Shown one piece after another: positions 1-60,805 of a stretch of DNA of 60,805 bases. The position numbers were made by a program, and so were the translations under genes. The stretch lies in IMG/VR virus record IMGVR_UViG_3300025087_000067, positions 1 to 60,805 of that record; one strand, 5' to 3'. The stretch is from a virus (taxonomy: Duplodnaviria > Caudoviricetes). Each line of letters starts with the position of its first letter. The first letter of the stretch is position 1. Below the pieces are notes generated by a model that saw nothing but the letters and a program-made list of their open reading frames with translations, did no database searches and was not told the DNA's origin.

Positions 1-5
1 GGGAA

Positions 6-431
6 GTGGCCACCCGGATGGCAGAGCAAGCCGCCAAATCCGGACCACCCCGAAAACCGAAACCCTACGCCCTGCGCATCGCGCGCCGAATCATTCGGGA
101 GCGAAAGCATCAGGCAGCAACCGAACCCGACACCGAGGACCTGGACGAAACCGAACCGCCACTAGCCACGACGAGCCCGAACCCGCGCGACCAGGCCGCC
201 GAAGCCGAGGAACGCGAACGAGCCCTTCAACCCCTGGCACCCCAACTGAGAGTAATCATTGATATGAAACTGGATGGTTACACACAACAGGAGATAGCCT
301 GCACCCTCGGGCTGACACGGCGCGCAGTGGACCACCGGATGAGGCGGGCGATAAGAAGCCTGAACAACCACCAGCCACCCATTGACACGACGCCCACCCC
401 AGGCGTAGAATGCGACAATAAATCATGCTAA
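6..431 (+). CDS. sigma-70 region-4 / ECF-sigma-like HTH protein (possibly 5'-truncated)
   Basis: C-terminal 'LRVIIDMKLDGYTQQEIACTLGLTRRAVDHRMRRA' matches the sigma region-4 HTH pattern; lies just upstream of terS, like a late activator. Confidence 0.65.
   Translation: MATRMAEQAAKSGPPRKPKPYALRIARRIIRERKHQAATEPDTEDLDETEPPLATTSPNPRDQAAEAEERERALQPLAPQLRVIIDMKLDGYTQQEIACTLGLTRRAVDHRMRRAIRSLNNHQPPIDTTPTPGVECDNKSC
382..411 (+). promoter_or_regulatory. sigma70-type promoter upstream of terS
   Basis: TTGACA-N18-TAGAAT. Confidence 0.5.
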
Positions 432-543
432 AAACGACTCCTAACAGTCGCTAGAATATCGCGCCGGCGGGAGAGTCCCCCCTCCCCGTCAAACACCCCC
501 ATCTCCTCTCCCCCGGCGCGCCCATCGGACCGGACCACAAACG

Positions 544-1239
544 ATGAACGCCCAGCCCAAGCCCCAGCCCCAGCCCCACGATGAGCCCCAAGAACCCACG
601 GCGACCGAGGGCGATGATTGGGACTTCCCGGCCACACCCGAGCCCCCAGAACAAAAAAAAATAGTCAACAAACACCGCACAGTAGCTGTAAAACTAACAC
701 AACGCCAAAAAAACTTCTGTGCTGAATATGTGAGCGATCCGCTCCGTAATGCTACGCAGGCATATCTCCGAGCCGGATATAGCCCAGTGGGCGCGGATAA
801 GGTATCTTATCGATTGTTGGATAATGTTGGGGTACAAGCGGAAATTCGCCGATTAGAGGCGAAATTAACCATAAAATCGCCCGTTTCCGCCGAAGAAGTG
901 ATCGAGGGGATCCGAAACACGATCGACCTGGCCGTGCAAGCCGGGATGCTCAGTGTCGCGGTCCGTGGCTGGGAACTGTTAGGCAAAACACACGGAATCT
1001 TCCGGGAAGTGACAGAGACTATAGACAAAACCGACACGGCCAAGCGGTTAACTCGGGCTCACAGTAGATTAGAGAAAATGAAGGGGCAACTGATAGGTAA
1101 TCAGTTGGCCACCGGCGATAAAGTATTGAATATTCAAGACTTACAAAAGCCGAATAGCCTTGATGCAGCAATAATGCAGCATGATGATCCCGATCAGGAT
1201 GAATCGCCCGAGCCCGAGCATGTAGAATCGCCGGGCTGA
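544..1239 (+). CDS. terS: terminase small subunit
   Basis: 'LTQRQKNFCAEYVSD..RNATQAYLRAGYS...RLLDNVGVQAEI' and 'ELLGKTHGIF' are typical Terminase_2 motifs. Confidence 0.9.
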   Translation: MNAQPKPQPQPHDEPQEPTATEGDDWDFPATPEPPEQKKIVNKHRTVAVKLTQRQKNFCAEYVSDPLRNATQAYLRAGYSPVGADKVSYRLLDNVGVQAEIRRLEAKLTIKSPVSAEEVIEGIRNTIDLAVQAGMLSVAVRGWELLGKTHGIFREVTETIDKTDTAKRLTRAHSRLEKMKGQLIGNQLATGDKVLNIQDLQKPNSLDAAIMQHDDPDQDESPEPEHVESPG

Positions 1240-1514
1240 TCCTCCCCTCCCTCCCCACCACCACACCTAGACATGTAAAGTTTCCTGGACCGGGGCCCCA
1301 AACGCACCCCCCACCCCCCTTGAAGGTACCATACCCCAGGGGGCCTCAAGGCCGGGCGGCTCGCCTGGAGATATACATACCTCACCGTATCCGCGTCCTC
1401 CTACTTTTCCGTCACTATCAACCTTTTATTACACTGCTTACTATAGGTGACGCTGCCATATTTTTTATTTTTTCTCTGTGCATACTAGGTACAAAAAATG
1501 GACCTCATGTTGTG

Positions 1515-1800
1515 GGTTTACTTTCCGGTTGGTTTTGGTGTAAGTTTGGGTCTTTGGGCGTAGCATGTGCGTCCCAGCTTTTCTCCCGGGCGGTCTGGTG
1601 CCTCTACACTGGCCGCCCCTTCCCTTTGTGGGTTCATATTGCGGGGTTATTGCTACTTTTCTTGAATACCCATTGAAGTACGACTTGAAGTACTACTTGA
1701 AGCATAACGCTATGGTAGTGAGTTTTTACACCTATCTGGTTTGCGTTTCTGTGCTTGGTTTACTGTCCGGGTTTGCGTTTCTGGTTGAGTTCAAGTAGTA
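1515..1800. repeat. cluster of short direct and inverted repeats in the non-coding region after terS
   Basis: TTGAA at 1662/1673/1685/1697; TACTACTTGAA (1691-1701) inverted at 1790-1800; GGTTTGCGTTTCTG at 1738 and 1770; GGTTTACT(T/G)TCCGG at 1515 and 1757. Confidence 0.7.
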
Positions 1801-1838
1801 TTTTTTGGTAGGTGTAACGGGTAGGAAGGTAACGAGCC

Positions 1839-2186
1839 ATGAGTACAACAAACGTGACGGGTAGCACCCCACAACCCGGAGCCGTCGAGTCAGTTATCGA
1901 TAAACACATCGGTAGGCTTGATGAATTAACTGGAAAGTTATTGCGTCTTACGCGGGATCATTTTGAACGGTTGTATGGTCCTGGCCAGCCAACCACAGCG
2001 GGTTCTAAAAAGGAAGAGGTGCCTTGCTGGAATGGTATTTATGGCGGCTGGGAGGAGCGGTTAGGCTATTCGCTTGGTAAATTAAAGCAAGCCATTGACG
2101 AGTTTAATCGTGATGGAAGCGAAGCGCTGGTCGTGCCTGAACCCCCGCTTGGTTTCGGTCGCGCGCATGAAGGTAGCGTGCGGTAG
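1839..2186 (+). CDS. hypothetical protein
   Basis: 115-aa ORF with GGAAGG upstream. Confidence 0.6.
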   Translation: MSTTNVTGSTPQPGAVESVIDKHIGRLDELTGKLLRLTRDHFERLYGPGQPTTAGSKKEEVPCWNGIYGGWEERLGYSLGKLKQAIDEFNRDGSEALVVPEPPLGFGRAHEGSVR

Positions 2187-2409
2187 GAAGGTGAATGAAG
2201 ATGGAGACGGATAATGAGAGGGAAGATTCTGGTGTAAATAATGGATCGGATATCAAATCCTTTGTAAAAGAGGCGGTTGGCGCGACCGCGCTGTAGGAAA
2301 GCGAAGGTGGAGCGATGAAATCAGCGGACGACCGGTGGTTCCCAATGGTGGGAACCCTCATAAAACGATTAAAGCCCCGACTGTATTTAGCGGGCTTAGG
2401 AGGTGAATT

Positions 2410-2598
2410 ATGACGAAAAAGCACGATGACAATCAAGAGGTAATCGCAACGCTCACGGTTCACAACTGGGATAAATTCACGAAGCGGGAACGCGAGCGTT
2501 TCTATTTATGGATGAGAAATCAAATTCTCACCCTATCGAACGATGAGAATTCATTCAGCAAACGCTATACGGCGCGGTTGTTTAGGAAGGTGAAGTGA
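2410..2598 (+). CDS. small hypothetical protein, paralogue of 28866..29042
   Basis: AGGAGG SD; shares 'IATLxxH...W...Q....RYTAxL' with the 28866 ORF. Confidence 0.7.
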   Translation: MTKKHDDNQEVIATLTVHNWDKFTKRERERFYLWMRNQILTLSNDENSFSKRYTARLFRKVK

Positions 2599-3380
2599 TG
2601 AACAGGTTAATCTGCACGGTAGGGCTTCCACGTTCTGGAAAAACAACTTGGGCTAAAGAGCAGGGGTATCCGATTGTAAATCCTGATTAGATCCGACTGG
2701 CGCTTCATGGCAGGGCATTTGAAGCGTTGGCTGAAAAGTTTGTATGGGCGATTGCCCAAGTGATGGTTCGTGCCTTGTTTTTGTCTGGTCACGATACGGT
2801 AATCATTGACGCCACGAACAACACCAAGAAGCGGCGCGACGAGTGGCAATCAAGCGATTGGGAAACCTTATTCAAATGTTTTGATGCTCCTGATTATAAA
2901 TGTAAGGAACGTGCTGTTAAATCTGGACGAGAGGATTTAATTCCAGTAATCGAGCGTATGTGGGCGACCAGAGAGCCCTTGGAGGGAGGTGAAAGACAGA
3001 TTTCTCAGTGCCACGATGAGCGTGGCTGGATTGGTGTTGATCTAGATGGAACTTTGGCAGAATATAATGGATGGCAAGGACCAGATAATATTGGTGACCC
3101 TGTTCCGCTGATGGTCGATCGCGTTAAAAAATGGATCGCAGATGGAAAGCGAGTCAAGATTTTTACAGCGCGGTGCTATTACGGCGCAGAGGCTTCTGAG
3201 ACTATCAAGAAATGGCTTGTTGATAGAGCCAGTCTTCCTCGGCTAGAGGTTACTAACGTAAAAGACTTTAAAATGATTGAACTTTGGGATGATCGTTGCC
3301 GACAAGTCGAAAAGAACACGGGGATGGAGGCGGTGGCGATAGAGAATGTTTCACGTGAAACACCGGAGGGTTACAGATGA
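2598..3380 (+). pseudogene. polynucleotide kinase (AAA_33-like) fused to HAD phosphatase, interrupted by one in-frame TAG at 2688-2690
   Basis: ATG 2598 overlaps the upstream TGA; reads MNRLICTVGLPRSGKTTWAKEQGYPIVNPD*IRLALHG and continues in frame to 'VIIDATN' and HAD motif 'GVDLDGTLA'. Confidence 0.8.
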
Positions 3381-3898
3381 CGACAATTATTGTTGACCGT
3401 CGCTCAATGTGCATGGCCGGGGATACGCAGATCGACCTCTGCGATGTTCCGTATCATGGCAAAAAAGTTTTCAGGCTCCCCCATCAAGACGGTGAGATGC
3501 TTATCGGATTTACTGGGAACCTCTACATCATCGACGAGGTATTGAAATGGTTTCGCGATGGGAAGAATCCGAATGATAAACCGAAGGAAGATTGCGGCGG
3601 CCAGTTTTTCGTCTTGCATTCAGATGGACAGATCGAGATATTCAGTAAAACGTGGCAGAGTTTTTTTATCGACTGTGACTACACGGCGATTGGCGGGGGA
3701 AGAGATTTTGCAATCGCGGCCCTCTATCTCGGAAAATCACCCAAGGAATCAATCGAAATTGCATCGGCGCTCGACATTCATACCGGAGGGCCGGTCCAGA
3801 TCGAGTACCTCGGGAATCACGAACATCCGCAGCACCTATGGGGAGCCACGGATCTGGCATCTGGAGCGCGGGGAGATTCAGGAGCGGGAGTATCTTGA
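3377..3898 (+). CDS. HslV/proteasome-beta-like Ntn-hydrolase peptidase
   Basis: N-terminal MTTI (Thr nucleophile), 'MAGDTQ', 'AIGGGRDFAIAAL', 'DIHTGG'. Confidence 0.75.
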   Translation: MTTIIVDRRSMCMAGDTQIDLCDVPYHGKKVFRLPHQDGEMLIGFTGNLYIIDEVLKWFRDGKNPNDKPKEDCGGQFFVLHSDGQIEIFSKTWQSFFIDCDYTAIGGGRDFAIAALYLGKSPKESIEIASALDIHTGGPVQIEYLGNHEHPQHLWGATDLASGARGDSGAGVS

Positions 3899-3939
3899 GT
3901 TACTGAACGAGATCCAGGGGGATGATAAGCGTCCCGCTA

Positions 3940-3969
3940 TTGACATCCTGTAATGGTATGATGCAGAAT
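3940..3969 (+). promoter_or_regulatory. possible sigma70-type promoter
   Basis: TTGACA-N18-CAGAAT. Confidence 0.35.
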
Positions 3970-3985
3970 ATCGCGTGAGGTACCG

Positions 3986-4195
3986 ATGATGAAGAAACAT
4001 GTCTCGAAACCCAGTCCTAAGAAACCAAGCCCCAAGAAGTCGAGTGTGAAATCCATGGTGTCTTCCATGCCTGTGAATGAATCCGTTTCGATACGGAAAA
4101 TCAGTAACGGGTTCATCACCAGTGCCTGGAATTCAAAAACCAACAAGAGTGTCGAGAAGTTCACTCCCGATAATCCGTTAGGAGGTCGATCGTGA
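3986..4195 (+). CDS. small basic hypothetical protein
   Basis: GAGG SD; Lys/Ser-rich; coupled to the next ORF. Confidence 0.55.
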   Translation: MMKKHVSKPSPKKPSPKKSSVKSMVSSMPVNESVSIRKISNGFITSAWNSKTNKSVEKFTPDNPLGGRS

Positions 4196-4518
4196 TACAC
4201 AATCAAAACGGTACGTTTACGGCATCTTGTGATGCCTGCGGCGTGGTAGGTCCCACGGTGGTGCGGCCCGAGTCCCGTGCGGCGTTCCTGGCGTCTCTGG
4301 ACGCCAGCGCCTGGCTGTGCCAGTCAACGCGGGCGGGGGCCAAGAATGCGAGAGTTTTTGTGCTCTGTCCCGACTGCGAGGCGGATGTCAGGGAGAAGTT
4401 ATGTCCCGCTCCCCCGGTTCCCACTCCAGTTCTGGTTCAGCCAGAGATTCCGGTTGCGGAACTCGATCATCTGGAGCAAGAGACGCTTCCCCGGATCAGA
4501 AAACATTCCGGTAAATAA
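4192..4518 (+). CDS. Zn-ribbon hypothetical protein
   Basis: CDAC...CPDC; AGGAGG SD. Confidence 0.6.
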   Translation: MIHNQNGTFTASCDACGVVGPTVVRPESRAAFLASLDASAWLCQSTRAGAKNARVFVLCPDCEADVREKLCPAPPVPTPVLVQPEIPVAELDHLEQETLPRIRKHSGK

Positions 4519-4528
4519 TCACAGGACT

Positions 4529-4557
4529 TGACAGATGGGTTTATTCAGTCAAGAATT
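4529..4557 (+). promoter_or_regulatory. possible sigma70-type promoter for the terL operon
   Basis: TTGACA-N17-AAGAAT in the intergenic region. Confidence 0.4.
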
Positions 4558-4663
4558 GATTGCAAATCTGGATTTAAACGCGGTACTCTAAGTCAGCCGG
4601 GGCCGCCTGGCATGAGTTAATGTGGGGGTCGGCCCCGGCACCTTAGAATCCTGAGGTGCAAAC

Positions 4664-6151
4664 GTGGGGAAAAAACGGGTTGAAGATAAGGATTCGCGCG
4701 AGCAAATCCACCAGGACGTAGAGCGGTTCCTGTACGATCCCCTGGGATACGTCATTTGGGCGTTTCAGTGGGGGGAGCCCGATACCCCGTTAGCCGAGTT
4801 TCCGGACGGTCCCGATATTTGGCAAACCGAGTTCCTGGATTACGTAGGCAGAACCTGTCTGGACGCCGAATCCGCGGTTCAGCTGGCGGTGAAATCCGGG
4901 CACGGTGTTGGGAAATCCACGATGGCGGCCTGGATGATTCTCTGGGCCATGTCTACCCGCCCGTATCTGCAAGGGGTTGTCACGGCTAATACCGGACAAC
5001 AATTACGAAGCAAGACCTGGTCGGCCCTGAATAAGTGGCACGATCTGGCAATGAATAGGCACTGGTTTAAGTGGACGCCCACGAAGTTCTATCACGTTCA
5101 GTATCCCGAGACCTGGAAGGTCGATGCCGTGACCTGGTCGCCGGAGAACTCGGATGCGTTTGCGGGTACGCACGAGAAATACGTTTTGATGCTTTTTGAC
5201 GAGGCGTCTCAGATCCACGACAATATCTGGGAAGTGGCGCACGGTGCGCTCACGAGCCCGAAAGCGATCTGGATGGCGTTCGGGAACCCGACCCGGAATA
5301 CCGGGGGGTTTCACGAGTGTTTTGGGACCGGGAAACAGGCGCATCGCTGGAAACAATTCACGGTCGATGCCCGTAAATCCGCGGTTGCGGACCATACCGT
5401 TCACGACCACTGGATCGAGGACTATGGTCTGGATTCAGATTTTGTGAAGGTCAGGGTTCTCGGTGAGTTTCCGGGTCAGGCCTCGGATCAGTTCCTAGCC
5501 ACGGAATACGTGCAGGAATCATTCAAAAGACGGTACCGGGACGAACAGATCCAGCACATGCCGATCGTGCTGGGAGTCGATGTCGCGAGTTACGGGGGTG
5601 ATGAATCGGTCGTGACGGTCAGGCAAGGCCTGGTGGTCCACGAACAGATCGCGGATCGCGGGCTCTCGACGCCCGAGACCTCGGATATGGTCGAGCGCGT
5701 GATACTCCGATACCGGCCTGACGGCATCTGCATCGACTGCGATGGCATCGGCACGGCGGTGGCGGATGAGCTCGCCAAACGCGGGCATGAAATCCATCGC
5801 ATCTACGGGATGGAGAAAGCCCGGAACCCGAAACTCTATTTCAATAAGCGCGCACAGATGTGGGGCGATTGCCGGGAATGCGTGCATCGCGCGCTCTCAA
5901 TCCCTAATTACGACCCGGTTCTTGAATCGCAATTAACCCAACAACAGTACCATACCCGGCGGGGCTCGATTCAATTGATCTCGAAAGCGGATATGCGGGC
6001 GGCGGGCATGGATTCGCCGGACCGCGCCGATTCCCTGGTCTATACCTTCGCAATCAATCCCCAGAAACGCGACGCCGATGATTACGATGAGATCCAGGGC
6101 TCCCGCTATGCCGTGAGCCAGAACACAAGCGTCGGCCTCCTTGGAGCATGA
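4664..6151 (+). CDS. terL: terminase large subunit
   Basis: Walker A 'KSGHGVGKS', Walker B 'LFDEAS', 'GNPTRNTG', nuclease 'LGVDVA' and 'SPDRADSL'. Confidence 0.95.
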   Translation: MGKKRVEDKDSREQIHQDVERFLYDPLGYVIWAFQWGEPDTPLAEFPDGPDIWQTEFLDYVGRTCLDAESAVQLAVKSGHGVGKSTMAAWMILWAMSTRPYLQGVVTANTGQQLRSKTWSALNKWHDLAMNRHWFKWTPTKFYHVQYPETWKVDAVTWSPENSDAFAGTHEKYVLMLFDEASQIHDNIWEVAHGALTSPKAIWMAFGNPTRNTGGFHECFGTGKQAHRWKQFTVDARKSAVADHTVHDHWIEDYGLDSDFVKVRVLGEFPGQASDQFLATEYVQESFKRRYRDEQIQHMPIVLGVDVASYGGDESVVTVRQGLVVHEQIADRGLSTPETSDMVERVILRYRPDGICIDCDGIGTAVADELAKRGHEIHRIYGMEKARNPKLYFNKRAQMWGDCRECVHRALSIPNYDPVLESQLTQQQYHTRRGSIQLISKADMRAAGMDSPDRADSLVYTFAINPQKRDADDYDEIQGSRYAVSQNTSVGLLGA

Positions 6152-8271
6152 TGGATACCTTGACCGCCAATCCTGATTTTAACGCCGCTGTGGCCGAAAC
6201 CGAGAAACCGGAAGAGCCACGGAAACGCCGGTCCCTGGACCTCACGATCCTGGATCTCGTGGGCATGGAGAACATTGCGGTCATGCTCGACGAGCGGGGC
6301 GAAAACGGGTTAACAGCCATTGGGTCCCAGGTGGTCGAGGACTACGAAGCCGACCGCGGGAGCCGCCAGGAATGGGAGGATAAGGTCAGGAAAGCTAAGG
6401 AATTGGCGTCCTTGCAGGGTCCCATGACCAGCTCCTTCCCGTTTGTCGGGGCCACGAACCCCAAGATACCGTTACTGGCCGAGGCCTGCACGCAGTTCTC
6501 ATCCCGCGCCATGCCAGGGATTCTGAAAGACGGGGACCCCGTGAAGGGTCGAGTCTGGGGAAACGATGAGGGGGGCAAGAAAGAGGCGCGCAAGAATCGT
6601 ATCCAGGCCTGCATGAATTACCAACTCATGGAGGAGACCGGCGATTGGGTCCGGGGTCTCGATCGATTACTGGTTGAGGAACCCATGGTCGGGTCCGGGT
6701 TCAAAAAAGTCTATTACGACCCGGTCTTGGGCCGGAACGTCAGCGAATTCGTGCCCAGTGAAGACCTCGTGGTCGATTACTACGCCCGGAGCCTGGAGCG
6801 AGCCGCCCGCGTCACGCACGTCTACTACCTGTATCCCTATGAAATTGAACAAAAAATGCGGTCCGGTGAATACCGGGAAACCGATCTCAAGACACTGGGG
6901 ACTTGGGAGTTGCAGGATTCCAAGCCCCGGGACCAGATCCAGGGCGAGGGCCAGGATCCGGGGGGAACCGACGATCGTTCGAAACCCCATGAAATACTGG
7001 AACAACACTGTTGGCTCGATTTGGATGAAGACGGTTTGTCGGAGCCCTACATTGTGTTTGTTCACCGGGAATCCCGGTTTGTGTTCCGGATCACGCCCAG
7101 GTTCCTGGAATCCGGTGTTGATATAGATGCCGCGACCGACAAGGTCCTGAGCGTTGTCCCCGAGCAGTATTTCGTACCCTTTATCTTCCTGGAATCGCCG
7201 GATGGCGGGTTCTACGGCATGGGCTGGGGCACGCAGTACGCATCGATCAATGAGACGATCAACGCTTTGTATAAACAATTGCTCGATGCCGGAATCCTGG
7301 CGAATGCGCCTGGGGGTATCCGTAAGAAGGGGATGCGGATCAAAAACAACGACATGACGATTGTTCCGGGCGAGTGGAAGGAAGCGGAAATCGCTGAAGG
7401 CACTAGACTTGGGGACTATTTCTTCCCATTGCCTGTTAAGGAGCCATCGCCGGTTCTGGCGATGCTGGTTGATAAGTTGATGCAGTACGGGCAGCGCGCG
7501 CTCTCGAACGTGAACGTCATGGCCGGTGAGAGTCCGGGCGCGAATGTCCCGGCCACAACGACTGTGGCTTTGATTCAACAGGCCATGCAGCAGTTCACGG
7601 CGATTTACGGGAGGATTTACCGGGGGCTAGCACTGGAATACAAGCTCCTGGCACGGCTCAATTACCTGTACATGACTCCCAAGCGCTACCGGGAGATCCT
7701 GGATATCCCGGATGCTGATCCGCAGCTGGACTTCAATAGCCAGGACTGCGATGTCATACCCGCCGCCGATCCCCGCTACGCCACAAACGTACAGAAGCTC
7801 TTCATGGCCCAGATTGTGGAATCTTTGTTAGGCAAGGGATACGACGACCAGAAACTCAGAAAACGATTACTGGAATACCTAGGTGTCGAGGATCACGAGG
7901 AACTGTTACCGAAACCTGATACGTTACCCGCGATTGATCCTAGGACGGAAATACAACTCAAGGAACTGGAACTGAAATCCGTGATGGCCCAGATCGAACT
8001 CAAGCGCGTGGAGAACGATAGCATGCGGGTTGGGAACGAGATCGCGAATACCAAGAACAACATGGCGATCGAGATCGAGATGGCGCGCGCCAAGATCGAG
8101 GACATCCAGGCCGATGTCAGGCGTAAGGACCGCCAGTATTCCGTGAAGGACAAGGACGACCAGATTCTGCGGCTGAATGAGGTCCTGAACCAGGCGCTAA
8201 GCGCCATGCAGGACATGGGACTACAGAAACGGATACCGGGACCGGACGTTCCGGGAGCGGAGACAGCCTGA
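6148..8271 (+). CDS. portal protein (P22-like)
   Basis: 707 aa directly after terL; 'GSGFKKVYYD', 'ILEQHCWLDLDEDGLSEPYIV', 'GGFYGMG'; C-terminal coiled coil. Confidence 0.9.
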   Translation: MMDTLTANPDFNAAVAETEKPEEPRKRRSLDLTILDLVGMENIAVMLDERGENGLTAIGSQVVEDYEADRGSRQEWEDKVRKAKELASLQGPMTSSFPFVGATNPKIPLLAEACTQFSSRAMPGILKDGDPVKGRVWGNDEGGKKEARKNRIQACMNYQLMEETGDWVRGLDRLLVEEPMVGSGFKKVYYDPVLGRNVSEFVPSEDLVVDYYARSLERAARVTHVYYLYPYEIEQKMRSGEYRETDLKTLGTWELQDSKPRDQIQGEGQDPGGTDDRSKPHEILEQHCWLDLDEDGLSEPYIVFVHRESRFVFRITPRFLESGVDIDAATDKVLSVVPEQYFVPFIFLESPDGGFYGMGWGTQYASINETINALYKQLLDAGILANAPGGIRKKGMRIKNNDMTIVPGEWKEAEIAEGTRLGDYFFPLPVKEPSPVLAMLVDKLMQYGQRALSNVNVMAGESPGANVPATTTVALIQQAMQQFTAIYGRIYRGLALEYKLLARLNYLYMTPKRYREILDIPDADPQLDFNSQDCDVIPAADPRYATNVQKLFMAQIVESLLGKGYDDQKLRKRLLEYLGVEDHEELLPKPDTLPAIDPRTEIQLKELELKSVMAQIELKRVENDSMRVGNEIANTKNNMAIEIEMARAKIEDIQADVRRKDRQYSVKDKDDQILRLNEVLNQALSAMQDMGLQKRIPGPDVPGAETA

Positions 8272-8528
8272 TGGATGAACTGGAACAGGAATTCAGGGGC
8301 TGGCGCAGTCACGGAATGGCTCAGCTCTTTTTCCAAGCGCTGGCCCGGAAACGGGAGATTGAGGCCCAGGCCATCCTCAGCGGCGGGACCCTGGAATCCC
8401 CGGCGTTCACGGCCCAGAAAATAGGATTCGTACAGGGTCTGGATTGGGTGCTCAATACCTGCGTGCCCGATAGCCCTGTCATCGACGGCGAGACCGCCGT
8501 TTATCTCAATCATGGGAGAAAATCATGA
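8271..8528 (+). CDS. hypothetical protein (post-portal)
   Basis: coupled ORF at a conserved position between portal and chaperonin. Confidence 0.65.
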   Translation: MDELEQEFRGWRSHGMAQLFFQALARKREIEAQAILSGGTLESPAFTAQKIGFVQGLDWVLNTCVPDSPVIDGETAVYLNHGRKS

Positions 8529-8833
8529 TTATACCCACGTTATATCGGGTCATTGTAAGGCCCGAAATCGTCGAGGAGACGAAAAAAGGAAGTTCGATTA
8601 TTTTGCCGGAAGAGGTCAGGGACCGGGAACAATTTGGTATCGACCGCGGCACGCTCGTCGCTTGGGGTCCCGAAGCATCGCTCGGTTCCGGGGTATCGTT
8701 CAACAAAGGCGAGCGAGTGATTTACGCCCGGTACGCGGGATGCCTCGTCACGGATGATGACGGCACGGACTACCGGATCATGAACGACAAGGAAGTCCTT
8801 GCATTGGTACGAGCCGAAGAAGGAGTTGGCTGA
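8525..8833 (+). CDS. GroES-like co-chaperonin
   Basis: 'PTLYRVIVRP..EETKKGSSIILP...GTLVAWGP...GERVIYARYAG...YRIMNDKEVLA'. Confidence 0.9.
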   Translation: MIIPTLYRVIVRPEIVEETKKGSSIILPEEVRDREQFGIDRGTLVAWGPEASLGSGVSFNKGERVIYARYAGCLVTDDDGTDYRIMNDKEVLALVRAEEGVG

Positions 8834-9732
8834 TGGATACTTTGTTAAATGGGCTAGACGTCCGAAACCTGGAGCCTGAACCCGAGGACACGGATCAGGA
8901 CCAGGATCAAGATCAGGATCAAGAGCCAGATCAAGATCAGGAGCCAGCGGGAGACCGCACGAAGGACCGGGAACCCACGGAAGTTGAGCGCCTGGCGCTT
9001 TCCATGAACTGGGACCCGACTTTGGAGAAAACCGCTGAGGAGTTCATTCGCGATCTCGATCAAGTGCATCGGGAGCAGCGCAAACGAATCCGGCAGAAAG
9101 ACCGGCAGCACGAAGCGCAGATGCGGAAGATGCGCCAGCAACTGGATGATATTCAGGGTAACATGCGCAGCCAGCGTGAGGCCGAGCGCGCACGCGAGAT
9201 CCAGAATCTCGAACGCTCCCGCCAACAAGCGTTTGATGAACAGGATGAAGCGGGATTCCGGGAATACGACCGGCGGCTCCGGGAACTGGAGCGCGGTCAG
9301 GCTCCGGGCCAGACTCGCGATAGCCAGTCGCAACAGCCGGAGATCGATCCCCGCGTTCAGGCCTGGAAAGAAAAGAATCCCTGGTACGATTCCGGCGAGA
9401 ACCCGAGGGAAAAACACATGGCGGATGCCGTCTTTAACGAGAGCCTGGAAGCCGGGTTCTCCGTCACGGAGTGCTTGCAAGCGGTCGATGAGGAACTTAA
9501 GTATTTCAGGGGCCTCAATACTCGCGGGGGCCAGAAACCGAAACTCCCGCTTGTCGGCGGTGGCCGCCCTGGATCGAGCTTTAAACCCAGGGGGCATACC
9601 GTCGCGGACCTGCAACGTGATGATCCTCAAGCGTATGAGGTCATGCGCGCGTACGTGAAAGCCGGGACTCCTGATGGGAATGGCAAACCCATGACTCCTG
9701 AAGCGTATATTAAGGATTACTATGATGAATAA
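8833..9732 (+). CDS. capsid scaffolding protein
   Basis: acidic N-terminus, coiled coil, 'WKEKNPWY' motif, position before capsid genes. Confidence 0.75.
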   Translation: MDTLLNGLDVRNLEPEPEDTDQDQDQDQDQEPDQDQEPAGDRTKDREPTEVERLALSMNWDPTLEKTAEEFIRDLDQVHREQRKRIRQKDRQHEAQMRKMRQQLDDIQGNMRSQREAERAREIQNLERSRQQAFDEQDEAGFREYDRRLRELERGQAPGQTRDSQSQQPEIDPRVQAWKEKNPWYDSGENPREKHMADAVFNESLEAGFSVTECLQAVDEELKYFRGLNTRGGQKPKLPLVGGGRPGSSFKPRGHTVADLQRDDPQAYEVMRAYVKAGTPDGNGKPMTPEAYIKDYYDE

Positions 9733-10306
9733 ACCAGTGGCGAGCAACCAGAAACCAGATCCGAGCAACGGAATCACTTTAAGCGGGACCCCCGGTCAGC
9801 AAGCCGAGGTTCCGGTGGTCCAGAACGAAGTTGTGTCCGGGAGTACGCCAGGGCGCGACCCCGACCGTCCGAAATACCGATTGGATGAAGAGCTACTCAC
9901 CGCGCGTCCGCGCGTGATTCCTCTCTTCGTGATTCCGGGTTACAAGACCCATATCGTGGCCTACGACCCGAAGAATCCGGGAAGCGTCCAGCAATGGATC
10001 GAGCACGGCTGGGAAGAGATCATGCCCGCGAATGCCGATCCAAGCCAGGCGGTCGAGGAAAACATTAACCGCGGATACGAAATGACCGGCAATCGCTGCG
10101 CTCTCGGCGGTGGTCTCATCGGTATTCCCATGAAACTACCCGAAAAATACTACCAGCTGAGCATGAGGAAACTCGAGGTTTTGAACGACTCCATGCTCGC
10201 AAATATCGACGGGCGAGGTTCGCTGAAAGAAGAGGCGAACGACGACGAATTTTACGGAACCCGCGAGACTAAAGGCCGCGGGGTCAAAATCACAAGAGCC
10301 CGATAA
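9722..10306 (+). CDS. head-module hypothetical protein
   Basis: between scaffold and capsid genes; 'GW' and 'MKLPEKYY' pattern typical of this slot. Confidence 0.6.
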   Translation: MMNKPVASNQKPDPSNGITLSGTPGQQAEVPVVQNEVVSGSTPGRDPDRPKYRLDEELLTARPRVIPLFVIPGYKTHIVAYDPKNPGSVQQWIEHGWEEIMPANADPSQAVEENINRGYEMTGNRCALGGGLIGIPMKLPEKYYQLSMRKLEVLNDSMLANIDGRGSLKEEANDDEFYGTRETKGRGVKITRAR

Positions 10307-10336
10307 CCCTATGTGGGATCGGGGGAGGATTCAATC

Positions 10337-10939
10337 ATGTCAAACACCAATCGACCCAATGGGTTCACGCCCATCGGTCGCAATGGCGGTGCCTATACCG
10401 GGGAACTCACCCCGTATGCCGTGGCCTCGAACTACGCCACGGAAATCCGCCTGCGCGACCTCGTTAAATTAGCCGGTTCCGCCGATGCCGCGGGACTCCC
10501 CACGGTCGCAAAAGCTGGGGCTACGGATGTCCCGGTCGGTATCGTCTGCGGAGTCGAGAACTCCACGAGCTTGCAATTGGAACGCAAGAGCATCCCGGCC
10601 TCGACCGGCGGAATCGTCTACGTATGCGACGACCCCAACGCATTGGTCGAAGGCCAAATCTCCGGCGCGGTAGCCGCGACCAATTTCGGCCAGACCATGA
10701 ATTTGGTCGATGCCGCGACCACCACTAACGTCAGCGACATGCAGTTCGATTACGATTCGCTCTCGGCTGCGGCCGGAACGTCTGAGGACCGGGTGTTTCT
10801 CTTGGAACGCCTGGTACCGGAACCTGGAAATGAAATGGGCATCTACGCCCGAGTCATCGCAAGCTTCAACCTGCATCAACGCGGTCGCGGCGTTAAAGAC
10901 GCGACTGTTGGCAACGTTGTCGGACAAATCGGCGTCTAG
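10337..10939 (+). CDS. capsid-associated (cement/decoration-like) protein
   Basis: GGAGG SD; 'MSNTNRPNGFTP...VYVCDDPN'; immediately before MCP. Confidence 0.7.
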   Translation: MSNTNRPNGFTPIGRNGGAYTGELTPYAVASNYATEIRLRDLVKLAGSADAAGLPTVAKAGATDVPVGIVCGVENSTSLQLERKSIPASTGGIVYVCDDPNALVEGQISGAVAATNFGQTMNLVDAATTTNVSDMQFDYDSLSAAAGTSEDRVFLLERLVPEPGNEMGIYARVIASFNLHQRGRGVKDATVGNVVGQIGV

Positions 10940-10953
10940 AAGGAGATTGAACT

Positions 10954-11868
10954 ATGCCACCAATTACTACCGGCTCAATGAGCAAACTATTGAAGCCCGG
11001 CGTTCAATCCTTCTGGGGCACCTACAAGGACCTGCCCAAGATTGCACGCCAGATATTCGACGTCCGACGTTCGGGTATGAAATTCGAGGAACTGGTCGAA
11101 TTGATCGGGCTCGGTGCGGCACGCCGCAAGTACGAGGGACAGAGCATCGCCTTCGGTACCGCCGAGCAAGGAAATACCACCACGTTCCTGAACCTCACCT
11201 ACGGCCTGGGATTTATCATGACCCGGGAAATGATCGAAGACAATCAGTACCCGACCGAAGGGCCGCGACGCGCCCAGAGTCTCGCGCGGTCCATGGTCGT
11301 GACTGAGGAGACGCTGGGAGCCAACGTGCTGAATAACGCTTTCAGCAGCTCGTATCTCGGCGGAGACGGCGTCTGCCTGGGTTCGGCGTCGCATATCAAT
11401 TCGGTTGACGGCAGTTTATGGAGCAACCTGCTCTCGCAATCGACCGATTTCAGCGAAGGTGGGATCGAACAGGCCTTGATCGAGATCGACGCCTTCACCG
11501 ACCCCCGGGGCCTACACATTAAAGTCAGCCCCAAACAGCTCGTCGTGCCACCCAGCAAGCAATTCATGGCCCAGAAGATTCTGACCACGATGACCACGCC
11601 CTTTACCGGGAATCTGACGAAGAACATCATCGCCACCCAGAATCTCATTCCCGGCGGTGTCGTGAAGTGGAACTATCTGACCAATTCCGTGGCGTGGTTC
11701 CTCACTACGGACGCCCCGGACGGTCTGGTCATGTTCGTGCGCCGCCCGGTCGAGTTCGGTGCAGATAACGACTGGGATAACGAGAACGCGAAGTATAAGG
11801 CCACGATGCGTATCGTGTTCGGCTGGGCCGATCCGCGCGGAATCTTCTGCTCGGCAGGTATCCAGTAA
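10954..11868 (+). CDS. major capsid protein
   Basis: AAGGAG SD; 'LLKPGV', 'YGLGFIMTREMIEDNQY', 'GGDGVCL.SASH', 'FGWADPRGIF'. Confidence 0.9.
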   Translation: MPPITTGSMSKLLKPGVQSFWGTYKDLPKIARQIFDVRRSGMKFEELVELIGLGAARRKYEGQSIAFGTAEQGNTTTFLNLTYGLGFIMTREMIEDNQYPTEGPRRAQSLARSMVVTEETLGANVLNNAFSSSYLGGDGVCLGSASHINSVDGSLWSNLLSQSTDFSEGGIEQALIEIDAFTDPRGLHIKVSPKQLVVPPSKQFMAQKILTTMTTPFTGNLTKNIIATQNLIPGGVVKWNYLTNSVAWFLTTDAPDGLVMFVRRPVEFGADNDWDNENAKYKATMRIVFGWADPRGIFCSAGIQ

Positions 11869-11885
11869 TGAAAGGAGAGAGAATC

Positions 11886-12653
11886 ATGAAACGATTACCT
11901 ATCCTTGCATTGCTACTCACCACGCTGTTGCTGGGATTCGCGCACGCTGAAGTCACACGATTCCCCGGTGGTGTCAGCACCGGCGATATCGGTAGCCTCT
12001 GGCAGAACTTTACGGTTCCCCAGTTCACGCGCGCGCATACCTACTTCGACGACTTCGATCGCTACAGTGCCGACGACTGGTCGATCACCACGACGGCCTA
12101 TGTCTCGACACCGGGATCGACGCTCAGCGATGCCGATAAAGGCCTTCTGAACACCACAAATGTCAACGGCATCGGTGGCGTGCAGATTCACCAAGGCACG
12201 GCCGAGACCTTCTTGTTTGAAAGTGGCAAGGAACTCTGGTTTGAGGCCCGTGCCTCGGTGGTCAACGTCACGTCATGTACCGCCGTGGTCGGTCTCTGCC
12301 AGACCTCTTCCTACGATTACATCGGCCAGCAGGTGGCTCTGTTCGTGAAACCCCCGACCACGTCCTCGACGCTGTTTGTCGTGCGTGCCGCGGACAACAC
12401 GAGCGCTGCCAGCACGACCGTTGCAACCGGTATCGACACGGTCGCCGAAGCGACGGCCGTGACCTACGGCTTCTATTACAACGGCGTCTCGACCATTACC
12501 TACTATGTCGATGGCGTTCTAACCGGAAGCGTGGTGAACACCACGATGCCGACTCTGGAGGTCGCGCCAACGTTCGGCATTATCTCCGATGTCACGGGAA
12601 GCGCCACGAATCAGCTCAATGTTGACTACATCTTCGTAGCCAAGGAACGATAG
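11886..12653 (+). CDS. post-capsid beta-rich decoration/fibre-like protein with N-terminal signal peptide
   Basis: MKRLPILALLLTTLLLGFAHA|EVTRFPGGV; 'YFDDF' and 'VDYIFVAKER' suggest a ConA-like fold. Confidence 0.7.
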   Translation: MKRLPILALLLTTLLLGFAHAEVTRFPGGVSTGDIGSLWQNFTVPQFTRAHTYFDDFDRYSADDWSITTTAYVSTPGSTLSDADKGLLNTTNVNGIGGVQIHQGTAETFLFESGKELWFEARASVVNVTSCTAVVGLCQTSSYDYIGQQVALFVKPPTTSSTLFVVRAADNTSAASTTVATGIDTVAEATAVTYGFYYNGVSTITYYVDGVLTGSVVNTTMPTLEVAPTFGIISDVTGSATNQLNVDYIFVAKER

Positions 12654-12659
12654 GATAAC

Positions 12660-12694
12660 GGGAGTGGCGTGGCCCTCGCGGTTGCGCCACTCCC
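12660..12694 (+). terminator. strong stem-loop after the capsid genes (terminator or processing site; no U-tract)
   Basis: GGGAGTGGCG...CGCCACTCCC perfect 10-bp stem extended by G-U pairs. Confidence 0.5.
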
Positions 12695-12712
12695 TGATTC
12701 CGGGAGTCGATC

Positions 12713-13033
12713 ATGGCCGGTCTGCCACAGACGCACTACGTGCCCGGAGACGCGAATTACAGCTGTCCGCGTTGCGGGTTCCAAGTCAAGCACTCGACAA
12801 CCAGACGGGAATGGACGAGAACCCGTGTATGTGCCCGGTGCTGGGACCCGATGCCGGTACAGTACAAGCCGGGGTACGGTTATGTCTATAACCGGAATCG
12901 GATACTGGAACCGAGTCCGGAACCCGAACCACTGTACGTCGAGGACATCGTGGCCGCGGATGAACTGGAAGGCATTATCTACCCGGACGATCAATACGTC
13001 GGGACGCCGGATGGCGATAGATTTGGCTGGTAA
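12713..13033 (+). CDS. small Zn-finger protein of the head-tail module
   Basis: CPRCG...VCARCWDP; GGGAG SD. Confidence 0.75.
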   Translation: MAGLPQTHYVPGDANYSCPRCGFQVKHSTTRREWTRTRVCARCWDPMPVQYKPGYGYVYNRNRILEPSPEPEPLYVEDIVAADELEGIIYPDDQYVGTPDGDRFGW

Positions 13034-13035
13034 TC

Positions 13036-13968
13036 ATGGCAACTTCAGGCTCGACCGATTTTAAGATGACGTGTAGCGAGATCGTGCAGGACGCGATGCA
13101 GAAGATTGGTGTCGTGGGAGCCACGGAAACGCCGAGTAACGCCGACATGGATACGGGCCGCAAGGTCCTGAACATGATGGTGAAGGCCTGGCAGAACAAG
13201 GATGTCGGGATGTGGTTCCTACAGGAAGCGAATCTGTTCCTGCAATACGGGCAGCGGGCCTATTCCCTGGGACCATCCGGCGATCACTGCACGCTCTCTT
13301 ACGTGCGGTCCGCGTTAGCGGAAGCGGCTGAAGCCACGGACACGACCCTGTATTTGGATGCCAGCGATATGAGCACCGGGGATTATATCGGCATCGTTCT
13401 GGACGACGGGACCCTGGATTGGAAAACTTTGGATACCACGCACACGGCTACGGACGCGGTCATTACCGAGGGCCTGTCCGGGGACGCGGCTGCCGGGAAC
13501 TACGTGTTTGCGTACAGCACCAAGATTCAACGACCGGTCGATGTTTTGGACGCGCGGTTCGATGTCCTGGATGGGGGCCAGCAGCCGGAGATCGAATTCG
13601 TCAACCGCTCCGATTTTTTCAAACTCTACGACCGGGTCGCGCGCGGTCAATTGATCCGCGCTTACTACGATCCGCAGCTCACCAATTCCCGTATCTGGGT
13701 CTGGCCGACGGCGGATAACGTGAACCATACCGTGAAACTCACACTTCAGGTCCGGGTCGAAGACCTGGACGCATTGACGGACGACATTCAGTTTCCCAGC
13801 GAATGGCTCGAAGCCCTGACGTACAACCTGGCGAAACGGCTCTGCCCGTATTTCCTGAAACCGGTTCCGCCGGACATCGACGAGTTTGCCCGCACGGCCT
13901 TTAACGATGCTTCGATGAAAGACGAGGACAGCTCGCCGTTTAGAATGGGGGTGCGCTGGGATGGCTAG
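13036..13968 (+). CDS. head-to-tail adaptor (P22 gp4 / T7 gp11-like)
   Basis: 'MATSGSTDF', 'LNMMVKAWQN', 'WVWPTAD', 'FPSEWLEALTYNLAKRL'. Confidence 0.8.
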   Translation: MATSGSTDFKMTCSEIVQDAMQKIGVVGATETPSNADMDTGRKVLNMMVKAWQNKDVGMWFLQEANLFLQYGQRAYSLGPSGDHCTLSYVRSALAEAAEATDTTLYLDASDMSTGDYIGIVLDDGTLDWKTLDTTHTATDAVITEGLSGDAAAGNYVFAYSTKIQRPVDVLDARFDVLDGGQQPEIEFVNRSDFFKLYDRVARGQLIRAYYDPQLTNSRIWVWPTADNVNHTVKLTLQVRVEDLDALTDDIQFPSEWLEALTYNLAKRLCPYFLKPVPPDIDEFARTAFNDASMKDEDSSPFRMGVRWDG

Positions 13969-15880
13969 GGCTGTTAAATCCAGTTGGAACATCATGGGCG
14001 GGGCCTATCAAGGCCAGTCCCTGGATGCCAATTCCCAGGAATGTGTGAATCTGTATCTGGAAACGGATCGCGCGGGAGGGCGCACGGCTCTGATCGCCAC
14101 GCCTGGATTGCAGGGGAAATTCATTCTCTACGACGCGAACGGGATTTGCCGGACGCAGGCAAAATCAGGGGCTGGGACTCTCTTGTGTAACGGAGAATTA
14201 TACGGCCAGGGATTCGCCAACGACTTCTATCTCATGGTCCGGTCCACGGGAAACGATTCGGGAGTAACGTTCAGTATCACGGGGATCGATCGCGCCGGCG
14301 CCCAGGTCACGGACTCGTTCTTAGGGTCCGATAGCGGTGTCGCTTACAGCACAGAAACGTTCTATTCCATTGTCAGCATCTCGGTCTCGGGAGCCCTGGC
14401 GGGATCCGTCACGATCGGGGCCTCGGCGCTCGCCACGCTCCCGGCCTGGTTCAGGGGCACTGAAATTCGGTGTCTCAGGGATCTCGACGGCGTGCTCTAT
14501 GCCGTGATTGGGAACCTTCTGGTCTCCATCACGACCGGCGGGATCGTCACGGCCTTAAACGACCATGCGATGAATACCTGGCAAGGGATTGTTACCGCCG
14601 ACGACAACGGCCGTCAGATCATGTTCTGCGACGGAACCCTGCATCTCGCGTATCTCTACGATGCCAGCGACTCGACGTGGACGCGTTTGAACGAGAGCGA
14701 CTACGAGTTTTTGGGTGGGGGCAGCGTCACGTATTTCAACGGCTATTTCCTAAGTCACGAACCCGGAACCAATAAAGTGTATTTCTCAGGATTCACAGAC
14801 GAGTTGTCGGACGGCCTGGTGTGGGACGCCCTGGATTACCTGGAAGCGAATTCCAACAGTTCCGATATCGTCCGGGTCCTGACCGACCGCCGTGAACTCT
14901 GGGTATTCAAGACCGATATCACGGAGATATTTTACAGCACGGGGGATGCTGATGCGCCTTTCGCGCGGCGGCCCGGCGGTTCGCTGGATGCCGGATGCCT
15001 GGCCGTGGGGTCCCCCGTGGTAGCGGACAACTCCGTGTTCTGGCTCGCACACGACAGGACAGTGCGGAGAGCCACGGGGTACAACCCGCAGGTCATTAGC
15101 ACGCCGGGCATCGCGTACCGGATCGGGCAGTACCAGGATGCGAGCGATGCTGTCGGATACTCGTATTCCCTGAACGGGCGCATCCACTACATGCTGGTTT
15201 TCCCCACGGGAGACGATACCTGGAGTTTTGAGTCAGAGGCCGGGAACTGGATACGCCGGGCTTCGTACGTCACGGATACGGATCGAGACGGGCGGTATCG
15301 CGGGAATGCCTACACGGAGTTTAATAACTGGAACCTGGTCGCCGATTACGAGAACGGCATTATTTACGAACTGCGTTCCGATGTCTATACCGAGAACCTG
15401 AAACGCCGGAACTGGCTGAGACGCGCGCAGGTGATTCAGAGCCAGAACAATATGATTTTCTACGGGTCACTGGAAATCGAGTTTGAATCCGGTGTTGGAC
15501 GCTCCACGGGCGTGAGGCTCCAGGATGTGATGGATACCTGGAATGAAGTGCTGACTGGTGAAAGCACGGGCACGGACTACACGGGGGACGGCTCAATCAC
15601 TTTAGACGACGTGACAGCGGCTTGGGCGTTGTACCAGATCAATAGCGCCGGTCCCTGTGCCCAGCCTCGTGCGGCGCTCCGGTACTCGAATGATGGGGGC
15701 CACACCTGGGTCAGCGAAGGGTGGCGTGAGATCGGCAGAACCGGGGAATACAGCCGGGGTGTCCGGTTCGATCGCTTGGGGTCCGCGAAACACCGGGTGT
15801 TCGAGATCCACGGCGGCGATCCGGTCAAAACCGTGATACTGGGCACGACCCTGCGGGCCGAAGGAGGCCTGGACTCATGA
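13961..15880 (+). CDS. tail nozzle / packaged-DNA stabilisation protein (P22 gp10-like)
   Basis: 'QECVNLYLE', 'ISTPGI', 'LRYSNDGGHTW...IGRTGEY...RLG...RVFEI'. Confidence 0.9.
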   Translation: MARAVKSSWNIMGGAYQGQSLDANSQECVNLYLETDRAGGRTALIATPGLQGKFILYDANGICRTQAKSGAGTLLCNGELYGQGFANDFYLMVRSTGNDSGVTFSITGIDRAGAQVTDSFLGSDSGVAYSTETFYSIVSISVSGALAGSVTIGASALATLPAWFRGTEIRCLRDLDGVLYAVIGNLLVSITTGGIVTALNDHAMNTWQGIVTADDNGRQIMFCDGTLHLAYLYDASDSTWTRLNESDYEFLGGGSVTYFNGYFLSHEPGTNKVYFSGFTDELSDGLVWDALDYLEANSNSSDIVRVLTDRRELWVFKTDITEIFYSTGDADAPFARRPGGSLDAGCLAVGSPVVADNSVFWLAHDRTVRRATGYNPQVISTPGIAYRIGQYQDASDAVGYSYSLNGRIHYMLVFPTGDDTWSFESEAGNWIRRASYVTDTDRDGRYRGNAYTEFNNWNLVADYENGIIYELRSDVYTENLKRRNWLRRAQVIQSQNNMIFYGSLEIEFESGVGRSTGVRLQDVMDTWNEVLTGESTGTDYTGDGSITLDDVTAAWALYQINSAGPCAQPRAALRYSNDGGHTWVSEGWREIGRTGEYSRGVRFDRLGSAKHRVFEIHGGDPVKTVILGTTLRAEGGLDS

Positions 15881-16482
15881 GCGCTCCTCTACCGTCCGTT
15901 CCGAATACGCCAGAGATGTTCGACGACAAAGGCCAGATGGTTCCGACCTGGCGCGGATTCTTTGATACCTGGCGCTCGGTTCTGAACCCTATTTACGATG
16001 CGGTCCAGGCGCATTCCGGGAGTATCAGCGACCTGGATTCACTCCTGGGGTCCGTGAAACCCATGCCCGGCGGCGATATCGTGGGGACCACCGACGTGCA
16101 GACCGTCACGAACAAGACGATACAAGACTCCACGATTGACGCCTCGAACGCGATTGATCTTGGTGAAGGGATTACGGTAGTTAATCCTGATGTGCGATGG
16201 AACTACGCATCGCATACCTATACGGCATCGCCCGAGACGTGGACGCTATCTGATACGGAATCGAGTGCCCTATTGCTACTGATTCCCATCGCACTTGCCG
16301 GGGCTAAAATCGTGGCTCCGTATGAAGAAGGACGTGTCTATATCGTGACTAATAATGGTGCCAATGATGTGTGGTTCTGGACCACGGCTGCCCAGACTGC
16401 CCACGTGGTCGTGACGGCGGGTACCAGTATTATTATCTATCATAATGCCACGGCTTATGCCGCTGCGACCGGTACATTCTAA
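15877..16482 (+). CDS. tail needle/plug-like virion protein
   Basis: follows the gp10-like gene; 'WRGFF' N-terminus; 'VGTTDVQTVTNKTI' fibre motif. Confidence 0.55.
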   Translation: MSAPLPSVPNTPEMFDDKGQMVPTWRGFFDTWRSVLNPIYDAVQAHSGSISDLDSLLGSVKPMPGGDIVGTTDVQTVTNKTIQDSTIDASNAIDLGEGITVVNPDVRWNYASHTYTASPETWTLSDTESSALLLLIPIALAGAKIVAPYEEGRVYIVTNNGANDVWFWTTAAQTAHVVVTAGTSIIIYHNATAYAAATGTF

Positions 16483-16955
16483 TGAACGAAGAACGCTTGA
16501 ACGAGATAGCCAGGGAGTTAATGCCGTTGCTCAAGAACGATGCCTGGGCGGTACGGTTCTGCGTGCAGTGGATCCGGGTCTGCCAGTTCTGGGACGATCT
16601 CATTGATAAGGACTGTCCATTCGATAACGCCAGGATTCATCTGTGCATGGAAACGGCGGTTCTGGATATCCCCGAGAATCCATTCTTCCAAGCCCACGCC
16701 CTGCAACTGCTACCGATGATGCGGAACGCCGTGTTGTGCTGGAAAGACAGCAACGATATGGAGCGCCGGGACTCGGAACACGCGCGGGTCCTCGCATTCG
16801 GACTCCGATCCGCGTACACGGAGATACTGAACTATGTGGCGTATCTTGTAGGCGGCATGGACTGGGCCGAAAAAGTGGGACCGGCTCTACGGCTTTTGAA
16901 CGACGAAACGATCCAGGATTACTGGGAGGATCACGACGATGTGCTTCAACGATAA
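16482..16955 (+). CDS. helical DDxxD-motif protein (isoprenoid-synthase-like fold?)
   Basis: 'FWDDLIDKD' and 'PENPFF' motifs. Confidence 0.6.
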   Translation: MNEERLNEIARELMPLLKNDAWAVRFCVQWIRVCQFWDDLIDKDCPFDNARIHLCMETAVLDIPENPFFQAHALQLLPMMRNAVLCWKDSNDMERRDSEHARVLAFGLRSAYTEILNYVAYLVGGMDWAEKVGPALRLLNDETIQDYWEDHDDVLQR

Positions 16956-17598
16956 TACCGCTAAGGCGGCTGGAAAAGCCAAAAAAGAATATAAAAAAGC
17001 CATGGAGGAAATTCGTGGCTGGCTCTCCCCCTTCGTGACCGGTGGTCAAGCAGGATTCGAGGAGTTCGTGCGCCGGGCCTTTGCCGGTCCCGGAGAATTC
17101 ACGGCATCGCCGGGATACGAATGGGCCAAGAAAGAGGCTCTGGATTCCCTGAACGCCAAGGCGTACGCCAGCGGTACCGGGGGCGGCGCGCTCCAGAAAT
17201 CACGGATGCGGTACGCTGAAGGGCTGGCTAGCCAGGAATACGGGAATTGGTTGAACGAACATTATGCGTCTTTAAATCCTTTCATGCAGATATCGCAGAT
17301 CGGCCTCAATGCCGCGAACCAACTCAGCGGGTTTCGGCAGAACACGGCACAGGGCGTGGCCAACATGCTCCTGACCCAGGGGCAGGCGAAGGACGCGAAT
17401 ACGATGGGTTGGCTGAATACCGGGATAGGTCTTGCAGGGCTGGGTCTTGGAGTTGCCGGACTTGCCAAAGCCGCTCCGGCAGCCGCCGCTACGACTACGG
17501 GCGGTGGGTTGAATAGTGCTTTTGCGCTTCCGGCCAATAGCGGGATATCGAACTTCACGCCACAGTTTTCACAGAATATCGGCCCCTCATTATTCTAA
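16939..17598 (+). CDS. DNA-ejection protein (P22 gp7-like)
   Basis: starts Met-Cys; 'SPGYEW', 'GLASQEYGNW', Gly/Ala-rich hydrophobic C-terminus. Confidence 0.8.
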   Translation: MCFNDNTAKAAGKAKKEYKKAMEEIRGWLSPFVTGGQAGFEEFVRRAFAGPGEFTASPGYEWAKKEALDSLNAKAYASGTGGGALQKSRMRYAEGLASQEYGNWLNEHYASLNPFMQISQIGLNAANQLSGFRQNTAQGVANMLLTQGQAKDANTMGWLNTGIGLAGLGLGVAGLAKAAPAAAATTTGGGLNSAFALPANSGISNFTPQFSQNIGPSLF

Positions 17599-17610
17599 CA
17601 GGAGTCCATC

Positions 17611-18528
17611 ATGCCTCAGTATTTTACAGGATTATCGCCAGAGCAATACACGGCCCCACTCTCCGCGTACGTCGAGGGGCGCAAGGCGCGGCAGGATATT
17701 CGTCTCGGTGAGAACCGCGTGAAATTAAGCGACTTGACCACCAAGTGGATGGAGGAGGACCGGCCCTACGAGGTCGAGAAGCTGAAGCGGGATAAAACGC
17801 TTGGGGATCAGCAAGTCACACTCGGCGGGCTCGGCTTGAAACAAGCCGGGCGTGAAGAAGAAATCGGTGCCTCCACGTTCGAGAAGCAGAAAGAATACGC
17901 GATCAATCTCCTGGAATCCCGGCTATCGAAACTCAATACCGATCAGAAAGCCGAAACCATTGCCATGTACGGAGACGCTGCCGGAATGTTGCAGAAAGCC
18001 TTGCCGTACATGGAAAAACTCGAACAGTACAATAATTTTGTGGACAAGATCAATGGTTTTATCGGCGACACGGGATTACCGACGTTTCAGAACTTCTCGG
18101 GGACACCCGAGGAATTTCCAACATTCAGAGACAGTCAGAATAAATTGATCTCCGAGGTTGGAGCACAGTTTCAGAAGTACGTGAAGCAGACCGACTACAT
18201 GACCGGGGCTTTGAAGACTCGGGAGGCGAATAAGACGGCGGAGATGAAGAAGCGTGGGGGCCAGGGCTCAGCGCCGAAAGCAGAAGACACGGTCAAGCAG
18301 CCGACCGTGAGCGAGCGGGCTTCGGCGCTCAGGCTGGCGAAGGATGAACTGACTCTCGATCCGCAGGTTCTACCCACAAAGGAAGATATCGAACGTCGCG
18401 CCCTCGAAATTCTTCAGGACCGATACCCGAATTGGAACCCCAAGGGCGTTCGGGTTGGCGGCAAAACGGAAGAACAACAATTGGCCGATGAGGATTGGCG
18501 CACCTGGAAAAAGCCACGGGGTATGTAA
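17611..18528 (+). CDS. internal virion / ejection protein (gp20-like slot)
   Basis: AGGAG SD; helical; lies between the gp7-like gene and the large protein. Confidence 0.6.
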   Translation: MPQYFTGLSPEQYTAPLSAYVEGRKARQDIRLGENRVKLSDLTTKWMEEDRPYEVEKLKRDKTLGDQQVTLGGLGLKQAGREEEIGASTFEKQKEYAINLLESRLSKLNTDQKAETIAMYGDAAGMLQKALPYMEKLEQYNNFVDKINGFIGDTGLPTFQNFSGTPEEFPTFRDSQNKLISEVGAQFQKYVKQTDYMTGALKTREANKTAEMKKRGGQGSAPKAEDTVKQPTVSERASALRLAKDELTLDPQVLPTKEDIERRALEILQDRYPNWNPKGVRVGGKTEEQQLADEDWRTWKKPRGM

Positions 18529-21500
18529 TGCCTATTCAAGCTTATAAAAACTGGATGCTCGATCCTGAGTACCAACAACTCTCGATCAAAGAGCAGCGTC
18601 GTATTCTCGAAAACTATTTTAACGGCAAAATAGTTGACGATGAGTTTCGCTCATTACCAGAAAACGAGCAGATAGCAATACGCAATAATTTTCTTAAAGA
18701 TCATTTTACACCAGACATTGAGAAGCGTCTTGGTATTGAAATACGCGAACCAATTAACACAAAGCCTAAAGACGCATCGGGACAAGGTGTTGTTGAAAAC
18801 CTTGCTGCTGGGTTCATGCAAGGCGTAAAAGCGCCTACCGCTAGTGTTGTCGGTTTGTTTGATCCTGAAGTTGGCGCTGAGATGCAGCGTGACATCCAGG
18901 AACAGCATCCGTCTGAAGGTGCGGCTGGATTTGTTGGGCAATCCTTGGGTAGTGTTGTTCCATCGGTTTTGGCTTTACCTGCCGGTCCTGCTGCTGCGGC
19001 GGCTGGCCTTGCCGGTTACTACGGTGCGAGTGGTGCTGGTGAAGAACGCATCAAGGCATCTGAGGCGCGTAAAGCCGGAGAGGATATTCCGACAGAGCAA
19101 GAGTTTAAGGCTGCTATTGGAAACGCTTTAATTCAGGGCGGTGGAGAAGCCGCCATGGGTGCGGCCTATGCTAAACTGTTTGGTGCCGGCGGAAAACTAA
19201 CTGGTAAGTTATTACCACGAACGGCGAAGGGTGCCGGTTTAGGTGCAGTGGTTGAGGGTGGGGAGGAATCTATACAACAGACTGCGCAGAATGTTTTAGA
19301 ACGCGAGACTGGCATTGATCCTGACCGTGGAGCGTTTGAAGACGTTCCAGAATCATTCCTGGGTGGTGCAATAGGCGGTGGTTTTCTGGGCGGTGCGGGT
19401 GGTGTCTTGACGCCACAACGCCAAGTTGAGGATGTGCAGCAGGATACTGCACAAGGTATGGAGTTTGCTCCAGTCGGCGTCACGGCAGAGGATATGCTAT
19501 CCGGCATGGAGAACGCGACGGACGCTGATTTGCAGCAGGCACTCGGTCGCGCCCATGAAGCACTCGGGCAAGACCAAGACAACCAGGAAAAGAGAAAAGC
19601 GTTCATTGCCATCAAGCGGGAGATCGAGCGGCGGAACCAGCCACCCCAGCCAGATGTGTTACGAAACCAAGCCAACGATCTTCGCGTGCAACTGGTTAAG
19701 GAACCGGACGAGCAGAAACGCGCCGGGCTACTGGATCAACTGACCAAGGTGGAACAGAAACTCCAGGCGTCCGGGGTGCAGCGCACGGGCATCGGGACTC
19801 CATTGCAGACGCCGGAGACGGTGAAACCAGATACTCGCCCGTCAGCGACCAGTGAACTGGATGTGTTGCGCCAGGAAAGCGAGCGTCTGAATACCGAACT
19901 GGAGGACAGCCACAAGCGCTCTCGCGGGCTGCAGGAAAAAATCGCCGGGACGACCAACGATCACACCAAGCGCATAATCCTGATCGAGCAGCTGGCGGCT
20001 GAGGTCCAGGAATATAAAAGTAAACTCGCACGCCAGGCCGGAATCGAGCTTCGTGCCGGGGAACTCCGTGCTGCCGCAGCACGCAAACAGCTTCCCGCGC
20101 CACCGGAACCAGCGTTGCAATCCGCAGTCGATCCGAATCTGATTACTCCCACTCGCGGCTCCATGGCCGAATCCCAGGTCGAGGCCGGGATGGTCGAAAA
20201 TCCCTTGGAGCGTGGCGGCGTCGAGGCCTCGACGGCCAGGGCCAGGCAACAGCGCACCGTGAGCCAGCCTTCAGCACCAGCCCTGGAAGCTATCGATCTC
20301 GCAACTGATTACGGTGTCCGGGCCGAGACGGAAGCCAAGATTAACTCAATGCCGCGCAAGGAACTGAACGCTCTGGCGAAGTCGTTGGGCGTTGATTCTA
20401 AAGGGAACGTCGGCGAGTTACGCCAGCGGTTACTCAAACGCGGCGTCGATCCGGCAGTCCTTGGAATTGACCGCGACGCAATCCGACAGAAGGTCGAGGA
20501 TGCGTTAAACAACCGCAAACCGCCTCCACCGCCCGCAGGACCCGCTGGCCCATCCGGCCCGGCTCCGACGAAGCCAAAGGGACCGGCACCGGTTAGTCCG
20601 AGTCCACAAGGCACGCTTAATGATGCAAAATCCGCATTAGAGCAATCCGATCTACAGCGTACAGGTATATCAAATATCAGCGGTTCAGAATACTTTGCAG
20701 TTGATCGTGATTATGCTGATAGGCCAGATTACCCAAGGTTACGTGTCTCAGATCATGCGACGACCGGACGAGGCCAATCTGCCGCTATTGAAGTTGGCGA
20801 CCATCAAGATGCCGATTTTGGATTAAACGAGATACCCCAGGCAATAGAGCGGTTAAAACAACTCCATGAACAATGGCGGGAGGAAAATGGATTCAATGAA
20901 GAGAAGGATGATGTAACAACGAATCATATTGAGGATGGAGAAACTCAGGGTACCAAGCGCGTATTAGTCAAGGATTCCGATGGCAAGGTTTTAGGTGAGC
21001 GCATCGTGGTAGTTAATGGCATTCCACTCAGTAAGCGTGATGCTCTGTATAAAAACGCACTACGAGAAATCAATCAGGAGATCAAATCTAAAACGCCAGT
21101 AACCCAGGAGACGATCAATGATACGCAAAACCAAGAGGGGGTACGTGGTGCAGTCCCGCGAGGGCAAGAACCTGGGAGGTCCGTACAAGACCAGGGACCA
21201 AGCCGAGAAGCGCCTGCGCCAAGTGGAGTACTTCAAGCACCGGGACAAGGGGAAGTAGGCGAAGGCACCGTTTCCCGTACGCCCGAGACGACGCAACGTA
21301 AACCTCGTGCGACCAAGCCGGGGAAGCCCCTGCACGACATGAAGTTTAGTACGTGGTTAGCCGACGCTCTTTACAGGATTACTGGCAAGAGAGGGTCCAA
21401 GATCGGTCTTCCGGCTCCTAATGTTCTTGGCAGCCACGAGTTTTGGGCGCACACAGATATCCTCGACCGATACAAACACAACGACGCAAACGCACGGAAT

Positions 21501-24500
21501 AGGCGTAAGGGCGAGTTGTTTATCTCCCCAGCCAGAATCAGGGAATTCACAGGACTGTCGCCATCCCAAGCCAAGCGTAACGGCGATGTTGACATCCAGC
21601 GTATCTATGATGAGTTTCGCGCCGACTTCCCCGGATTCTTCCCCAATGTCGAATCCGAACAAAATTATGGAACGGATTACGAACGGGAAGCCATTAAGGC
21701 GTTCATGGACATCCTGAAGTCCAGTGCTCCGACAATACTTGACGCCGCCAAACAAAATCGTGTTACTATCCTGGATGAATCCATGCTGGCCGATGAGTTG
21801 CTTGCGAAGCACCAGTCGGAAGAGGAAGCAGAGTTTGAAGCGTGGCTCGATGAACACCCCGAAGCGCGCAAGAGGATTGAAGATGAAAAAGCCAAGCGAT
21901 CGAGAGCTGAGAGTTTATCTGAGGAAGAAGCAGCTAAAGAAGGAGCTATTAACGAAGCTCTTGAAGCACTTCAATCAGAGGGGTATCCAGCCGACGCGAT
22001 CGACAGAGACACGGTAGAGATTCTCGTTGACTACGGATACACGACGGATGAAATATTTGAGTCCTTTGCGCGGGATCAAGGAGAACTCGATGCAAGTCTT
22101 AATCCCGATGAATTTGAGGACGCTTTCTCACAAGCCGTCGATGCCTTTCTCGAAGAAAAGGCAAGCCCGAAGCCCGTAAAACCACAGCAAGAAACGCCTG
22201 AGCATCTTGAGCCTCCCGATGCTAAGGGGAATCAACAAAGTACGTTTGTGGATTACGAGGAGGACGATAAGGGACTTCTCGGCGGGCTCTTCTCCCGCAC
22301 CAAGCCCGTGGCCGCTGAAACGATCCTCCAGGAAGCCAAGGATACGCTGGGCACGACGGAGAAACTGACCGAAGCCGGATTTGTGCTGCCTGACGGGACG
22401 CTGATTGTTGTGCCCCAGCGGGGCGGTAAAAAATCGTGGTACACCGCAGGGCATAAATGGATTGCCAGTTTGATACCGAGTCTTCAGGACCGCGTATCGG
22501 CACTCACCGACTTCATGGAAGCCGGGGCTATTCGTATCGACTATCAGCCCGGCGGCGGGAGTACGATCGAGATCAGGGGCGTGCCGACCGCCAAGCAACA
22601 AGCGGTTCTGACGCGCATGATCGAGGGCTCCAAGGGTGCCATCCCGGTTGATATGATCCGCACGCTCCCTGACGGGTCTCTGGATATGTATAGCGGCTGG
22701 TATACCGATTCCAAGACACTGGCTGCCGACGCCAAGAGTTTCGCATCCGGGCGCTTGAAGATGACCGGGAGTTTGATTCAGCAATTCCACCAGTCTGACG
22801 GGACGCACTGGGCCGGGCGGCGGAACAAAGTTCAGGGCATGGGTGTACTGAAGACTGCGCGTGCCGTTGCCCCGCTTGGTTACGAGCTGGAGGTTGTGAA
22901 AACGATTAACGATCTGCCTCCCAGGATGCGGAAGCGTGCTGCGAAACTATCGAGGGATGGCTTCAATATCGAGGGCGCTTACGATCCCGAGACTGGCGTA
23001 GCCTACTTGGTCGCTTCTAACATTTCGAGTGCCAAGCGTGCGGTGGAAGTGGCTCTGCACGAGAGCATTGGTCACGGTGGTTTGCGTGGGGCATTGCGTG
23101 GGAAACTGAATACATTTTTGTCGCGCATGGCGTTGAGTAAAGAGTATCGTGATAAGATCAAATCGCTGTCGAAGGAACTCAAGATTGACCGTCTGGAAGC
23201 GGCAGAGGAGTTTTTTGCCAAGAGCGTTGAAGACGGGACGATTGACCAGTCATGGTGGAGCAAGTTTGTAGGGGCTTTCCGTGCTGCACTGAGGGGTATC
23301 GGGATTGAGTTAGAGTTTACGTCTCAGGACCTGAAGCGTCTGGTCCGCATGGCTCACAAGGCGGCGCAGCTACGGGGGGATACTCGTACCAGTGGTGCGA
23401 GATTTAGCGCCACGAAGCCAGCGACGGAGTACGATCGTCTGTATAACGGCCTGCTGGAGGGTGGCGCGACGCCTGATGAAGCCGCACGCTGGGTTGAGGA
23501 GATGGGCGTTACCAAAGACACCCCGCTCAGCAAACCGGCAGAGGCGACGGAGACAACGGGATTTTCAATACCGGAACAAACGGCGTTACAAAAACTTGGG
23601 CAGACGTTTTGGAATAAGTTTAATCGCCTAGAGCAAATTCAAGACATCATTGGCAAGGTCGCAGAAGATCAAGATGCCGTGATGGCTAATGAGTTATTGC
23701 CTGGGCGTTCCGGCAATGAAATCCTCGACTTTAGCAAGAAAGTTATCGACCCGATTCTGAAGCGTCTCGCGCACGCTAAACTAACACTCGATGATCTAGG
23801 CGTATTTCTCTATGCCAAGCACGCCAAGGAACGCAACGAGCACATTGAACGTAAATGGGCTGATATTGAAAAGATTCCCAAGAAGTACCGTGAAATCATT
23901 GATGTCATACGGACTCAGGGTTCTGGTATGACCAATGAGGAAGCTCAGGCCATTCTTGACCTGTATAAAGATGACAAGGTTATACAGGAGTTAGCTAAAG
24001 AGGTTTGGGCCTACGAGCAAAAGAATAGGGATCGTCGTCTGGATGCCGGATTGTTGACGGAAGAAGAACACCATGTTTTGAGTACGATGTTCGATTTTTA
24101 CGTTCCGCTCAAGCGGGACAAAAACGGCAAGAGTCGTATGCGTACCGGAAAGGGATTGTCGGTTTCCGGTCCCGAGATCATTCAAGCGTGGGGGCGCACG
24201 ACACCGGCACAGAATCCATTCGTGCAATCAACGCTCGATACTGTTGAAGCCATTGTCCGGTCTGAGAAGAATCAGGCCATCGAATCGCTTGCAAAATTGA
24301 TCGAAGCGAATCCTAACGAAGATTTATGGACGATCCACGAGCAGAAGTATATCCCATATTACAATGAGGGTGGCGAGTTTCAGGGTACGCACCCATCGCA
24401 CATTATCAATGAGAATCAAGATGTTGAATTTAAGCGGAATGGCAAGCAGTTTATCATCAAAATTCACGACGAAGCGTTGGTACGTGCATACAAAAATCTT

Positions 24501-26156
24501 GGAGTGGACCAAGTCAAAAAGTGGATACAAGTTTTACAAAAGTATAATGGTTTATTACGTAAGTCAATCACGACCTGGAGCGTGCAGTTTGGGCTGACGA
24601 ACTTCGAGCGAGACTTTCAGACCGCGATGATTCACTTAGCCGGTGAGATCGACCCCAAGATTGCCAAGGCTGTCGCTAAAGATATTCGTAAAGCCATGCG
24701 TGGTGTATGGCGCAACGTTCGTGATAAATCCACACAGGATGAATGGTCTAAAGCTTATGACGAACTACGAAAACTTGGTGGTGTGACCGGATGGTTTGCT
24801 TACGATAACTTCGAGCAAAAGGTAAAGCGACTTGAAAACGAACTGAAACAATTTAACGAAAGTCCCACAAAGGCCATACCTCGAAAGCTATTAAAGCCGC
24901 TGGGGCAATTGCTTGAAGATTATAACCAGAGTATTGAAAATGCGGTTAGGTTATCGGCATACGTTCATCTGGTAAAAAATGGGTACAGCAAACAGAAAGC
25001 CGCGCAGTATGCAAAAAACGTCACAGTAAACTTTGATAAGAAGGGACTGGCAACCAACACCAGTGGAGCGCTGTATCTCTTTTCTAACGCTGCAATCGGT
25101 GGGGCAATGAGAAGCTTACTGTCTCTTGCAAAACACAAGGGGACCCGAAAGATTGTTGCGGGCATCACGGCCACGGCGTTCCTGTCTACTCTATTGAATC
25201 GCTTGGTTGATGACGATGACGAGTACGATAAGATCACTCCATATAACCGAGATATGAATCTTTTGATTCCTGTGCCTGGCTTGAAGAAGCATGTTGCTAT
25301 ACGGGCTTCATACGGCTACAACGTGTTTAATGCGCTTGGTAACGTCATGGCCGATATGCTGGTTGGTAAAGAAACTGTAATGGGTGGGGCAAAACGTGTT
25401 CTGCGGTCCGTGGATCAGGGATTTAATCCGCTGGGGGCCGGTAGTTTGATACAGACTGTTATTCCCACGATTGGCGACCCATGGGTCCAGATTTTAGAAA
25501 ACAAGAACTTTGCAGGCAACCCAATTTATAAGGAACAGCCTCCCTACCAACCCAAGGTTCCTGATAGCGAACTGTACTTCAAATCGGCCAGAACGCAGAC
25601 AGTCGCGCTAACCAAATGGCTCAACGCTGTCACTGGCGGAAGTGAGAAAGTCAGTAAATTTATTGACATCAATCCAGAGGTATTAGATCACTTGCTGGAT
25701 TCCTATACCGGTGGAGTCGGTAAACTTATGGGTGATACTGTCGATACGTTAGCTACCTTTGCGAAGATGGAGCTGCCCGAAGCGCATAAGGCTCCCATTC
25801 TGCAAGTCATGGTTAAAGGTCCATCGGCCTCGTTCGCACGTAGCCGGGCGCTGGATACGCTGGCGGAATCGGGCCGCACGATCTTCGGCGAGATCGACAC
25901 CCAGCGGTTCCGGGATGATATGAAGTATGCGTTTGAAAAGAAAATTATAACCGCCGAACAGTATTCCAATTACTTGAGGCGATTCACTAAAAACCAAGCT
26001 GAAGCGAAAGCCAGCCTGGGTAAAATCAAGAGCGAGCGCAAACAAGAACGTCCGGCACAGCCTGAGCGCACGGAGCGCCGGGACCGTCCCGAGCGTCCCA
26101 CGAGAAAGATCGGTCTCGGCATGAGGCCGCCCGTTACAATCGGATCGTTTGCATGA
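18528..26156 (+). CDS. large polyvalent virion/ejection protein (~2540 aa) with zincin-like and LPD38-like domains
   Basis: Gly/Ala-rich membrane segments with 'EGGEE'; 'ALHESIGHGGLR' metallopeptidase-like motif; C-terminal 'TNFERD...ENAVRL...TVNF...YLFSNA...NKNFAGNPI' LPD38-like region. Confidence 0.8.
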   Translation: MPIQAYKNWMLDPEYQQLSIKEQRRILENYFNGKIVDDEFRSLPENEQIAIRNNFLKDHFTPDIEKRLGIEIREPINTKPKDASGQGVVENLAAGFMQGVKAPTASVVGLFDPEVGAEMQRDIQEQHPSEGAAGFVGQSLGSVVPSVLALPAGPAAAAAGLAGYYGASGAGEERIKASEARKAGEDIPTEQEFKAAIGNALIQGGGEAAMGAAYAKLFGAGGKLTGKLLPRTAKGAGLGAVVEGGEESIQQTAQNVLERETGIDPDRGAFEDVPESFLGGAIGGGFLGGAGGVLTPQRQVEDVQQDTAQGMEFAPVGVTAEDMLSGMENATDADLQQALGRAHEALGQDQDNQEKRKAFIAIKREIERRNQPPQPDVLRNQANDLRVQLVKEPDEQKRAGLLDQLTKVEQKLQASGVQRTGIGTPLQTPETVKPDTRPSATSELDVLRQESERLNTELEDSHKRSRGLQEKIAGTTNDHTKRIILIEQLAAEVQEYKSKLARQAGIELRAGELRAAAARKQLPAPPEPALQSAVDPNLITPTRGSMAESQVEAGMVENPLERGGVEASTARARQQRTVSQPSAPALEAIDLATDYGVRAETEAKINSMPRKELNALAKSLGVDSKGNVGELRQRLLKRGVDPAVLGIDRDAIRQKVEDALNNRKPPPPPAGPAGPSGPAPTKPKGPAPVSPSPQGTLNDAKSALEQSDLQRTGISNISGSEYFAVDRDYADRPDYPRLRVSDHATTGRGQSAAIEVGDHQDADFGLNEIPQAIERLKQLHEQWREENGFNEEKDDVTTNHIEDGETQGTKRVLVKDSDGKVLGERIVVVNGIPLSKRDALYKNALREINQEIKSKTPVTQETINDTQNQEGVRGAVPRGQEPGRSVQDQGPSREAPAPSGVLQAPGQGEVGEGTVSRTPETTQRKPRATKPGKPLHDMKFSTWLADALYRITGKRGSKIGLPAPNVLGSHEFWAHTDILDRYKHNDANARNRRKGELFISPARIREFTGLSPSQAKRNGDVDIQRIYDEFRADFPGFFPNVESEQNYGTDYEREAIKAFMDILKSSAPTILDAAKQNRVTILDESMLADELLAKHQSEEEAEFEAWLDEHPEARKRIEDEKAKRSRAESLSEEEAAKEGAINEALEALQSEGYPADAIDRDTVEILVDYGYTTDEIFESFARDQGELDASLNPDEFEDAFSQAVDAFLEEKASPKPVKPQQETPEHLEPPDAKGNQQSTFVDYEEDDKGLLGGLFSRTKPVAAETILQEAKDTLGTTEKLTEAGFVLPDGTLIVVPQRGGKKSWYTAGHKWIASLIPSLQDRVSALTDFMEAGAIRIDYQPGGGSTIEIRGVPTAKQQAVLTRMIEGSKGAIPVDMIRTLPDGSLDMYSGWYTDSKTLAADAKSFASGRLKMTGSLIQQFHQSDGTHWAGRRNKVQGMGVLKTARAVAPLGYELEVVKTINDLPPRMRKRAAKLSRDGFNIEGAYDPETGVAYLVASNISSAKRAVEVALHESIGHGGLRGALRGKLNTFLSRMALSKEYRDKIKSLSKELKIDRLEAAEEFFAKSVEDGTIDQSWWSKFVGAFRAALRGIGIELEFTSQDLKRLVRMAHKAAQLRGDTRTSGARFSATKPATEYDRLYNGLLEGGATPDEAARWVEEMGVTKDTPLSKPAEATETTGFSIPEQTALQKLGQTFWNKFNRLEQIQDIIGKVAEDQDAVMANELLPGRSGNEILDFSKKVIDPILKRLAHAKLTLDDLGVFLYAKHAKERNEHIERKWADIEKIPKKYREIIDVIRTQGSGMTNEEAQAILDLYKDDKVIQELAKEVWAYEQKNRDRRLDAGLLTEEEHHVLSTMFDFYVPLKRDKNGKSRMRTGKGLSVSGPEIIQAWGRTTPAQNPFVQSTLDTVEAIVRSEKNQAIESLAKLIEANPNEDLWTIHEQKYIPYYNEGGEFQGTHPSHIINENQDVEFKRNGKQFIIKIHDEALVRAYKNLGVDQVKKWIQVLQKYNGLLRKSITTWSVQFGLTNFERDFQTAMIHLAGEIDPKIAKAVAKDIRKAMRGVWRNVRDKSTQDEWSKAYDELRKLGGVTGWFAYDNFEQKVKRLENELKQFNESPTKAIPRKLLKPLGQLLEDYNQSIENAVRLSAYVHLVKNGYSKQKAAQYAKNVTVNFDKKGLATNTSGALYLFSNAAIGGAMRSLLSLAKHKGTRKIVAGITATAFLSTLLNRLVDDDDEYDKITPYNRDMNLLIPVPGLKKHVAIRASYGYNVFNALGNVMADMLVGKETVMGGAKRVLRSVDQGFNPLGAGSLIQTVIPTIGDPWVQILENKNFAGNPIYKEQPPYQPKVPDSELYFKSARTQTVALTKWLNAVTGGSEKVSKFIDINPEVLDHLLDSYTGGVGKLMGDTVDTLATFAKMELPEAHKAPILQVMVKGPSASFARSRALDTLAESGRTIFGEIDTQRFRDDMKYAFEKKIITAEQYSNYLRRFTKNQAEAKASLGKIKSERKQERPAQPERTERRDRPERPTRKIGLGMRPPVTIGSFA
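21118..21258 (+). CDS. 46-aa basic protein nested in the +1 frame of the polyvalent gene
   Basis: AGGAG (21106-21110) then ATG; MIRKTKRGYVVQSREGKNLGGPYKTRDQAEKRLRQVEYFKHRDKGK*. Confidence 0.7.
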   Translation: MIRKTKRGYVVQSREGKNLGGPYKTRDQAEKRLRQVEYFKHRDKGK

Positions 26157-26162
26157 GAGGTC

Positions 26163-27482
26163 ATGATGGCTGATACCAATATCACCGCACGTTTTGTCCC
26201 GAATCCCGTCCCACAGTTCTTTGCCACTGACGGCACTCCAGCCGCGGGGTATAAACTGTACCATTTCAATACGGGGTTGACGACCGACAAAGATATTTGG
26301 ACCGAGGAAGTCGATACCAGCGATGAGGCTCACAAGCACGCGCAGCCGATTGTCCTGAACTCCCGTGGGGAGGTTCCGGGCGGCATGTTCGGGACCGGGA
26401 AATACACGTTCGTGCTCATCCCCCCCACTGGCCCAGCAGATGATGATTACAGCGACGCGATCTGGACGATCAACGATGTTGATGCCGTTACGATCCAGGA
26501 CTACGTCAGGGAGACGATCTTCGCCTGTGCGGACGCCGCTGCGGTTCGATCCGCTCTCGGCTTAAACGATGCCGCGCTTTTGGATGACGTGCAGGGCGAG
26601 GCTGGCAATGTCGTGGTCTACGATGAGAATGGGCGATACCCGGCAGAGGATGGGCGGAATATCGAGAATGTGGTCACGGTCGTTAGTGGTACTTGGACTC
26701 CGACGCCGCCTTTGCCACGATCCTATTTGGCGGGATTGAAGATCACGCGGGCGAGTGCTGTGTCTATTACCGTTGAGGTCGGGGTCTGCCGTGACGTCGA
26801 TGATGGCGCAAACATTGAAGTGACGACCCCGATCACGAAATTAACGAATGCCGTGTTTGCCGAGGGGAATAATGCGGGAGGAACATTGGGTGGGGCGGCA
26901 GGTGCGGATACCTGGTACCACGTGTTCCTGATTAAAAAGAGTTCCGACGGTACGGTCGATGTTGTTTTCTCCAGTAATGCGACACTTCCGACGCCACCAA
27001 CGGGATTCGACATCAAGCGCCGGATCGGCGCGTTCATGACCGACGCCACGCCAGAAGTGCTGGATTTCACACAACGCGGGGATTATTTTTGGTTTAATGC
27101 GATTCAGGAAGACGAATCCGCAAAAAGTGTTGGTACTAGCGACACGACAATCACGCTAGATTTTGTTCCAACAACCGTATTGTGTGATGCCATATTAAAT
27201 GTACTGCTAGATAAAACTGCGTCTGCTGATATATCTTTAATGGTGTTTCCAACCACGATGACTGCCGAGACGCCATCTGGAATTTCGACTACTGCACCTG
27301 ATGCCCATGTATCGCCTGGATTCACCTTTAGTTCGGATACAACTGGAGATCAGCCATGCGGAGGACAAATTATTATTCCATTAAATTCCAGTAAGCAATT
27401 TACTGTCCGTGCATCTGAAGCGAGTTGTTATTTTTATGTCTGGACACTCGGCTGGATCGACCGCCGGGGCCGGGACGATTGA
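26163..27482 (+). CDS. tail fibre / tailspike
   Basis: N-terminal 'PVPQFFATDGTP..GYKLY...PIVLNSRGE' attachment domain; 'DTWYHVFLI...RRIG' fibre domain. Confidence 0.85.
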   Translation: MMADTNITARFVPNPVPQFFATDGTPAAGYKLYHFNTGLTTDKDIWTEEVDTSDEAHKHAQPIVLNSRGEVPGGMFGTGKYTFVLIPPTGPADDDYSDAIWTINDVDAVTIQDYVRETIFACADAAAVRSALGLNDAALLDDVQGEAGNVVVYDENGRYPAEDGRNIENVVTVVSGTWTPTPPLPRSYLAGLKITRASAVSITVEVGVCRDVDDGANIEVTTPITKLTNAVFAEGNNAGGTLGGAAGADTWYHVFLIKKSSDGTVDVVFSSNATLPTPPTGFDIKRRIGAFMTDATPEVLDFTQRGDYFWFNAIQEDESAKSVGTSDTTITLDFVPTTVLCDAILNVLLDKTASADISLMVFPTTMTAETPSGISTTAPDAHVSPGFTFSSDTTGDQPCGGQIIIPLNSSKQFTVRASEASCYFYVWTLGWIDRRGRDD

Positions 27483-27494
27483 GGAATTATCAAA

Positions 27495-28310
27495 ATGAGA
27501 ATCTTCAATGCCTTACTGATCCTGCTTCTTACTACCGGACTGTCGTTCGCGCAGATCCTCAAGATTGATGACGCGACGACGGCTGAGGGGGTGGATGGGA
27601 CAGAAAACATCCCAATCTCGAAACTCCCGGCAGGCGGGAACAAGCGGGTGCCGCGTAAGATGACGCCCCAGCAGATTCTCGATGCGGGACTCGACGCCAC
27701 ATTCGGCGATCTCGATCTCCAGGATCTTACCGTTGCGGGGCTCCCGTATAACGCCACTTATTTTACCGAGTTAATCAATGGATCGACCACAACGCTTCAT
27801 GCTCACGATTTCAGGTCCCAGGTTGAGGCTGATGTTACTTCTTATGTCGATTCACTTAACTTGAGTTCTTTGTACGTCCAACGATGGTTAATACTTCCGG
27901 GAGTCTCTACCTTCACGGGGGTGCTGAACGACAGTACGCAGCGGATCAAATACGCCTGGCTTTCGATCTATGGCCGGGAATTCGATTACGACGATCTGTC
28001 AAAACCGCGAGCCTCTAACGACTCGGTCTTCCAGGCGCTGGGGCCGGGCAATGGTACGCATTTCGGGGTCCAGGTCTCGATGGATTACCCATGGTTGAGT
28101 ACCGACGCATCGACACGTCAAACCCTGGGGCAACCCGAGTATATTCTGGCTACCCTGATCTATGCGCTACAAGGTGCTGGTGAACCGGATTACGGGACGG
28201 TATTCTGGCTGTCGTCCCTATCGACAATCACGGTATCCGGTAGTACTATCGAGGTTGATAACATGCAGCCCTTTACATTCTGGAGCCAGGAAACGATGAG
28301 GTTGTACTGA
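27495..28310 (+). CDS. signal-peptide protein with a fibre-like N-terminal motif
   Basis: MRIFNALLILLLTTGLSFA|QILKIDDATTAEGVDGTENIPI. Confidence 0.65.
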   Translation: MRIFNALLILLLTTGLSFAQILKIDDATTAEGVDGTENIPISKLPAGGNKRVPRKMTPQQILDAGLDATFGDLDLQDLTVAGLPYNATYFTELINGSTTTLHAHDFRSQVEADVTSYVDSLNLSSLYVQRWLILPGVSTFTGVLNDSTQRIKYAWLSIYGREFDYDDLSKPRASNDSVFQALGPGNGTHFGVQVSMDYPWLSTDASTRQTLGQPEYILATLIYALQGAGEPDYGTVFWLSSLSTITVSGSTIEVDNMQPFTFWSQETMRLY

Positions 28311-28654
28311 TGAAAAATCCATTACTACGCATTTTATTCCAATATCTGCTCGTGCTCTGTGTATGGGACGTTCTCGCTGTCGCGGTTTTTGCCGACGAAC
28401 CCACGACCATCGTACGCCATCGCGGCAAGGCCGGACTGGCGGAGCGTGTTGAGTCGAAAGGCAAGAGCGCGAAGGAAAACACGGTGCGCGTCCGCTTTGG
28501 CAAGACTATCGGCGACGTGGTGATTCAGGAGCGAGTGGTGGTGAAGGGCGTGGATGTTTTCGAGTCCAAGCCGACGAAAGAACGAAAAGAAACGGCGAAA
28601 GAGCGACCGCAACCGGCGAGCGTTAAGCCTCTGAAAGCGAAGGTGCCAAAATGA
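28310..28654 (+). CDS. basic exported protein
   Basis: hydrophobic N-terminus ending VFA|DE; coupled to neighbours. Confidence 0.6.
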   Translation: MKNPLLRILFQYLLVLCVWDVLAVAVFADEPTTIVRHRGKAGLAERVESKGKSAKENTVRVRFGKTIGDVVIQERVVVKGVDVFESKPTKERKETAKERPQPASVKPLKAKVPK

Positions 28655-28869
28655 ATATCAATGGAGACCTTATATATATTCAGGACTCAGCCCAGCCCTT
28701 GTTGGATTCACCGTCTGAAACTCTCACCAACCTTACGAAGGGATTCAACCGGCGGGAAAGGCGGCTGTCCGAGCGAGGGCGTGAAATTATATCAGACTGC
28801 AAGGGTTCTACTGAGTTTGCACCAAGACCAAGTAGACCGCGATGCAGGAAAGCGAAGGTGGGGCGATGA
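28651..28869 (+). CDS. hypothetical protein
   Basis: ATGA-coupled on both sides. Confidence 0.45.
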   Translation: MNINGDLIYIQDSAQPLLDSPSETLTNLTKGFNRRERRLSERGREIISDCKGSTEFAPRPSRPRCRKAKVGR

Positions 28870-29042
28870 AACCAATAGCAACATTAATTATCCACGGACT
28901 TCCTGAGATGAAGAAGTCCGAACTAAAACGTTTACTGATTTGGCTTTCTACGCAAGCTGAAGCAGTTGTATCGAACCCAAAGGAGTATAACAGGCGCTAT
29001 ACGGCGCAGTTGCACCACAGTAAAGCGCAGGTGAGCCGATGA
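28866..29042 (+). CDS. small hypothetical protein, paralogue of 2410..2598
   Basis: MKPIATLIIHGLPEMKKSELKRLLIWLSTQ...RRYTAQL. Confidence 0.65.
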   Translation: MKPIATLIIHGLPEMKKSELKRLLIWLSTQAEAVVSNPKEYNRRYTAQLHHSKAQVSR

Positions 29043-31834
29043 CCAATCGAACCATAATTTTATTTGTTTTTACAATTTTATTTGCATTAGCCACGCTGGT
29101 GCATGAGGTCTCAGCCGCTCCCGTCCTGCTCGAATCCCAAACGATCAACAACGGCGATGGCACAAAAACTTTTATGACCAGATCTGGCGGATGGTGGCGC
29201 GATGATTCCGGTGCTATCCATGAGACCGTGAGCGAGTTAATAGCAAGCGACGGCGTGTGGGACATTGAGAACATCAGTGCCCCGCACAAAGTCTTTGCGG
29301 CCACGGACGAACCGCGTTGGCGAGTCGATCCCCCGGCAGGTGAAGCCGCTGGGATGGAGATCGCATTCAGCACTGTATCACTCTATTTATTCGACGAGGT
29401 CAATGGCGATGTCGAGAAAACAATCCCATGGACGAGAGCCGGATTGGCCACTACCTACGACGGGACAACCATTAACTATCCTCTGTTTGCAGATACCAAC
29501 TTGTATGTCCTTTCGACTCCCGAAGGATATAAAACAAACTTCTTTGTTGGAGCACCATCCGCAATTCCATCTCCAACCAGCGCAGAGTACTTTGGACCTG
29601 CTGTAGATGTCTCAGATGTTTATTTTGCGATTCGTTACTCGGTATCGAAGTGGCCAGAATCCGCGATGCTCGTAGATGGTGAGCCGTTCGGACCTGGTTC
29701 CATCACGGATGGATATAGCGCCACATTTGGCAATGATCTCTGGATGCTGCCAACCAAAGCCTACCGAAATGTCGAAGGCTTCACTGGTGAGTCGTGGCGT
29801 GATGCAGAGGACGAATCATACGTTTACTATGTATTCGATCGACTGGCTCAAGAGATTCTTGTCCTCGCGCCCTACACGCTGTTTGTAGGCGCTCAGAATG
29901 TAGTCATTGATCCAACGACCTGGACCAGTGGGCAGACGAGCGCTGATGATATGAATGCCTTGAATAGCAACACCACCACGACAAATTACGGAACAGGGGC
30001 TTGGTATGTTGGGTACAATGCATCGGGGCATGAGTGGATAGGGTTGTGTAGATTTTCATCTGTCCCAACGCATTCATACGTTGAGGATGTATCGGCAACA
30101 TTGATATTGAAATATCTAAGTCAGGCTGATACCAGTACGCCTAGTTATCGGTTGAATAGATTGTTGAGGGATTGGTCAGAAACCACATCGACCTGGAACA
30201 TCTATTCAACAGGTAATAACTGGGGTACGGCTGGAGCAAAAAATTCAACGACAGATTATGATGGTGCGGTTTCTAAAACAGGTACGTTTGGAAATGCCAC
30301 GAACTTTGAATTATCAGATGATGCTACGTTCAATGGAATTGTAGAGGGGTGGTTAAATGGGACATACACCAATAATGGATTTGTTATGGCAAACACGTCT
30401 GGTGGCACGAATAATTACAAGAATTTTGGGGCCGACGATGACGCAACATCAACGAATCGCCCTTATTTATCAATCACGTATCGGCGTGGTGCGGGCCTTG
30501 CACAATTTCCTGCCTCAACCAATTTGGACGTTGTAGGAGGATCGCTTGGTTGCAGCATCGTGCTCGATAGTACAACCACTTATTATACTGTTGCCGAAAT
30601 TGCCGATAATGTTTCGGCAACAGTCATAGCATACGATGGTACAGAGTCTCTGGTTGGGGATGGCGCCGATGCGGATTATGCATGGACGGGGCAGTTTGAG
30701 GCAGCGACGATTGCATCAGGCACACAGTATTTTTTGGTCTCCGATATTACGATCAGTGACATTGTATCAGTAGTGCTATCGAACGTTGGTGATATCACAG
30801 AGGACCGTATGTTTGCTATTTCACCAGGTGGCGGGGGCGCAGTCGATCTATCTACGGTAGCTAAAACAACGGAACTAACCGCGGTGCACGATGCGATCCA
30901 ATCCGTCACCACTGATGGCACGTGGGGACTGCCGGCAATCGCTACCCTGGTAGGCAACGCCAGCACGGCGCTAACAGACTGGACTCGATACCAACCGCAG
31001 TCAACTAAGTATCCAATCGTGTGCTATCCCACTGATACCGACATCGGCACGCTGTTTGTGCCCGAGGGCGTGTACTTGCAAGAGGACGCAAGCCTGGAAC
31101 TGCTCGCCTCATTCTCCGCCGATGCCGCTACGCCGGATATGGAAATCAGTGTCAGGAACGATGCGGGAAACGCATTAATTTCATTCAATGCCCGTGATGC
31201 CTATCACGCCGGATCGTGGTCATTCAGCCGTGAGTCCCTGGCGCAGATCGACTCGACGACGCGCTACATCCTGAGAATGCGTTACGAGATTCCATCATCG
31301 GCCTTGACCGCCAGCGGGACCGGAGCCCTGCACGTGATTGGGACGTACCGGAATCCGATGTACGGGACACAGCCGATCAACAACACGGTAGCGATGTACT
31401 CGAAGCAGCTGGAGGGTTCGGAACTCGATGCGGTCCAGGCCTCCATTACCGCCGTCGATGTATCCCTGGCTAGCCTGGATACCGAGATCAATAAGATTAA
31501 CCCGTCGAGCTCGGTAATTTATATGGCGTCCGGTGTGGAGATTCGCGGCGCGACCTGGACGGGTACGCGCTACGAAGCCGCACCGGGGTACTGCAACGTG
31601 GTTACCGGGTGTCCTGCGGTGATCCAGAAGACTTTGGACGATGGTACAAAATGGAATCTGTTCCTGCACTATGAGGAAACGAACCTGAACGTCCCGGTCC
31701 CCGTGGCGTTCGTGGAGGATGGGGCCTGGACGGTGAGCGCCGGAAAAGTTACGGCGGCCAATGCGACCGATGCCGTCCGGGCGACGGGGCAATCGGAAGA
31801 CGTGCTCTGGTACACGGAAGTGAGCGGATTCTAA
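29039..31834 (+). CDS. large exported protein with a DNRLRE (CBM96-like) domain
   Basis: signal peptide ending VSA|AP; 'TTNYGT...RFS...SATL.L...RLLRDWSETTSTWN...WGTAGA...NNGF...NRPYLSITY'. Confidence 0.75.
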   Translation: MTNRTIILFVFTILFALATLVHEVSAAPVLLESQTINNGDGTKTFMTRSGGWWRDDSGAIHETVSELIASDGVWDIENISAPHKVFAATDEPRWRVDPPAGEAAGMEIAFSTVSLYLFDEVNGDVEKTIPWTRAGLATTYDGTTINYPLFADTNLYVLSTPEGYKTNFFVGAPSAIPSPTSAEYFGPAVDVSDVYFAIRYSVSKWPESAMLVDGEPFGPGSITDGYSATFGNDLWMLPTKAYRNVEGFTGESWRDAEDESYVYYVFDRLAQEILVLAPYTLFVGAQNVVIDPTTWTSGQTSADDMNALNSNTTTTNYGTGAWYVGYNASGHEWIGLCRFSSVPTHSYVEDVSATLILKYLSQADTSTPSYRLNRLLRDWSETTSTWNIYSTGNNWGTAGAKNSTTDYDGAVSKTGTFGNATNFELSDDATFNGIVEGWLNGTYTNNGFVMANTSGGTNNYKNFGADDDATSTNRPYLSITYRRGAGLAQFPASTNLDVVGGSLGCSIVLDSTTTYYTVAEIADNVSATVIAYDGTESLVGDGADADYAWTGQFEAATIASGTQYFLVSDITISDIVSVVLSNVGDITEDRMFAISPGGGGAVDLSTVAKTTELTAVHDAIQSVTTDGTWGLPAIATLVGNASTALTDWTRYQPQSTKYPIVCYPTDTDIGTLFVPEGVYLQEDASLELLASFSADAATPDMEISVRNDAGNALISFNARDAYHAGSWSFSRESLAQIDSTTRYILRMRYEIPSSALTASGTGALHVIGTYRNPMYGTQPINNTVAMYSKQLEGSELDAVQASITAVDVSLASLDTEINKINPSSSVIYMASGVEIRGATWTGTRYEAAPGYCNVVTGCPAVIQKTLDDGTKWNLFLHYEETNLNVPVPVAFVEDGAWTVSAGKVTAANATDAVRATGQSEDVLWYTEVSGF

Positions 31835-31846
31835 TCCCGCATGTGA

Positions 31847-32152
31847 ATGGATAAGAAAATGAATGCTGTGGGAAACCGTCGGTCTACGGATAAAAGCGGT
31901 TCAATGATCCGCGAGTGGATCAAAGTGCTGTGGCCGATTATTCTCGTCGGAGCGGCAGCCTATCACTGGATGGGCAGTACCGAGGAACGCCTGACAAATA
32001 TCGGGTTACAGGTCAACGATATCAGTAAACGGCAGATCGAGTTCCTGACCAGTATCGAGCGCTTGAAGACCGATGTCGAGTACCTGAAGAACGATACGGT
32101 ACGGCGTGGAGAGAAATCTGAATTTCAAGCGGATATATCTCCGAAAGGGTAA
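31847..32152 (+). CDS. single-TM coiled-coil protein
   Basis: 'RRSTD' then TM 'VLWPIILVGAAAYHWM' then coiled coil. Confidence 0.6.
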   Translation: MDKKMNAVGNRRSTDKSGSMIREWIKVLWPIILVGAAAYHWMGSTEERLTNIGLQVNDISKRQIEFLTSIERLKTDVEYLKNDTVRRGEKSEFQADISPKG

Positions 32153-32634
32153 TGGTAATGAAACAGAGCGTCGCGCTTATCGGCATTCTCGGGTTTGCGG
32201 TCTTCTTGATTGCGGCCAACGAGCAGGTCGAGGCACAGTGGAAAAAGCTCTTCTGGTCGGTCGATGGCAATCTCGGCGGGTACGGTGGGCTTCGCGAAGG
32301 GCGGGACGATATTGACTACAACTTCGGCGGGGATGCCGTGCCGTATTTCAAAGCCTATCAGTTTGGCGAAGTTGAGTCCTCGACGGATGCCATTCAATCC
32401 GCGAGTTTGGAGACGCCGATACTGTTCGTGCCATCCGATTCATTCATCGGATCGGCGACCCCCGATTTCTGCAACCAGTTCGGTCTCTCGGCGGTGGTGA
32501 CGGCCTCCACGACGGACCCGGTGGATATCGAGTCCTGGCCTACGGTGCCGCCGCGCCTGGTGCTCCTGGTCCCTGGAGACGAACCGGCTTACTATCTGGT
32601 GTCGTGCGTCACGGAATACGAGGTGGGGCTGTAA
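32152..32634 (+). CDS. exported hypothetical protein
   Basis: MKQSVALIGILGFAVFLIAANEQVEA|QW. Confidence 0.6.
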   Translation: MVMKQSVALIGILGFAVFLIAANEQVEAQWKKLFWSVDGNLGGYGGLREGRDDIDYNFGGDAVPYFKAYQFGEVESSTDAIQSASLETPILFVPSDSFIGSATPDFCNQFGLSAVVTASTTDPVDIESWPTVPPRLVLLVPGDEPAYYLVSCVTEYEVGL

Positions 32635-32783
32635 TGGACGCAGTTCCGGCGGACGAGCGGCTACAGGATATCCGCGACCTTGCGGTTGAGGTCGAAACCG
32701 AAGTGCGCGAACCGGATGCGCCGATCCCGCCTCCCGATGATGGGCCAGCCGAGACCGTCCCGCCTAACCCGGTATCCCCATGA
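32634..32783 (+). CDS. 49-aa acidic Pro-rich ORF (below ORF-track cutoff)
   Basis: TAATG overlap with upstream stop and ATGA overlap with downstream start; MDAVPADERLQDIRDLAVEVE... Confidence 0.45.
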   Translation: MDAVPADERLQDIRDLAVEVETEVREPDAPIPPPDDGPAETVPPNPVSP

Positions 32784-34522
32784 AACGCTGGCTAACCGCA
32801 TTCATATTACTTATCCCGGTTTATAGTCATGCAACTGATCCCAATGCAACGATCCTGGGATGGTATTGGTCTGATGGCGGAGAGATGGAGGCAGGTTATG
32901 TGAATGACCACATGACTCCTGCCGACCCCAACTCGTGGCATTCATTAACAGATTTTACCCCACTAACCACATGTACATTTGACTATGATTCGGCTCACGC
33001 TGCTGGAGATTATGTTTATGACTCTCCATTACCTGGTGGAGTGCAATACATTGGCGCAATTATAATCGCCCAAGTTTCTGTTTCGATATTCCCTGACCCA
33101 GGCGCAACATTCCGCAACATCCAGATATTTGAAGATATGTCTATTGGAGCGGCTACAAGTTGCGTGACGATAACCACATTCGGGGAATTGGAATACAATG
33201 ATTGGGAGATTGATAGTATTGGTGGAAGAACAGGATCAGGGTTAGGGGACTTTATATTCTACGTTGCTGTCCCAACCTATGAAAATGATGCGTCTATAGC
33301 CTTGGCGGCTTCTGTCTTCATCTCCATCCACTATACAGGATATGCCGGGGGGGATTTTGATCGAACGATTTACGCCGGATCATGGTCGCCAGTCGTTCGG
33401 TTCGACGATGTAACTCCTGAGCCTCCAGCAAACACACCTACTCCAACACAGACCGTTACTCCGACGCCGACCCTCACGCCGACGAGAACCCCGACGCCGA
33501 CCAATACCCCGTACCCGCAGCTCGATACGCCGATAGTGGGAGTTGCCGGAAACCTCAACGTGGATATATTAAAAAATGCCAGTGTTCATTACGACACAAC
33601 ACAGTACGGATTTGTTCAGTTTGCCTATTATGTTTCGACTGATGGAGGATATACTTACGGTTCGCCTTCATACACAACGTTAACATCATTTACGCTCGGA
33701 CCATATTGGGGCGGTTCTATTTGTGTAAAAGTCATCGCAAAGACAAGCGCGAGTTTCCCTGTTTTTGATAGCGATCCTGGCGTGGGGTGCATGACAGTCA
33801 ATACGCCGACCCCGACCTCAACTCCTACCTCCACCAACACCCCGACTTCAACCTCGACTGCGACGAATACCCCGACCTCGACTTTGACGCCAACTCCAAC
33901 TCCTACCGTTCCGCCGATCTATACCCCGACGTGGACACCCACCAGCACGAGCACCCCAACTTCAACGAGCACGTCAACTCCGACCTCGACGAGCACCCCA
34001 ACTTCGACGAGCACGGACACTCCGACCTCGACCAGCACCAACACTCCGACCTCGACCAGCACCAGTACCCTGACTCCGACGCCAACCCCAACGCTCGCGC
34101 CGGGCGCGGATACCCCGACTCCGACTCCGACCTCAACAGTCACGCCAACCAGTACCAGCACCTCAACCCCCACTTCGACTTCAACACCAACGAACACCAG
34201 CACCAGTACCAACACCCCGACCTCCACCAGCACGAGCACGAATACCCCGACCAATACCCTGACTCCGACTCCAACAAACACCCCCGTGGTCATAAACACT
34301 CCCACGAACACGCCCGTGGCGACCTCAACCCCGACCATGACCTCGACCCCGACAAGCACGTCAACGCCCACTTCGACATTGACTCCAACCCCAACCTCAA
34401 CGGGGACGCCTCTGCCGACCTCCACGCCAATCCGCGAAGTATTCGGCTATATTGTTAAGAAGGTCACGGATACCTGGTGGTTATACAAAGTCGAGGGATA
34501 CCGACCGACGCCAACGCCGTAA
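32780..34522 (+). CDS. exported Thr/Pro-rich mucin-like protein
   Basis: MKRWLTAFILLIPVYSHA|TD; two globular segments; ~210 aa of (TP/TS/TN)n. Confidence 0.8.
   Translation: MKRWLTAFILLIPVYSHATDPNATILGWYWSDGGEMEAGYVNDHMTPADPNSWHSLTDFTPLTTCTFDYDSAHAAGDYVYDSPLPGGVQYIGAIIIAQVSVSIFPDPGATFRNIQIFEDMSIGAATSCVTITTFGELEYNDWEIDSIGGRTGSGLGDFIFYVAVPTYENDASIALAASVFISIHYTGYAGGDFDRTIYAGSWSPVVRFDDVTPEPPANTPTPTQTVTPTPTLTPTRTPTPTNTPYPQLDTPIVGVAGNLNVDILKNASVHYDTTQYGFVQFAYYVSTDGGYTYGSPSYTTLTSFTLGPYWGGSICVKVIAKTSASFPVFDSDPGVGCMTVNTPTPTSTPTSTNTPTSTSTATNTPTSTLTPTPTPTVPPIYTPTWTPTSTSTPTSTSTSTPTSTSTPTSTSTDTPTSTSTNTPTSTSTSTLTPTPTPTLAPGADTPTPTPTSTVTPTSTSTSTPTSTSTPTNTSTSTNTPTSTSTSTNTPTNTLTPTPTNTPVVINTPTNTPVATSTPTMTSTPTSTSTPTSTLTPTPTSTGTPLPTSTPIREVFGYIVKKVTDTWWLYKVEGYRPTPTP
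33799..34430 (+). repeat. degenerate Thr-X coding repeat
   Basis: hexanucleotide-period ACN-CCN/TCN repeats encoding TPTSTSTPT... Confidence 0.85.
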
Positions 34523-34537
34523 TCGGGAAAGCAGAAT

Positions 34538-34858
34538 ATGATGGATGAACGCGGTACAGGGAGCAAGGAAATTGAATTTGGCAAGTTACTTCAGAAGGTC
34601 GATACGATTGGAGATTCCATCGACGATATCTGGTCAAGCCTTAAATCGTATCACTGTGAGTTTCACGCGGGCCTCGACGCCATGGACAAGCGGCGTTTCG
34701 ACGGAGATGAGAAATTGAATAACGAGATTGAGAAAATTAAAACCGAGATGTGGATTCAAAAACTATCGTTGGGTAAAATCATCGGGATACTGATCGCGGT
34801 ACAATCCGTACTTTTGATCGCTATCCAACTCTGGTTAGGCGGGAAGATCAATGTCTGA
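34538..34858 (+). CDS. coiled-coil protein with C-terminal TM (lysis-associated?)
   Basis: TM 'IIGILIAVQSVLLIAIQLWL'; overlaps the endolysin start. Confidence 0.6.
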   Translation: MMDERGTGSKEIEFGKLLQKVDTIGDSIDDIWSSLKSYHCEFHAGLDAMDKRRFDGDEKLNNEIEKIKTEMWIQKLSLGKIIGILIAVQSVLLIAIQLWLGGKINV

Positions 34859-35402
34859 TTCGATCCAGGGAATGATAGCGGCTCTGATCGAGCGGGAAGG
34901 TGGGTTCTCGAACCACCGGGCCGACAAAGGCGGTCCCACGAAATACGGGATCACTCAGCGGACGCTCAGTATCTATCTGAAACGCCCGGTATCGATTGAT
35001 GAGGTCCGGGGCCTCACAAAAGAAAAAGCCGCTGAAATCTACGAACGATTCTATTACCTCGATCCGCATATTGACTTACTGCCACCGGGCTTCCAAGCAC
35101 AGGTGATGGACATGGCCGTGAACCACGGCGCTCCGGATGGAATTCGATACTTCCAGCAGTTCCTAAATACATTCGGCAGCGGATTGAAGGCGGATGGGAT
35201 CATTGGGCCGAAGACCGCAAAGGCTTGTGCGGTGGTTATCAAGCAACTCGGCAAGATCGAGGCAAACAACAGGCTCGCCGAATTCAGACAAGGTGTTTAC
35301 CTCGGAATCGTCGAAAACGATCCAACCCAGATCGGTTTCAGGAACGGGTGGTTGAAACGAGCCAAGGAATTCATCACCCAGGAAGAAGAGGTCTTTGCAT
35401 GA
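34851..35402 (+). CDS. endolysin, glycoside hydrolase family 108 with C-terminal PG-binding domain
   Basis: 'EREGGFSNHRADKGGPTKYGIT', 'DMAVNHG', 'DGIIGPKT', 'FRNGWLKR'. Confidence 0.93.
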   Translation: MSDSIQGMIAALIEREGGFSNHRADKGGPTKYGITQRTLSIYLKRPVSIDEVRGLTKEKAAEIYERFYYLDPHIDLLPPGFQAQVMDMAVNHGAPDGIRYFQQFLNTFGSGLKADGIIGPKTAKACAVVIKQLGKIEANNRLAEFRQGVYLGIVENDPTQIGFRNGWLKRAKEFITQEEEVFA

Positions 35403-36496
35403 GCGTCTCCTGGTACACGGATCGCCGGGCACAGCTCTATAAGCGGCGAAACGAATACATTGCGAGCCTGGCTCAGTGCCAGTCCCGGTACCTGGATATC
35501 CTGCAAAGCATTGGGCTCCCACCTCTGATCGAGCGCTACGGGAAAGATTCGACGTTTCAGACCAACGGCTGGGTATCGCCATGCCCCCGCCTGTTTATTA
35601 AAACTCACGCTCCGATAGGGGTGCAGGACTCGAACCTGGTTTCGGCACACCTGATATACGCCCAGGAAGTCGAGGGTGTGAACGACCATAACCGGAATAC
35701 ACTCAGGATTCTGAAGTCCGGGGACATCTATCAACCCGGATACGGGTTGTTCTGGGCGGGGATCGCCCCATATATGCCAGTCCAGGTTCTGCCGTTCCCC
35801 GTGGACCAGGATGGAGACCTTGCGTTCAATGAGCAGCCTCTAGCGGGCTCCTGGCAGCATATTGCGGAGCGGATCGGACACCCTGGGTATCCAATCAGGC
35901 CCGGAGACGTGATCTGTGCGGAATCCGTCACGGCTCTATTGCGGAAACCTGGCGCGTCAATCTCGTATCCCCCGTGGGTTGAGGGACCCCAGGACGCAGG
36001 AGATGAACAGGCGTTCATCCGGCAGATAACGGACGCCGGGGTGTTCGTGGTTCTTCCGGCGGGGAATGATTATCTATGGGAACAGCCGGATATGGAGCGG
36101 TATCGATCGTTTATCCCCGATGATTATGGGTATCAATCCAGCGGGGCACTTATCGCAACCTGTAACGGCGAGCAACTGATGTACGGTGGCAAGCCCTTTG
36201 GGTGCCGACCCTCTCACTCCCGGACCGTGACAACCCCCATGCGCTATCCCTGTGGGGCGCAAGGCTGGCTCCGGGGCCAACCCGTGGGAACTTCCTGGTG
36301 CGCGCCCCTCGTGGCCGGGACCTTGGTGATGGTCGCCCGTATCTATCAAATCACCCAAGGAACTATTCTTCCGGTCCCAGACTTGCTCCGGGCCGTGACC
36401 TCCGCCCTGACCGTGCAGGAAACCAGTTGGAAGGGCGGGCTGCATCCCGTGGGCCGCCAATGGCGACCGGATCGGATACTGGAATGGTTATTGTAA
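35399..36496 (+). CDS. subtilisin-family (S8) serine peptidase
   Basis: Asp 'IGVQDSN', His 'NDHNRNTL', 'GIAP', oxyanion 'VVLPAGN', Ser 'GTSWCAPLVAG'; ATGA-coupled to the endolysin. Confidence 0.8.
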   Translation: MSVSWYTDRRAQLYKRRNEYIASLAQCQSRYLDILQSIGLPPLIERYGKDSTFQTNGWVSPCPRLFIKTHAPIGVQDSNLVSAHLIYAQEVEGVNDHNRNTLRILKSGDIYQPGYGLFWAGIAPYMPVQVLPFPVDQDGDLAFNEQPLAGSWQHIAERIGHPGYPIRPGDVICAESVTALLRKPGASISYPPWVEGPQDAGDEQAFIRQITDAGVFVVLPAGNDYLWEQPDMERYRSFIPDDYGYQSSGALIATCNGEQLMYGGKPFGCRPSHSRTVTTPMRYPCGAQGWLRGQPVGTSWCAPLVAGTLVMVARIYQITQGTILPVPDLLRAVTSALTVQETSWKGGLHPVGRQWRPDRILEWLL

Positions 36497-36506
36497 ATAA
36501 TCGCTA

Positions 36507-36536
36507 TTGACACTCGTTTTAAAAGAGAGTTATTAT
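36507..36536 (+). promoter_or_regulatory. sigma70-type promoter upstream of the holin
   Basis: TTGACA-N18-TATTAT; overlapped by the imperfect palindrome ACTCGTTTTAAAAGAGAGT. Confidence 0.5.
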
Positions 36537-36584
36537 ATTCTCGACCAAGTTAGAGAGGCGCGTAGAGCCTCGAAGGAGAACGCA

Positions 36585-36833
36585 ATGGATGGTTGGAAAA
36601 ATACCCTGAAAAGCAAAACGGTTCTGGCGGGTATCGTCACGCTGGTCGCTAGCGTCATCGGCATCTTCTGGAAGATCGATCTGACGGAAGACTTGCAGCA
36701 AGCAATTGTCGATCAGATTGCTCTCATTATTACGGCGGTATCCGGTATCGTAGCGATTTACGGGCGCATCACCGCTAAGGCCAAACTGGGCACGCCACCG
36801 GAAACAAATTCGACCACGAACGCAACGGATTGA
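36585..36833 (+). CDS. holin (two TM)
   Basis: AAGGAG SD; 'KSKTVLAGIVTLV...AIYGRITA' holin-like pattern. Confidence 0.75.
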   Translation: MDGWKNTLKSKTVLAGIVTLVASVIGIFWKIDLTEDLQQAIVDQIALIITAVSGIVAIYGRITAKAKLGTPPETNSTTNATD

Positions 36834-36855
36834 TCTACGAAAGTTGGAACATATT

Positions 36856-37539
36856 ATGAAATTACTGACCTTCATATTAACACTTTTCCTGTGCATCCCA
36901 GCATGGCCTGATGCCGATGGGCCGGGGGTGGATACAACTAAGGCCTGGTTCCCCGGATCGGGATATAGTCTGGATGGCCTCGGCCGATTGAAAGCCGATA
37001 CCGCGCAGTCCCGCCAGAACCTCAATGTGGCACATTACGTGATTGGTAGTGCATCTTCCTACGGCATCCAGGGCTGGTTTGTTGCAACTGTGCCCGGATC
37101 AGTCACGAGTGCTACCGTCACATCGGGAGATATATTGTTTGATTTATCCCCCTACGATCTTGGAAATGACGAACGTGTAACGGTTCAAATCTACGGAGAG
37201 TCTCCTGCTGGCACGATCTTTAGCTCGACCACCGGGACAATCCCCACAATCACGGCCAAGGGGACGCCATTCAATCGGTACTATGGAGATGATGCAAATC
37301 TACCCGCTGCATTGATTGCCGACGCGACGCCTCTGAAGTGTGGAATCAGTCGCATTGATACGCACGGTCTCGCATCCCTTGTACTGAATGTCTCGGCAGC
37401 GGCAGCCTACAGCCAAGTGTATTCAACGACGAACGGGGCTTTGCTTCCAGACACACCGGAAACATTTAGTACGGCACCGGCTTACGTCCCGATGCCTGCA
37501 ACCTATCACGTCTTAATCAGCAATCCGAGGTATCCTTAA
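36856..37539 (+). CDS. exported beta-rich hypothetical protein
   Basis: MKLLTFILTLFLCIPAWP signal-like N-terminus. Confidence 0.6.
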   Translation: MKLLTFILTLFLCIPAWPDADGPGVDTTKAWFPGSGYSLDGLGRLKADTAQSRQNLNVAHYVIGSASSYGIQGWFVATVPGSVTSATVTSGDILFDLSPYDLGNDERVTVQIYGESPAGTIFSSTTGTIPTITAKGTPFNRYYGDDANLPAALIADATPLKCGISRIDTHGLASLVLNVSAAAAYSQVYSTTNGALLPDTPETFSTAPAYVPMPATYHVLISNPRYP

Positions 37540-37542
37540 AAT

Positions 37543-37773
37543 ATGGCAATAAGTACGTGGGTGGGTTTGCTAACGGTTTTAGCATCGCTTGGTGTGGCGG
37601 TATTTACATGGTGGGCCTCTCCGACGAGACGGAGAAAGGACCAAGTGTTAGATATTAGCCGCATTGAGGATGAACATGAGAAAAAACGAATTCACGTCCG
37701 GGATTTGCTGGACAAAGATAAATCAGCGTACACTCAAGAGAGGCTCAAGGGCTTCATACGGAACGATAAATAG
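37543..37773 (+). CDS. i-spanin-like membrane protein
   Basis: N-terminal TM followed by a charged helix; overlaps a lipoprotein ORF. Confidence 0.5.
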   Translation: MAISTWVGLLTVLASLGVAVFTWWASPTRRRKDQVLDISRIEDEHEKKRIHVRDLLDKDKSAYTQERLKGFIRNDK

Positions 37774-38065
37774 GCTCCTGCGTCGTCGAGGTCTATTCTC
37801 GACGTATTCTCCTATCCTATTCTGCTTGGTCGTGGCCGCACTTATCATGGGGTGCGGCCACGCCACTGTCCGGCCCGTTCTCCCCGCCTTCCCCGATCCA
37901 GCCAACGACCTGAGCGTCACACCCATTGAATCCGAACCAGGTTACTGGAGAATCCATCTCACCGATCTGGATTCTTTGGTGCGCCGGTGCCAGAATGCCG
38001 AGCGCGACCTGGCAGTGTGCCGAAAACTGCTTGAAATAAACCACATTGAGTATGGAGGAAAGTAA
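37664..38065 (+). CDS. o-spanin-like lipoprotein (start uncertain)
   Basis: hydrophobic stretch ending in lipobox-like 'ALIMGC', then a Pro-rich segment. Confidence 0.5.
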   Translation: MRMNMRKNEFTSGICWTKINQRTLKRGSRASYGTINRLLRRRGLFSTYSPILFCLVVAALIMGCGHATVRPVLPAFPDPANDLSVTPIESEPGYWRIHLTDLDSLVRRCQNAERDLAVCRKLLEINHIEYGGK

Positions 38066-38334
38066 TGAATAAAAATAACGTGTTTCTGAATTGGTTTATT
38101 CTATTCGTCGTCCTGTGTCTCATGTTTTTAACCGTGTTCTATAAGATCAATTTAATGATTAAGGATCACGAGCACCGCACCGAGAACCGCGAGAGGATTA
38201 TAATCCCCCCAGATTCAGAGCGGCTGGACTGGCTCATGGATAATATGGTGTTCAAGCAGGATGGGGGAACTAAGACTGCGAACGAATTATATGAAGAGCA
38301 TATTGCCAGCGCGACGGAAACGGAGAAGCAGTGA
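38065..38334 (+). CDS. single-TM hypothetical protein
   Basis: GGAGG SD; N-terminal TM; 'DSERLDWL'. Confidence 0.6.
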   Translation: MNKNNVFLNWFILFVVLCLMFLTVFYKINLMIKDHEHRTENRERIIIPPDSERLDWLMDNMVFKQDGGTKTANELYEEHIASATETEKQ

Positions 38335-38915
38335 TGAATCTTACTGAACGGCAGAAGTGCGCGACGTTGTTTTACAACGAAGTAAAAAACTTGGTTAGCG
38401 AAATCGAGTTTCCGATTGATACTCATGTGGTATGGGAAGAAGCAGATATGAATATGGATGGTTTATGTCGAGGCACCAAGTCCTATCCATGCCGCAAAAA
38501 TCTTCAGTATTTAGCGAAGTGGCTTGTGTGTCTTGCCAAACAATACGGCCTTGCCGACATCGACCCGTTTATCGACAACGCCTTGGCTGAGATGGAACGG
38601 AAGGGGCACGACTACGCTGACGACGACAACGCATATCAGAACTTCGAGGAGACCGCTGAGATGCTTGGGCTCGCGGTCCCGCAAGTCATCATGGTGTCCA
38701 TGCTCAAGCACTGGGCGGCGCTCAACAACTATAGGAACGGCAAGATCATGCAGGGCGATCCGATTGTGACCAAGTTCATGGATGTCTGTAACTATTGCGC
38801 GATCCTTGACGCCTGGCTCCGAGAGCAATCGGCGAAGGAAAAGAGCCTCTCTTTTTTTGACAGGCCAGGATTGTGCGATACCATGGGAGATGGAGATGGA
38901 GAACATGAATATTGA
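38331..38915 (+). CDS. nucleotide-modification-associated domain 1 (DUF1599 / MazG-like) protein
   Basis: 'ERKGHDYA...YQNFE...LKH...FMDVCNYCAIL'. Confidence 0.7.
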   Translation: MMNLTERQKCATLFYNEVKNLVSEIEFPIDTHVVWEEADMNMDGLCRGTKSYPCRKNLQYLAKWLVCLAKQYGLADIDPFIDNALAEMERKGHDYADDDNAYQNFEETAEMLGLAVPQVIMVSMLKHWAALNNYRNGKIMQGDPIVTKFMDVCNYCAILDAWLREQSAKEKSLSFFDRPGLCDTMGDGDGEHEY

Positions 38916-39165
38916 AACGCAGCATAGGATTACCCTAGAACTTCCATTTAAATTCGGAACGTTATTATTTGGCGTAACCAAATTTTTCCACAACCACACC
39001 CCGCACTATCAGACCGTACCGTTACATTTCTGGTCGTATACATTATCAAAACATGGTCTGATGATTCTGGTTGATGAGGATAGATTTACGCATAAGTATC
39101 CGATACAGGATTGCTTTGTAGATCAGGATGAAGCTGATGCGGAGTGCGAGCGCCGAAGCAGATAA
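38905..39165 (+). CDS. hypothetical phage protein
   Basis: 'LPFKFG...CFVDQDEADAECERR', similar ending to 52035..52427. Confidence 0.55.
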   Translation: MNIETQHRITLELPFKFGTLLFGVTKFFHNHTPHYQTVPLHFWSYTLSKHGLMILVDEDRFTHKYPIQDCFVDQDEADAECERRSR

Positions 39166-39182
39166 ACGTGCAGGAGAGAACC

Positions 39183-40376
39183 ATGAGCCTCAACAAAAAA
39201 CGCATCGAGAGCCTGGAGCCGCGTAGTCGCGCTTATATTGCCTGGGATAGTTTGATTCCCGGATTCGGTGTTATCGTCTACCCCAGCGGTCGTAAATCAT
39301 TTTGCATTCAGTTCCGGGACCGCTCCCGTAAATCCAGAAAACACGTTATCGGATCCTGTAGCGTGATGCCGGTAGACGATGCCAGGGCTGAGGCCCGGCG
39401 ATGCCTGGCACTTGCAACGCTGGGCAACACGACGTTCCTGAGGCAGGAGACGGCAACCGGAACCCTACTCTCTGACGTATGGGCGCGGTACGAGCGGGAG
39501 CACGCACAGAGTCTCAAATACAGTACGCGAAAAGAGAACGCTCGTCTCTGGGTTGCCAACATCAGTGACGTGCTTGGTGGTCGGCCCGTGGCAACGATCC
39601 AGAAGCGCGACGTGGCCGATATCCACAACCGTTATTTCGATCACCCGTATCTTGGAAACCGGCTCCTATCGTTGCTGAGTCTCTTGTTTGGCCTCGCAGA
39701 ACGCTGGGGGCTCCGGGACGAGGGGACCAATCCATGTGTAGGGATTCAGAGGTACGGCGAAAAATCCAGAGAGAGAGTTCTGACGGATCGGGAACTGGAA
39801 GCGATCGACCGGGATCTCACATCTGGCCGATACCATCAATCCGTGGTTCTAGCGATCAAACTCCTGTTTGTAACCGGATGTAGGCTCCGGGAGATATTGA
39901 ATATGAAGTGGGAGTACATCGACTGGGATGCCCGGTTGATACGGTTGCCGGATTCCAAGACCGGGGCCAAGACCGTGGATATGAACCCAGCCGTTCAATC
40001 CCTCTTGGCTGATGCCCAGCGATTGGAGGGCAACCCGTATGTGTGTTGGGGATCCGTGCATAGCCAGCCACGAATTCAGATACACCGGCCATGGAAGAAA
40101 CTCTGTGAAGCATGTGAAATCCAAGATGTCCGACTGCACGATATTCGCCATACTTTTGCCAGTACGGCCATCTCTCATGGTGCGAATCTGATTGAGGTCC
40201 GTGATTTACTGGGCCATAGCGACGTTCAGACCACACAGCGCTACGCTCACCTGGAGACCGAGGCCCGGCGAGAGGCGTCCAGGAAAATATCGGGGGTAAT
40301 ACAGAGCGCCATGCAGAGACAGCCAACCGGGACTGAGGGCAAAGTCATCAATCTTAAGATTAACAATCACGATTAA
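39183..40376 (+). CDS. int: tyrosine integrase with N-terminal arm-binding (DUF4102-like) domain
   Basis: 'WDSLIPGFGVIVYPSGRKSF'; catalytic 'TGCRLRE', 'SKTG', 'HDIRHTFAS', 'LLGH', 'TQRYAH'. Confidence 0.95.
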   Translation: MSLNKKRIESLEPRSRAYIAWDSLIPGFGVIVYPSGRKSFCIQFRDRSRKSRKHVIGSCSVMPVDDARAEARRCLALATLGNTTFLRQETATGTLLSDVWARYEREHAQSLKYSTRKENARLWVANISDVLGGRPVATIQKRDVADIHNRYFDHPYLGNRLLSLLSLLFGLAERWGLRDEGTNPCVGIQRYGEKSRERVLTDRELEAIDRDLTSGRYHQSVVLAIKLLFVTGCRLREILNMKWEYIDWDARLIRLPDSKTGAKTVDMNPAVQSLLADAQRLEGNPYVCWGSVHSQPRIQIHRPWKKLCEACEIQDVRLHDIRHTFASTAISHGANLIEVRDLLGHSDVQTTQRYAHLETEARREASRKISGVIQSAMQRQPTGTEGKVINLKINNHD

Positions 40377-40479
40377 GTTTGCAAACGTAAGTTATTATAT
40401 CGGGCAAACTTAGGATAAGTATACCTATAACCACAAATCAGGACTTTAATTTAATTTTAAGATTTTTTTAAGAAAGGTA

Positions 40480-40507
40480 TTGACAGACTCTCGAATCGGA
40501 GTATGAT
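40480..40507 (+). promoter_or_regulatory. early promoter
   Basis: AT-rich UP region then TTGACA-N16-TATGAT; ACTC-N8-GAGT dyad overlapping the spacer. Confidence 0.6.
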
Positions 40508-40527
40508 TTAGGCAATGAGGCAATGTG

Positions 40528-40785
40528 ATGCAGAAGAAAAAAACAATCTCCTTGTTAGGTGCATGGCTTGAAGACAAACGGAAAGCCATGGTGGTGGGAC
40601 GGGTCGTGTTCTGTATGTGGCTCGGCGTTTCCTACCCCACATATAGCAAGATTCTAAAACCAAAATCCGAGATCAGTCCCAGCACGGTTCGTAAAGTATT
40701 TGCCAGGTTCGGCATGGAGCCGGAAACTGGGATGCTGGCGGTTAAGAAAACGCGGCCACGAAAGCGGAAATCCAATGGTCGATAG
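40528..40785 (+). CDS. Cro/XRE-like HTH protein
   Basis: 'FCMWLGVSYPTYSKIL...ISPSTVRKV'; first gene after the promoter. Confidence 0.6.
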   Translation: MQKKKTISLLGAWLEDKRKAMVVGRVVFCMWLGVSYPTYSKILKPKSEISPSTVRKVFARFGMEPETGMLAVKKTRPRKRKSNGR

Positions 40786-40969
40786 TCACTCATCCGTGCT
40801 CATTTTTTTTGCCGGGTTTGCGCTCGGCCAACTCGTTAGTACGATCTCAATCGGCGCGCTGCTCCAGCGCGATGCCGAACATCTCACATCCAGCGGGGGG
40901 ACCGAACCACATTCCCCTCCCGAGCCCGACCCCAGTCGGTCCCCCCGCAACGTGGAGCCTTCGCCATGA
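40775..40969 (+). CDS. small TM hypothetical protein
   Basis: hydrophobic N-terminus; coupled ORF. Confidence 0.4.
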   Translation: MVDSHSSVLIFFAGFALGQLVSTISIGALLQRDAEHLTSSGGTEPHSPPEPDPSRSPRNVEPSP

Positions 40970-41286
40970 ATAAAAAACAGAATTCAACGAGCGGTTCCAT
41001 CGCTCGATCATACCCGAGGCCGGGGGGCGCTCCCCTTTCAGATTCCACACATCGCGCTCGTCCCCCGGTCTCACTCCTCCCTATTGACGAGCACCTGGGT
41101 GCGGCCCAGGAGGCGGCGGACATTGGCGATATTGTTGAGACGCTCGCGAATATCCTCAACGCGTTGGATTGCGAAACTGAGCGGGCGATGCGCGAATGGG
41201 AATCAGGTAATCAAATCGAGGCACTGCGCAACGTGGCACAGACGTGCCGGACATGCGAGAAAATCATACAGGAGGCATGCGGATGA
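40966..41286 (+). CDS. hypothetical protein
   Basis: ATGA-coupled ORF. Confidence 0.5.
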   Translation: MNKKQNSTSGSIARSYPRPGGAPLSDSTHRARPPVSLLPIDEHLGAAQEAADIGDIVETLANILNALDCETERAMREWESGNQIEALRNVAQTCRTCEKIIQEACG

Positions 41287-41543
41287 ATACTGCGCATGAA
41301 AATTTAATAGCGCTCTGCCGGGAGCGTGGCGTTGAGATCGCGGACGATAACACGTTTCTCGTGCCGTCGTCCGATGGCACGAGAAAATACACGGTACGCG
41401 AAAAACCAAACCCGGATGCGATGGATACGGACATTCATTTATGGGATTGTAACTGCATGGCCGGGCAGCACGGGCGAATGTGCAAGCACGTTCGTCTCGT
41501 TTCGGAGATCGTTGAAATCTACGACGAAACGGCAGGGTTCTAA
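41283..41543 (+). CDS. SWIM zinc-finger protein
   Basis: 'VPSSDGTRKYTV...WDCNCMAGQHGRMCKH'. Confidence 0.8.
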   Translation: MNTAHENLIALCRERGVEIADDNTFLVPSSDGTRKYTVREKPNPDAMDTDIHLWDCNCMAGQHGRMCKHVRLVSEIVEIYDETAGF

Positions 41544-41544
41544 A

Positions 41545-41709
41545 ATGATTGTCTGGCTACTCGTCGCCGTGGCCGCCATTGAGGCCATCGTAATAAGACA
41601 TCTATTACGGGAGCTCCACGAGAGTTGGAGCAATCAAAATATATTATTGAAACGTATTCGTGCGTTTCAATCCACGGTCGATGAGTTGACAAAAAAAGAT
41701 GGCCCGTAG
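41545..41709 (+). CDS. small TM / coiled-coil protein
   Basis: MIVWLLVAVAAIEAIVIRH... Confidence 0.5.
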   Translation: MIVWLLVAVAAIEAIVIRHLLRELHESWSNQNILLKRIRAFQSTVDELTKKDGP

Positions 41710-41801
41710 AACCGGGCCAATAAGCTGAGGCTTATAACATCATCACTACGAGCATCCTGGCACAGATCAGGATTCCCGTCAACGGCGGGACAGGAGAGAT
41801 C

Positions 41802-42833
41802 ATGACTGCAACCAAACCAACCAAACCAACTGAAAAACCAGCGGAAACAAAACAGGAAACGAAACCCCTCACGAGCGCAACCGCACCCGTGAGCGTCCGG
41901 CCCGGCACGGAAATCGTGGAGATGCCGAACTCGAATCTCCAAATCAAACTCGGGCCGGATCACTCATTGATCCTCAGGCACAGCGCGGACGGTACGGTAA
42001 AAAAGGCCGCTTACGCCACCGTGCGGCTGAATCAATCGACCGGCGACATCGCGCAGATCGGCTACGGAGATAAAGCTTCGTGCATGATTTGTGAGAGCGG
42101 ATTTATAAAATTGAATTCCGTTCTCGGTCTCGATTGCAAACCAGCATCAACCGCAGACGCAGGATTCAACCCGAATCCCTATTTAGTGAAGGACGCGGCG
42201 GGCAACGTCTCGGGCGCGTACGTGTGTTACGAGGTTACGGGGCCGGACATGAAGGGGAGTATTGCAACGGTACGCCAGACGTTTTTTTTCAACGTCCGAC
42301 AGTATCTCGTCGAGTCTCTCGTTGGGGCCGCGTTCGATAAGACAAAAAAAGACGGGAGTATATATCAAAAAGCAACGGAAGGCTTTTCCTTCATGTCGCT
42401 ATCTGACTATCTCGCCAACCCCATCCCCGATACACAATACATCCCCATCGATGAGCGTGAGGTACTCGTAATCGAGCGCGGTACTCCCGCTCACAAAATA
42501 TACCTGCAGACCTCGATCAAGCTCTGCAAGGAGGCGGATCGCCGTGCTTCCACAATCTGTCGCCGTCTCGCGTTCTCACGGCATCCCGCGATTGCGCGGA
42601 CGAAACCGGAGAGCGTAATTAATGGGGTCGCGGAAATCAATTTGATCGTCTGGATGGTCGATGATTCGGCGGCGAATAATTCTCCAAAAATCGAACAGGA
42701 ATACACGGACGACGCCGGGACGCTCGGAGATGATGCGTTCGACGAATCGACGATCCCATCGCCAGATACAGTTGATCCCGCAACCGGAGAATTCCTGGGC
42801 GATTCATTATTCGGCGGGGAGGAAACGCTATGA
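41802..42833 (+). CDS. putative recombination / ssDNA-annealing-type protein
   Basis: AGGAG SD; 'ADRRASTICRRLAF'; acidic tail with 'VDPATGE'; precedes Rad50-like and UvrD genes. Confidence 0.5.
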   Translation: MTATKPTKPTEKPAETKQETKPLTSATAPVSVRPGTEIVEMPNSNLQIKLGPDHSLILRHSADGTVKKAAYATVRLNQSTGDIAQIGYGDKASCMICESGFIKLNSVLGLDCKPASTADAGFNPNPYLVKDAAGNVSGAYVCYEVTGPDMKGSIATVRQTFFFNVRQYLVESLVGAAFDKTKKDGSIYQKATEGFSFMSLSDYLANPIPDTQYIPIDEREVLVIERGTPAHKIYLQTSIKLCKEADRRASTICRRLAFSRHPAIARTKPESVINGVAEINLIVWMVDDSAANNSPKIEQEYTDDAGTLGDDAFDESTIPSPDTVDPATGEFLGDSLFGGEETL

Positions 42834-43588
42834 GTAATTTTAATCGAGTGAAAAAATATTTCTCAAATGCCATCGAATCTGAGTGGATATCTAAAGATGG
42901 AACCTGGCGTCACAAATCGGTATCAATCCCGCAATCCGCGACGCTGGGCGACGAGGTCGTGCTGGGCAACGAGGTCCGGCTGGGCGCCTGGGTCACGCTG
43001 GGCGACAGGGTCGTGCTGGGCGACAGGGTCGTGCTGGGCGACAGGGTCGTGCTGGGCAACGAGGTCGTGCTGGGCGACAGGGTCCGGCTGGACGACAGGG
43101 TCGTGCTGGGCAACGGGGTCGTGCTGGGCGACGGGGTCCGGCTGGGCGTCGGGGTCACGCTGGGCGTCGGGGTCACGCTGGGCGACAGGGTCACGCTGGG
43201 CGACAGGGTCACGCTGGGCGTCGGGGTCACGCTGGGCGACAGGGTCACGCTGGGCGACAGGGTCACGCTGGGCGACAGGGTCACGCTGGGCGACAGGGTC
43301 CGGCTGGACGACAGGGTCGTGCTGGGCGACGAGGTCACGCTGGATCGGCCACCATTCAGCATGATCCAGCTGAGGTACTCCTGTTATTTTTTTGCGCCCG
43401 GCATGATCGGCGTGGGGTGCGATATCCACCCAGCTACGTGGTGGGAGGACGAGACACAATGGCGACGCTGGGCCGACGAACACAATTACACAACAGAGGA
43501 TCGCGCTGATCTGATCGAGGCAATTGGGTTCTGCATCTCCTGGATGTTGCGGCGTGGATTATATAAAATTGCGGAGAAAAAATCATGA
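42830..43588 (+). CDS. hexapeptide-repeat (left-handed beta-helix) protein
   Basis: ~22 copies of LGD[R/E/G]V[V/T/R]; C-terminal 'IGVGCDIHPATWW'. Confidence 0.85.
   Translation: MSNFNRVKKYFSNAIESEWISKDGTWRHKSVSIPQSATLGDEVVLGNEVRLGAWVTLGDRVVLGDRVVLGDRVVLGNEVVLGDRVRLDDRVVLGNGVVLGDGVRLGVGVTLGVGVTLGDRVTLGDRVTLGVGVTLGDRVTLGDRVTLGDRVTLGDRVRLDDRVVLGDEVTLDRPPFSMIQLRYSCYFFAPGMIGVGCDIHPATWWEDETQWRRWADEHNYTTEDRADLIEAIGFCISWMLRRGLYKIAEKKS
42941..43345 (+). repeat. 18-bp tandem repeat (~22 units)
   Basis: GCTGGGCGACAGGGTC(GT/AC/CG) units. Confidence 0.95.
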
Positions 43589-45753
43589 TAATTAATAAAA
43601 TCACGCATGATGGCCTAGGTGCCCACGACGCCGCCTATCCCTGCTCGGGAATCACAATCTGGAACGGCCCCTACGGCGCGGGGAAAACTATCGCGCAAGA
43701 CGCCGTCCGGCTCGCCATGGCCGGTTCGACGCGCGACATAAAAACAATCGGGCGATTGCGCGAAACGATCTGGCGTGCGACGAGTCCACGGGTCATGGCC
43801 TGCGTCGAGATCGACGATGTTGAAATCCAACGAGAATACGCGGACTCGCAGAGTATCGCAATCAATCCCCCTGTACCCGGACTCGGGAAAAATTTGAAAC
43901 TCAATCAATTCTGGATCGACACAAATCTGGGCGGGCCGCCAGTGACGGCGGACCTCCAGGAGATCGATGATCTTTCACCCGAAAAATTCAACGCCTGGAT
44001 TTTGCAAAAAATCGGTGCTGAGGAAATCGACATAGCGGACGCAATCCGAACCCGGATCGACGACGAGACCGCAGACGGTGCGGTAATTGATTGCATCGAG
44101 AAATTACTAGAGAGCAATCGGCAGGGCAATCTCAGCGCCAGTGATTACATCCAAATCCTGGAGGAAAAATCCCGCGAACAGAAAAACGCAACGGTCGCAC
44201 TCCTCCACGATGCTGAGGCCAGCCGCCGCGATAGCTCGCGACTCGCAACCTCAATCCCCGCCATCGCCCAATCGATTGCGGATATGCAACAGCAATATGA
44301 TGCCGCGAAAACTGAGCACGAAGCAACGGTGAAAAATCTTGGCGAACAGGAGGAGCGGAACGCGCGCGTTCTCGCGATTCAAAAACGGATCGCGGACGCT
44401 GAGGCCGAATTGAAATCCCATGCGGAAATCCCAGGCGATTGCAATGTGGAATCGAAACGCGCGGACGCCGAGCGCGTGCAAGCCGCCGTAAAAATCGCGC
44501 GCGATGCCGCGGTAAACGTGGAGCGGGGAATCCAGGATGAGGCCGAGTCGCAAAAAGAGATTGATGATTATCGGGGTGGTATCGACGTATGGCTCGCGCA
44601 TTCTCTGGAGCGCGGGGAGGCGATGCTGGATGAGGCCACGGCCGATCTCGGCGATGCTAACGACCACGCGCTCGAACTCGCAAAACGGGAGGAGATGAAT
44701 CAATGCCCGAAATGTGGGCACAAATTTAAATCAAAAACCGCACAGCAGGAATTTGAGGCCGCGAAACGTAAATGCGAATCGCTCAAAAAACGGCACGCTG
44801 AATGTCTGGCCGCGGTCGAACAGGAACGGCAGGTTCCCGGCGATAGTTTTTTGACCGACAAAGAATTGCTCACGCTGACAAAAATCCGCGAACAGTTGGC
44901 CGCGGCAGAGATGGCTCTCGGAAACATCCGAGACAAGCTCGTGCTCGCACAGCAGAAAGCTGATGCGGCCGCTAAAGCCGTGGTCGATCTCTTGATCGAA
45001 ATTATGGGCGATGAATACAATGCGGCTCCCAACGTTATCGAATATGCAGAGGAGCAGGCAGAGCTCTGGCTATCGACGCTCTCCGCCATTCAATCGCGGG
45101 ACCAGGCGCGAAAAAATAAAGCAGATGCCGAGGCCGAGTTGGCCGGATTAGCGACAGTGAACCTCGATGATTTACGCGAACTCGAATCCATTCAAAAACA
45201 ATCCGGGCGCGTGCTCGAAAAACAGATCGCGGAAAAACAACGCGAACTCGCGAGCGCTCAAAAAATGTTCGGCGATGAGGATCGCATCGCGGCGTTGGAA
45301 TCGCAGGTAGAAACCGAGAAAATAGTTGTCGATATCGCGCAGGCCGTCCGCGCCGATGTTGCGGGAAATGCGCTGCAATCCATGATCGATACGATCAATC
45401 GCATATTAGATTCCGTGAATGTTGGATCGATTGCGATTCTCGACGGCGCATTCACGCTCACGACCCAGGCCGGTACGCGCCAGTGGGCGGCGCTCTCCTC
45501 GGGCGAGCGTGCATTTGTCGGCGTTGCCATCGCCGCCGCGTTCGCCGAAAAACGCGGAGCAAAAAAACTACAATGCATTTCAGTCGATAACGCCGAATGC
45601 GTTGGCCAGGAGCGGCTCTCGGACCTGCTCCAGATGGCGTCGTGCATCTGGAGCACGCTCCACGTCCAGTGTCTGATCGCCGGGCATTTCGATGCCGATC
45701 AACTCGATACCGATCTGCCGGACTGCACAGTGCACGATCTCCTCAGGAAATAA
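43585..45753 (+). CDS. Rad50/SbcC-like SMC-family ATPase
   Basis: Walker A 'GPYGAGKT', coiled coils with Zn-hook 'CPKCG', signature 'LSSGE', Walker B 'ISVD', terminal His. Confidence 0.85.
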   Translation: MIINKITHDGLGAHDAAYPCSGITIWNGPYGAGKTIAQDAVRLAMAGSTRDIKTIGRLRETIWRATSPRVMACVEIDDVEIQREYADSQSIAINPPVPGLGKNLKLNQFWIDTNLGGPPVTADLQEIDDLSPEKFNAWILQKIGAEEIDIADAIRTRIDDETADGAVIDCIEKLLESNRQGNLSASDYIQILEEKSREQKNATVALLHDAEASRRDSSRLATSIPAIAQSIADMQQQYDAAKTEHEATVKNLGEQEERNARVLAIQKRIADAEAELKSHAEIPGDCNVESKRADAERVQAAVKIARDAAVNVERGIQDEAESQKEIDDYRGGIDVWLAHSLERGEAMLDEATADLGDANDHALELAKREEMNQCPKCGHKFKSKTAQQEFEAAKRKCESLKKRHAECLAAVEQERQVPGDSFLTDKELLTLTKIREQLAAAEMALGNIRDKLVLAQQKADAAAKAVVDLLIEIMGDEYNAAPNVIEYAEEQAELWLSTLSAIQSRDQARKNKADAEAELAGLATVNLDDLRELESIQKQSGRVLEKQIAEKQRELASAQKMFGDEDRIAALESQVETEKIVVDIAQAVRADVAGNALQSMIDTINRILDSVNVGSIAILDGAFTLTTQAGTRQWAALSSGERAFVGVAIAAAFAEKRGAKKLQCISVDNAECVGQERLSDLLQMASCIWSTLHVQCLIAGHFDADQLDTDLPDCTVHDLLRK

Positions 45754-45755
45754 AA

Positions 45756-47399
45756 ATGGAAATTCAAATGAATAATTTCACCCCCACACCCGAACAGAGG
45801 AGGATTCTCGATGCAATCCGAACAGACAAAACCGTGGTGGTGCAGGCCGATCCCGGATCGGGAAAAACCACAACGCTACTCGCGGCCATCGAACAGGCTA
45901 TTACGGCGGGCACGCCTCCGTCGAGGATCCAGGCGCTCTCGTTCTCGGTTCGGCAATCGCAGGACATGGCAGAGAAACTTGCTGCTCGCGTCCTCGGTAT
46001 CGCTTGCGGCACTTGCCACAGCCTGGCTTATCGGCTGGTGAGCAACAATGCAGAGCGATTGGAAATCCGGCAACCGGTGCGCGTGCATAGCAGCCCGTGG
46101 GATCGCCGGGACCACGATCATCCCCTCTGGACGTTTTGGGTGCGCGCTCTCGAAATTTTTCCCGGCGCTCGTCGCCGTGGTGAAGCCGAAAAACATTTCC
46201 GAGATACGTGCAAGGGGCTGGGCGTGGTGACCTACGATGATCTCATTCAGTTTGCGCTCCTGATTCTGGATCGCGAATGGGATTCCGTCGATGTCGATTT
46301 ATTGTGCGTCGATGAAGCCCAGGATTTTCGGGAACCGGAAATTGAATTGATCGAACGGATCAAATACCGGAACCGTTTAATTCTCGGGGACCGGAACCAG
46401 ACAATCTACTCATGGCGCGGTGCCTCTGATCGCCTGTTCGATCTCCCCGGTACGCACTTGACGCTCTCTGATAATTTCCGGTCGATCAGAGAAATCGTGG
46501 AGATCGCGAACCGATTTATGGGCACGGCCATGCACGCGCAGAATGCCCGGAGATGCCCAGGCTCCTCAGATGGTTGGTCGCATGTCGATGGAGAGAGGGA
46601 TATCGCGCTTGAAACCGAGTGGATATCTCACTATATCTCCGAGGATATAGCGCACAAAAAAACCGTTGCCGTCCTCACTCGCACAAATTATTACGCCGAT
46701 AAAATCCGCGATGGATTGAGGGCGCTCGCCATTGAATGCACGGGCGATGAAATCAGGATGTTCGATGAGCCGTGGTTTCAGCGGTTCCTGGCGGCGTTGC
46801 GACTCTATGAGAATTCGACATCGAACGTCGATTGCGAGTACGTGTATCACCTCACGCCGAATGAAATTAAATGCGCGGTTGAAAACTCCGTTTATTATTA
46901 CGATTCTATCATTGAATTCAGGAATCTCGATCCGCTCTATATCGCCCACGCGCTCGAAGCCTACGAGGCCATCCGATACATGCTCATACAGGCCGTGGGG
47001 GAAAAATTAGCGGCAGAAAAATGGTCGAACGTAAAATACTTATGGAAAACATCTCCGTGTGGGACTGTCGCGGATTTTATCTCGTACATCGAGGACTTGG
47101 CGCGAACTCCCGCGGCGTTGCCGACCGACAAAGTTTTCGTTGGTCCAGTCCACGCGGCCAAGGGGCTTGAGTGGGATGCCGTGATTGTGGCCGGGTGCCA
47201 CGCCGGACATTTCCCGATTCAGAAACGGGGCACGAACCAACTGGAAGAGCGGCGTATTTTTTATGTTGCGATGACGCGCCCGCGATACGATCTCTGCTTC
47301 ACGTGGGCGCGTGAGCAGGATGGCTGGAGCGGGAAATCTCACGAGGTCCAGGCCTCGCCGTATTTCATAGAGATCGAGAGTGTGGAGGTAGGAGCATGA
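45756..47399 (+). CDS. UvrD/Rep SF1 helicase
   Basis: 'ADPGSGKTT', 'VDEAQD', 'GDRNQTIYSWRGA', 'NFRS', 'HAAKGLEW', 'EERRIFYVAMTR'. Confidence 0.93.
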   Translation: MEIQMNNFTPTPEQRRILDAIRTDKTVVVQADPGSGKTTTLLAAIEQAITAGTPPSRIQALSFSVRQSQDMAEKLAARVLGIACGTCHSLAYRLVSNNAERLEIRQPVRVHSSPWDRRDHDHPLWTFWVRALEIFPGARRRGEAEKHFRDTCKGLGVVTYDDLIQFALLILDREWDSVDVDLLCVDEAQDFREPEIELIERIKYRNRLILGDRNQTIYSWRGASDRLFDLPGTHLTLSDNFRSIREIVEIANRFMGTAMHAQNARRCPGSSDGWSHVDGERDIALETEWISHYISEDIAHKKTVAVLTRTNYYADKIRDGLRALAIECTGDEIRMFDEPWFQRFLAALRLYENSTSNVDCEYVYHLTPNEIKCAVENSVYYYDSIIEFRNLDPLYIAHALEAYEAIRYMLIQAVGEKLAAEKWSNVKYLWKTSPCGTVADFISYIEDLARTPAALPTDKVFVGPVHAAKGLEWDAVIVAGCHAGHFPIQKRGTNQLEERRIFYVAMTRPRYDLCFTWAREQDGWSGKSHEVQASPYFIEIESVEVGA

Positions 47400-47689
47400 A
47401 CGCTCAGGAAATGGGGTACCGGTTGATCTGCTTGGAAAAGCAGCTGCGTGAGAAGGATGAACAAATCGAGAAACTGCGCGACGAGATGAAACTAAACGAA
47501 CTGGAAATTGAACGGATCGGATCCGAAATCAGCGCACTCGAAAGCAAATTGGGAAATTGTGGGATCGATCAATTGGATATTGAAAACGGAATTCAGGAAC
47601 TCGAAAAAGAGATCGAGGATATGCGCGATGAAATAAGGGAGTTGGATCGACAGATAGCAGAGATGGGGCAGTGGCATGAAAATCAGTGA
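47396..47689 (+). CDS. coiled-coil protein
   Basis: heptad-rich, ATGA-coupled. Confidence 0.65.
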   Translation: MNAQEMGYRLICLEKQLREKDEQIEKLRDEMKLNELEIERIGSEISALESKLGNCGIDQLDIENGIQELEKEIEDMRDEIRELDRQIAEMGQWHENQ

Positions 47690-48047
47690 ACGAAATCTAG
47701 AGATTGTGACATCGGAATCGACGGTATGGTTTTCTAAAAAAATATTTACAATCTACACAGTGGGCAATATTGATACCGGGGAACCTGTTTATTCAAGCGA
47801 TGATGATTTGAACCCAAAATCAATTTGCCTCGCCCCGCGAATGCTCCGCCGCCTGAAAGCCCTGCACGCGGCGCTCCAGAAACTCCCGCATACAGCTTTC
47901 GACCCCGATGACGATGACCTGCCAGAGGGGTTTGATATGACCGATACAGAGCAATCAGACGAGTATTGGAGCCAGCAGCCACACGGGCCTGTCAACTGGG
48001 AGATCAGGGAGATCGAGGCAATACTGAGAGAGGCTGGAGAACAATGA
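47676..48047 (+). CDS. hypothetical protein
   Basis: coupled ORF. Confidence 0.6.
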   Translation: MKISERNLEIVTSESTVWFSKKIFTIYTVGNIDTGEPVYSSDDDLNPKSICLAPRMLRRLKALHAALQKLPHTAFDPDDDDLPEGFDMTDTEQSDEYWSQQPHGPVNWEIREIEAILREAGEQ

Positions 48048-48253
48048 ACATTCATGAAGCGCGATTGAAATCGCCAGTAAAAAAAATTCGCCGGGGATTT
48101 GTGGTTATTGATTTCAACCTCGACCCCACGGTAATGATCCACCTGCCCATGGGCGAGATCGTGGCCGACGACTGGGAGCCTGTTTTCCCCGAGAGCGAGA
48201 CTGCCGCGCTTAGTAGCGAGGATATCGAGCGCCGGATCAACACGCGCAACTAA
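48044..48253 (+). CDS. hypothetical protein
   Basis: MNIHEA...'IVADDWE' phage motif. Confidence 0.6.
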   Translation: MNIHEARLKSPVKKIRRGFVVIDFNLDPTVMIHLPMGEIVADDWEPVFPESETAALSSEDIERRINTRN

Positions 48254-48355
48254 TCGCGATCCGAGACACGCTCATATCGCTCCGTATTGATTGCAGGCCC
48301 TGGATCGAATTATTAAATTATCTACTCGGCATTTTGCCGATAAAATCAGAGGAGA

Positions 48356-48874
48356 ATGATAATGGCTAAACCATCCAACCAACCAATCACGGGAGCGGCG
48401 GCGGAGTGCCAGGAGTTAAAAATATTCCAGCCGTGCGGGCAAACCGACGACGAGAATAACGTCACGTACTCCACGGTAATCGTGGCGAACGTGCGTGATC
48501 TCCGGCTCATCACCATCGACGGCAACGGCGAGCGCCAGGAACAAGAGGCTCCACATGAGGGCGGCTTCGAGCTCGTGCTCACGAGCAAGCGTATCGATTG
48601 CGTTCATCCCATACCCATGTACCCAGCCGTTGAATATCAATCACCGCTGCAACTCATGGAGATGGTTATCGATCTCTATCAGGAGGCACAACGTTACACG
48701 CATAGCATCGCTCAGAACTCGCAGATCGGAGTTGAGGCGCAACAAAACATCGCGAAGGGATTGAAGTATATTGCGGACGCAATCGCGGCATTCGCCGAAG
48801 CGAAAAAAGGTTTGTCGTCCGTAAAACCGGAGCGCGACGAACGGCAGCCACGGCTCCCAGGGTTTGAAAATTAG
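48356..48874 (+). CDS. hypothetical protein
   Basis: GAGGAG SD; 172 aa. Confidence 0.6.
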   Translation: MIMAKPSNQPITGAAAECQELKIFQPCGQTDDENNVTYSTVIVANVRDLRLITIDGNGERQEQEAPHEGGFELVLTSKRIDCVHPIPMYPAVEYQSPLQLMEMVIDLYQEAQRYTHSIAQNSQIGVEAQQNIAKGLKYIADAIAAFAEAKKGLSSVKPERDERQPRLPGFEN

Positions 48875-49112
48875 CACTTGAGGAAATCTGGACACGCAGG
48901 AGGTGATTGCAATGGGCCGATGTTAAAGGGCCTACGGAAATACAGAGTAAAAACATAACAATTGATTCTGTTACTCAGCCCCGCCGACTTCTGGTCTAGG
49001 GATCGAATCTCAGCGGGGCACTAAATACCCCAAACCAAGGGAATGCCAACGATATCCCCCAGCGGTCGCGGTATGGTCCGGGCCGCTGGGGAGCAGGCAT
49101 CAAGGAGAGAAT

Positions 49113-49445
49113 ATGAAAAACCACGAACGCCCAACGGTTGGCGAGCGCATGAGCATCGCGCGGAAAATACGCGGAATGACGCAGGCGGAACTTGCGCTGA
49201 AAATAAAAGTGCATCCGGCGCAAATTTCAGAATGGGAAATATTCCGGCCCGTGCCGTTGCATCATCTCCCGGCGCTCGCCGAGAAACTCGTGGTGTCCAT
49301 CGAATACCTCATGGGCCAGAGCGATAAACCGTGGCCGTTCCAGGGCGCGGATGCGATTGATGTGCAGGGGCTCACGGCGGCGGACATCGAGTTGCTAAAA
49401 TCTATCGCGCGTGCAATGGCCGAACGAAATAATCCCCATGAATAA
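49113..49445 (+). CDS. XRE-family HTH regulator
   Basis: 'GERMSIARKIRGMTQAELALKIKVHPAQISEWE...VSIEYLMG'. Confidence 0.9.
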   Translation: MKNHERPTVGERMSIARKIRGMTQAELALKIKVHPAQISEWEIFRPVPLHHLPALAEKLVVSIEYLMGQSDKPWPFQGADAIDVQGLTAADIELLKSIARAMAERNNPHE

Positions 49446-50427
49446 TCCTAAATTAAAATCCCCGTTCCCCTATTTCGGCGGGAAATCCGCCGTTGCGCCA
49501 GAGGTCTGGCGGCGGCTCGGGAACTGTAAAAATTATATCGAGCCGTTTTTCGGATCCGGAGCCATGCTGCTGGCGCGCCCGGACGAACATGAATGGTGGG
49601 ATAATATCGAGACCGTGAATGATATTGACGGCATGATCGCTAATTTTTGGCGTGCGGTGCAGGGTAGCCCCGAGGCTGTCGCGCGGTACGCCGATTGGCC
49701 GGTGAATGAGAACGATCTCCACGCCCGGCACGCCTGGCTACTCGCCGAAAAACAATCTCTCCGGGCACGGCTAGAGGGCGATCCTGAGTGGTTCGATCCC
49801 CGGATTGCGGGCTGGTGGGCGTGGGGGATATCCTGCTGGATCGGCAGCGGCTGGGTATCGGGCGTGGGACCCTGGAATGTGGTGGCCGGTGAACTCAGAA
49901 AATCCGATAAAAACGAGGTGGGAATAAATCGCCAACGTCCCCATTTCGGCGGTGCCGGGCAGGGCGTGCATCGCAAGCTCCTCACGGGCGGACTGCACGA
50001 TTATTTTCAAGCGATGCAAAACCGATTGCGCCGGGTCCGTGTGTGTTGCGGCGATTGGTCGCGCATCACGGGGCCAGCGGTGACGACTAGACGCGGAATG
50101 ACCGGCGTGTTTCTCGATCCACCGTACTCGGTTTTAGCAGCGCGGGTTCCCGGCCTCTACGCCCACGATGATCTGGATGTGGCGAACGATGTCCGTGCCT
50201 GGGCTATCGAGCATGGCGAGAATCCATTGATGCGGATCGCGCTGTGCGGATACGAGGATGAGCACGAGATGCCCAGTGGCTGGGCGTGCTACGAGTGGTC
50301 GGCACAGGGCGGCCTGTCGAATAATTCTAAAATAAAAAATAATAATAAACATCGAGAGCGGATTTGGTTCTCTCCGCATTGCCGCAGCGGGCATCAAAAA
50401 ACAATGTTAGAGGATTCCGATGAATAA
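49438..50427 (+). CDS. DNA adenine methyltransferase (D12/Dam class)
   Basis: 'FPYFGGKS', 'YIEPFFGSGA', 'ETVND', 'FLDPPY'. Confidence 0.9.
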   Translation: MNNPKLKSPFPYFGGKSAVAPEVWRRLGNCKNYIEPFFGSGAMLLARPDEHEWWDNIETVNDIDGMIANFWRAVQGSPEAVARYADWPVNENDLHARHAWLLAEKQSLRARLEGDPEWFDPRIAGWWAWGISCWIGSGWVSGVGPWNVVAGELRKSDKNEVGINRQRPHFGGAGQGVHRKLLTGGLHDYFQAMQNRLRRVRVCCGDWSRITGPAVTTRRGMTGVFLDPPYSVLAARVPGLYAHDDLDVANDVRAWAIEHGENPLMRIALCGYEDEHEMPSGWACYEWSAQGGLSNNSKIKNNNKHRERIWFSPHCRSGHQKTMLEDSDE

Positions 50428-50851
50428 AATGAAACACAGATTCATCCTCCCGATAGCGGCGGTGCCGTGGCAGGCCCCGCTTGTCGGCAGACGCGGCGCG
50501 CGATCGCCGGGAAAATACTCAGCCTACCGGGATGAGATCGCGCTACGAGCCCGGACAATCTACCGCGGCCCGTGCTACGACGGCGTGCCTATCGCCGTGG
50601 AGTATCTGTTCGTGCTGCCGCGAACCACTGGGATGCTGGTACCGTGCGGTCCCCGTGATCCCGATACCGGGAATCTCGAAAAGGGATTAGCAGATTCTCT
50701 GCAAAAAATCACATGGTGCTCAGATAAATGGCTGGTCTCGATTCGCGCGACGAAACGCTACGTCGAGCCTGGCGAGGAACCGTATATCCACGTGGCGTTC
50801 GAGCCCGTGGTGTTTAATTTTACAGAGAAACTCGATGAGGATAAATCATGA
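50420..50851 (+). CDS. rusA: RusA-family Holliday junction resolvase
   Basis: 'PDTGNLEKGLADSL...W.SDKW...ATKRY'. Confidence 0.8.
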   Translation: MNKMKHRFILPIAAVPWQAPLVGRRGARSPGKYSAYRDEIALRARTIYRGPCYDGVPIAVEYLFVLPRTTGMLVPCGPRDPDTGNLEKGLADSLQKITWCSDKWLVSIRATKRYVEPGEEPYIHVAFEPVVFNFTEKLDEDKS

Positions 50852-51069
50852 CCAGCCCAACCCCTACATGCCCGTGGTGCGGAGTGCCAATGCATAAACA
50901 TGAATACTACGATACATGTCCAGACTATGCAGACGATGAAAAACTCGTGTATTCAGTAGTCTGCAAAAATCTGGACTGCCCGGTAAAACCGATAGGCCGC
51001 AAAACTTACGACACCGAACAGCAAGCCCTAGCGGCTGCGAGAAAGGAGCACGGCGATGGTAGTAACTGA
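50848..51069 (+). CDS. Lar-like Zn-ribbon protein
   Basis: CPWCG...VVCKNLDC...TEQQA. Confidence 0.55.
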   Translation: MTSPTPTCPWCGVPMHKHEYYDTCPDYADDEKLVYSVVCKNLDCPVKPIGRKTYDTEQQALAAARKEHGDGSN

Positions 51070-51259
51070 AGAGCAAGCAAAAAAATGACATGCGTAAACG
51101 ATGTGGAATATAAATGCCTCGGATCGCAGTGCATGGCATGGCGCTGGTGGAACGCTTGTACCTAACGAACATCGAACTGGGTATTGTGGGTTAGCCGGTA
51201 AGCCGCTGTATTGGAAAAGTGATAAGGATTCTCGACCAGTAGTGGAGGAAAAATCATGA
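51056..51259 (+). pseudogene. Cys-rich small phage protein split by two frameshifts
   Basis: AAGGAG SD; MVVTEEQAKK / MTC...CLGSQCMAWRWW / ...TGYCGLAGKP in three successive frames. Confidence 0.6.
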
Positions 51260-51594
51260 GCGAGTCTTGTAGAACCTGTTGCTGGTGTTGTGTGAATGAG
51301 ATTGGGACTAGAGGAGTTTGCCAGATCGACCCTCCGGCCTTCGTCGATCCACAGGCTCAATTTTCTTGGGAGCAACCACCGATCTATGATTTAGATAGGA
51401 CTCGATGTTCTCGCCGAGAGCCACTGGTCGAGGAGTTGCTGGGCGCGATAGTGTTCGTGCATTACCCGGATGGGCGCTTGGAAATGCCGATTTATTTTGA
51501 CGATAATATGGCAATTACAGCAAGGCTGAAGTCCGCCATTCCAAGAGGTCATAGTCGAACATTCCGGCTCGTGCCGGTGGAGGAAAAGCGATGA
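51256..51594 (+). CDS. Cys-rich hypothetical protein
   Basis: CRTCCWC...GVCQIDPP. Confidence 0.6.
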   Translation: MSESCRTCCWCCVNEIGTRGVCQIDPPAFVDPQAQFSWEQPPIYDLDRTRCSRREPLVEELLGAIVFVHYPDGRLEMPIYFDDNMAITARLKSAIPRGHSRTFRLVPVEEKR

Positions 51595-51812
51595 GCACGC
51601 CCATAACTGAAATACCGATCTCAAAATTTGCGTTGGCGCAACTCGTCAGGTTGCAAGGCCACGAGGGCATCGTGTATAGAATCGTGGCTGGTGAATGGAA
51701 TTTTGAAAAAAATACTTGGTACATGAGAATTAGAAACATCCTGGACAAGAACCACGGCGGGACGTTTCCGGAGTCGATGCTGGAGAAAGTTGAGGACGAT
51801 AATGCTGACTGA
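51591..51812 (+). CDS. hypothetical protein (SH3-like?)
   Basis: 'KFALAQLVRL...FPESMLEKV'. Confidence 0.55.
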   Translation: MSTPITEIPISKFALAQLVRLQGHEGIVYRIVAGEWNFEKNTWYMRIRNILDKNHGGTFPESMLEKVEDDNAD

Positions 51813-52038
51813 AGCGAAGGCGGTGCGCGGAGTATCAGGTTCGATTTTGGGATACGTAACGCAGGCGGAAAACTGTTTTTTGTGGGAGATGTCGCCGCTG
51901 TGGATATGGATGCTCTACCCCTCATATTATGATGATGGCGGCTGGTGGGGGACAGAAGAGAAATTAACAGACGCAATTGAGCGCGTGCAATATCTGGCGC
52001 TCAAATATAATGCCATTCGGGAGGTGGCAAAGCGATGA
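51802..52038 (+). CDS. hypothetical protein
   Basis: GAGG SD; coupled ORF. Confidence 0.5.
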   Translation: MLTEAKAVRGVSGSILGYVTQAENCFLWEMSPLWIWMLYPSYYDDGGWWGTEEKLTDAIERVQYLALKYNAIREVAKR

Positions 52039-52427
52039 CTGACATGAACCTGAGCCAACTGCGAGAAATATTGCAGAATGCACTTATTGATGTTGAGTAC
52101 AAATCCCGTCCCGAACGCGGGACGGTCATCATCGACAGTGAGGGCATGACGGTGGTGCCGTTCGAGGTCGGGGATCCGTGTTTTCAAATTGAAAAATGCG
52201 GTACCGAGTGGGAGTTTATATCCTATATTTCCGACGATTACCATCGGTATCTCGGGTGTGAAATCTATGAGAGCGGATTAAATATTACTACGTACGGGCA
52301 CCAAGACGCATACGAAAATCTTGGGTATTTCGGGTGCCCGATAGAGGATACATTCCACACCCGCGAGGAGGCAGAGGCAGAGTGCAAGCGCAGGAACCGG
52401 AGAAAAAGCGATGACCGACTTGATTGA
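52035..52427 (+). CDS. hypothetical phage protein
   Basis: 'PFEVGD...FHTREEAEAEC'. Confidence 0.6.
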   Translation: MTDMNLSQLREILQNALIDVEYKSRPERGTVIIDSEGMTVVPFEVGDPCFQIEKCGTEWEFISYISDDYHRYLGCEIYESGLNITTYGHQDAYENLGYFGCPIEDTFHTREEAEAECKRRNRRKSDDRLD

Positions 52428-52662
52428 TTTGATTTTTGGGCCGAGCAGCCACACGCCGACAGGCAGAATTTTACGACTCGTAATCGTCAGCGCGATTGTT
52501 GCCATTCCGTTTTATGCACATCTTAAAGACGAGATCGGAGATGAACATGATAGCTGGGGCGTAAAAGTCGCGTCATTTTTAACCATTATGTTTATATGTT
52601 TTATTTTCTTCTGCGCCTGCATCGCCGGTTGCGACGCAGGATCGGCGCTATCACGAATGTGA
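52411..52662 (+). CDS. two-TM membrane protein
   Basis: two hydrophobic segments. Confidence 0.5.
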   Translation: MTDLIDLIFGPSSHTPTGRILRLVIVSAIVAIPFYAHLKDEIGDEHDSWGVKVASFLTIMFICFIFFCACIAGCDAGSALSRM

Positions 52663-52669
52663 GAAGACC

Positions 52670-53020
52670 ATGAAAAAGAAATTAAATAACATCCCGGCCT
52701 CATCCGCCATGCCCTGGAGCGAGGGGGTCAAGACGATCCGTGCCTATTTCCAGGGCGACCGCGGGCAGCCGCTGAAGCTCTCGATGGCGTGCTTGCTCCT
52801 CAATCAGGATGTCGAGGTCGCCATTAAATCTACGGGCGAAAACACGGCGATGATTCACGTCCGGCACCACACCACGAGAAACCGAAACGCGCTCGCGACC
52901 CTGATTCTATTGGTCAATCAAGCGTTCGGCGGCAAGGGCCAATGGGAAAAACGATTGATCGGCGACACCCTAAAAATGGACCACGAGCGCGAGTATGCGG
53001 GGATGGAAGTGAGGGTATGA
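52670..53020 (+). CDS. hypothetical protein
   Basis: 116 aa, ATGA-coupled to the MTase. Confidence 0.6.
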   Translation: MKKKLNNIPASSAMPWSEGVKTIRAYFQGDRGQPLKLSMACLLLNQDVEVAIKSTGENTAMIHVRHHTTRNRNALATLILLVNQAFGGKGQWEKRLIGDTLKMDHEREYAGMEVRV

Positions 53021-53889
53021 ATGGCCTGGCTCTATGTACCGGCATTGGGGGAATTGAGCTCGGCTTGTCCATTGCCGTCCCCAGATACCGAAGTGTGTGC
53101 TACGTGGAGAGGGAAGCCTATTGCGCATCCCTACTCGTGGCGCGGATGGCGGAAGCGGCGTTGGACGTCGCGCCTATTTGGTGCGATCTTGCAACCTTCA
53201 ATGGCCGACCGTGGCGTGGCCTTGTGGATATCATCTCTGCGGGACTCCCGTGCCAGCCCTACAGCGTCGCCGGAAAACAACTCGGATGGAACGACCCTCG
53301 ATGCCACGACGTTGTCCCACACGCACTCCGGATCATCGAAGAAGTGCAGCCCTCCATGGTATTCCTCGAAAATGTACCAACCTGGATTACTGGAGGATAT
53401 TTTCGACCAGTCGGAGATCGACTATCAGAATTGGGTTACGCGATTGAGGCAGGATTGTTCTCAGCGGCGGAAGTTGGCGCAAGCCACCGACGAGAGCGAT
53501 GTTTTGTCTTGGGCTACACCGCAGGCGCACGACTGCAAAAATGGGAGCGTGGATCGAGTGGGGAGATTCGGGACGATTGCGGGATGCCGGAACCTGAACG
53601 ACGAGGTGTGGAACACTCCAACCGCGAACGATATGCGTCAACGGGAGGGAACGGCGACGGGAAACAGATTAAATTACCCTGGCCTTTTCCGCCAGGCCCA
53701 GGCGGCGACTGGAACGGAATCGCCGCTGACCTTGAACCCGCAATTTGTCGAGTGGCTTATGGGATTCCCAATCGGGTGGACCGATTGCGAGCGCTCGGAA
53801 ACGCCGTGGTGCCCCTGGTTGCAGCGTATGCGTTTAGAACTCTCGCGGCTGCTGCGGGAATAAAACTATGGGAGATATCTCATGGGTGA
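53017..53889 (+). CDS. C5-cytosine DNA methyltransferase, alpha chain (lacks motif IX)
   Basis: motif I 'LCTGIGG', IV 'GLPCQPYS', VI 'FLENV', VIII 'HRRERCF', X 'RLRALGNAVVP'. Confidence 0.9.
   Translation: MNGLALCTGIGGIELGLSIAVPRYRSVCYVEREAYCASLLVARMAEAALDVAPIWCDLATFNGRPWRGLVDIISAGLPCQPYSVAGKQLGWNDPRCHDVVPHALRIIEEVQPSMVFLENVPTWITGGYFRPVGDRLSELGYAIEAGLFSAAEVGASHRRERCFVLGYTAGARLQKWERGSSGEIRDDCGMPEPERRGVEHSNRERYASTGGNGDGKQIKLPWPFPPGPGGDWNGIAADLEPAICRVAYGIPNRVDRLRALGNAVVPLVAAYAFRTLAAAAGIKLWEISHG
53021..53863 (+). CDS. alternative-frame MTase beta chain supplying motif IX
   Basis: 280-aa +1-frame ORF with 'WATPQAHD', 'WNTPTAND' and 'LNPQFVEWLMGFPIGWT'. Confidence 0.75.
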   Translation: MAWLYVPALGELSSACPLPSPDTEVCATWRGKPIAHPYSWRGWRKRRWTSRLFGAILQPSMADRGVALWISSLRDSRASPTASPENNSDGTTLDATTLSHTHSGSSKKCSPPWYSSKMYQPGLLEDIFDQSEIDYQNWVTRLRQDCSQRRKLAQATDESDVLSWATPQAHDCKNGSVDRVGRFGTIAGCRNLNDEVWNTPTANDMRQREGTATGNRLNYPGLFRQAQAATGTESPLTLNPQFVEWLMGFPIGWTDCERSETPWCPWLQRMRLELSRLLRE

Positions 53890-54751
53890 AAACTCGAAAA
53901 TCGAATGGACGCACCATACGTTCAATCCCTGGATCGGGTGCGCGAAAGTTTCCAGTGGATGCAAGAACTGTTATGCGGAGGTCTACGGGAACCGGTTTGG
54001 AATTATTTGGGGGCAGGAAAATAGAAAATTCACGAGTGATAATTATTGGAGCGAACCGTACCGCTGGAATCAAGCGGCGAAGAAGGCCGGTGAGCGGCGT
54101 CGCGTGTTCTGCGGATCGTTGTGTGATGTGTTCGAGCGTGGTGCGATGCAGGATTTATTCCGAGCGAAATTATTCGGGATGATTTATGGCGCGCCAAATT
54201 TAGATTGGCTCTTACTGACCAAGCGTCCGGAAAATATCCCTGAGTGCTTGCCGAGCGGCTGGTCCGATGGTTGGCCGAACGTGTGGCTTGGAACGTCCTG
54301 TGAAAATCAAGCGATGTTTGAACAGCGGGCTGAGTTACTCGGAAAAATACCGGCGACGGTTCGGTTCTTATCCTGCGAGCCGCTGCTGGAATCCATAACG
54401 TTATCCGGCTTCGATCGGTTTAACTGGGTGATCGTGGGCGGTGAATCCGGCCCCAAAGCGCGACCGATGCACCCGGACTGGGTGCGGACGATACGCGATC
54501 AGTGCCAGACCGCGGAAACGCCGTTATTTTTTAAACAATGGGGAGAATGGAATGTGTTTTATGATCGTGATCGGGACGATCCTGATTGGCGTAATATCCC
54601 GAAACTCGATAACCGGCGTGAGCGTTGGTTAAACATGGAAGGTGGGCTTGGGTTCCATGGCGACCGGGTGGTGGCGGTGCGGAATGTCGGCAAAAAAATA
54701 GCCGGGCGAGAATTGGACGGCATAATTTATGGGGAATTCCCAAATCCATAA
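53882..54751 (+). CDS. DUF5131 (phage Gp37/Gp68) family protein
   Basis: 'SKIEWTHHTFNPWIGCAKVSSGCKNCYA', 'LLLTKRP', 'WVIVGGESG', 'FFKQWG'. Confidence 0.92.
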   Translation: MGENSKIEWTHHTFNPWIGCAKVSSGCKNCYAEVYGNRFGIIWGQENRKFTSDNYWSEPYRWNQAAKKAGERRRVFCGSLCDVFERGAMQDLFRAKLFGMIYGAPNLDWLLLTKRPENIPECLPSGWSDGWPNVWLGTSCENQAMFEQRAELLGKIPATVRFLSCEPLLESITLSGFDRFNWVIVGGESGPKARPMHPDWVRTIRDQCQTAETPLFFKQWGEWNVFYDRDRDDPDWRNIPKLDNRRERWLNMEGGLGFHGDRVVAVRNVGKKIAGRELDGIIYGEFPNP

Positions 54752-56106
54752 TGAAAAAAACAACTCTCCCTCATAGCCTGGAGGCCGAGAAACAGGTAAT
54801 CAGCGCGATGATCCTCGATGAATCGGCGTGCCTGGAAGCGATTGAGAAACTACGCGCCGAACATTTCTACCATCCCCAGCATCGTATTATTTTCACGGCC
54901 CTGCGAGAGATGACCGTAGCAGAATCCGAGATCAATCTAACCACGCTCGCAGCGTATCTCGATCGGCAACAGAGACTCGGTGAGGCTGGTGGGGTCGCGT
55001 ACATCGCCGAGGTCTCCGGGTGTGCATCCACAAGCACGCAGATCAAATCCTATATCGTCATCATCATCGACCGCTATCAACGCCGGGAACTCTGGCGGAT
55101 CGGGGCCGAAATCCAGGAATCGATACAGCAACCGGATGACTCGAACGCATTAATAAATACTGCGGAGTCCCACATCTATTCACTGGCCAACGCCCAGGAT
55201 CATCAACCCGCGGTGAGTGCGGATCGACTGGCCTCACACATGACCGAACATCTCATGGAGATGGAGGCGCTCAATCTCGCTCAAAAAATCACTGGCGTGC
55301 ACTCAGGATTCCCGACCATCGATTCCCAGCTCTATGGCTGGCAGAGACGGCAACTCATTATCTGTGCGGCGCGACCTGGTGACGGAAAAACCAGCTTGGC
55401 GCTGAACATGGCGCTGGCCGCGGCTATCTCCGGATCCCCGGTACTGTTTTTCAGCATCGAAATGACGCGGGAGGAGATTGGTTACCGATTGCTCTCGATC
55501 CTATCGGGCGTGGATTCCAGACACATCGAGCATGGAAAATTGGACCGATGCGAAGCGCAGGAAACCGTCCGGGCCATCTCCCGCCTGGCCGATCTACCGC
55601 TCTACATCGACGACTGCCCGAACATCACGCCCTCCTACATCTGGTCGCGGACCCGGCACTACCAGCACCGTCATAAAATTAAAATAATATTCGTTGATTA
55701 CCTGCAAAAAATAACGCCGGATTCATCGCGCCCGAACCGATACCGGGAGGTCGAGGACATCACGCAAGCGCTACGGATATTGGCAAAAACAACGGATATT
55801 CCCGTGTTTTGCAATGCTCAATTAAATCGCGGTATCGAGCAACGCCGGGGGACCAAGGGCCCGCCACCACGGCCACGCCTGGCGGACCTTCGCGAGTCCG
55901 GGGCCATCGAACAGGATGCCTATATCGTAATGTTTATTCATCAAAAAAATCGAGAGGAGGAAAACGAGACCGATGAAACCACGGAAAAATTTGAACTCAT
56001 CATAGAGAAAAACCGGACGGGACGCCTATTCCCATCGATCCCGTTTGGGTTTACGAAATCGAATCAGCGGATCAGAGAACTGACGACGCGGGAGCCGTGG
56101 GAGTGA
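54751..56106 (+). CDS. dnaB: replicative DNA helicase
   Basis: 'PHSLEAE', 'AARPGDGKTS', 'FFSIEM', 'VDYLQ', 'DLRESGAIEQDA', 'KNRTG'. Confidence 0.95.
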   Translation: MKKTTLPHSLEAEKQVISAMILDESACLEAIEKLRAEHFYHPQHRIIFTALREMTVAESEINLTTLAAYLDRQQRLGEAGGVAYIAEVSGCASTSTQIKSYIVIIIDRYQRRELWRIGAEIQESIQQPDDSNALINTAESHIYSLANAQDHQPAVSADRLASHMTEHLMEMEALNLAQKITGVHSGFPTIDSQLYGWQRRQLIICAARPGDGKTSLALNMALAAAISGSPVLFFSIEMTREEIGYRLLSILSGVDSRHIEHGKLDRCEAQETVRAISRLADLPLYIDDCPNITPSYIWSRTRHYQHRHKIKIIFVDYLQKITPDSSRPNRYREVEDITQALRILAKTTDIPVFCNAQLNRGIEQRRGTKGPPPRPRLADLRESGAIEQDAYIVMFIHQKNREEENETDETTEKFELIIEKNRTGRLFPSIPFGFTKSNQRIRELTTREPWE

Positions 56107-56130
56107 GGATAAATAACCAACCCGAAGGGG

Positions 56131-56158
56131 TTGACAAATAAATGAAAGTATGCACAAT
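56131..56158 (+). promoter_or_regulatory. possible promoter for the RHH-initiator operon
   Basis: TTGACA-N16-CACAAT. Confidence 0.4.
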
Positions 56159-56177
56159 GTACGCCAGTGAGGAAAAA

Positions 56178-56363
56178 ATGAATAGAGAACGTAGGGTGCA
56201 TCTCAGGGTAAATGATGCCGAATATGAGGCGTGGATCGTAATCGCGCGATCAAAGGACTTGCCCCTATCTGCGTTGATTCGCCGGTGTATGAATGCGCTG
56301 TCGGCGGGGCTGATTGAGGTCCCGGAAGTTCCGAAGCCGGATAACAAGAAACGGAGGGCGTGA
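56178..56363 (+). CDS. ribbon-helix-helix protein
   Basis: 'RVHLRVNDAEYEAW...LPLSALIR'. Confidence 0.7.
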   Translation: MNRERRVHLRVNDAEYEAWIVIARSKDLPLSALIRRCMNALSAGLIEVPEVPKPDNKKRRA

Positions 56364-56364
56364 G

Positions 56365-57564
56365 GTGATTGATTCAGCCTTTGGGTCAACTAAACTTGAT
56401 GATTTACGAGACCTGATACAGGAACGCCTGAGCGTTGAGCCTGGCATCGCAAGGGCTATTGCAATTGGAACACTGGAGTCTCTCTGGGTCTTTACCCGGA
56501 CTCAGCGCCCGACTGGAGATGTTGGATCTGTATCAAACTGGCGACTTGCTGAAAAAATGGGATGGACACATGATCCAGAGTGGATCATTAACGCACTAGT
56601 GAAGACACATTGGCTAGATGAAAGTAAAAAACATAGACTAATTGTACACGACTGGTCACAACATTGCAATGATTACGTACATAGGACACTCATAAAACAC
56701 ACACAGTTATTTGCAGATGACACAATTCCGAGACTTACAAAAATTAACAAATCAGACCGGGCCGAAATTTTAGCACGGTATTCGGAAGTCATTGAAAACA
56801 CAGTAGATAAAAACCTTACGCCAGAATGCGCCAATGGGCGCCAGAATGCGCCAATGGGCGCCAATGGGCGCTCACCTAACACCACACCTAACACCACACC
56901 ACACCTCACCTACACCTCACCTACACCAGAATTTCCACTGCGTGAAAATTCCTTGTCGCAAACTACGTTTGCTGGTGATGTTTCAAACACAGATGACAAT
57001 TGGGATTTAACAGATGATCCGGAACCTGATCCGGGATACATCACTGATCCGGACCCAGAATTCGATTCCGAACCTGATCCCCCTACCGAGCCCAGCCCGG
57101 AGCCACCGGCCCCGGAACCTCCAGCGGATCCAAAAAAACCAAAGCGTCAATTCGAAGCGACTCCCGAGGAACGCGCGGTCGCCGAACACTGGCACAGTAC
57201 CAGGCAACGCTGGGCGGACGAGCACGCGCCCGGAGCCTACCTGCCACCGGGGACGATCTCGGCGAAGGACTACCTGGCCGCCCGGACGCTGATGAAGGGC
57301 TTGAGCAAGCGCTCCCCGAGAGATGCAGTCGAACATGCCCGGGACCTGATCGACTGGCTGCACGGAGTCGATGACTTTTGGGCCCCTAACGTCAACACGC
57401 TCCTGGCACTCGCCCGGAAACTCCCGGATGGCAAGTACTACGCAAAATACGCGGCGTGGAAAATGAGCGGGGGCGGGAACGGGAGATGCGGCACGCATCG
57501 GCAGGTCGAGACCCGGCCCGAGGAGCGGCACCGGGCACAATTTCGAGGAGGCGTAAAAATATGA
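56365..57564 (+). CDS. replication initiator (lambda O-like)
   Basis: N-terminal wHTH ending 'IVHDW', internal iterons, 'FW..N......L.RK' C-terminus; followed by a loader. Confidence 0.75.
   Translation: MIDSAFGSTKLDDLRDLIQERLSVEPGIARAIAIGTLESLWVFTRTQRPTGDVGSVSNWRLAEKMGWTHDPEWIINALVKTHWLDESKKHRLIVHDWSQHCNDYVHRTLIKHTQLFADDTIPRLTKINKSDRAEILARYSEVIENTVDKNLTPECANGRQNAPMGANGRSPNTTPNTTPHLTYTSPTPEFPLRENSLSQTTFAGDVSNTDDNWDLTDDPEPDPGYITDPDPEFDSEPDPPTEPSPEPPAPEPPADPKKPKRQFEATPEERAVAEHWHSTRQRWADEHAPGAYLPPGTISAKDYLAARTLMKGLSKRSPRDAVEHARDLIDWLHGVDDFWAPNVNTLLALARKLPDGKYYAKYAAWKMSGGGNGRCGTHRQVETRPEERHRAQFRGGVKI
56821..56927. repeat. putative replication-origin iterons
   Basis: five 10-bp units CCAGAATGCG/CCAATGGGCG (56821-56870) then CACCTAACAC / ACACCTCACCT repeats. 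Confidence 0.7.
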
Positions 57565-58283
57565 CCGGAACGACCGAACAAAAAACATGCAGCACGCCGG
57601 GTTGCATCAATGGACTGATCGAGATTGAGGAAAACGGCTATCAGGTCATGATTCGATGCGCTGAGTGCCGGGAGCGCCTACGACGGGCCGCGCTCCAGCG
57701 GCGCATCGATTGTTTCACTGAGGTTCTCGGCGAAAACTGGCGGACGCTGCTCGCCCATCCCGAGCGGGCAAAATCCGATCACCCCGCGGCAATCAACGCT
57801 AAGGCCGCGTGGAAGGAAATCCAATACAACCGCCTTGGTTTTCCGGTGGGTGGCGTCATTTTTAAGGGTGATACCGGCACGGGTAAAACATCGGCTATTG
57901 CGCTGCTGTTATCGCTCATGATTCGTAAATGGTTTGAAATAAAACTCGCGGTGTTCAGTCATTCGGATGAGTTCGTTCGGCGTTTTACGTACGACGATGA
58001 AACTAAAGAATTAGTTTCCAGCGCTCATGTTGTGGTTGTCGATAACGTTACGCCGATGAAATTTAAAGATCGGTCGAACGAAAATTGGGTTCGGCAGGCC
58101 ATGCACAAAATCATTGACGATGCCTACGCCAAGCGGTCGCTTGTGATACTCGCTAAATCCTGTACGGATGATGAGATATCGGATTGGCTGCTGGAGGATG
58201 CCATACGAAGGCTCAATATGTTCGGCCCAAAAAGCGGCGTGCCGTTCAATCCAAATTGCGGGTGTCCGTGGAGCGAATCATGA
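57561..58283 (+). CDS. DnaC/IstB-like helicase loader ATPase
   Basis: N-terminal Cys cluster, Walker A 'GDTGTGKT', Walker B 'VVVVDN'. Confidence 0.75.
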   Translation: MTGTTEQKTCSTPGCINGLIEIEENGYQVMIRCAECRERLRRAALQRRIDCFTEVLGENWRTLLAHPERAKSDHPAAINAKAAWKEIQYNRLGFPVGGVIFKGDTGTGKTSAIALLLSLMIRKWFEIKLAVFSHSDEFVRRFTYDDETKELVSSAHVVVVDNVTPMKFKDRSNENWVRQAMHKIIDDAYAKRSLVILAKSCTDDEISDWLLEDAIRRLNMFGPKSGVPFNPNCGCPWSES

Positions 58284-58504
58284 ACGAAAGACCAATCCCC
58301 AAGCTTTTGTATCCGGGTATGCAGACATTTTACGATGAGTGTTCTGATAACGATGAGTGTTCTGATTTTCCCGCACTCGAATGTTGCAGGAGTATGATTA
58401 GACAGATGGCAGAGATGGAGGAGTTGGAGGAGTTGGTAGAGATGGCAAAAAGGGCAAAGGAGAGGGAACGGAAGAGCAAACTCACGGCTCCCTCCCGTGC
58501 TTGA
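58280..58504 (+). CDS. hypothetical protein
   Basis: ATGA-coupled; 18-bp internal duplication (DECSDNDECSD). Confidence 0.5.
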   Translation: MNERPIPKLLYPGMQTFYDECSDNDECSDFPALECCRSMIRQMAEMEELEELVEMAKRAKERERKSKLTAPSRA

Positions 58505-58551
58505 GGTTATCGGCTACATGTTTGCAATCGCGCTACAGGTAGGAGAACGCC

Positions 58552-58959
58552 ATGAATGAAAACTCGAAAATTGAAATGACTGACTGGGAAACAGCGTACC
58601 GAGAATTGCTCGCAGGTTTTCATAGTCTCGAGGTCAAAAACTATTCGCTCATGCAAGAGCGAGAGAAACTTGAAGCCGAGAACGCTCATCTCCGCGCTAT
58701 GGTCGAGTGGCAGCCGCTTAGGGACTCGCCGGGAATGATTACATTCTGGCGCAATCATGAAGGAAAACTCTCGATGCCGGAGTATGACGTAAACAAAAAA
58801 ACGCTAACCAAAATTGAGGAACAAATCAAAATCAATAGGTGGAAAGCGTTTTGGCTACTTCCAGTTTGCTTATCAATATTAGATGATGTTGCAAATAATA
58901 AACCGTTTGTTTTTAAATGCGAGGAAGAGGAGACTGCACAGGTAGGAGAAAAAAATTGA
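58552..58959 (+). CDS. hypothetical protein
   Basis: AGGAG SD; N-terminus mimics DUF5131 (MNENSKIEMT). Confidence 0.6.
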   Translation: MNENSKIEMTDWETAYRELLAGFHSLEVKNYSLMQEREKLEAENAHLRAMVEWQPLRDSPGMITFWRNHEGKLSMPEYDVNKKTLTKIEEQIKINRWKAFWLLPVCLSILDDVANNKPFVFKCEEEETAQVGEKN

Positions 58960-59627
58960 ACATCAAGCATGAGGTCGAGGTGCTGCAAAATCAAATTGCC
59001 CGGCTGGCGATGGAGGTGAACGCGCTTAAGGCCGCGGCGTGCAAAAACGAAATCGGCTATCACGACGTGACGGACCTGTATGCGCCGGAGGAGGAACGCG
59101 GCCATGGGCCACGGCCACTTTACGAGGTCGGTCAATTTGTTTTTGACATCAGGTGCCTGCCAGCAGCCTCCAGAAACACAATCCCGTACCAAATCACATC
59201 CAGGATGTTTGATGGTAAAGCATGGACATACCGAGTGCATGATTTTATCGAAAATAACCCGCCGGATTCATCGACGGGGTACCCCGAGGCGCGCTTGTGC
59301 GGAGCCGGAGACTGGTACGCCTGCAATCACAAAATTATGAGGGAGTTTTATGCTCCGTGCGGGGATAACAAAATTATGTACATCGATCGTGCCCAAAATA
59401 CCGTCGAACCGGCATGGTGCGTTAACTGTCATAAAATCGGGGATAAAATCTTTGTCGACTCCGTCGAGCTTTATCCCGTAATCGACTTGTACGCCTCGAC
59501 TGCGGGGATCAATGAACTTTATCGAGCGATATGCCAGCGACGTCAGCGGGACGCACAGCTCCTTAAAAAGGAATTGCTTCGCCTGGATCGCTGGTTAGCA
59601 CACAATTTCCCGGAGGAGATACGATGA
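58956..59627 (+). CDS. hypothetical protein (TTG start)
   Basis: AGGAG SD before TTG overlapping the upstream stop. Confidence 0.55.
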   Translation: MNIKHEVEVLQNQIARLAMEVNALKAAACKNEIGYHDVTDLYAPEEERGHGPRPLYEVGQFVFDIRCLPAASRNTIPYQITSRMFDGKAWTYRVHDFIENNPPDSSTGYPEARLCGAGDWYACNHKIMREFYAPCGDNKIMYIDRAQNTVEPAWCVNCHKIGDKIFVDSVELYPVIDLYASTAGINELYRAICQRRQRDAQLLKKELLRLDRWLAHNFPEEIR

Positions 59628-59775
59628 TAATATCAACCTACTAAAACAGTAGTAATGGAATCGCCTGTAAGCGTTTCGGATGGCCTACCCTACGGTTGAT
59701 ATGGGTTAGGGGTAGAAAATCGCGTGACGGGCACGGACGGCGGCAAGAATCAAATTCTGGACGGTAGTTATCCCG

Positions 59776-59988
59776 TCATTTAATCCTTGATTCCCTCGCC
59801 AGGCGTTCGAGGGTGGGATGGAACACGGCCGCCGGGGTACGTCCGATGCTCCAGCCCCGGATCGTGTGCGGACTGACCAGGCGATGAAATTCATGTTCGG
59901 CCAGCCACCGGCAGGCCTCGGCATCGGAATCGAGGCCATGGCTGCGGCAAACGTAATCGAGGATCAAACGTAGTTTTTTAGAGTTCAT
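59776..59988 (-). CDS. small HTH-like protein
   Basis: GAGGTAGG SD; 'VSPHTIRGWSIGRTP'. Confidence 0.6.
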   Translation of the reverse strand: MNSKKLRLILDYVCRSHGLDSDAEACRWLAEHEFHRLVSPHTIRGWSIGRTPAAVFHPTLERLARESRIK

Positions 59989-60099
59989 TGGTTTTATCCT
60001 ACCTCAACAAATTTTGTACACACATCAAACCCACATCCAATTTGATTTGGCTCACCGAGCCTGCCGCCACCCCCACAGGTGGGCAGGATGAGCGAACAA

Positions 60100-60804
60100 T
60101 TAACATCCCCATTCTCGGGCTTCTTTTCGTGTGATAAAGCAATGAATACCCGGCGCGCACTCGCTGCGGATGTCGTCACAAAAACTGTCCGCGCTTACGA
60201 TTTTGCCAGTCTGGTATTGCAGTTTTTTATCATGATTTGGATTTTCATAAACAGCATCGTCTGATTCTTGCTTCCCATCTGGTGCGTAGATTGCCAGTAC
60301 CTGACAGTACGATACTCGGATTTTTCGCCCGACGAGTGAATTCACACGTTGAGCGTCTTCTGGTATCAGTAGTTTCGCGATGCGTTTACCGGTCAATTTT
60401 TTCCATGCGATAAACGTTCCTTCTTCGGGAACGATTAAAAAATTAGGAAGATCGGCTCCAGAGAGATTGGCCTTGGAGAGATTGGCCCTGGTGAGATCGG
60501 CTCCAGAGAGATCGGCTCCAGAGAGATTGGCCTCGGTGAGATTGGCCTTGGAGAGATCGGCTCCAGAGATATCGGCTCCAGAGAGATTGGCCTCGGTGAG
60601 ATTGGCCTTGGCGAGATTGGCTCCAGAGAGATTGGCTCCAGAGAGATTGGCCCTGGTGAGATCGGCTCCAGAGAGATTGGCCTTGGAGAGATTGGCCCTG
60701 GTGAGATCGGCTCCAGAGATATCGGCTCCAGAGAGATTGGCCTCGGTGAGATTGGCCTTGGCGAGATCGGCTCCAGAGAGATTGGCTCCAGAGAGATTGG
60801 CCTC
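60100..60804 (-). CDS. pentapeptide-repeat protein with DUF5758-like C-terminus (5'-truncated by window edge)
   Basis: A[N/D]LSG / ANLTE repeats running into 'VPEEGTFIAWKK...IAKLLIPEDA...ECAPGIHCFITR'. Confidence 0.9.
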   Translation of the reverse strand, partial: EANLSGANLSGADLAKANLTEANLSGADISGADLTRANLSKANLSGADLTRANLSGANLSGANLAKANLTEANLSGADISGADLSKANLTEANLSGADLSGADLTRANLSKANLSGADLPNFLIVPEEGTFIAWKKLTGKRIAKLLIPEDAQRVNSLVGRKIRVSYCQVLAIYAPDGKQESDDAVYENPNHDKKLQYQTGKIVSADSFCDDIRSECAPGIHCFITRKEAREWGC

Positions 60805-60805
60805 G
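60449..60805 (-). repeat. 15-bp tandem repeat (~24 units in window)
   Basis: ATTGGCTCCAGAGAG-type units. Confidence 0.95.

Follow-up and report, generated by a model that had tools for sequence, protein, structure and literature searches.

A predicted Sec leader on a jelly-roll protein encoded beside the capsid gene of a short-tailed phage

The gene behind the capsid gene, its start and its leader

The window, the whole 60,805-nucleotide stretch of DNA analysed here, carries a temperate, short-tailed phage (integrase at 39144-40376) in which the gene under study, hereafter the target gene, follows the major capsid protein (MCP) gene after a gap of 17 nt and is flanked by portal, adaptor and nozzle genes (Table 1). 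Its place directly after the MCP gene, noted in a preliminary description of this DNA, proved to be usual in the family: an MCP homologue ends at most 200 nt upstream of the family gene in 62 of the 70 loci with enough upstream DNA. The closest MCP relatives in IMG/VR reach an identity of 43% at best, and the post-MCP slot there holds other genes. At two other leader-bearing loci (L127 and L095) the gene is likewise followed by one for a Cys-rich protein whose N-terminus is of the same type; locus L135 has a Cys-rich ORF of this type, 85 aa long, further downstream of its MCP gene. Searches for tRNA genes and Rfam families gave no match in the window. The endolysin of the phage combines GH108 and PG_binding_3 domains, which suggests a Gram-negative host.

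Table 1. Positions of the features at and around the target gene
Feature	Position	Strand	Details
Major capsid protein gene, HK97-type, Mu gpT-like/Phage_capsid_4	10954..11868	+	PF25209, E 2.7e-14; PF10124, E 6.8e-6; phrog_371, major head protein
Alternative ATG, overlapping the MCP stop (TAATG)	11868..11870	+	would put MKGERI ahead of the leader
Shine-Dalgarno sequence AAAGGAG	11871..11877	+	read from the sequence; 8 nt 5' of ATG 11886
Target gene	11886..12653	+	255 aa; TAG stop 12651..12653
Predicted signal peptide, residues 1-21	11886..11948	+	n-region MKR; h-region LPILALLLTTLLLGF; c-region AHA; predicted cut AHA-EV
N-terminal arm, residues 22-48	11949..12029	+	has T-R-F-P-G-G-V, residues 24-30; proposed attachment peptide
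Predicted ConA-like/GH16-fold beta jelly roll, residues about 49-255	12030..12650	+	AF2, Foldseek, VIA-align; C-terminal D-Y-I-F-V-A-K-E-R
Stem-loop	12660..12694	+	15-bp stem, 5-nt loop, no U-tract
Small Cys-rich (zinc-ribbon-like) protein	12713..13033	+	sub-threshold zinc-finger Pfam matches only

The stem-loop that follows the gene folds with an MFE of -36.7 kcal/mol over an 81-nt stretch (z-score -2.2; 6 of 200 shuffles fold as well) and was not called by a terminator scan; it may end or stabilise the transcript of the MCP gene and the ConA-like gene that precede it. In 22 of 52 distinct loci of relatives, the hairpin 3' of the gene exceeds the genic mean in stability by more than 5 kcal/mol. 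The preliminary description had taken expression at capsid level from a strong hairpin at 12660. The hairpin is real, but with a z-score of only -2.2, no U-tract and no terminator call, capsid-level stoichiometry is deduced rather than observed. The 16 runs listed as carrying the sequence include no RNA dataset.

Both earlier remarks on the start, that an AAAGGAG Shine-Dalgarno sequence precedes it and that no in-frame ATG lies near the motif, were borne out. The former stands 8 nt from ATG 11886, and between codon 1 and the TRFPGG motif there is neither an in-frame ATG nor a GTG; the only start-type codons in this stretch are TTG at codons 9 and 15, both within the hydrophobic core and both without a Shine-Dalgarno sequence ahead of them. 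The upstream ATG at 11868 is used by one database gene call (P0272, 261 aa) and, if used, would merely lengthen the n-region by MKGERI.

We judged signal peptides by the rules that derive from von Heijne's work. The ORF begins MKRLPILALLLTTLLLGFAHA-EVTRFPGGV, where the hyphen marks the predicted cut. The n-region is positively charged (M-K-R, residues 1-3), the hydrophobic core LPILALLLTTLLLGF has 15 residues, which is below membrane-span length, and a signal peptidase I site is present at A19-H20-A21 before E22, with A-x-A at -3/-1 and a residue other than Pro at +1. No lipobox Cys occurs in residues 1-30, and the leader has K-R instead of the R-R of a twin arginine. Its highest 12-residue Kyte-Doolittle mean is 2.59, compared to at most 1.45 in leaderless relatives; P0055, whose start is probably miscalled, reaches 1.82. 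In the AF2 model the pLDDT of the leader is about 50 and residues 7-15 form a short helix, and related soil contigs have an in-frame 3-nt deletion at 11924, inside the hydrophobic core, that keeps the reading frame. Of the ORFs selected from the block between portal and tail fibre (6148-27482), one other was flagged as leader-like at its N-terminus, the minus-strand ORF 8854-9777, which lies opposite a scaffold-like gene and was taken as a shadow ORF; six further leader-like ORFs besides the target gene were seen in the phage genome. These sequence features indicate that the target protein is very probably exported by Sec and its leader cut by signal peptidase I, and the 15-residue core, the A-x-A and a Gly near the core end favour cleavage over membrane anchoring.

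A mostly leaderless family with conserved ends and exchangeable bodies

The target protein belongs to an uncharacterised viral family of 4,663 clusters. We found 115 homologues at E 1e-3 or better, mostly covering 91% of the protein, and a profile search of the family recovered the target protein at E 3.8e-67. It has no Pfam match even at E 10. Three relatives, P0006, P0012 and P0033, pass Pfam cut-offs (28.7 bits against 27 for P0006, 28.0 against 27.6 for P0033), which makes the target protein a divergent member rather than a non-member. A search of 6,713 candidates for longer fused forms, such as a fusion to the MCP, gave none with an E of 1e-3 or better, which is weak evidence.

Relatives had been described as beginning almost directly at a TRFP.GV or TNFPNG motif, and most do begin 1-8 residues before it. 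Leaders are present in 4 of the 115 homologues, the rest starting with M, 1-8 residues and T[RN][FY]PxG, or being shorter still. They were found in none of 80 IMG/VR loci and in none of the 10 loci from bacterial genomes or MAGs whose N-terminus was read; these are mostly unplaced MAG contigs, and an eleventh locus returned (L092) was left out, as it matched only residues 152-255 at a contig end. Ten of the best 150 cluster representatives have a leader. Over the family, leaders are rare (12 of 254 rows, about 5%) and always stand ahead of the motif. Among the 14 leader-bearing proteins seen (the 12 family rows, the protein of locus L095 and the beta-helix protein P0284), the hydrophobic stretch stops immediately ahead of the motif in every case, and Ala stands at -1 in 12. 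A cut at AHA-EV leaves 2 residues ahead of the motif, where leaderless relatives have 1-8. These counts show, or nearly show, that the leader is placed such that its cleavage would recreate the usual N-terminus of the family.

Both ends of the protein are as well conserved in leader-bearing members as elsewhere. All 12 leader rows retain G29 and F/Y26 and 11 retain P27, against 0.95 for G29 in leaderless rows, and the conservation of the motif and of the C-terminal DY..AKER is at least that of the 234 leaderless rows. P0003 has a leader and motif nearly identical to those of the target protein, yet is only 39% identical to it over residues 19-255. We count this conservation of the ends for the reading, developed below, in which a function of the family would be kept after export. 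Gene callers do misplace starts in this family, with spurious upstream extensions in P0055 and P0002. As for contigs of the other leader-bearing members, only P0157 (locus L127) and an L095-type locus were recovered; those of P0110 and P0146 were not found in IMG/VR, and that of P0110 was not found in the metagenome collection.

Maximum-likelihood trees place the leader-bearing members in 6-7 positions, requiring 6-7 changes, and are star-like. An AU test on 46 rows (LG+G4) did not reject them as one clade (p-AU 0.25), so that neither a single nor a repeated origin of the leader can be claimed. The earlier proposal of a grafted leader stands as far as addition to a normally leaderless protein is concerned, but an independent event does not follow from this test.

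The motif is not confined to jelly-roll proteins. At locus L127 both post-MCP genes have a leader followed by the motif, one encoding a 342-aa protein of beta-helix type and the other a protein of ConA-like type. Among the 120 beta-helix relatives listed, 108 have the motif, which lies within the first 10 residues in 107, and only P0284 has a leader; one of them, P0340, matches DUF1565 (E 3e-6). The slot partner in L127 and also in L015 is a beta-helix of the kind used by depolymerases. Since the motif heads an unrelated beta-helix (pectin-lyase-fold) family in the same slot, with leaders on both proteins in L127, it looks like a shared attachment peptide, and in these comparisons it behaves as a portable one with exchangeable sugar-binding or sugar-cutting cargo. 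A six-frame scan of the window gave a single occurrence of the family motif. In three soil runs, contigs agree with the target gene up to 11911 or 11980 and resume at 12546 or 12622, skipping 634-641 nt. Related soil phages would thereby keep the leader, the motif and the C-terminus and replace the jelly-roll body, a pattern as in attached adhesins that we count for the same reading.

Predicted fold of the mature protein

The target protein has both end signatures of the family (TRFPGG at residues 24-29 and DYIFVAKER at residues 247-255), and its AF2 model has a mean pLDDT of 85.2 and a pTM of 0.81. The best PDB match in Foldseek was 2a5z, SO2946 (E 6.8e-8, TM 0.53-0.56), followed by GH16 enzymes and legume lectins. 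Alignment to GH16 structures with VIA-align covered residues 47-255 (Z 16.8-19.4, rmsd 2.7-3.8 Å, 175-206 residues aligned), the highest Z, 19.4, corresponding to 2.7 Å over 175 residues. The GH16 signature E-[ILVM]-D-x(1,2)-E was absent from all 259 family rows, target protein included, and the looser E-x-D-x(1,2)-E was absent from the target protein. The family's invariant residues (G29, D56, G136, G200, D247, Y248 and R255) form no GH16 catalytic motif. On the predicted structure it is close to certain that the mature part folds as a non-catalytic jelly roll of the ConA/GH16 type and has a lectin-like body.

Sequence searches of the PDB found no related solved structure and no match to a known decoration or cement family such as gpD (beta-tulip), Soc, Hoc (Ig-like), Dec or the epsilon15 gp10/BPP-1 cement proteins, and matches in the ESM Atlas were unnamed viral clusters only. 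Decoration and cement folds do not occur among the Foldseek and VIA-align matches listed, but GH16 enzymes and lectins fill these lists, and the missing folds are thus no evidence of absence. The fold itself is generic, being that of lectins and glucanases, and therefore carries no information on capsid binding. Complex prediction for the MCP and the mature protein (residues 22-255) scored 0.00 in two runs without controls, which is evidence neither way.

Cys131 and Cys138 share one predicted strand (E131-139) and cannot pair inside the monomer, so oxidative folding offers no rationale for export of the target protein. Over the family, even Cys counts of at least 2 were found in 6 of 12 leader rows and 23 of 234 leaderless rows, and any count of at least 2 in 6 of 12 and 37 of 234, respectively (Fisher p = 0.008), an excess that is weak because the rows are kin. 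PglB-type N-glycosylation is unsupported, as none of the N-x-S/T sites read by eye has Asp or Glu at -2.

Probable export, possible attachment at lysis and the alternatives

These results are best explained if the target gene specifies an accessory protein, widespread in short-tailed phages and encoded there beside the capsid gene, in a form that is exported by Sec. In the route we propose, a 21-residue Sec/signal-peptidase-I leader is fused ahead of a protein whose mature part comprises a short arm with T-R-F-P-x-G and the non-catalytic jelly roll. Cleavage at AHA-EV would leave the family-like N-terminus, with the motif, common to the beta-helix family of the same slot, serving as a portable attachment peptide. 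The protein would be made late together with the capsid protein, cross the inner membrane, be cleaved and accumulate folded in the periplasm. We hold these steps jointly with considerable confidence. Related phages make this part inside the cell; in this soil/groundwater phage its probable destination is the periplasm. At lysis, holin, endolysin and spanin would mix the compartments, and the N-terminal arm might then dock on finished particles, where the protein would form an outward-facing, glycan-binding appendage that aids adsorption to host surface polysaccharide. That the protein ends up on the particle is a tentative proposition.

Several observations bear on this last step. Capsid binding by the family is a suggestion drawn from gene order, with the MCP gene directly upstream in 62 of 70 loci, and from the conserved motif. 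The decoration proteins lambda gpD and T4 Hoc and Soc bind finished capsids in vitro, which makes attachment after lysis chemically feasible. Particles of tailed phages assemble in the cytoplasm; an exported protein would not come into contact with them before lysis, and dilution is then fast, which counts against docking. In the literature searched we found no described case of an exported virion protein of a tailed phage or of attachment after export, and no ConA-like capsid decoration seen by cryo-EM. Moreover, because the phage is temperate and has six other leader-like ORFs, export could serve a host-directed role instead. On balance, export followed by attachment at lysis is our best reading, held with less than firm conviction, and a free periplasmic sugar-binder is its main rival.

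As a free protein of the periplasm or cell surface, absent from the virion, the exported sugar-binder would mask the receptor, binding surface polysaccharide or periplasmic precursors, and would block superinfection or keep progeny off cell debris, as a lectin-type counterpart of Llp and Cor. A clear leader and a lectin/GH16-like fold without catalytic residues suit such a protein, as does a temperate phage with several other secreted-looking proteins; the exchange of the jelly-roll body in close relatives is what tracking of host glycans would lead one to expect, and export takes the protein away from the cytoplasm, the site of particle building. However, a free protein would have no use for the motif and the extreme C-terminus, yet they are conserved as in leaderless members even at 39% identity. 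Leaders on two cargo types with the same motif in L127 also speak against it, and so does the position of the gene, which stays close behind the MCP gene and has not moved to an early or lysogeny-expressed region. We consider this alternative somewhat unlikely.

An improbable alternative is that the leader stays uncut as a signal-anchor, tethering the jelly roll to the inner membrane on its periplasmic side, where the protein might act in exclusion or lysis timing, for instance. Cleavage is a prediction here, and some phage lysis proteins are known to keep their N-terminus as a signal-anchor or SAR domain; a cleavable signal peptide and not a SAR domain is reported for T4 RI, and a SAR endolysin for HP1. 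The 15-residue core is nevertheless short for a stable transmembrane helix, A-H-A is followed by Glu at +1 with a Gly near the core end, and Ala at -1 right before the motif in 12 of 14 leader-bearing proteins would be purposeless if the leader were never cut. Slightly less probable again is an exported GH16-like enzyme that degrades polysaccharide of the envelope or capsule from the periplasmic side and helps release: GH16 glucanases are the best structural matches (Z 17-19.4) and L127 and L015 have a depolymerase-type beta-helix as slot partner, but the GH16 signature is missing from every family row (0 of 259) and the invariant residues form no such motif. That the leader is an artefact, with a true start downstream or an N-terminal stretch without function, is very improbable despite the misplaced starts of P0055 and P0002, given the lack of an in-frame ATG or GTG from codon 1 to the motif, the strong Shine-Dalgarno sequence at the right distance from ATG 11886, the different leader sequences at the same place in 12 of 254 rows and two further IMG/VR loci, and the frame-keeping indel in relatives.

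Assembly of tailed phages is held to be wholly cytoplasmic, yet a virion-module protein here has a leader whose removal would restore the native N-terminus of the family, and this calls for one of two readings. Either there is an attachment step after lysis, or a component of the particle has become, more than once, a secreted factor directed at the host; both would be new to biology. Generalising from attachment at lysis, we suggest with still more reserve that some tailed phages send their outermost sugar-binding appendages through Sec, let them fold in the periplasm and dock them at lysis, signal peptidase exposing T/S-x-F/Y-P-N-G and the jelly-roll or beta-helix cargo being a cassette between conserved ends. 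If this were true, tailed-phage assembly would have an extracytoplasmic last step. The target gene lends itself to testing: its one product, of 255 aa, combines a clear leader with a short, mutable motif, and hundreds of leaderless relatives are available for comparison, one of them cultivable (Caulobacter phage RW). The common attachment peptide, with its exchangeable lectin-like or beta-helix cargo, might find use as a natural display scaffold and may mark host-glycan recognition modules in metagenomic phages.

The nearest counterparts are the leaderless post-MCP proteins, which share the fold, T-[RN]-[FY]-P-x-G and DY..AKER with the target protein at an identity of 29-42%. Their genes usually lie after the MCP gene and before those for a small Cys-rich protein, adaptor and nozzle, as here, but unlike the target protein they have no signal peptide and start 1-8 residues before the motif. 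Cultured carriers are the Caulobacter phages RW, RLK, KcrB and GB2A; their records call the protein hypothetical, as in RW, where the member GP084c is annotated as 'hypothetical protein' and, unlike at the target locus, a 501-aa gene separates it from the MCP gene. The RW phage group is the subject of a published paper (PMC11053796). SO2946 of Shewanella oneidensis (PDB 2A5Z), the top Foldseek match in the PDB, is a structural-genomics protein, and we found nothing on its function in the literature searched. The Pfam families PF22237 (SO2946-like_C) and PF13385 (Laminin_G_3) match part of the family of the target protein but not the target protein itself. GH16 beta-glucanases and laminarinases and legume lectins have the same jelly-roll architecture over residues 47-255 at 7-18% identity, and the N-terminal arm and motif have no counterpart there.

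A precedent for leader-type proteins in tailed phages comes from the record annotation of Cellulophaga phage phi18:3 (KC821620), in which gp085, gp086 and gp087 are annotated as 'structural protein, experimental MS/MS' and all three begin like signal peptides. They have 547-785 aa and lie before the lysis genes, not beside the MCP gene as the target gene does. These proteins are the only experimental hint we found that exported-type proteins may be recovered with particles, and they could be co-purified contaminants.

The head fibre gp8.5 of phi29 and Hoc of T4 are dispensable, capsid-attached proteins of adhesin type encoded next to the MCP. They resemble the proposed role in being outward, non-essential appendages on a finished shell that contact surface glycans, but have fibre or Ig-like folds, attach in the cytoplasm and lack a signal peptide. 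T5 Llp and the Cor proteins of T1 and phi80 are exported, receptor-blocking phage proteins, namely small lipoproteins or proteins of the outer membrane, made early or by the prophage. Their fold is unrelated to that of the target protein and they do not derive from a virion-module gene; what they share with it is Sec export to the receptor side of the envelope, which makes them the model for the free sugar-binder.

Gene neighbourhood and start site

The window, an IMG/VR virus record, has an estimated completeness of 87% over its 60,805 bases, nearly all of its genes lie on the + strand, and its DNA is found in groundwater and soil metagenomes. The gene content, integrase included, identifies a temperate short-tailed phage; the window yielded neither a tRNA nor an attachment site. 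The GH108 type of the endolysin presumably points to a Gram-negative host.

Coordinates of the main features of the window
Feature	Position	Details
Terminase	4664-6151	
SU10-type portal	6148-8271	
GroES/cpn10-like gene	8525-8833	102 aa
Scaffold-like gene	8833-9732	
Two unknown genes, 194 and 208 aa	between scaffold-like gene and major capsid protein (MCP)	208-aa protein at 10313-10939
MCP	10954-11868	PF25209, E 2.7e-14
Gene under study, ConA-like protein	11886-12653	
Small Cys-rich protein	12713-13033	C-x2-C ... C-x2-C
SU10-type adaptor	13036-13968	
Nozzle/head-closure protein	13961-15880	
DNA-ejection-type protein	downstream of head and neck module	
2,553-aa protein with C-terminal LPD38 domain	18495-26156	LPD38, E 2.3e-41; phrog_14770, E 1.5e-145
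Fibre-like ORF, 439 aa	26163-27482	reading of N-terminal sequence; no significant family match
GH108 endolysin, holin	downstream of fibre-like ORF	
Six + strand ORFs with leader-like or hydrophobic N-termini	27495-28310, 28310-28654, 29039-31834, 32152-32634, 32780-34522, 36844-37539	from fibre-like ORF to lysis genes; last just 3' of holin
Tyrosine integrase	39144-40376	phrog_1, E 2e-63; PF00589

The GroES-like gene lies inside the head module, with the portal on one side and the scaffold gene on the other. Its counterpart in Caulobacter phage RW (L001, 2628-3059) is annotated as co-chaperonin GroES, Cellulophaga phage phi18:3 has two cpn10 genes, and the IMG/VR loci L127 and L095 carry, at the corresponding position, ORFs that resemble it in length and N-terminal sequence. 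The 208-aa protein just 5' of the MCP belongs to phrog_37556, of unknown function, and might be a protease, a second decoration protein or something else; L127 and L095 have ORFs that match it in size and place and share the N-terminus x-F-G-L-K-P-[IV] with each other. The small Cys-rich protein, which may be a partner or neck component, recurs in L127 (11263-11733), L095 (6899-7345) and L135 (6211-6471), and some relatives end in E-x-R-H-P-Q; in the window and in L127 and L095 its gene comes directly after the ConA-like gene or one ORF later, and the L135 copy is at a greater distance downstream of the MCP. The 2,553-aa protein is probably an ejected internal virion protein, its phrog_14770 matches being giant phage proteins of unknown function. 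The T-R-F-P-x-G motif is absent from all six ORFs with leader-like N-termini, and their matches are all below threshold, those of the 931-aa protein being to an LtfC-like beta-sandwich and a Disaggregatase repeat.

The post-MCP protein begins with MKRLPILALLLTTLLLGFAHA, followed by EVTRFPGGV, and the predicted cleavage site lies between the two. The Shine-Dalgarno sequence AAAGGAG given in the preliminary description occupies 11871-11877, 8 nt ahead of ATG 11886. From codon 1 up to the motif the reading frame contains neither an ATG, whose absence near the motif that description had stated, nor a GTG; in-frame TTG codons ahead of the motif fall only within the hydrophobic core and have no ribosome-binding site. 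An alternative ATG at 11868, used by one database gene call, overlaps the MCP stop and would only lengthen the basic n-region. All three parts of a Sec/signal-peptidase-I signal peptide are present (basic residues at the start, 15 hydrophobic residues as the core, and A-x-A followed by Glu at +1), with neither a lipobox cysteine nor twin arginines. The only other leader-like N-terminus among the ORFs picked at 6148-27482 belongs to an ORF on the minus strand (8854-9777) that faces the scaffold-like gene and that we take as a shadow ORF. The hairpin downstream of the gene, earlier called strong, is real (12660-12694, 15-bp stem) but lacks a U-tract, has a z-score of -2.2 and was not called by the terminator scan.

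Family, gene slot and fold

A word-indexed search returned 115 homologues of the ConA-like protein, and a profile search of 1.84 billion representatives returned 4,663 clusters at E ≤ 1e-3 and 772 at E ≤ 1e-30. Nearly all members are about 225-240 aa long, unnamed, and viral by ESM Atlas label; the only cultured phages that carry the family are those of the Caulobacter RW group, where it is annotated as hypothetical. The post-MCP position claimed for the family was borne out: the upstream sequence extends for 1,100 nt or more in 70 loci, of which 62 have an MCP homologue whose end is no more than 200 nt from the gene, four have an intervening gene or longer gap, and four have no MCP. In L134 (1081-2201) and L135 (4016-5342), the two IMG/VR phages that come nearest by MCP (43% identity), this slot holds two other genes, which we would guess by eye to be a methyltransferase and a glycosyltransferase.

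In the AlphaFold2 model (mean pLDDT 85.2, pTM 0.81), a leader of low confidence that includes a short helix is followed by an extended arm (residues 22-48) and a jelly roll (49-255). Among solved structures, SO2946 (2A5Z), GH16 glucanases and legume lectins come closest. A true glycanase could be argued from VIA-align Z values of up to 19.4 against GH16 enzymes, but it is less likely: the GH16 catalytic motif is found in 0 of the 259 family rows examined, which excludes a GH16 enzyme, and we interpret the domain accordingly as a module that binds. The protein thus belongs to an uncharacterised phage family by sequence and gene order and to the ConA-like superfamily by fold; PDB sequence searches and the fold matches listed, which GH16 enzymes and lectins fill, place it in no known decoration family.

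Leader placement, variable body and a shared N-terminal peptide

Most family members start with Met and 1-8 residues, then T-[RN]-[FY]-P-x-G, in agreement with the N-terminus given for relatives in the preliminary description. A leader is present in 4/115 homologues, 10 of the best 150 cluster representatives, and 12/254 rows of 200-300 aa in the combined set, after P0055 was reclassified as a miscalled start and left out of the 12; eight further rows have another, longer N-terminal domain in its place. IMG/VR loci yielded 0/80 and then 2/39 further cases (L095 and L127), a third, distant locus (L121) having a hydrophobic N-terminus ahead of a different N-terminal region, and of 11 bacterial or MAG loci returned, the ten in which the N-terminus was examined all lacked a leader. 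The leaders vary in sequence, every one ends 1-5 residues ahead of the motif, and Ala is at -1 in 12 of 14 leader-bearing proteins, so cleavage would yield an N-terminus of the leaderless type. Together, the sequence features and this recurrent exact placement make export with cleavage a well-supported and highly probable prediction. When the N-terminal columns were left out, ML trees scattered the leader rows over 6-7 places; because these trees are poorly resolved and a single leader clade is not rejected (p-AU 0.25), we claim neither one nor several gains. Cysteines were of no help as an argument for export: even numbers of at least two occur in 6/12 leader rows vs 23/234 leaderless rows, the Fisher test on any count of at least two (6/12 vs 37/234) gives p = 0.008 on rows that are kin, and the window protein has both its cysteines in a single predicted strand.

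Conservation of the motif and of the C-terminal DY..AKER is no lower in the 12 leader rows than in the 234 leaderless ones, with G29, an aromatic at 26, E254 and R255 each in 12/12, and function seems to be kept after export, judging from these sequences. One leader row, P0003, is almost identical to the query in leader and motif and only 39% identical over the aligned region (query residues 19-255). Contigs of three soil runs from one study (X12, X13 and X15) match the MCP, leader and motif as far as 11911 or 11980 and resume at 12546 or 12622, skipping 634-641 nt of body; nucleotide identity is 80-95% over the MCP, leader, motif and last 10-35 codons. In the region 11911-12622 the jelly-roll body thus looks replaced in these relatives, as in cassette-style variation. 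Other contigs are about 94% identical over part of the body, and related contigs show an in-frame 3-nt deletion in the leader core at 11924.

The motif, which occurs once in six frames of the window, is also found on a second fold. L127, a 19-kb contig (44% GC) with the module order of the window, has two genes after the MCP, encoding a 342-aa protein (8908-9936) and the ConA-like protein, both with a leader and then the motif (MTNYPNGF... and KRYTDGI...). In another locus, L015, a 494-aa relative of the former that has no leader (MPISNYPNGF; 7614-9098) is encoded between the MCP and ConA-like genes. The 342-aa protein has 261 relatives; among the 120 listed, 108 carry the motif, in 107 cases no further in than residue 10, and a leader is confined to the L127 query. 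One relative scores above threshold against the DUF1565 beta-helix model (E 3e-6), the 342-aa protein itself giving sub-threshold beta-helix matches only; members of this family are about 305-330 aa, of DUF1565 type, and start M-x-x-S-N-Y-P-N-G-F. One N-terminal peptide on two unrelated folds in one gene slot argues that it binds a common partner and belongs to neither fold, and it looks like a portable attachment peptide with two cargo folds.

Proposed role of the probably exported protein and comparison with known phages

We tentatively suggest that the mature ConA-like protein might attach to the particle at lysis, because the motif is kept, the post-MCP position is unchanged with tight spacing, a stem-loop is frequent 3' of the gene (22/52 distinct loci), L127 has leaders on both post-MCP proteins, and proteins of phi18:3 with signal-peptide-like starts are annotated as structural. 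Against this, particles are assembled in the cytoplasm, and the phage is temperate and encodes further proteins that look secreted. Constant ends with a variable middle are the pattern of an attached host-recognition module and also fit pressure on the protein by host glycans that vary; the main rival, a free periplasmic glycan binder that masks receptors, appears somewhat less probable. Less likely are a leader retained as a membrane anchor, given its short core of 15 residues and A-x-A end, and an annotation artefact of the kind found in P0055, given the ribosome-binding site at ATG 11886. With one short gene and a cultivable leaderless relative, the question is directly testable.

Signal peptides are common on phage lysis and exclusion factors, and we found no description of one on a conserved head-module accessory protein in the literature searched. 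In phi18:3 (KC821620), gp085, gp086 and gp087 are annotated as structural proteins 'based on experimental MS/MS proteomics analysis', and all three have signal-peptide-like starts, whereas nine other MS-supported structural proteins of the record do not; the three might be contaminants that co-purified with the particles. The layout of gp085-087 resembles that of the window's six leader-like ORFs ahead of the GH108 endolysin.

Follow-up and report, generated by a model that had tools for sequence, protein, structure and literature searches.

Predicted Sec-type leaders on late proteins of a temperate short-tailed phage: a possible periplasmic route for outer virion parts

The window analyzed here, IMGVR_UViG_3300025087_000067, is the entire 60.8-kb contig of a temperate, short-tailed phage from groundwater. 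An initial annotation had assigned Sec-type leaders to late ORFs of this phage, and all seven ORFs were found in place: 11886, 27495, 28310, 29039, 32152, 32780, and 36856 (genes are named by the position of their first nucleotide). The late genes are tightly packed or overlapping in the morphogenesis operon. The following features were mapped:

10954..11868, + strand: major capsid protein, leaderless (Pfam Phage_capsid_4, E 2.7e-14; tblastn to annotated capsid proteins, ≤41.7% identity)
11886..12653, + strand: leader-bearing member of the post-capsid family, lectin-like (ConA/GH16-type) jelly roll; predicted 21-residue leader, cut AHA/E
26163..27482, + strand: leaderless 439-aa protein directly after the giant virion protein; no hydrophobic N-terminus
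27495..28310, + strand: leader-bearing fibre-like protein, 271 aa; predicted 19-residue leader, cut SFA/Q
28310..28654, + strand: small leader-bearing protein, 114 aa; mature chain very basic; no family match
29039..31834, + strand: leader-bearing 931-aa protein with a DNRLRE glycan-binding-type domain (NCBIfam)
31847..32152, + strand: 101-aa protein; a single membrane segment near the N-terminus (hydrophobic peak, residues 27-36), then heptad-like sequence; no family match
32152..32634, + strand: leader-bearing 160-aa protein; predicted 28-residue leader, cut VEA/Q; no family match
32780..34522, + strand: leader-bearing 580-aa protein; predicted 18-residue leader, cut SHA/T; two long Pro/Thr/Ser-rich stretches
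34538..34858, + strand: 106-aa protein; membrane segment near the C-terminus (from residue 75); gene overlaps the endolysin gene start; no family match
34851..35402, + strand: endolysin, GH108 and peptidoglycan-binding domains, leaderless (Pfam E 8e-25 and 8.4e-11; PHROG endolysin E 2.5e-38)
36507..36833, + strand: holin with two membrane segments, likely start ATG 36582 (PHROG holin families, E 3.6e-6 to 4.6e-4)
36856..37539, + strand: 227-aa protein, hydrophobic N-terminus without a clear signal-peptidase I site; no family match
37543..38334, + strand: two small ORFs, 37543-37773 and 38065-38334, between the block and the integrase gene; a single membrane segment at each N-terminus
39144-40376: integrase

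The block from 27495 to 37539 is interleaved with a lysis cassette (GH108 endolysin 34851, holin 36507/36582) and contains several small membrane-anchored proteins that were absent from the list of the initial annotation. Gene product 34538 is probably lysis-associated, and 31847 has an i-spanin-like topology. A lipoprotein o-spanin partner for 31847 was not found; the adjoining 32152 (160 aa) was ruled out in this role because its leader contains no lipobox Cys. Protein 26163 is probably, if weakly supported, a receptor-binding fibre or spike; it gave a sub-threshold hit to the Pfam 'Mtd second domain' (E 0.049) and no match in PDB and PHROG searches. A subtilase motif seen by eye in 35399 was rejected, as it had no Pfam or PDB support. 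PDB sequence searches with 26163, 35399, the 29039 alignment, and the 11886-family alignment returned nothing meaningful.

All seven N-termini begin with a basic stretch (K or R within the first 2-7 residues) followed by an uncharged hydrophobic core; an RR motif, as expected of twin-arginine leaders, is absent from all of them. The core comprises 12-17 residues in 11886, 27495, 29039, 32152, and 32780, 15 residues in 36856, and 21 residues with an Asp inside in 28310. Small residues occupy positions -3 and -1 in six of the seven (AHA/E, SFA/Q, VFA/D, VSA/A, VEA/Q, SHA/T). The leader of 36856 lacks an AXA-type site and carries a Cys at residue 13, which bears out its earlier description as less canonical. 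The lipobox consensus at the end of the core is [LVI][ASTVI][GAS]C; no Cys was found in the leaders of 11886, 27495, 29039, 32152, and 32780, and in 28310 (VLC) and 36856 (FLC) a Cys is present, but Leu at -1 does not fit the consensus. Judged by sequence, the seven N-termini are genuine Sec-type leaders. Those of 28310 and 36856 appear less canonical than the other five, which look classically cleavable by signal peptidase I; 36856 may be either exported or membrane- or lipid-anchored. Taken alone, the inferred export and cleavage of the leader-bearing proteins are probable.

A strong Shine-Dalgarno site, AAAGGAGAG, is located 7 nt before the ATG of 11886, and no ATG, GTG, or TTG was found near the mature N-terminus. 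Sites of the GAGG/AGGTGA/AAAGGG type lie upstream of the starts of 27495, 28310, 29039, and 32152, and TGGAG is found about 7-11 nt upstream of the ATG of 36856. No ribosome-binding site was found for 32780, the start of which overlaps the preceding ORF (ATGA). Thus, with the exception of 32780, ribosome-binding sites stand just before the leader starts (6/7), which argues against true starts farther downstream.

Enrichment of leaders was estimated with a crude rule of our own instead of SignalP. This rule flagged 8 of 85 greedily chosen plus-strand genes of the window as compared to 8 of 347 off-frame or minus-strand ORFs (2.3%) and 19 of 1102 genes in other fetched phage loci (1.7%). Six of the seven leader genes are among the eight flagged window genes; the other two are 38065, a probable membrane anchor, and 50420 (RusA), which is likely to be a false positive. 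Gene 36856 escaped the rule because a longer TTG start at 36844 was used there. About 16 genes are located in the block, six of them leader-bearing if 36856 is counted, and five of these six were flagged.

Gene 11886 starts 18 nt after the stop codon of the capsid gene. A profile of its family detected 11886 among all window ORFs at 6.3e-84, with the next best ORF at 0.03; hence, 11886 is the sole copy, and the window contains no leaderless copy of the family. The question whether homologues lack the leader has a clear answer for this gene: a hydrophobic N-terminus is present in none of the 80 best of 409 viral relatives, three of which are truncated ORFs or ORFs of unusual length. Of 20 genomic relatives, one of them a fragment, 19 have no leader. 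Caulobacter phage RW gp084c and MW202601 are examples of leaderless relatives; the best genomic relatives are at most 37% identical and scattered over several phyla. A capsid-gene homologue precedes the relative of 11886 in 57 of 60 loci with enough upstream DNA, at a distance of ≤112 nt in 49 of the 57, and in most loci the gap between the capsid stop and the next start measures 41-112 nt. The predicted cut after AHA leaves E-V ahead of the conserved TRFPxGV start of the family, a motif which in the relatives mostly follows the initial Met by 2-6 residues. Cleavage at this site would restore the family's own N-terminus, and the leader of 11886 is apparently a recent gain.

The N-terminal arm of 11886 (residues 28-66) carries the family-majority residue in 18 of 39 columns as compared to 78 of 188 in the jelly roll; apparently, the arm is not relaxed, but conserved like the core. 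In the predicted model this arm has low pLDDT, as a docking arm would show. Structural comparison aligned 176 residues with GH16 and ConA-like lectins (Z 17.1, rmsd 2.8 Å). The catalytic strand motif of GH16 enzymes is E-x-D-x-x-E. It was not found among the invariant or near-invariant columns of a 37-sequence alignment of the family, and a sequence comparison of the family with solved phage structures gave no match. Gene position and lectin-type fold make the 11886 family a candidate capsid-associated protein.

For 27495, a leader was present in all four relatives inspected. One of them (P0014) shares 62% identity over residues 8-105, after which the relationship ends and the C-terminal part is a different one; P0015 and P0017 match the C-terminal part only. 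The family thus appears to combine a conserved N-terminal part with an exchangeable C-terminal part, the pattern of virion fibres. The mature N-terminus had been likened to the start of phage fibre proteins. This likeness is weakly supported. When leaderless N-termini of the type 'KIS...G-x-E-x-VP' in related loci were made into a profile, 27495 ranked first among window ORFs of at least 45 aa, but the score is marginal (E 0.019), and the match is partly circular because the pattern used to choose the training sequences had been modelled on the window. The Atlas neighbours of 27495 are viral fibre clusters with scores of 0.76-0.81, under the bar of 0.9, and the Atlas model is poor (pLDDT 0.37). 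Searches with 27495 gave no match among GenBank phages, no loci in viral contigs as a single query, and a 1-kb fragment only in metagenome contigs; the five aligned sequences of the family diverge too strongly to serve as a profile.

The DNRLRE domain claimed for 29039 was confirmed at residues 307-480 (NF033679, E 3.2e-15, 56.6 bits at a cut-off of 34). Furthermore, a beta-sandwich resembling the tail-fibre domain LtfC was detected near residues 680-750 below the cut-off (Pfam E 3e-4). Two near-full-length relatives, P0003 (51%) and P0004 (48%), both keep the leader. No match was found among GenBank phages, an alignment of 29039 found nothing in viral contigs and genome contigs, and a model predicted from three sequences reached a mean pLDDT of 32.9. 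In pairwise comparison of 29039 with P0003, 7 of 16 leader positions are identical as against 200 of 300 in the mature chain, and with P0004 9 of 25 as against 208 of 299; the corresponding values for 27495 and P0014 are 6 of 19 and 42 of 51. Leaders of these two families thus appear to persist though diverging faster than the mature chains. Contigs from four groundwater or soil runs are near-identical to the window, and the population contigs are therefore uninformative about selection on the leaders.

Gene 32780 contains repeats of 18-42 nt at 33439-34252, a region in which contigs of two runs show a 598-nt skip, that is, a length polymorphism. No homologues of its residues 1-345 were found. 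Long Pro/Thr linkers are typical of secreted or surface proteins. The short, basic 28310, 32152, and the Pro/Thr-rich 32780 apparently have no virion-like feature, which counts against reading them as virion parts. Comparison of the leader-bearing proteins with each other revealed no domain in common and hence no paralogy. Among the ORFs of nine loci related to the giant virion protein, the endolysin was the only window protein with a match.

The initial annotation had described the leader genes as parts of the operon instead of separately promoted morons, and this description stands. Promoter-like sites (14 observed, 14.6 in shuffles) and terminator-like sites (8 observed, 13.8 in shuffles) were not in excess, although such consensus scans are weak tests, and GC content (0.52-0.59) and codon distance (0.12-0.25) of the leader genes are as in the neighbouring genes. 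Glycosylation of the exported proteins, also proposed, found no support in N-X-S/T sequons (26 observed vs 22.2 expected in the seven mature chains); 27495 alone stands out with 6 observed vs 1.6 expected.

The reading we favour, with a probability of about 0.4, is that outer parts of the virion undergo maturation in the periplasm and are added to the particle when the cell lyses. Late in infection, the leader-bearing proteins would be translated from the morphogenesis operon and cross the inner membrane, the leader would be removed, and the proteins would fold in the periplasm. Meanwhile, capsid, portal, tail, and DNA would be assembled in the cytoplasm. The neighbouring holin and endolysin would then break the envelope, the two pools would mix, and the exported proteins would dock onto finished particles via their N-terminal parts. 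The putative cargo consists of late proteins of the outer-virion kind: the lectin-fold 11886, the fibre-like 27495, the DNRLRE protein 29039, the Pro/Thr-rich 32780, and three smaller proteins. The leaders, their start codons and conservation, the gain of the leader in the 11886 family, and operon membership are established here at the level of sequence; docking on particles, which we infer, is the weakest step. Docking would face rapid dilution of the lysate, which counts against the proposed route. A literature search found nothing on leader-bearing capsid or fibre proteins of tailed phages and no description of docking of virion parts after lysis.

More generally, and more tentatively, assembly in some tailed phages might be divided between two compartments, with a core made in the cytoplasm and with a capsid lectin, fibres, and glycan-binding appendages passing through Sec and the periplasm to dock at lysis. 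The 11886 family may have entered this route by a single N-terminal extension which replaced the spacer behind the capsid gene, a spacer that in most relatives measures 41-112 nt. Similar leader-bearing proteins were found in a distant relative (L003), in the contig of an unrelated siphophage (L110), and in Cellulophaga phage phi10:1; it is therefore suggested that the route, if real, has arisen repeatedly.

The same leaders would be expected if the proteins formed a late envelope or matrix module, being exported without ever joining the particle. Glycan-binding and surface proteins would then act at the cell, and 11886 would be a lectin of the capsid side that has been put to use in the envelope. 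Such proteins might mask or bind receptors or exopolysaccharide, prevent re-adsorption of progeny to debris, exclude superinfecting phages, or loosen a sheath or biofilm ahead of release. This explanation is the main alternative and only slightly less probable than the reading we favour. DNRLRE and the ConA/GH16-like fold, in which the GH16 catalytic motif is missing from the invariant columns, are glycan-binding-type domains, the Pro/Thr-rich stretches of 32780 are long and length-polymorphic, small membrane proteins are interleaved, and the block lies between genes for receptor binding, lysis, and integration, in positions where temperate phages keep exported proteins of the Lom, Bor, Cor, and Llp type. 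Moreover, a survey of prophage carbohydrate-active enzymes detected signal peptides on 5% (3261/64,678) of them (PMC13507307). Against an envelope module speak the absence of separate promoters and terminators and the non-foreign composition, the fibre pattern of the 27495 family, and the leader-bearing proteins reported in phi10:1 particles; furthermore, no second copy accompanies 11886, whose family elsewhere keeps to the site behind the capsid gene, and conservation is equal in the arm and the core of this protein.

Proteins with uncleaved signal anchors would remain attached to the inner membrane, most of the chain being exposed in the periplasm, and could, for instance, serve lysis timing or envelope disruption together with holin, endolysin, and the small membrane proteins. 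The long core of 28310 and the missing AXA-type site of 36856 would be compatible with anchors, and the block is interspersed with lysis genes and with membrane proteins of evident single-pass type, three or four in number (31847, 34538, 37543, 38065). Five of the seven cores, however, are short and followed by classic small residues at -3/-1, a combination typical of cleaved leaders and not of anchors. The 580- and 931-residue proteins with lectin-type domains are unlike known lysis factors, and 32152 has no lipobox Cys, which an o-spanin would require, so that anchoring is improbable as a general explanation. That no export takes place at all, the leaders being wrong start codons or chance hydrophobic extensions of ordinary cytoplasmic virion parts, is largely refuted and would be very surprising. 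The gap behind the capsid gene in most relatives is about as long as the sequence encoding the leader of 11886, which therefore could come from spacer DNA. This idea is opposed by the strong ribosome-binding site at the ATG of 11886 with no alternative start near the mature N-terminus, by such sites before five of the six other leader starts, by leaders kept in all six inspected relatives of 27495 and 29039, and by the crude test, with 2.3% on non-coding ORFs vs 5 of about 16 block genes, or 6 with the unflagged 36856.

If outer capsid and fibre proteins indeed travel through the periplasm, disulphide formation, periplasmic chaperones, and envelope glycans would become available to them. Completion of the particle would be coupled to lysis, and annotation rules that take a signal peptide as a mark of a non-structural protein would mislead. 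If the proteins stay in the envelope, they would represent an unusually large late host-surface module made from virion-type parts, which would also be new. Gene 11886 makes the question testable, as one family exists with and without the leader and the predicted cut specifies an exact N-terminus.

Tailed-phage assembly is described in textbooks as wholly cytoplasmic. The Lom and Bor proteins of lambda, Llp of T5, and Cor are Sec-dependent, encoded beside receptor-binding genes, and act in the envelope without being part of the particle; they are small, either lipoproteins or proteins of the outer membrane, and often have promoters of their own and are expressed during lysogeny. The window proteins share with them Sec-type leaders and a position near receptor-binding genes, but they reach 931 aa, resemble virion-type families, show no separate promoters, and mostly lack a lipobox. 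The capsid decoration proteins lambda gpD, T4 Hoc and Soc, phage L Dec, and T5 pb10 attach to completed capsids; to our knowledge, all of them do so in the cytoplasm and lack signal peptides. Like these, 11886 adjoins the capsid gene, is predicted to have a flexible N-terminal arm and a globular domain, and could join after shell assembly; unlike these, it has a ConA/GH16-like jelly roll instead of a gpD, Ig, or OB-type fold, and its binding to the capsid is putative. SAR endolysins and i-/o-spanins are late proteins that use the host Sec system and are encoded in or near the lysis cassette. The endolysin of the window differs from SAR endolysins in having no N-terminal hydrophobic segment; 31847 resembles an i-spanin in topology, but 32152 does not qualify as its lipoprotein partner, and no spanin resembles the large lectin-type proteins. 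Streptococcus mitis phage SM1, which has a monoderm host, encodes PblA and PblB, tail-fibre-type proteins that also act on the host surface; they are leaderless and reach the surface via permeabilisation by holin and lysin. Fibre-type proteins acting outside the cytoplasm are thus common to SM1 and, as proposed, to the window, but only those of the window have leaders.

The closest parallel is found in phi10:1 (NC_021802), a phage which differs from the window in being long-tailed, in infecting a host of a different phylum (Bacteroidota), in having no sequence in common with the window proteins, and in that no leader-bearing protein was seen next to its capsid gene. No comment on its leaders was found in the record or in the literature searched. 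The record annotates gp091-gp094 as structural, 'based on experimental MS/MS proteomics', which could also reflect envelope proteins co-purifying with particles. As in the window, these are consecutive proteins of the tail-fibre region at the end of the late operon, and all four have leader-like N-termini in which a basic residue is followed by a hydrophobic core and a site with small residues.

The 60,805-base contig, which is the entire record of this genome, carries all long ORFs on the + strand, and no exact terminal repeat was found in it. Family searches show it to be a temperate phage with a short tail, of SU10/933W-like type, with the features listed here.

Features of the phage genome (start position and strand where assigned)
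Small and large terminase (family searches)
SU10-type portal and adaptor (portal match sub-threshold)
GroES-like gene (family searches)
10954, + strand, capsid protein (family searches)
18495, + strand, giant virion protein of 2553 aa with an LPD38 domain
34851, + strand, GH108 endolysin
36507, + strand, holin
39144, + strand, integrase, with replication genes after it

The capsid protein showed at most 41.7% identity to any GenBank phage, and the C-terminal part of the giant protein was about 32% identical to Stx-converting, Vibrio, and Ralstonia phages. Metagenomes from groundwater, and some with a soil label, contained near-identical DNA; no RNA runs were among the runs listed with such DNA. 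The GroES-like (Cpn10) gene (8525-8833, E 7.8e-11) sits in the head module, with the portal gene on one side and scaffold-like genes on the other, and the best-matching Alcaligenes phage has a GroES-like gene at the same place. The contig ends with a 15-nt tandem repeat (60449-60802, 23.6 copies), which, read on the + strand, gives a five-residue protein repeat running off the contig end. Furthermore, an 18-nt repeat (42941-43343, 22.4 copies) was detected within the gene at 42830-43588, which resembles hexapeptide-repeat transferases (Hexapep E 1.4e-24).

The initial annotation had described seven late ORFs with Sec-type N-termini, and all seven were found, each with three leader regions. Five leaders (11886, 27495, 29039, 32152, and 32780, named by their gene starts) are classical, with hydrophobic cores of 12-17 residues followed by AHA, SFA, VSA, VEA, or SHA. 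The leader of 28310 has a longer core interrupted by Asp; 36856, already described as less canonical, lacks a clear cut site and contains a Cys. A crude rule devised for this analysis, not SignalP, flagged 8 of the 85 chosen + strand genes of the window, namely six of the seven leader genes, a gene that probably encodes a membrane anchor, and another that is probably a false hit. The same rule flagged 8 of the window's 347 off-frame or minus-strand ORFs and 19 of 1102 genes of other fetched phage loci. The start codons of the leaders are well supported: the ATG of 11886 is preceded by a strong Shine-Dalgarno sequence 7 nt upstream, no start codon exists near its mature N-terminus, and Shine-Dalgarno-like sites were present upstream of five of the six remaining leader starts. 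The sequence is most naturally read as pointing to export and cleavage for five or more of the seven proteins, with a probability of roughly 0.8.

The gain of a leader by 11886 was the strongest result of the analysis. Among 471 candidate stretches from viral contigs, 409 relatives of 11886 were confirmed. Of the 60 loci whose upstream DNA was long enough, 57 had a capsid-gene homologue upstream of the family gene, and in 49 of these 57 the gap was ≤112 nt. Leaderless homologues, for which the initial annotation had proposed to look, do exist: a hydrophobic N-terminus was found in none of the 80 best viral relatives (three of these ORFs being cut or of odd length), and 19 of 20 relatives from bacterial genome assemblies (one of the 20 being a fragment) were without leader. 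Gp084c of Caulobacter phage RW is also leaderless, as is a relative located directly behind the capsid gene of a spring-water phage. The relatives share a conserved TRFPxGV motif, mostly two to six residues after their start; the predicted AHA cut in 11886 leaves two residues ahead of this motif. The N-terminal arm of 11886 fits the family consensus as well as the core does (18 of 39 versus 78 of 188 columns), and no second, leaderless copy was found in the window.

Among the genomic relatives, only one has a leader. This protein of 375 aa is encoded at 5970-7097 of a contig (L110) that was binned with a bacterial MAG and belongs to an unrelated long-tailed phage. Its gene lies directly behind a protease-capsid fusion gene, and the protein shows its relation to the 11886 family in the C-terminal part (28% identity, E 6e-8).

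A structural model of 11886 was obtained from 37 sequences with a mean pLDDT of 73.5 and a low-confidence N-terminal arm. The model shows a ConA/GH16-like jelly roll. VIA-align superimposed it on lichenase with Z 17.1 and an rmsd of 2.8 Å over 176 residues; Foldseek matched it to PL7 lyases, GH16 enzymes, and lectins with a TM of about 0.5, and its best viral structure matches were unnamed phage proteins. Because the GH16 catalytic motif is absent from the conserved columns of the 11886-family alignment, the protein is read as lectin-like and not as an enzyme. From its gene position only, we infer that it may be a capsid decoration protein.

An exhaustive profile search with 27495 matched five proteins; four of them were inspected, excluding the 1588-aa protein P0016, and all four carried leaders at the N-terminus. 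In the relative P0014, a leader of the same type and the N-terminal part of 27495 (62% identity) are combined with an unrelated C-terminal part, which is the modular pattern of phage fibres. In this C-terminal part, an acidic stretch is repeated twice, ending in H-x-H; one H-x-H occurs at the matching place in 27495 and in the relative P0015. For 29039, two near-full-length relatives (P0003 and P0004, 51% and 48% identity) were found, both with leaders. Identical positions in leader versus mature chain amounted to 7/16 versus 200/300 for P0003, 9/25 versus 208/299 for P0004, and 6/19 versus 42/51 for 27495 and P0014. Leaders diverge faster than the mature chains, keeping pattern without sequence as is the mode of signal-peptide evolution.

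The proposed fibre-like N-terminus of 27495 was weakly supported. With a profile of leaderless 'KIS...G-x-E-x-VP' phage N-termini from related loci, its training set having been picked by a pattern modelled on the window, 27495 ranked first among window ORFs of at least 45 aa; the match begins three residues past the predicted cut, and its E-value was only 0.019. The DNRLRE domain assigned to 29039 matched above the curated cut-off, and an LtfC-like tail-fibre beta-sandwich was found sub-threshold. Glycosylation, also suggested initially, found no backing in sequon numbers (26 N-X-S/T observed versus 22.2 expected overall, no enrichment); 27495 was the sole protein with an excess (6 versus 1.6). 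The protein 32780 contains long Pro/Thr/Ser-rich repeats. Its Pro/Thr-rich part (33510-34109) varies in length: in contigs from two runs, 598 nt are missing and 10 other letters stand in their place, a net in-frame loss of 196 codons.

No paralogy was detected among the seven leader-bearing proteins. Among their genes lie those of the lysis cassette and of small single-pass membrane proteins (31847, 34538, 37543, and 38065); GC content and codon usage of the leader genes are as in neighbouring genes. Promoter-like and terminator-like sites were not above shuffled controls, in agreement with the earlier view that these are not separately promoted morons. The best promoter-like match in the region (36507-36536, 11/12 positions) lies just upstream of the likely holin ATG at 36582. 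Between endolysin and holin, a 365-aa ORF without leader (35399-36496) contains a subtilisin-like G-T-S-x-x-A-P-x-V-A-G stretch, seen by eye; a subtilase reading was discarded, as no Pfam, PHROG, NCBIfam, or PDB match was obtained. One run contains a co-occurring variant of lower depth that differs at 26934-27494: the leaderless protein 26163 has many substitutions in its C-terminal part, 395 nt are skipped (27052 to 27448), and the spacer before 27495 is changed. These differences suggest variation of a putative receptor-binding tip in the population.

After export and processing, the proteins may dock on particles at lysis. This is suggested by 11886, which is well conserved and the window's only member of a family encoded next to the capsid gene, by the fibre-like modularity of 27495, and by the location of the leader genes within the morphogenesis operon. 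A precedent is the cultured Cellulophaga phage phi10:1, in which MS/MS proteomics underlies the annotation of gp091-gp094 as structural and all four have leader-like N-termini; this annotation could also stem from co-purifying envelope proteins. Docking would call for efficient binding while the lysate is being diluted, and several of the seven proteins rather resemble surface or matrix proteins. The main rival reading, an envelope or matrix module that is exported and stays out of the virion, is nearly as likely as docking at lysis.

No report on cleavable leaders of tailed-phage capsid-adjacent and fibre-type homologues was found in the literature searched, including the available parts of PMC13507307, PMC5723332, and PMC12014285. 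According to PMC13507307, 5% of prophage carbohydrate-active enzymes have signal peptides, structural proteins having been excluded beforehand. A distant 59-kb viral contig (L003), related to the window only via the giant virion protein (32% identity), encodes, immediately behind this protein, three consecutive leader-like ORFs (13001-15827; 266, 514, and 157 aa) that share no sequence with the window proteins. Sec-dependent late phage proteins are known, namely spanins, SAR endolysins, and Lom, Bor, Cor, and Llp-type proteins, and decoration proteins binding to finished capsids are known as well.
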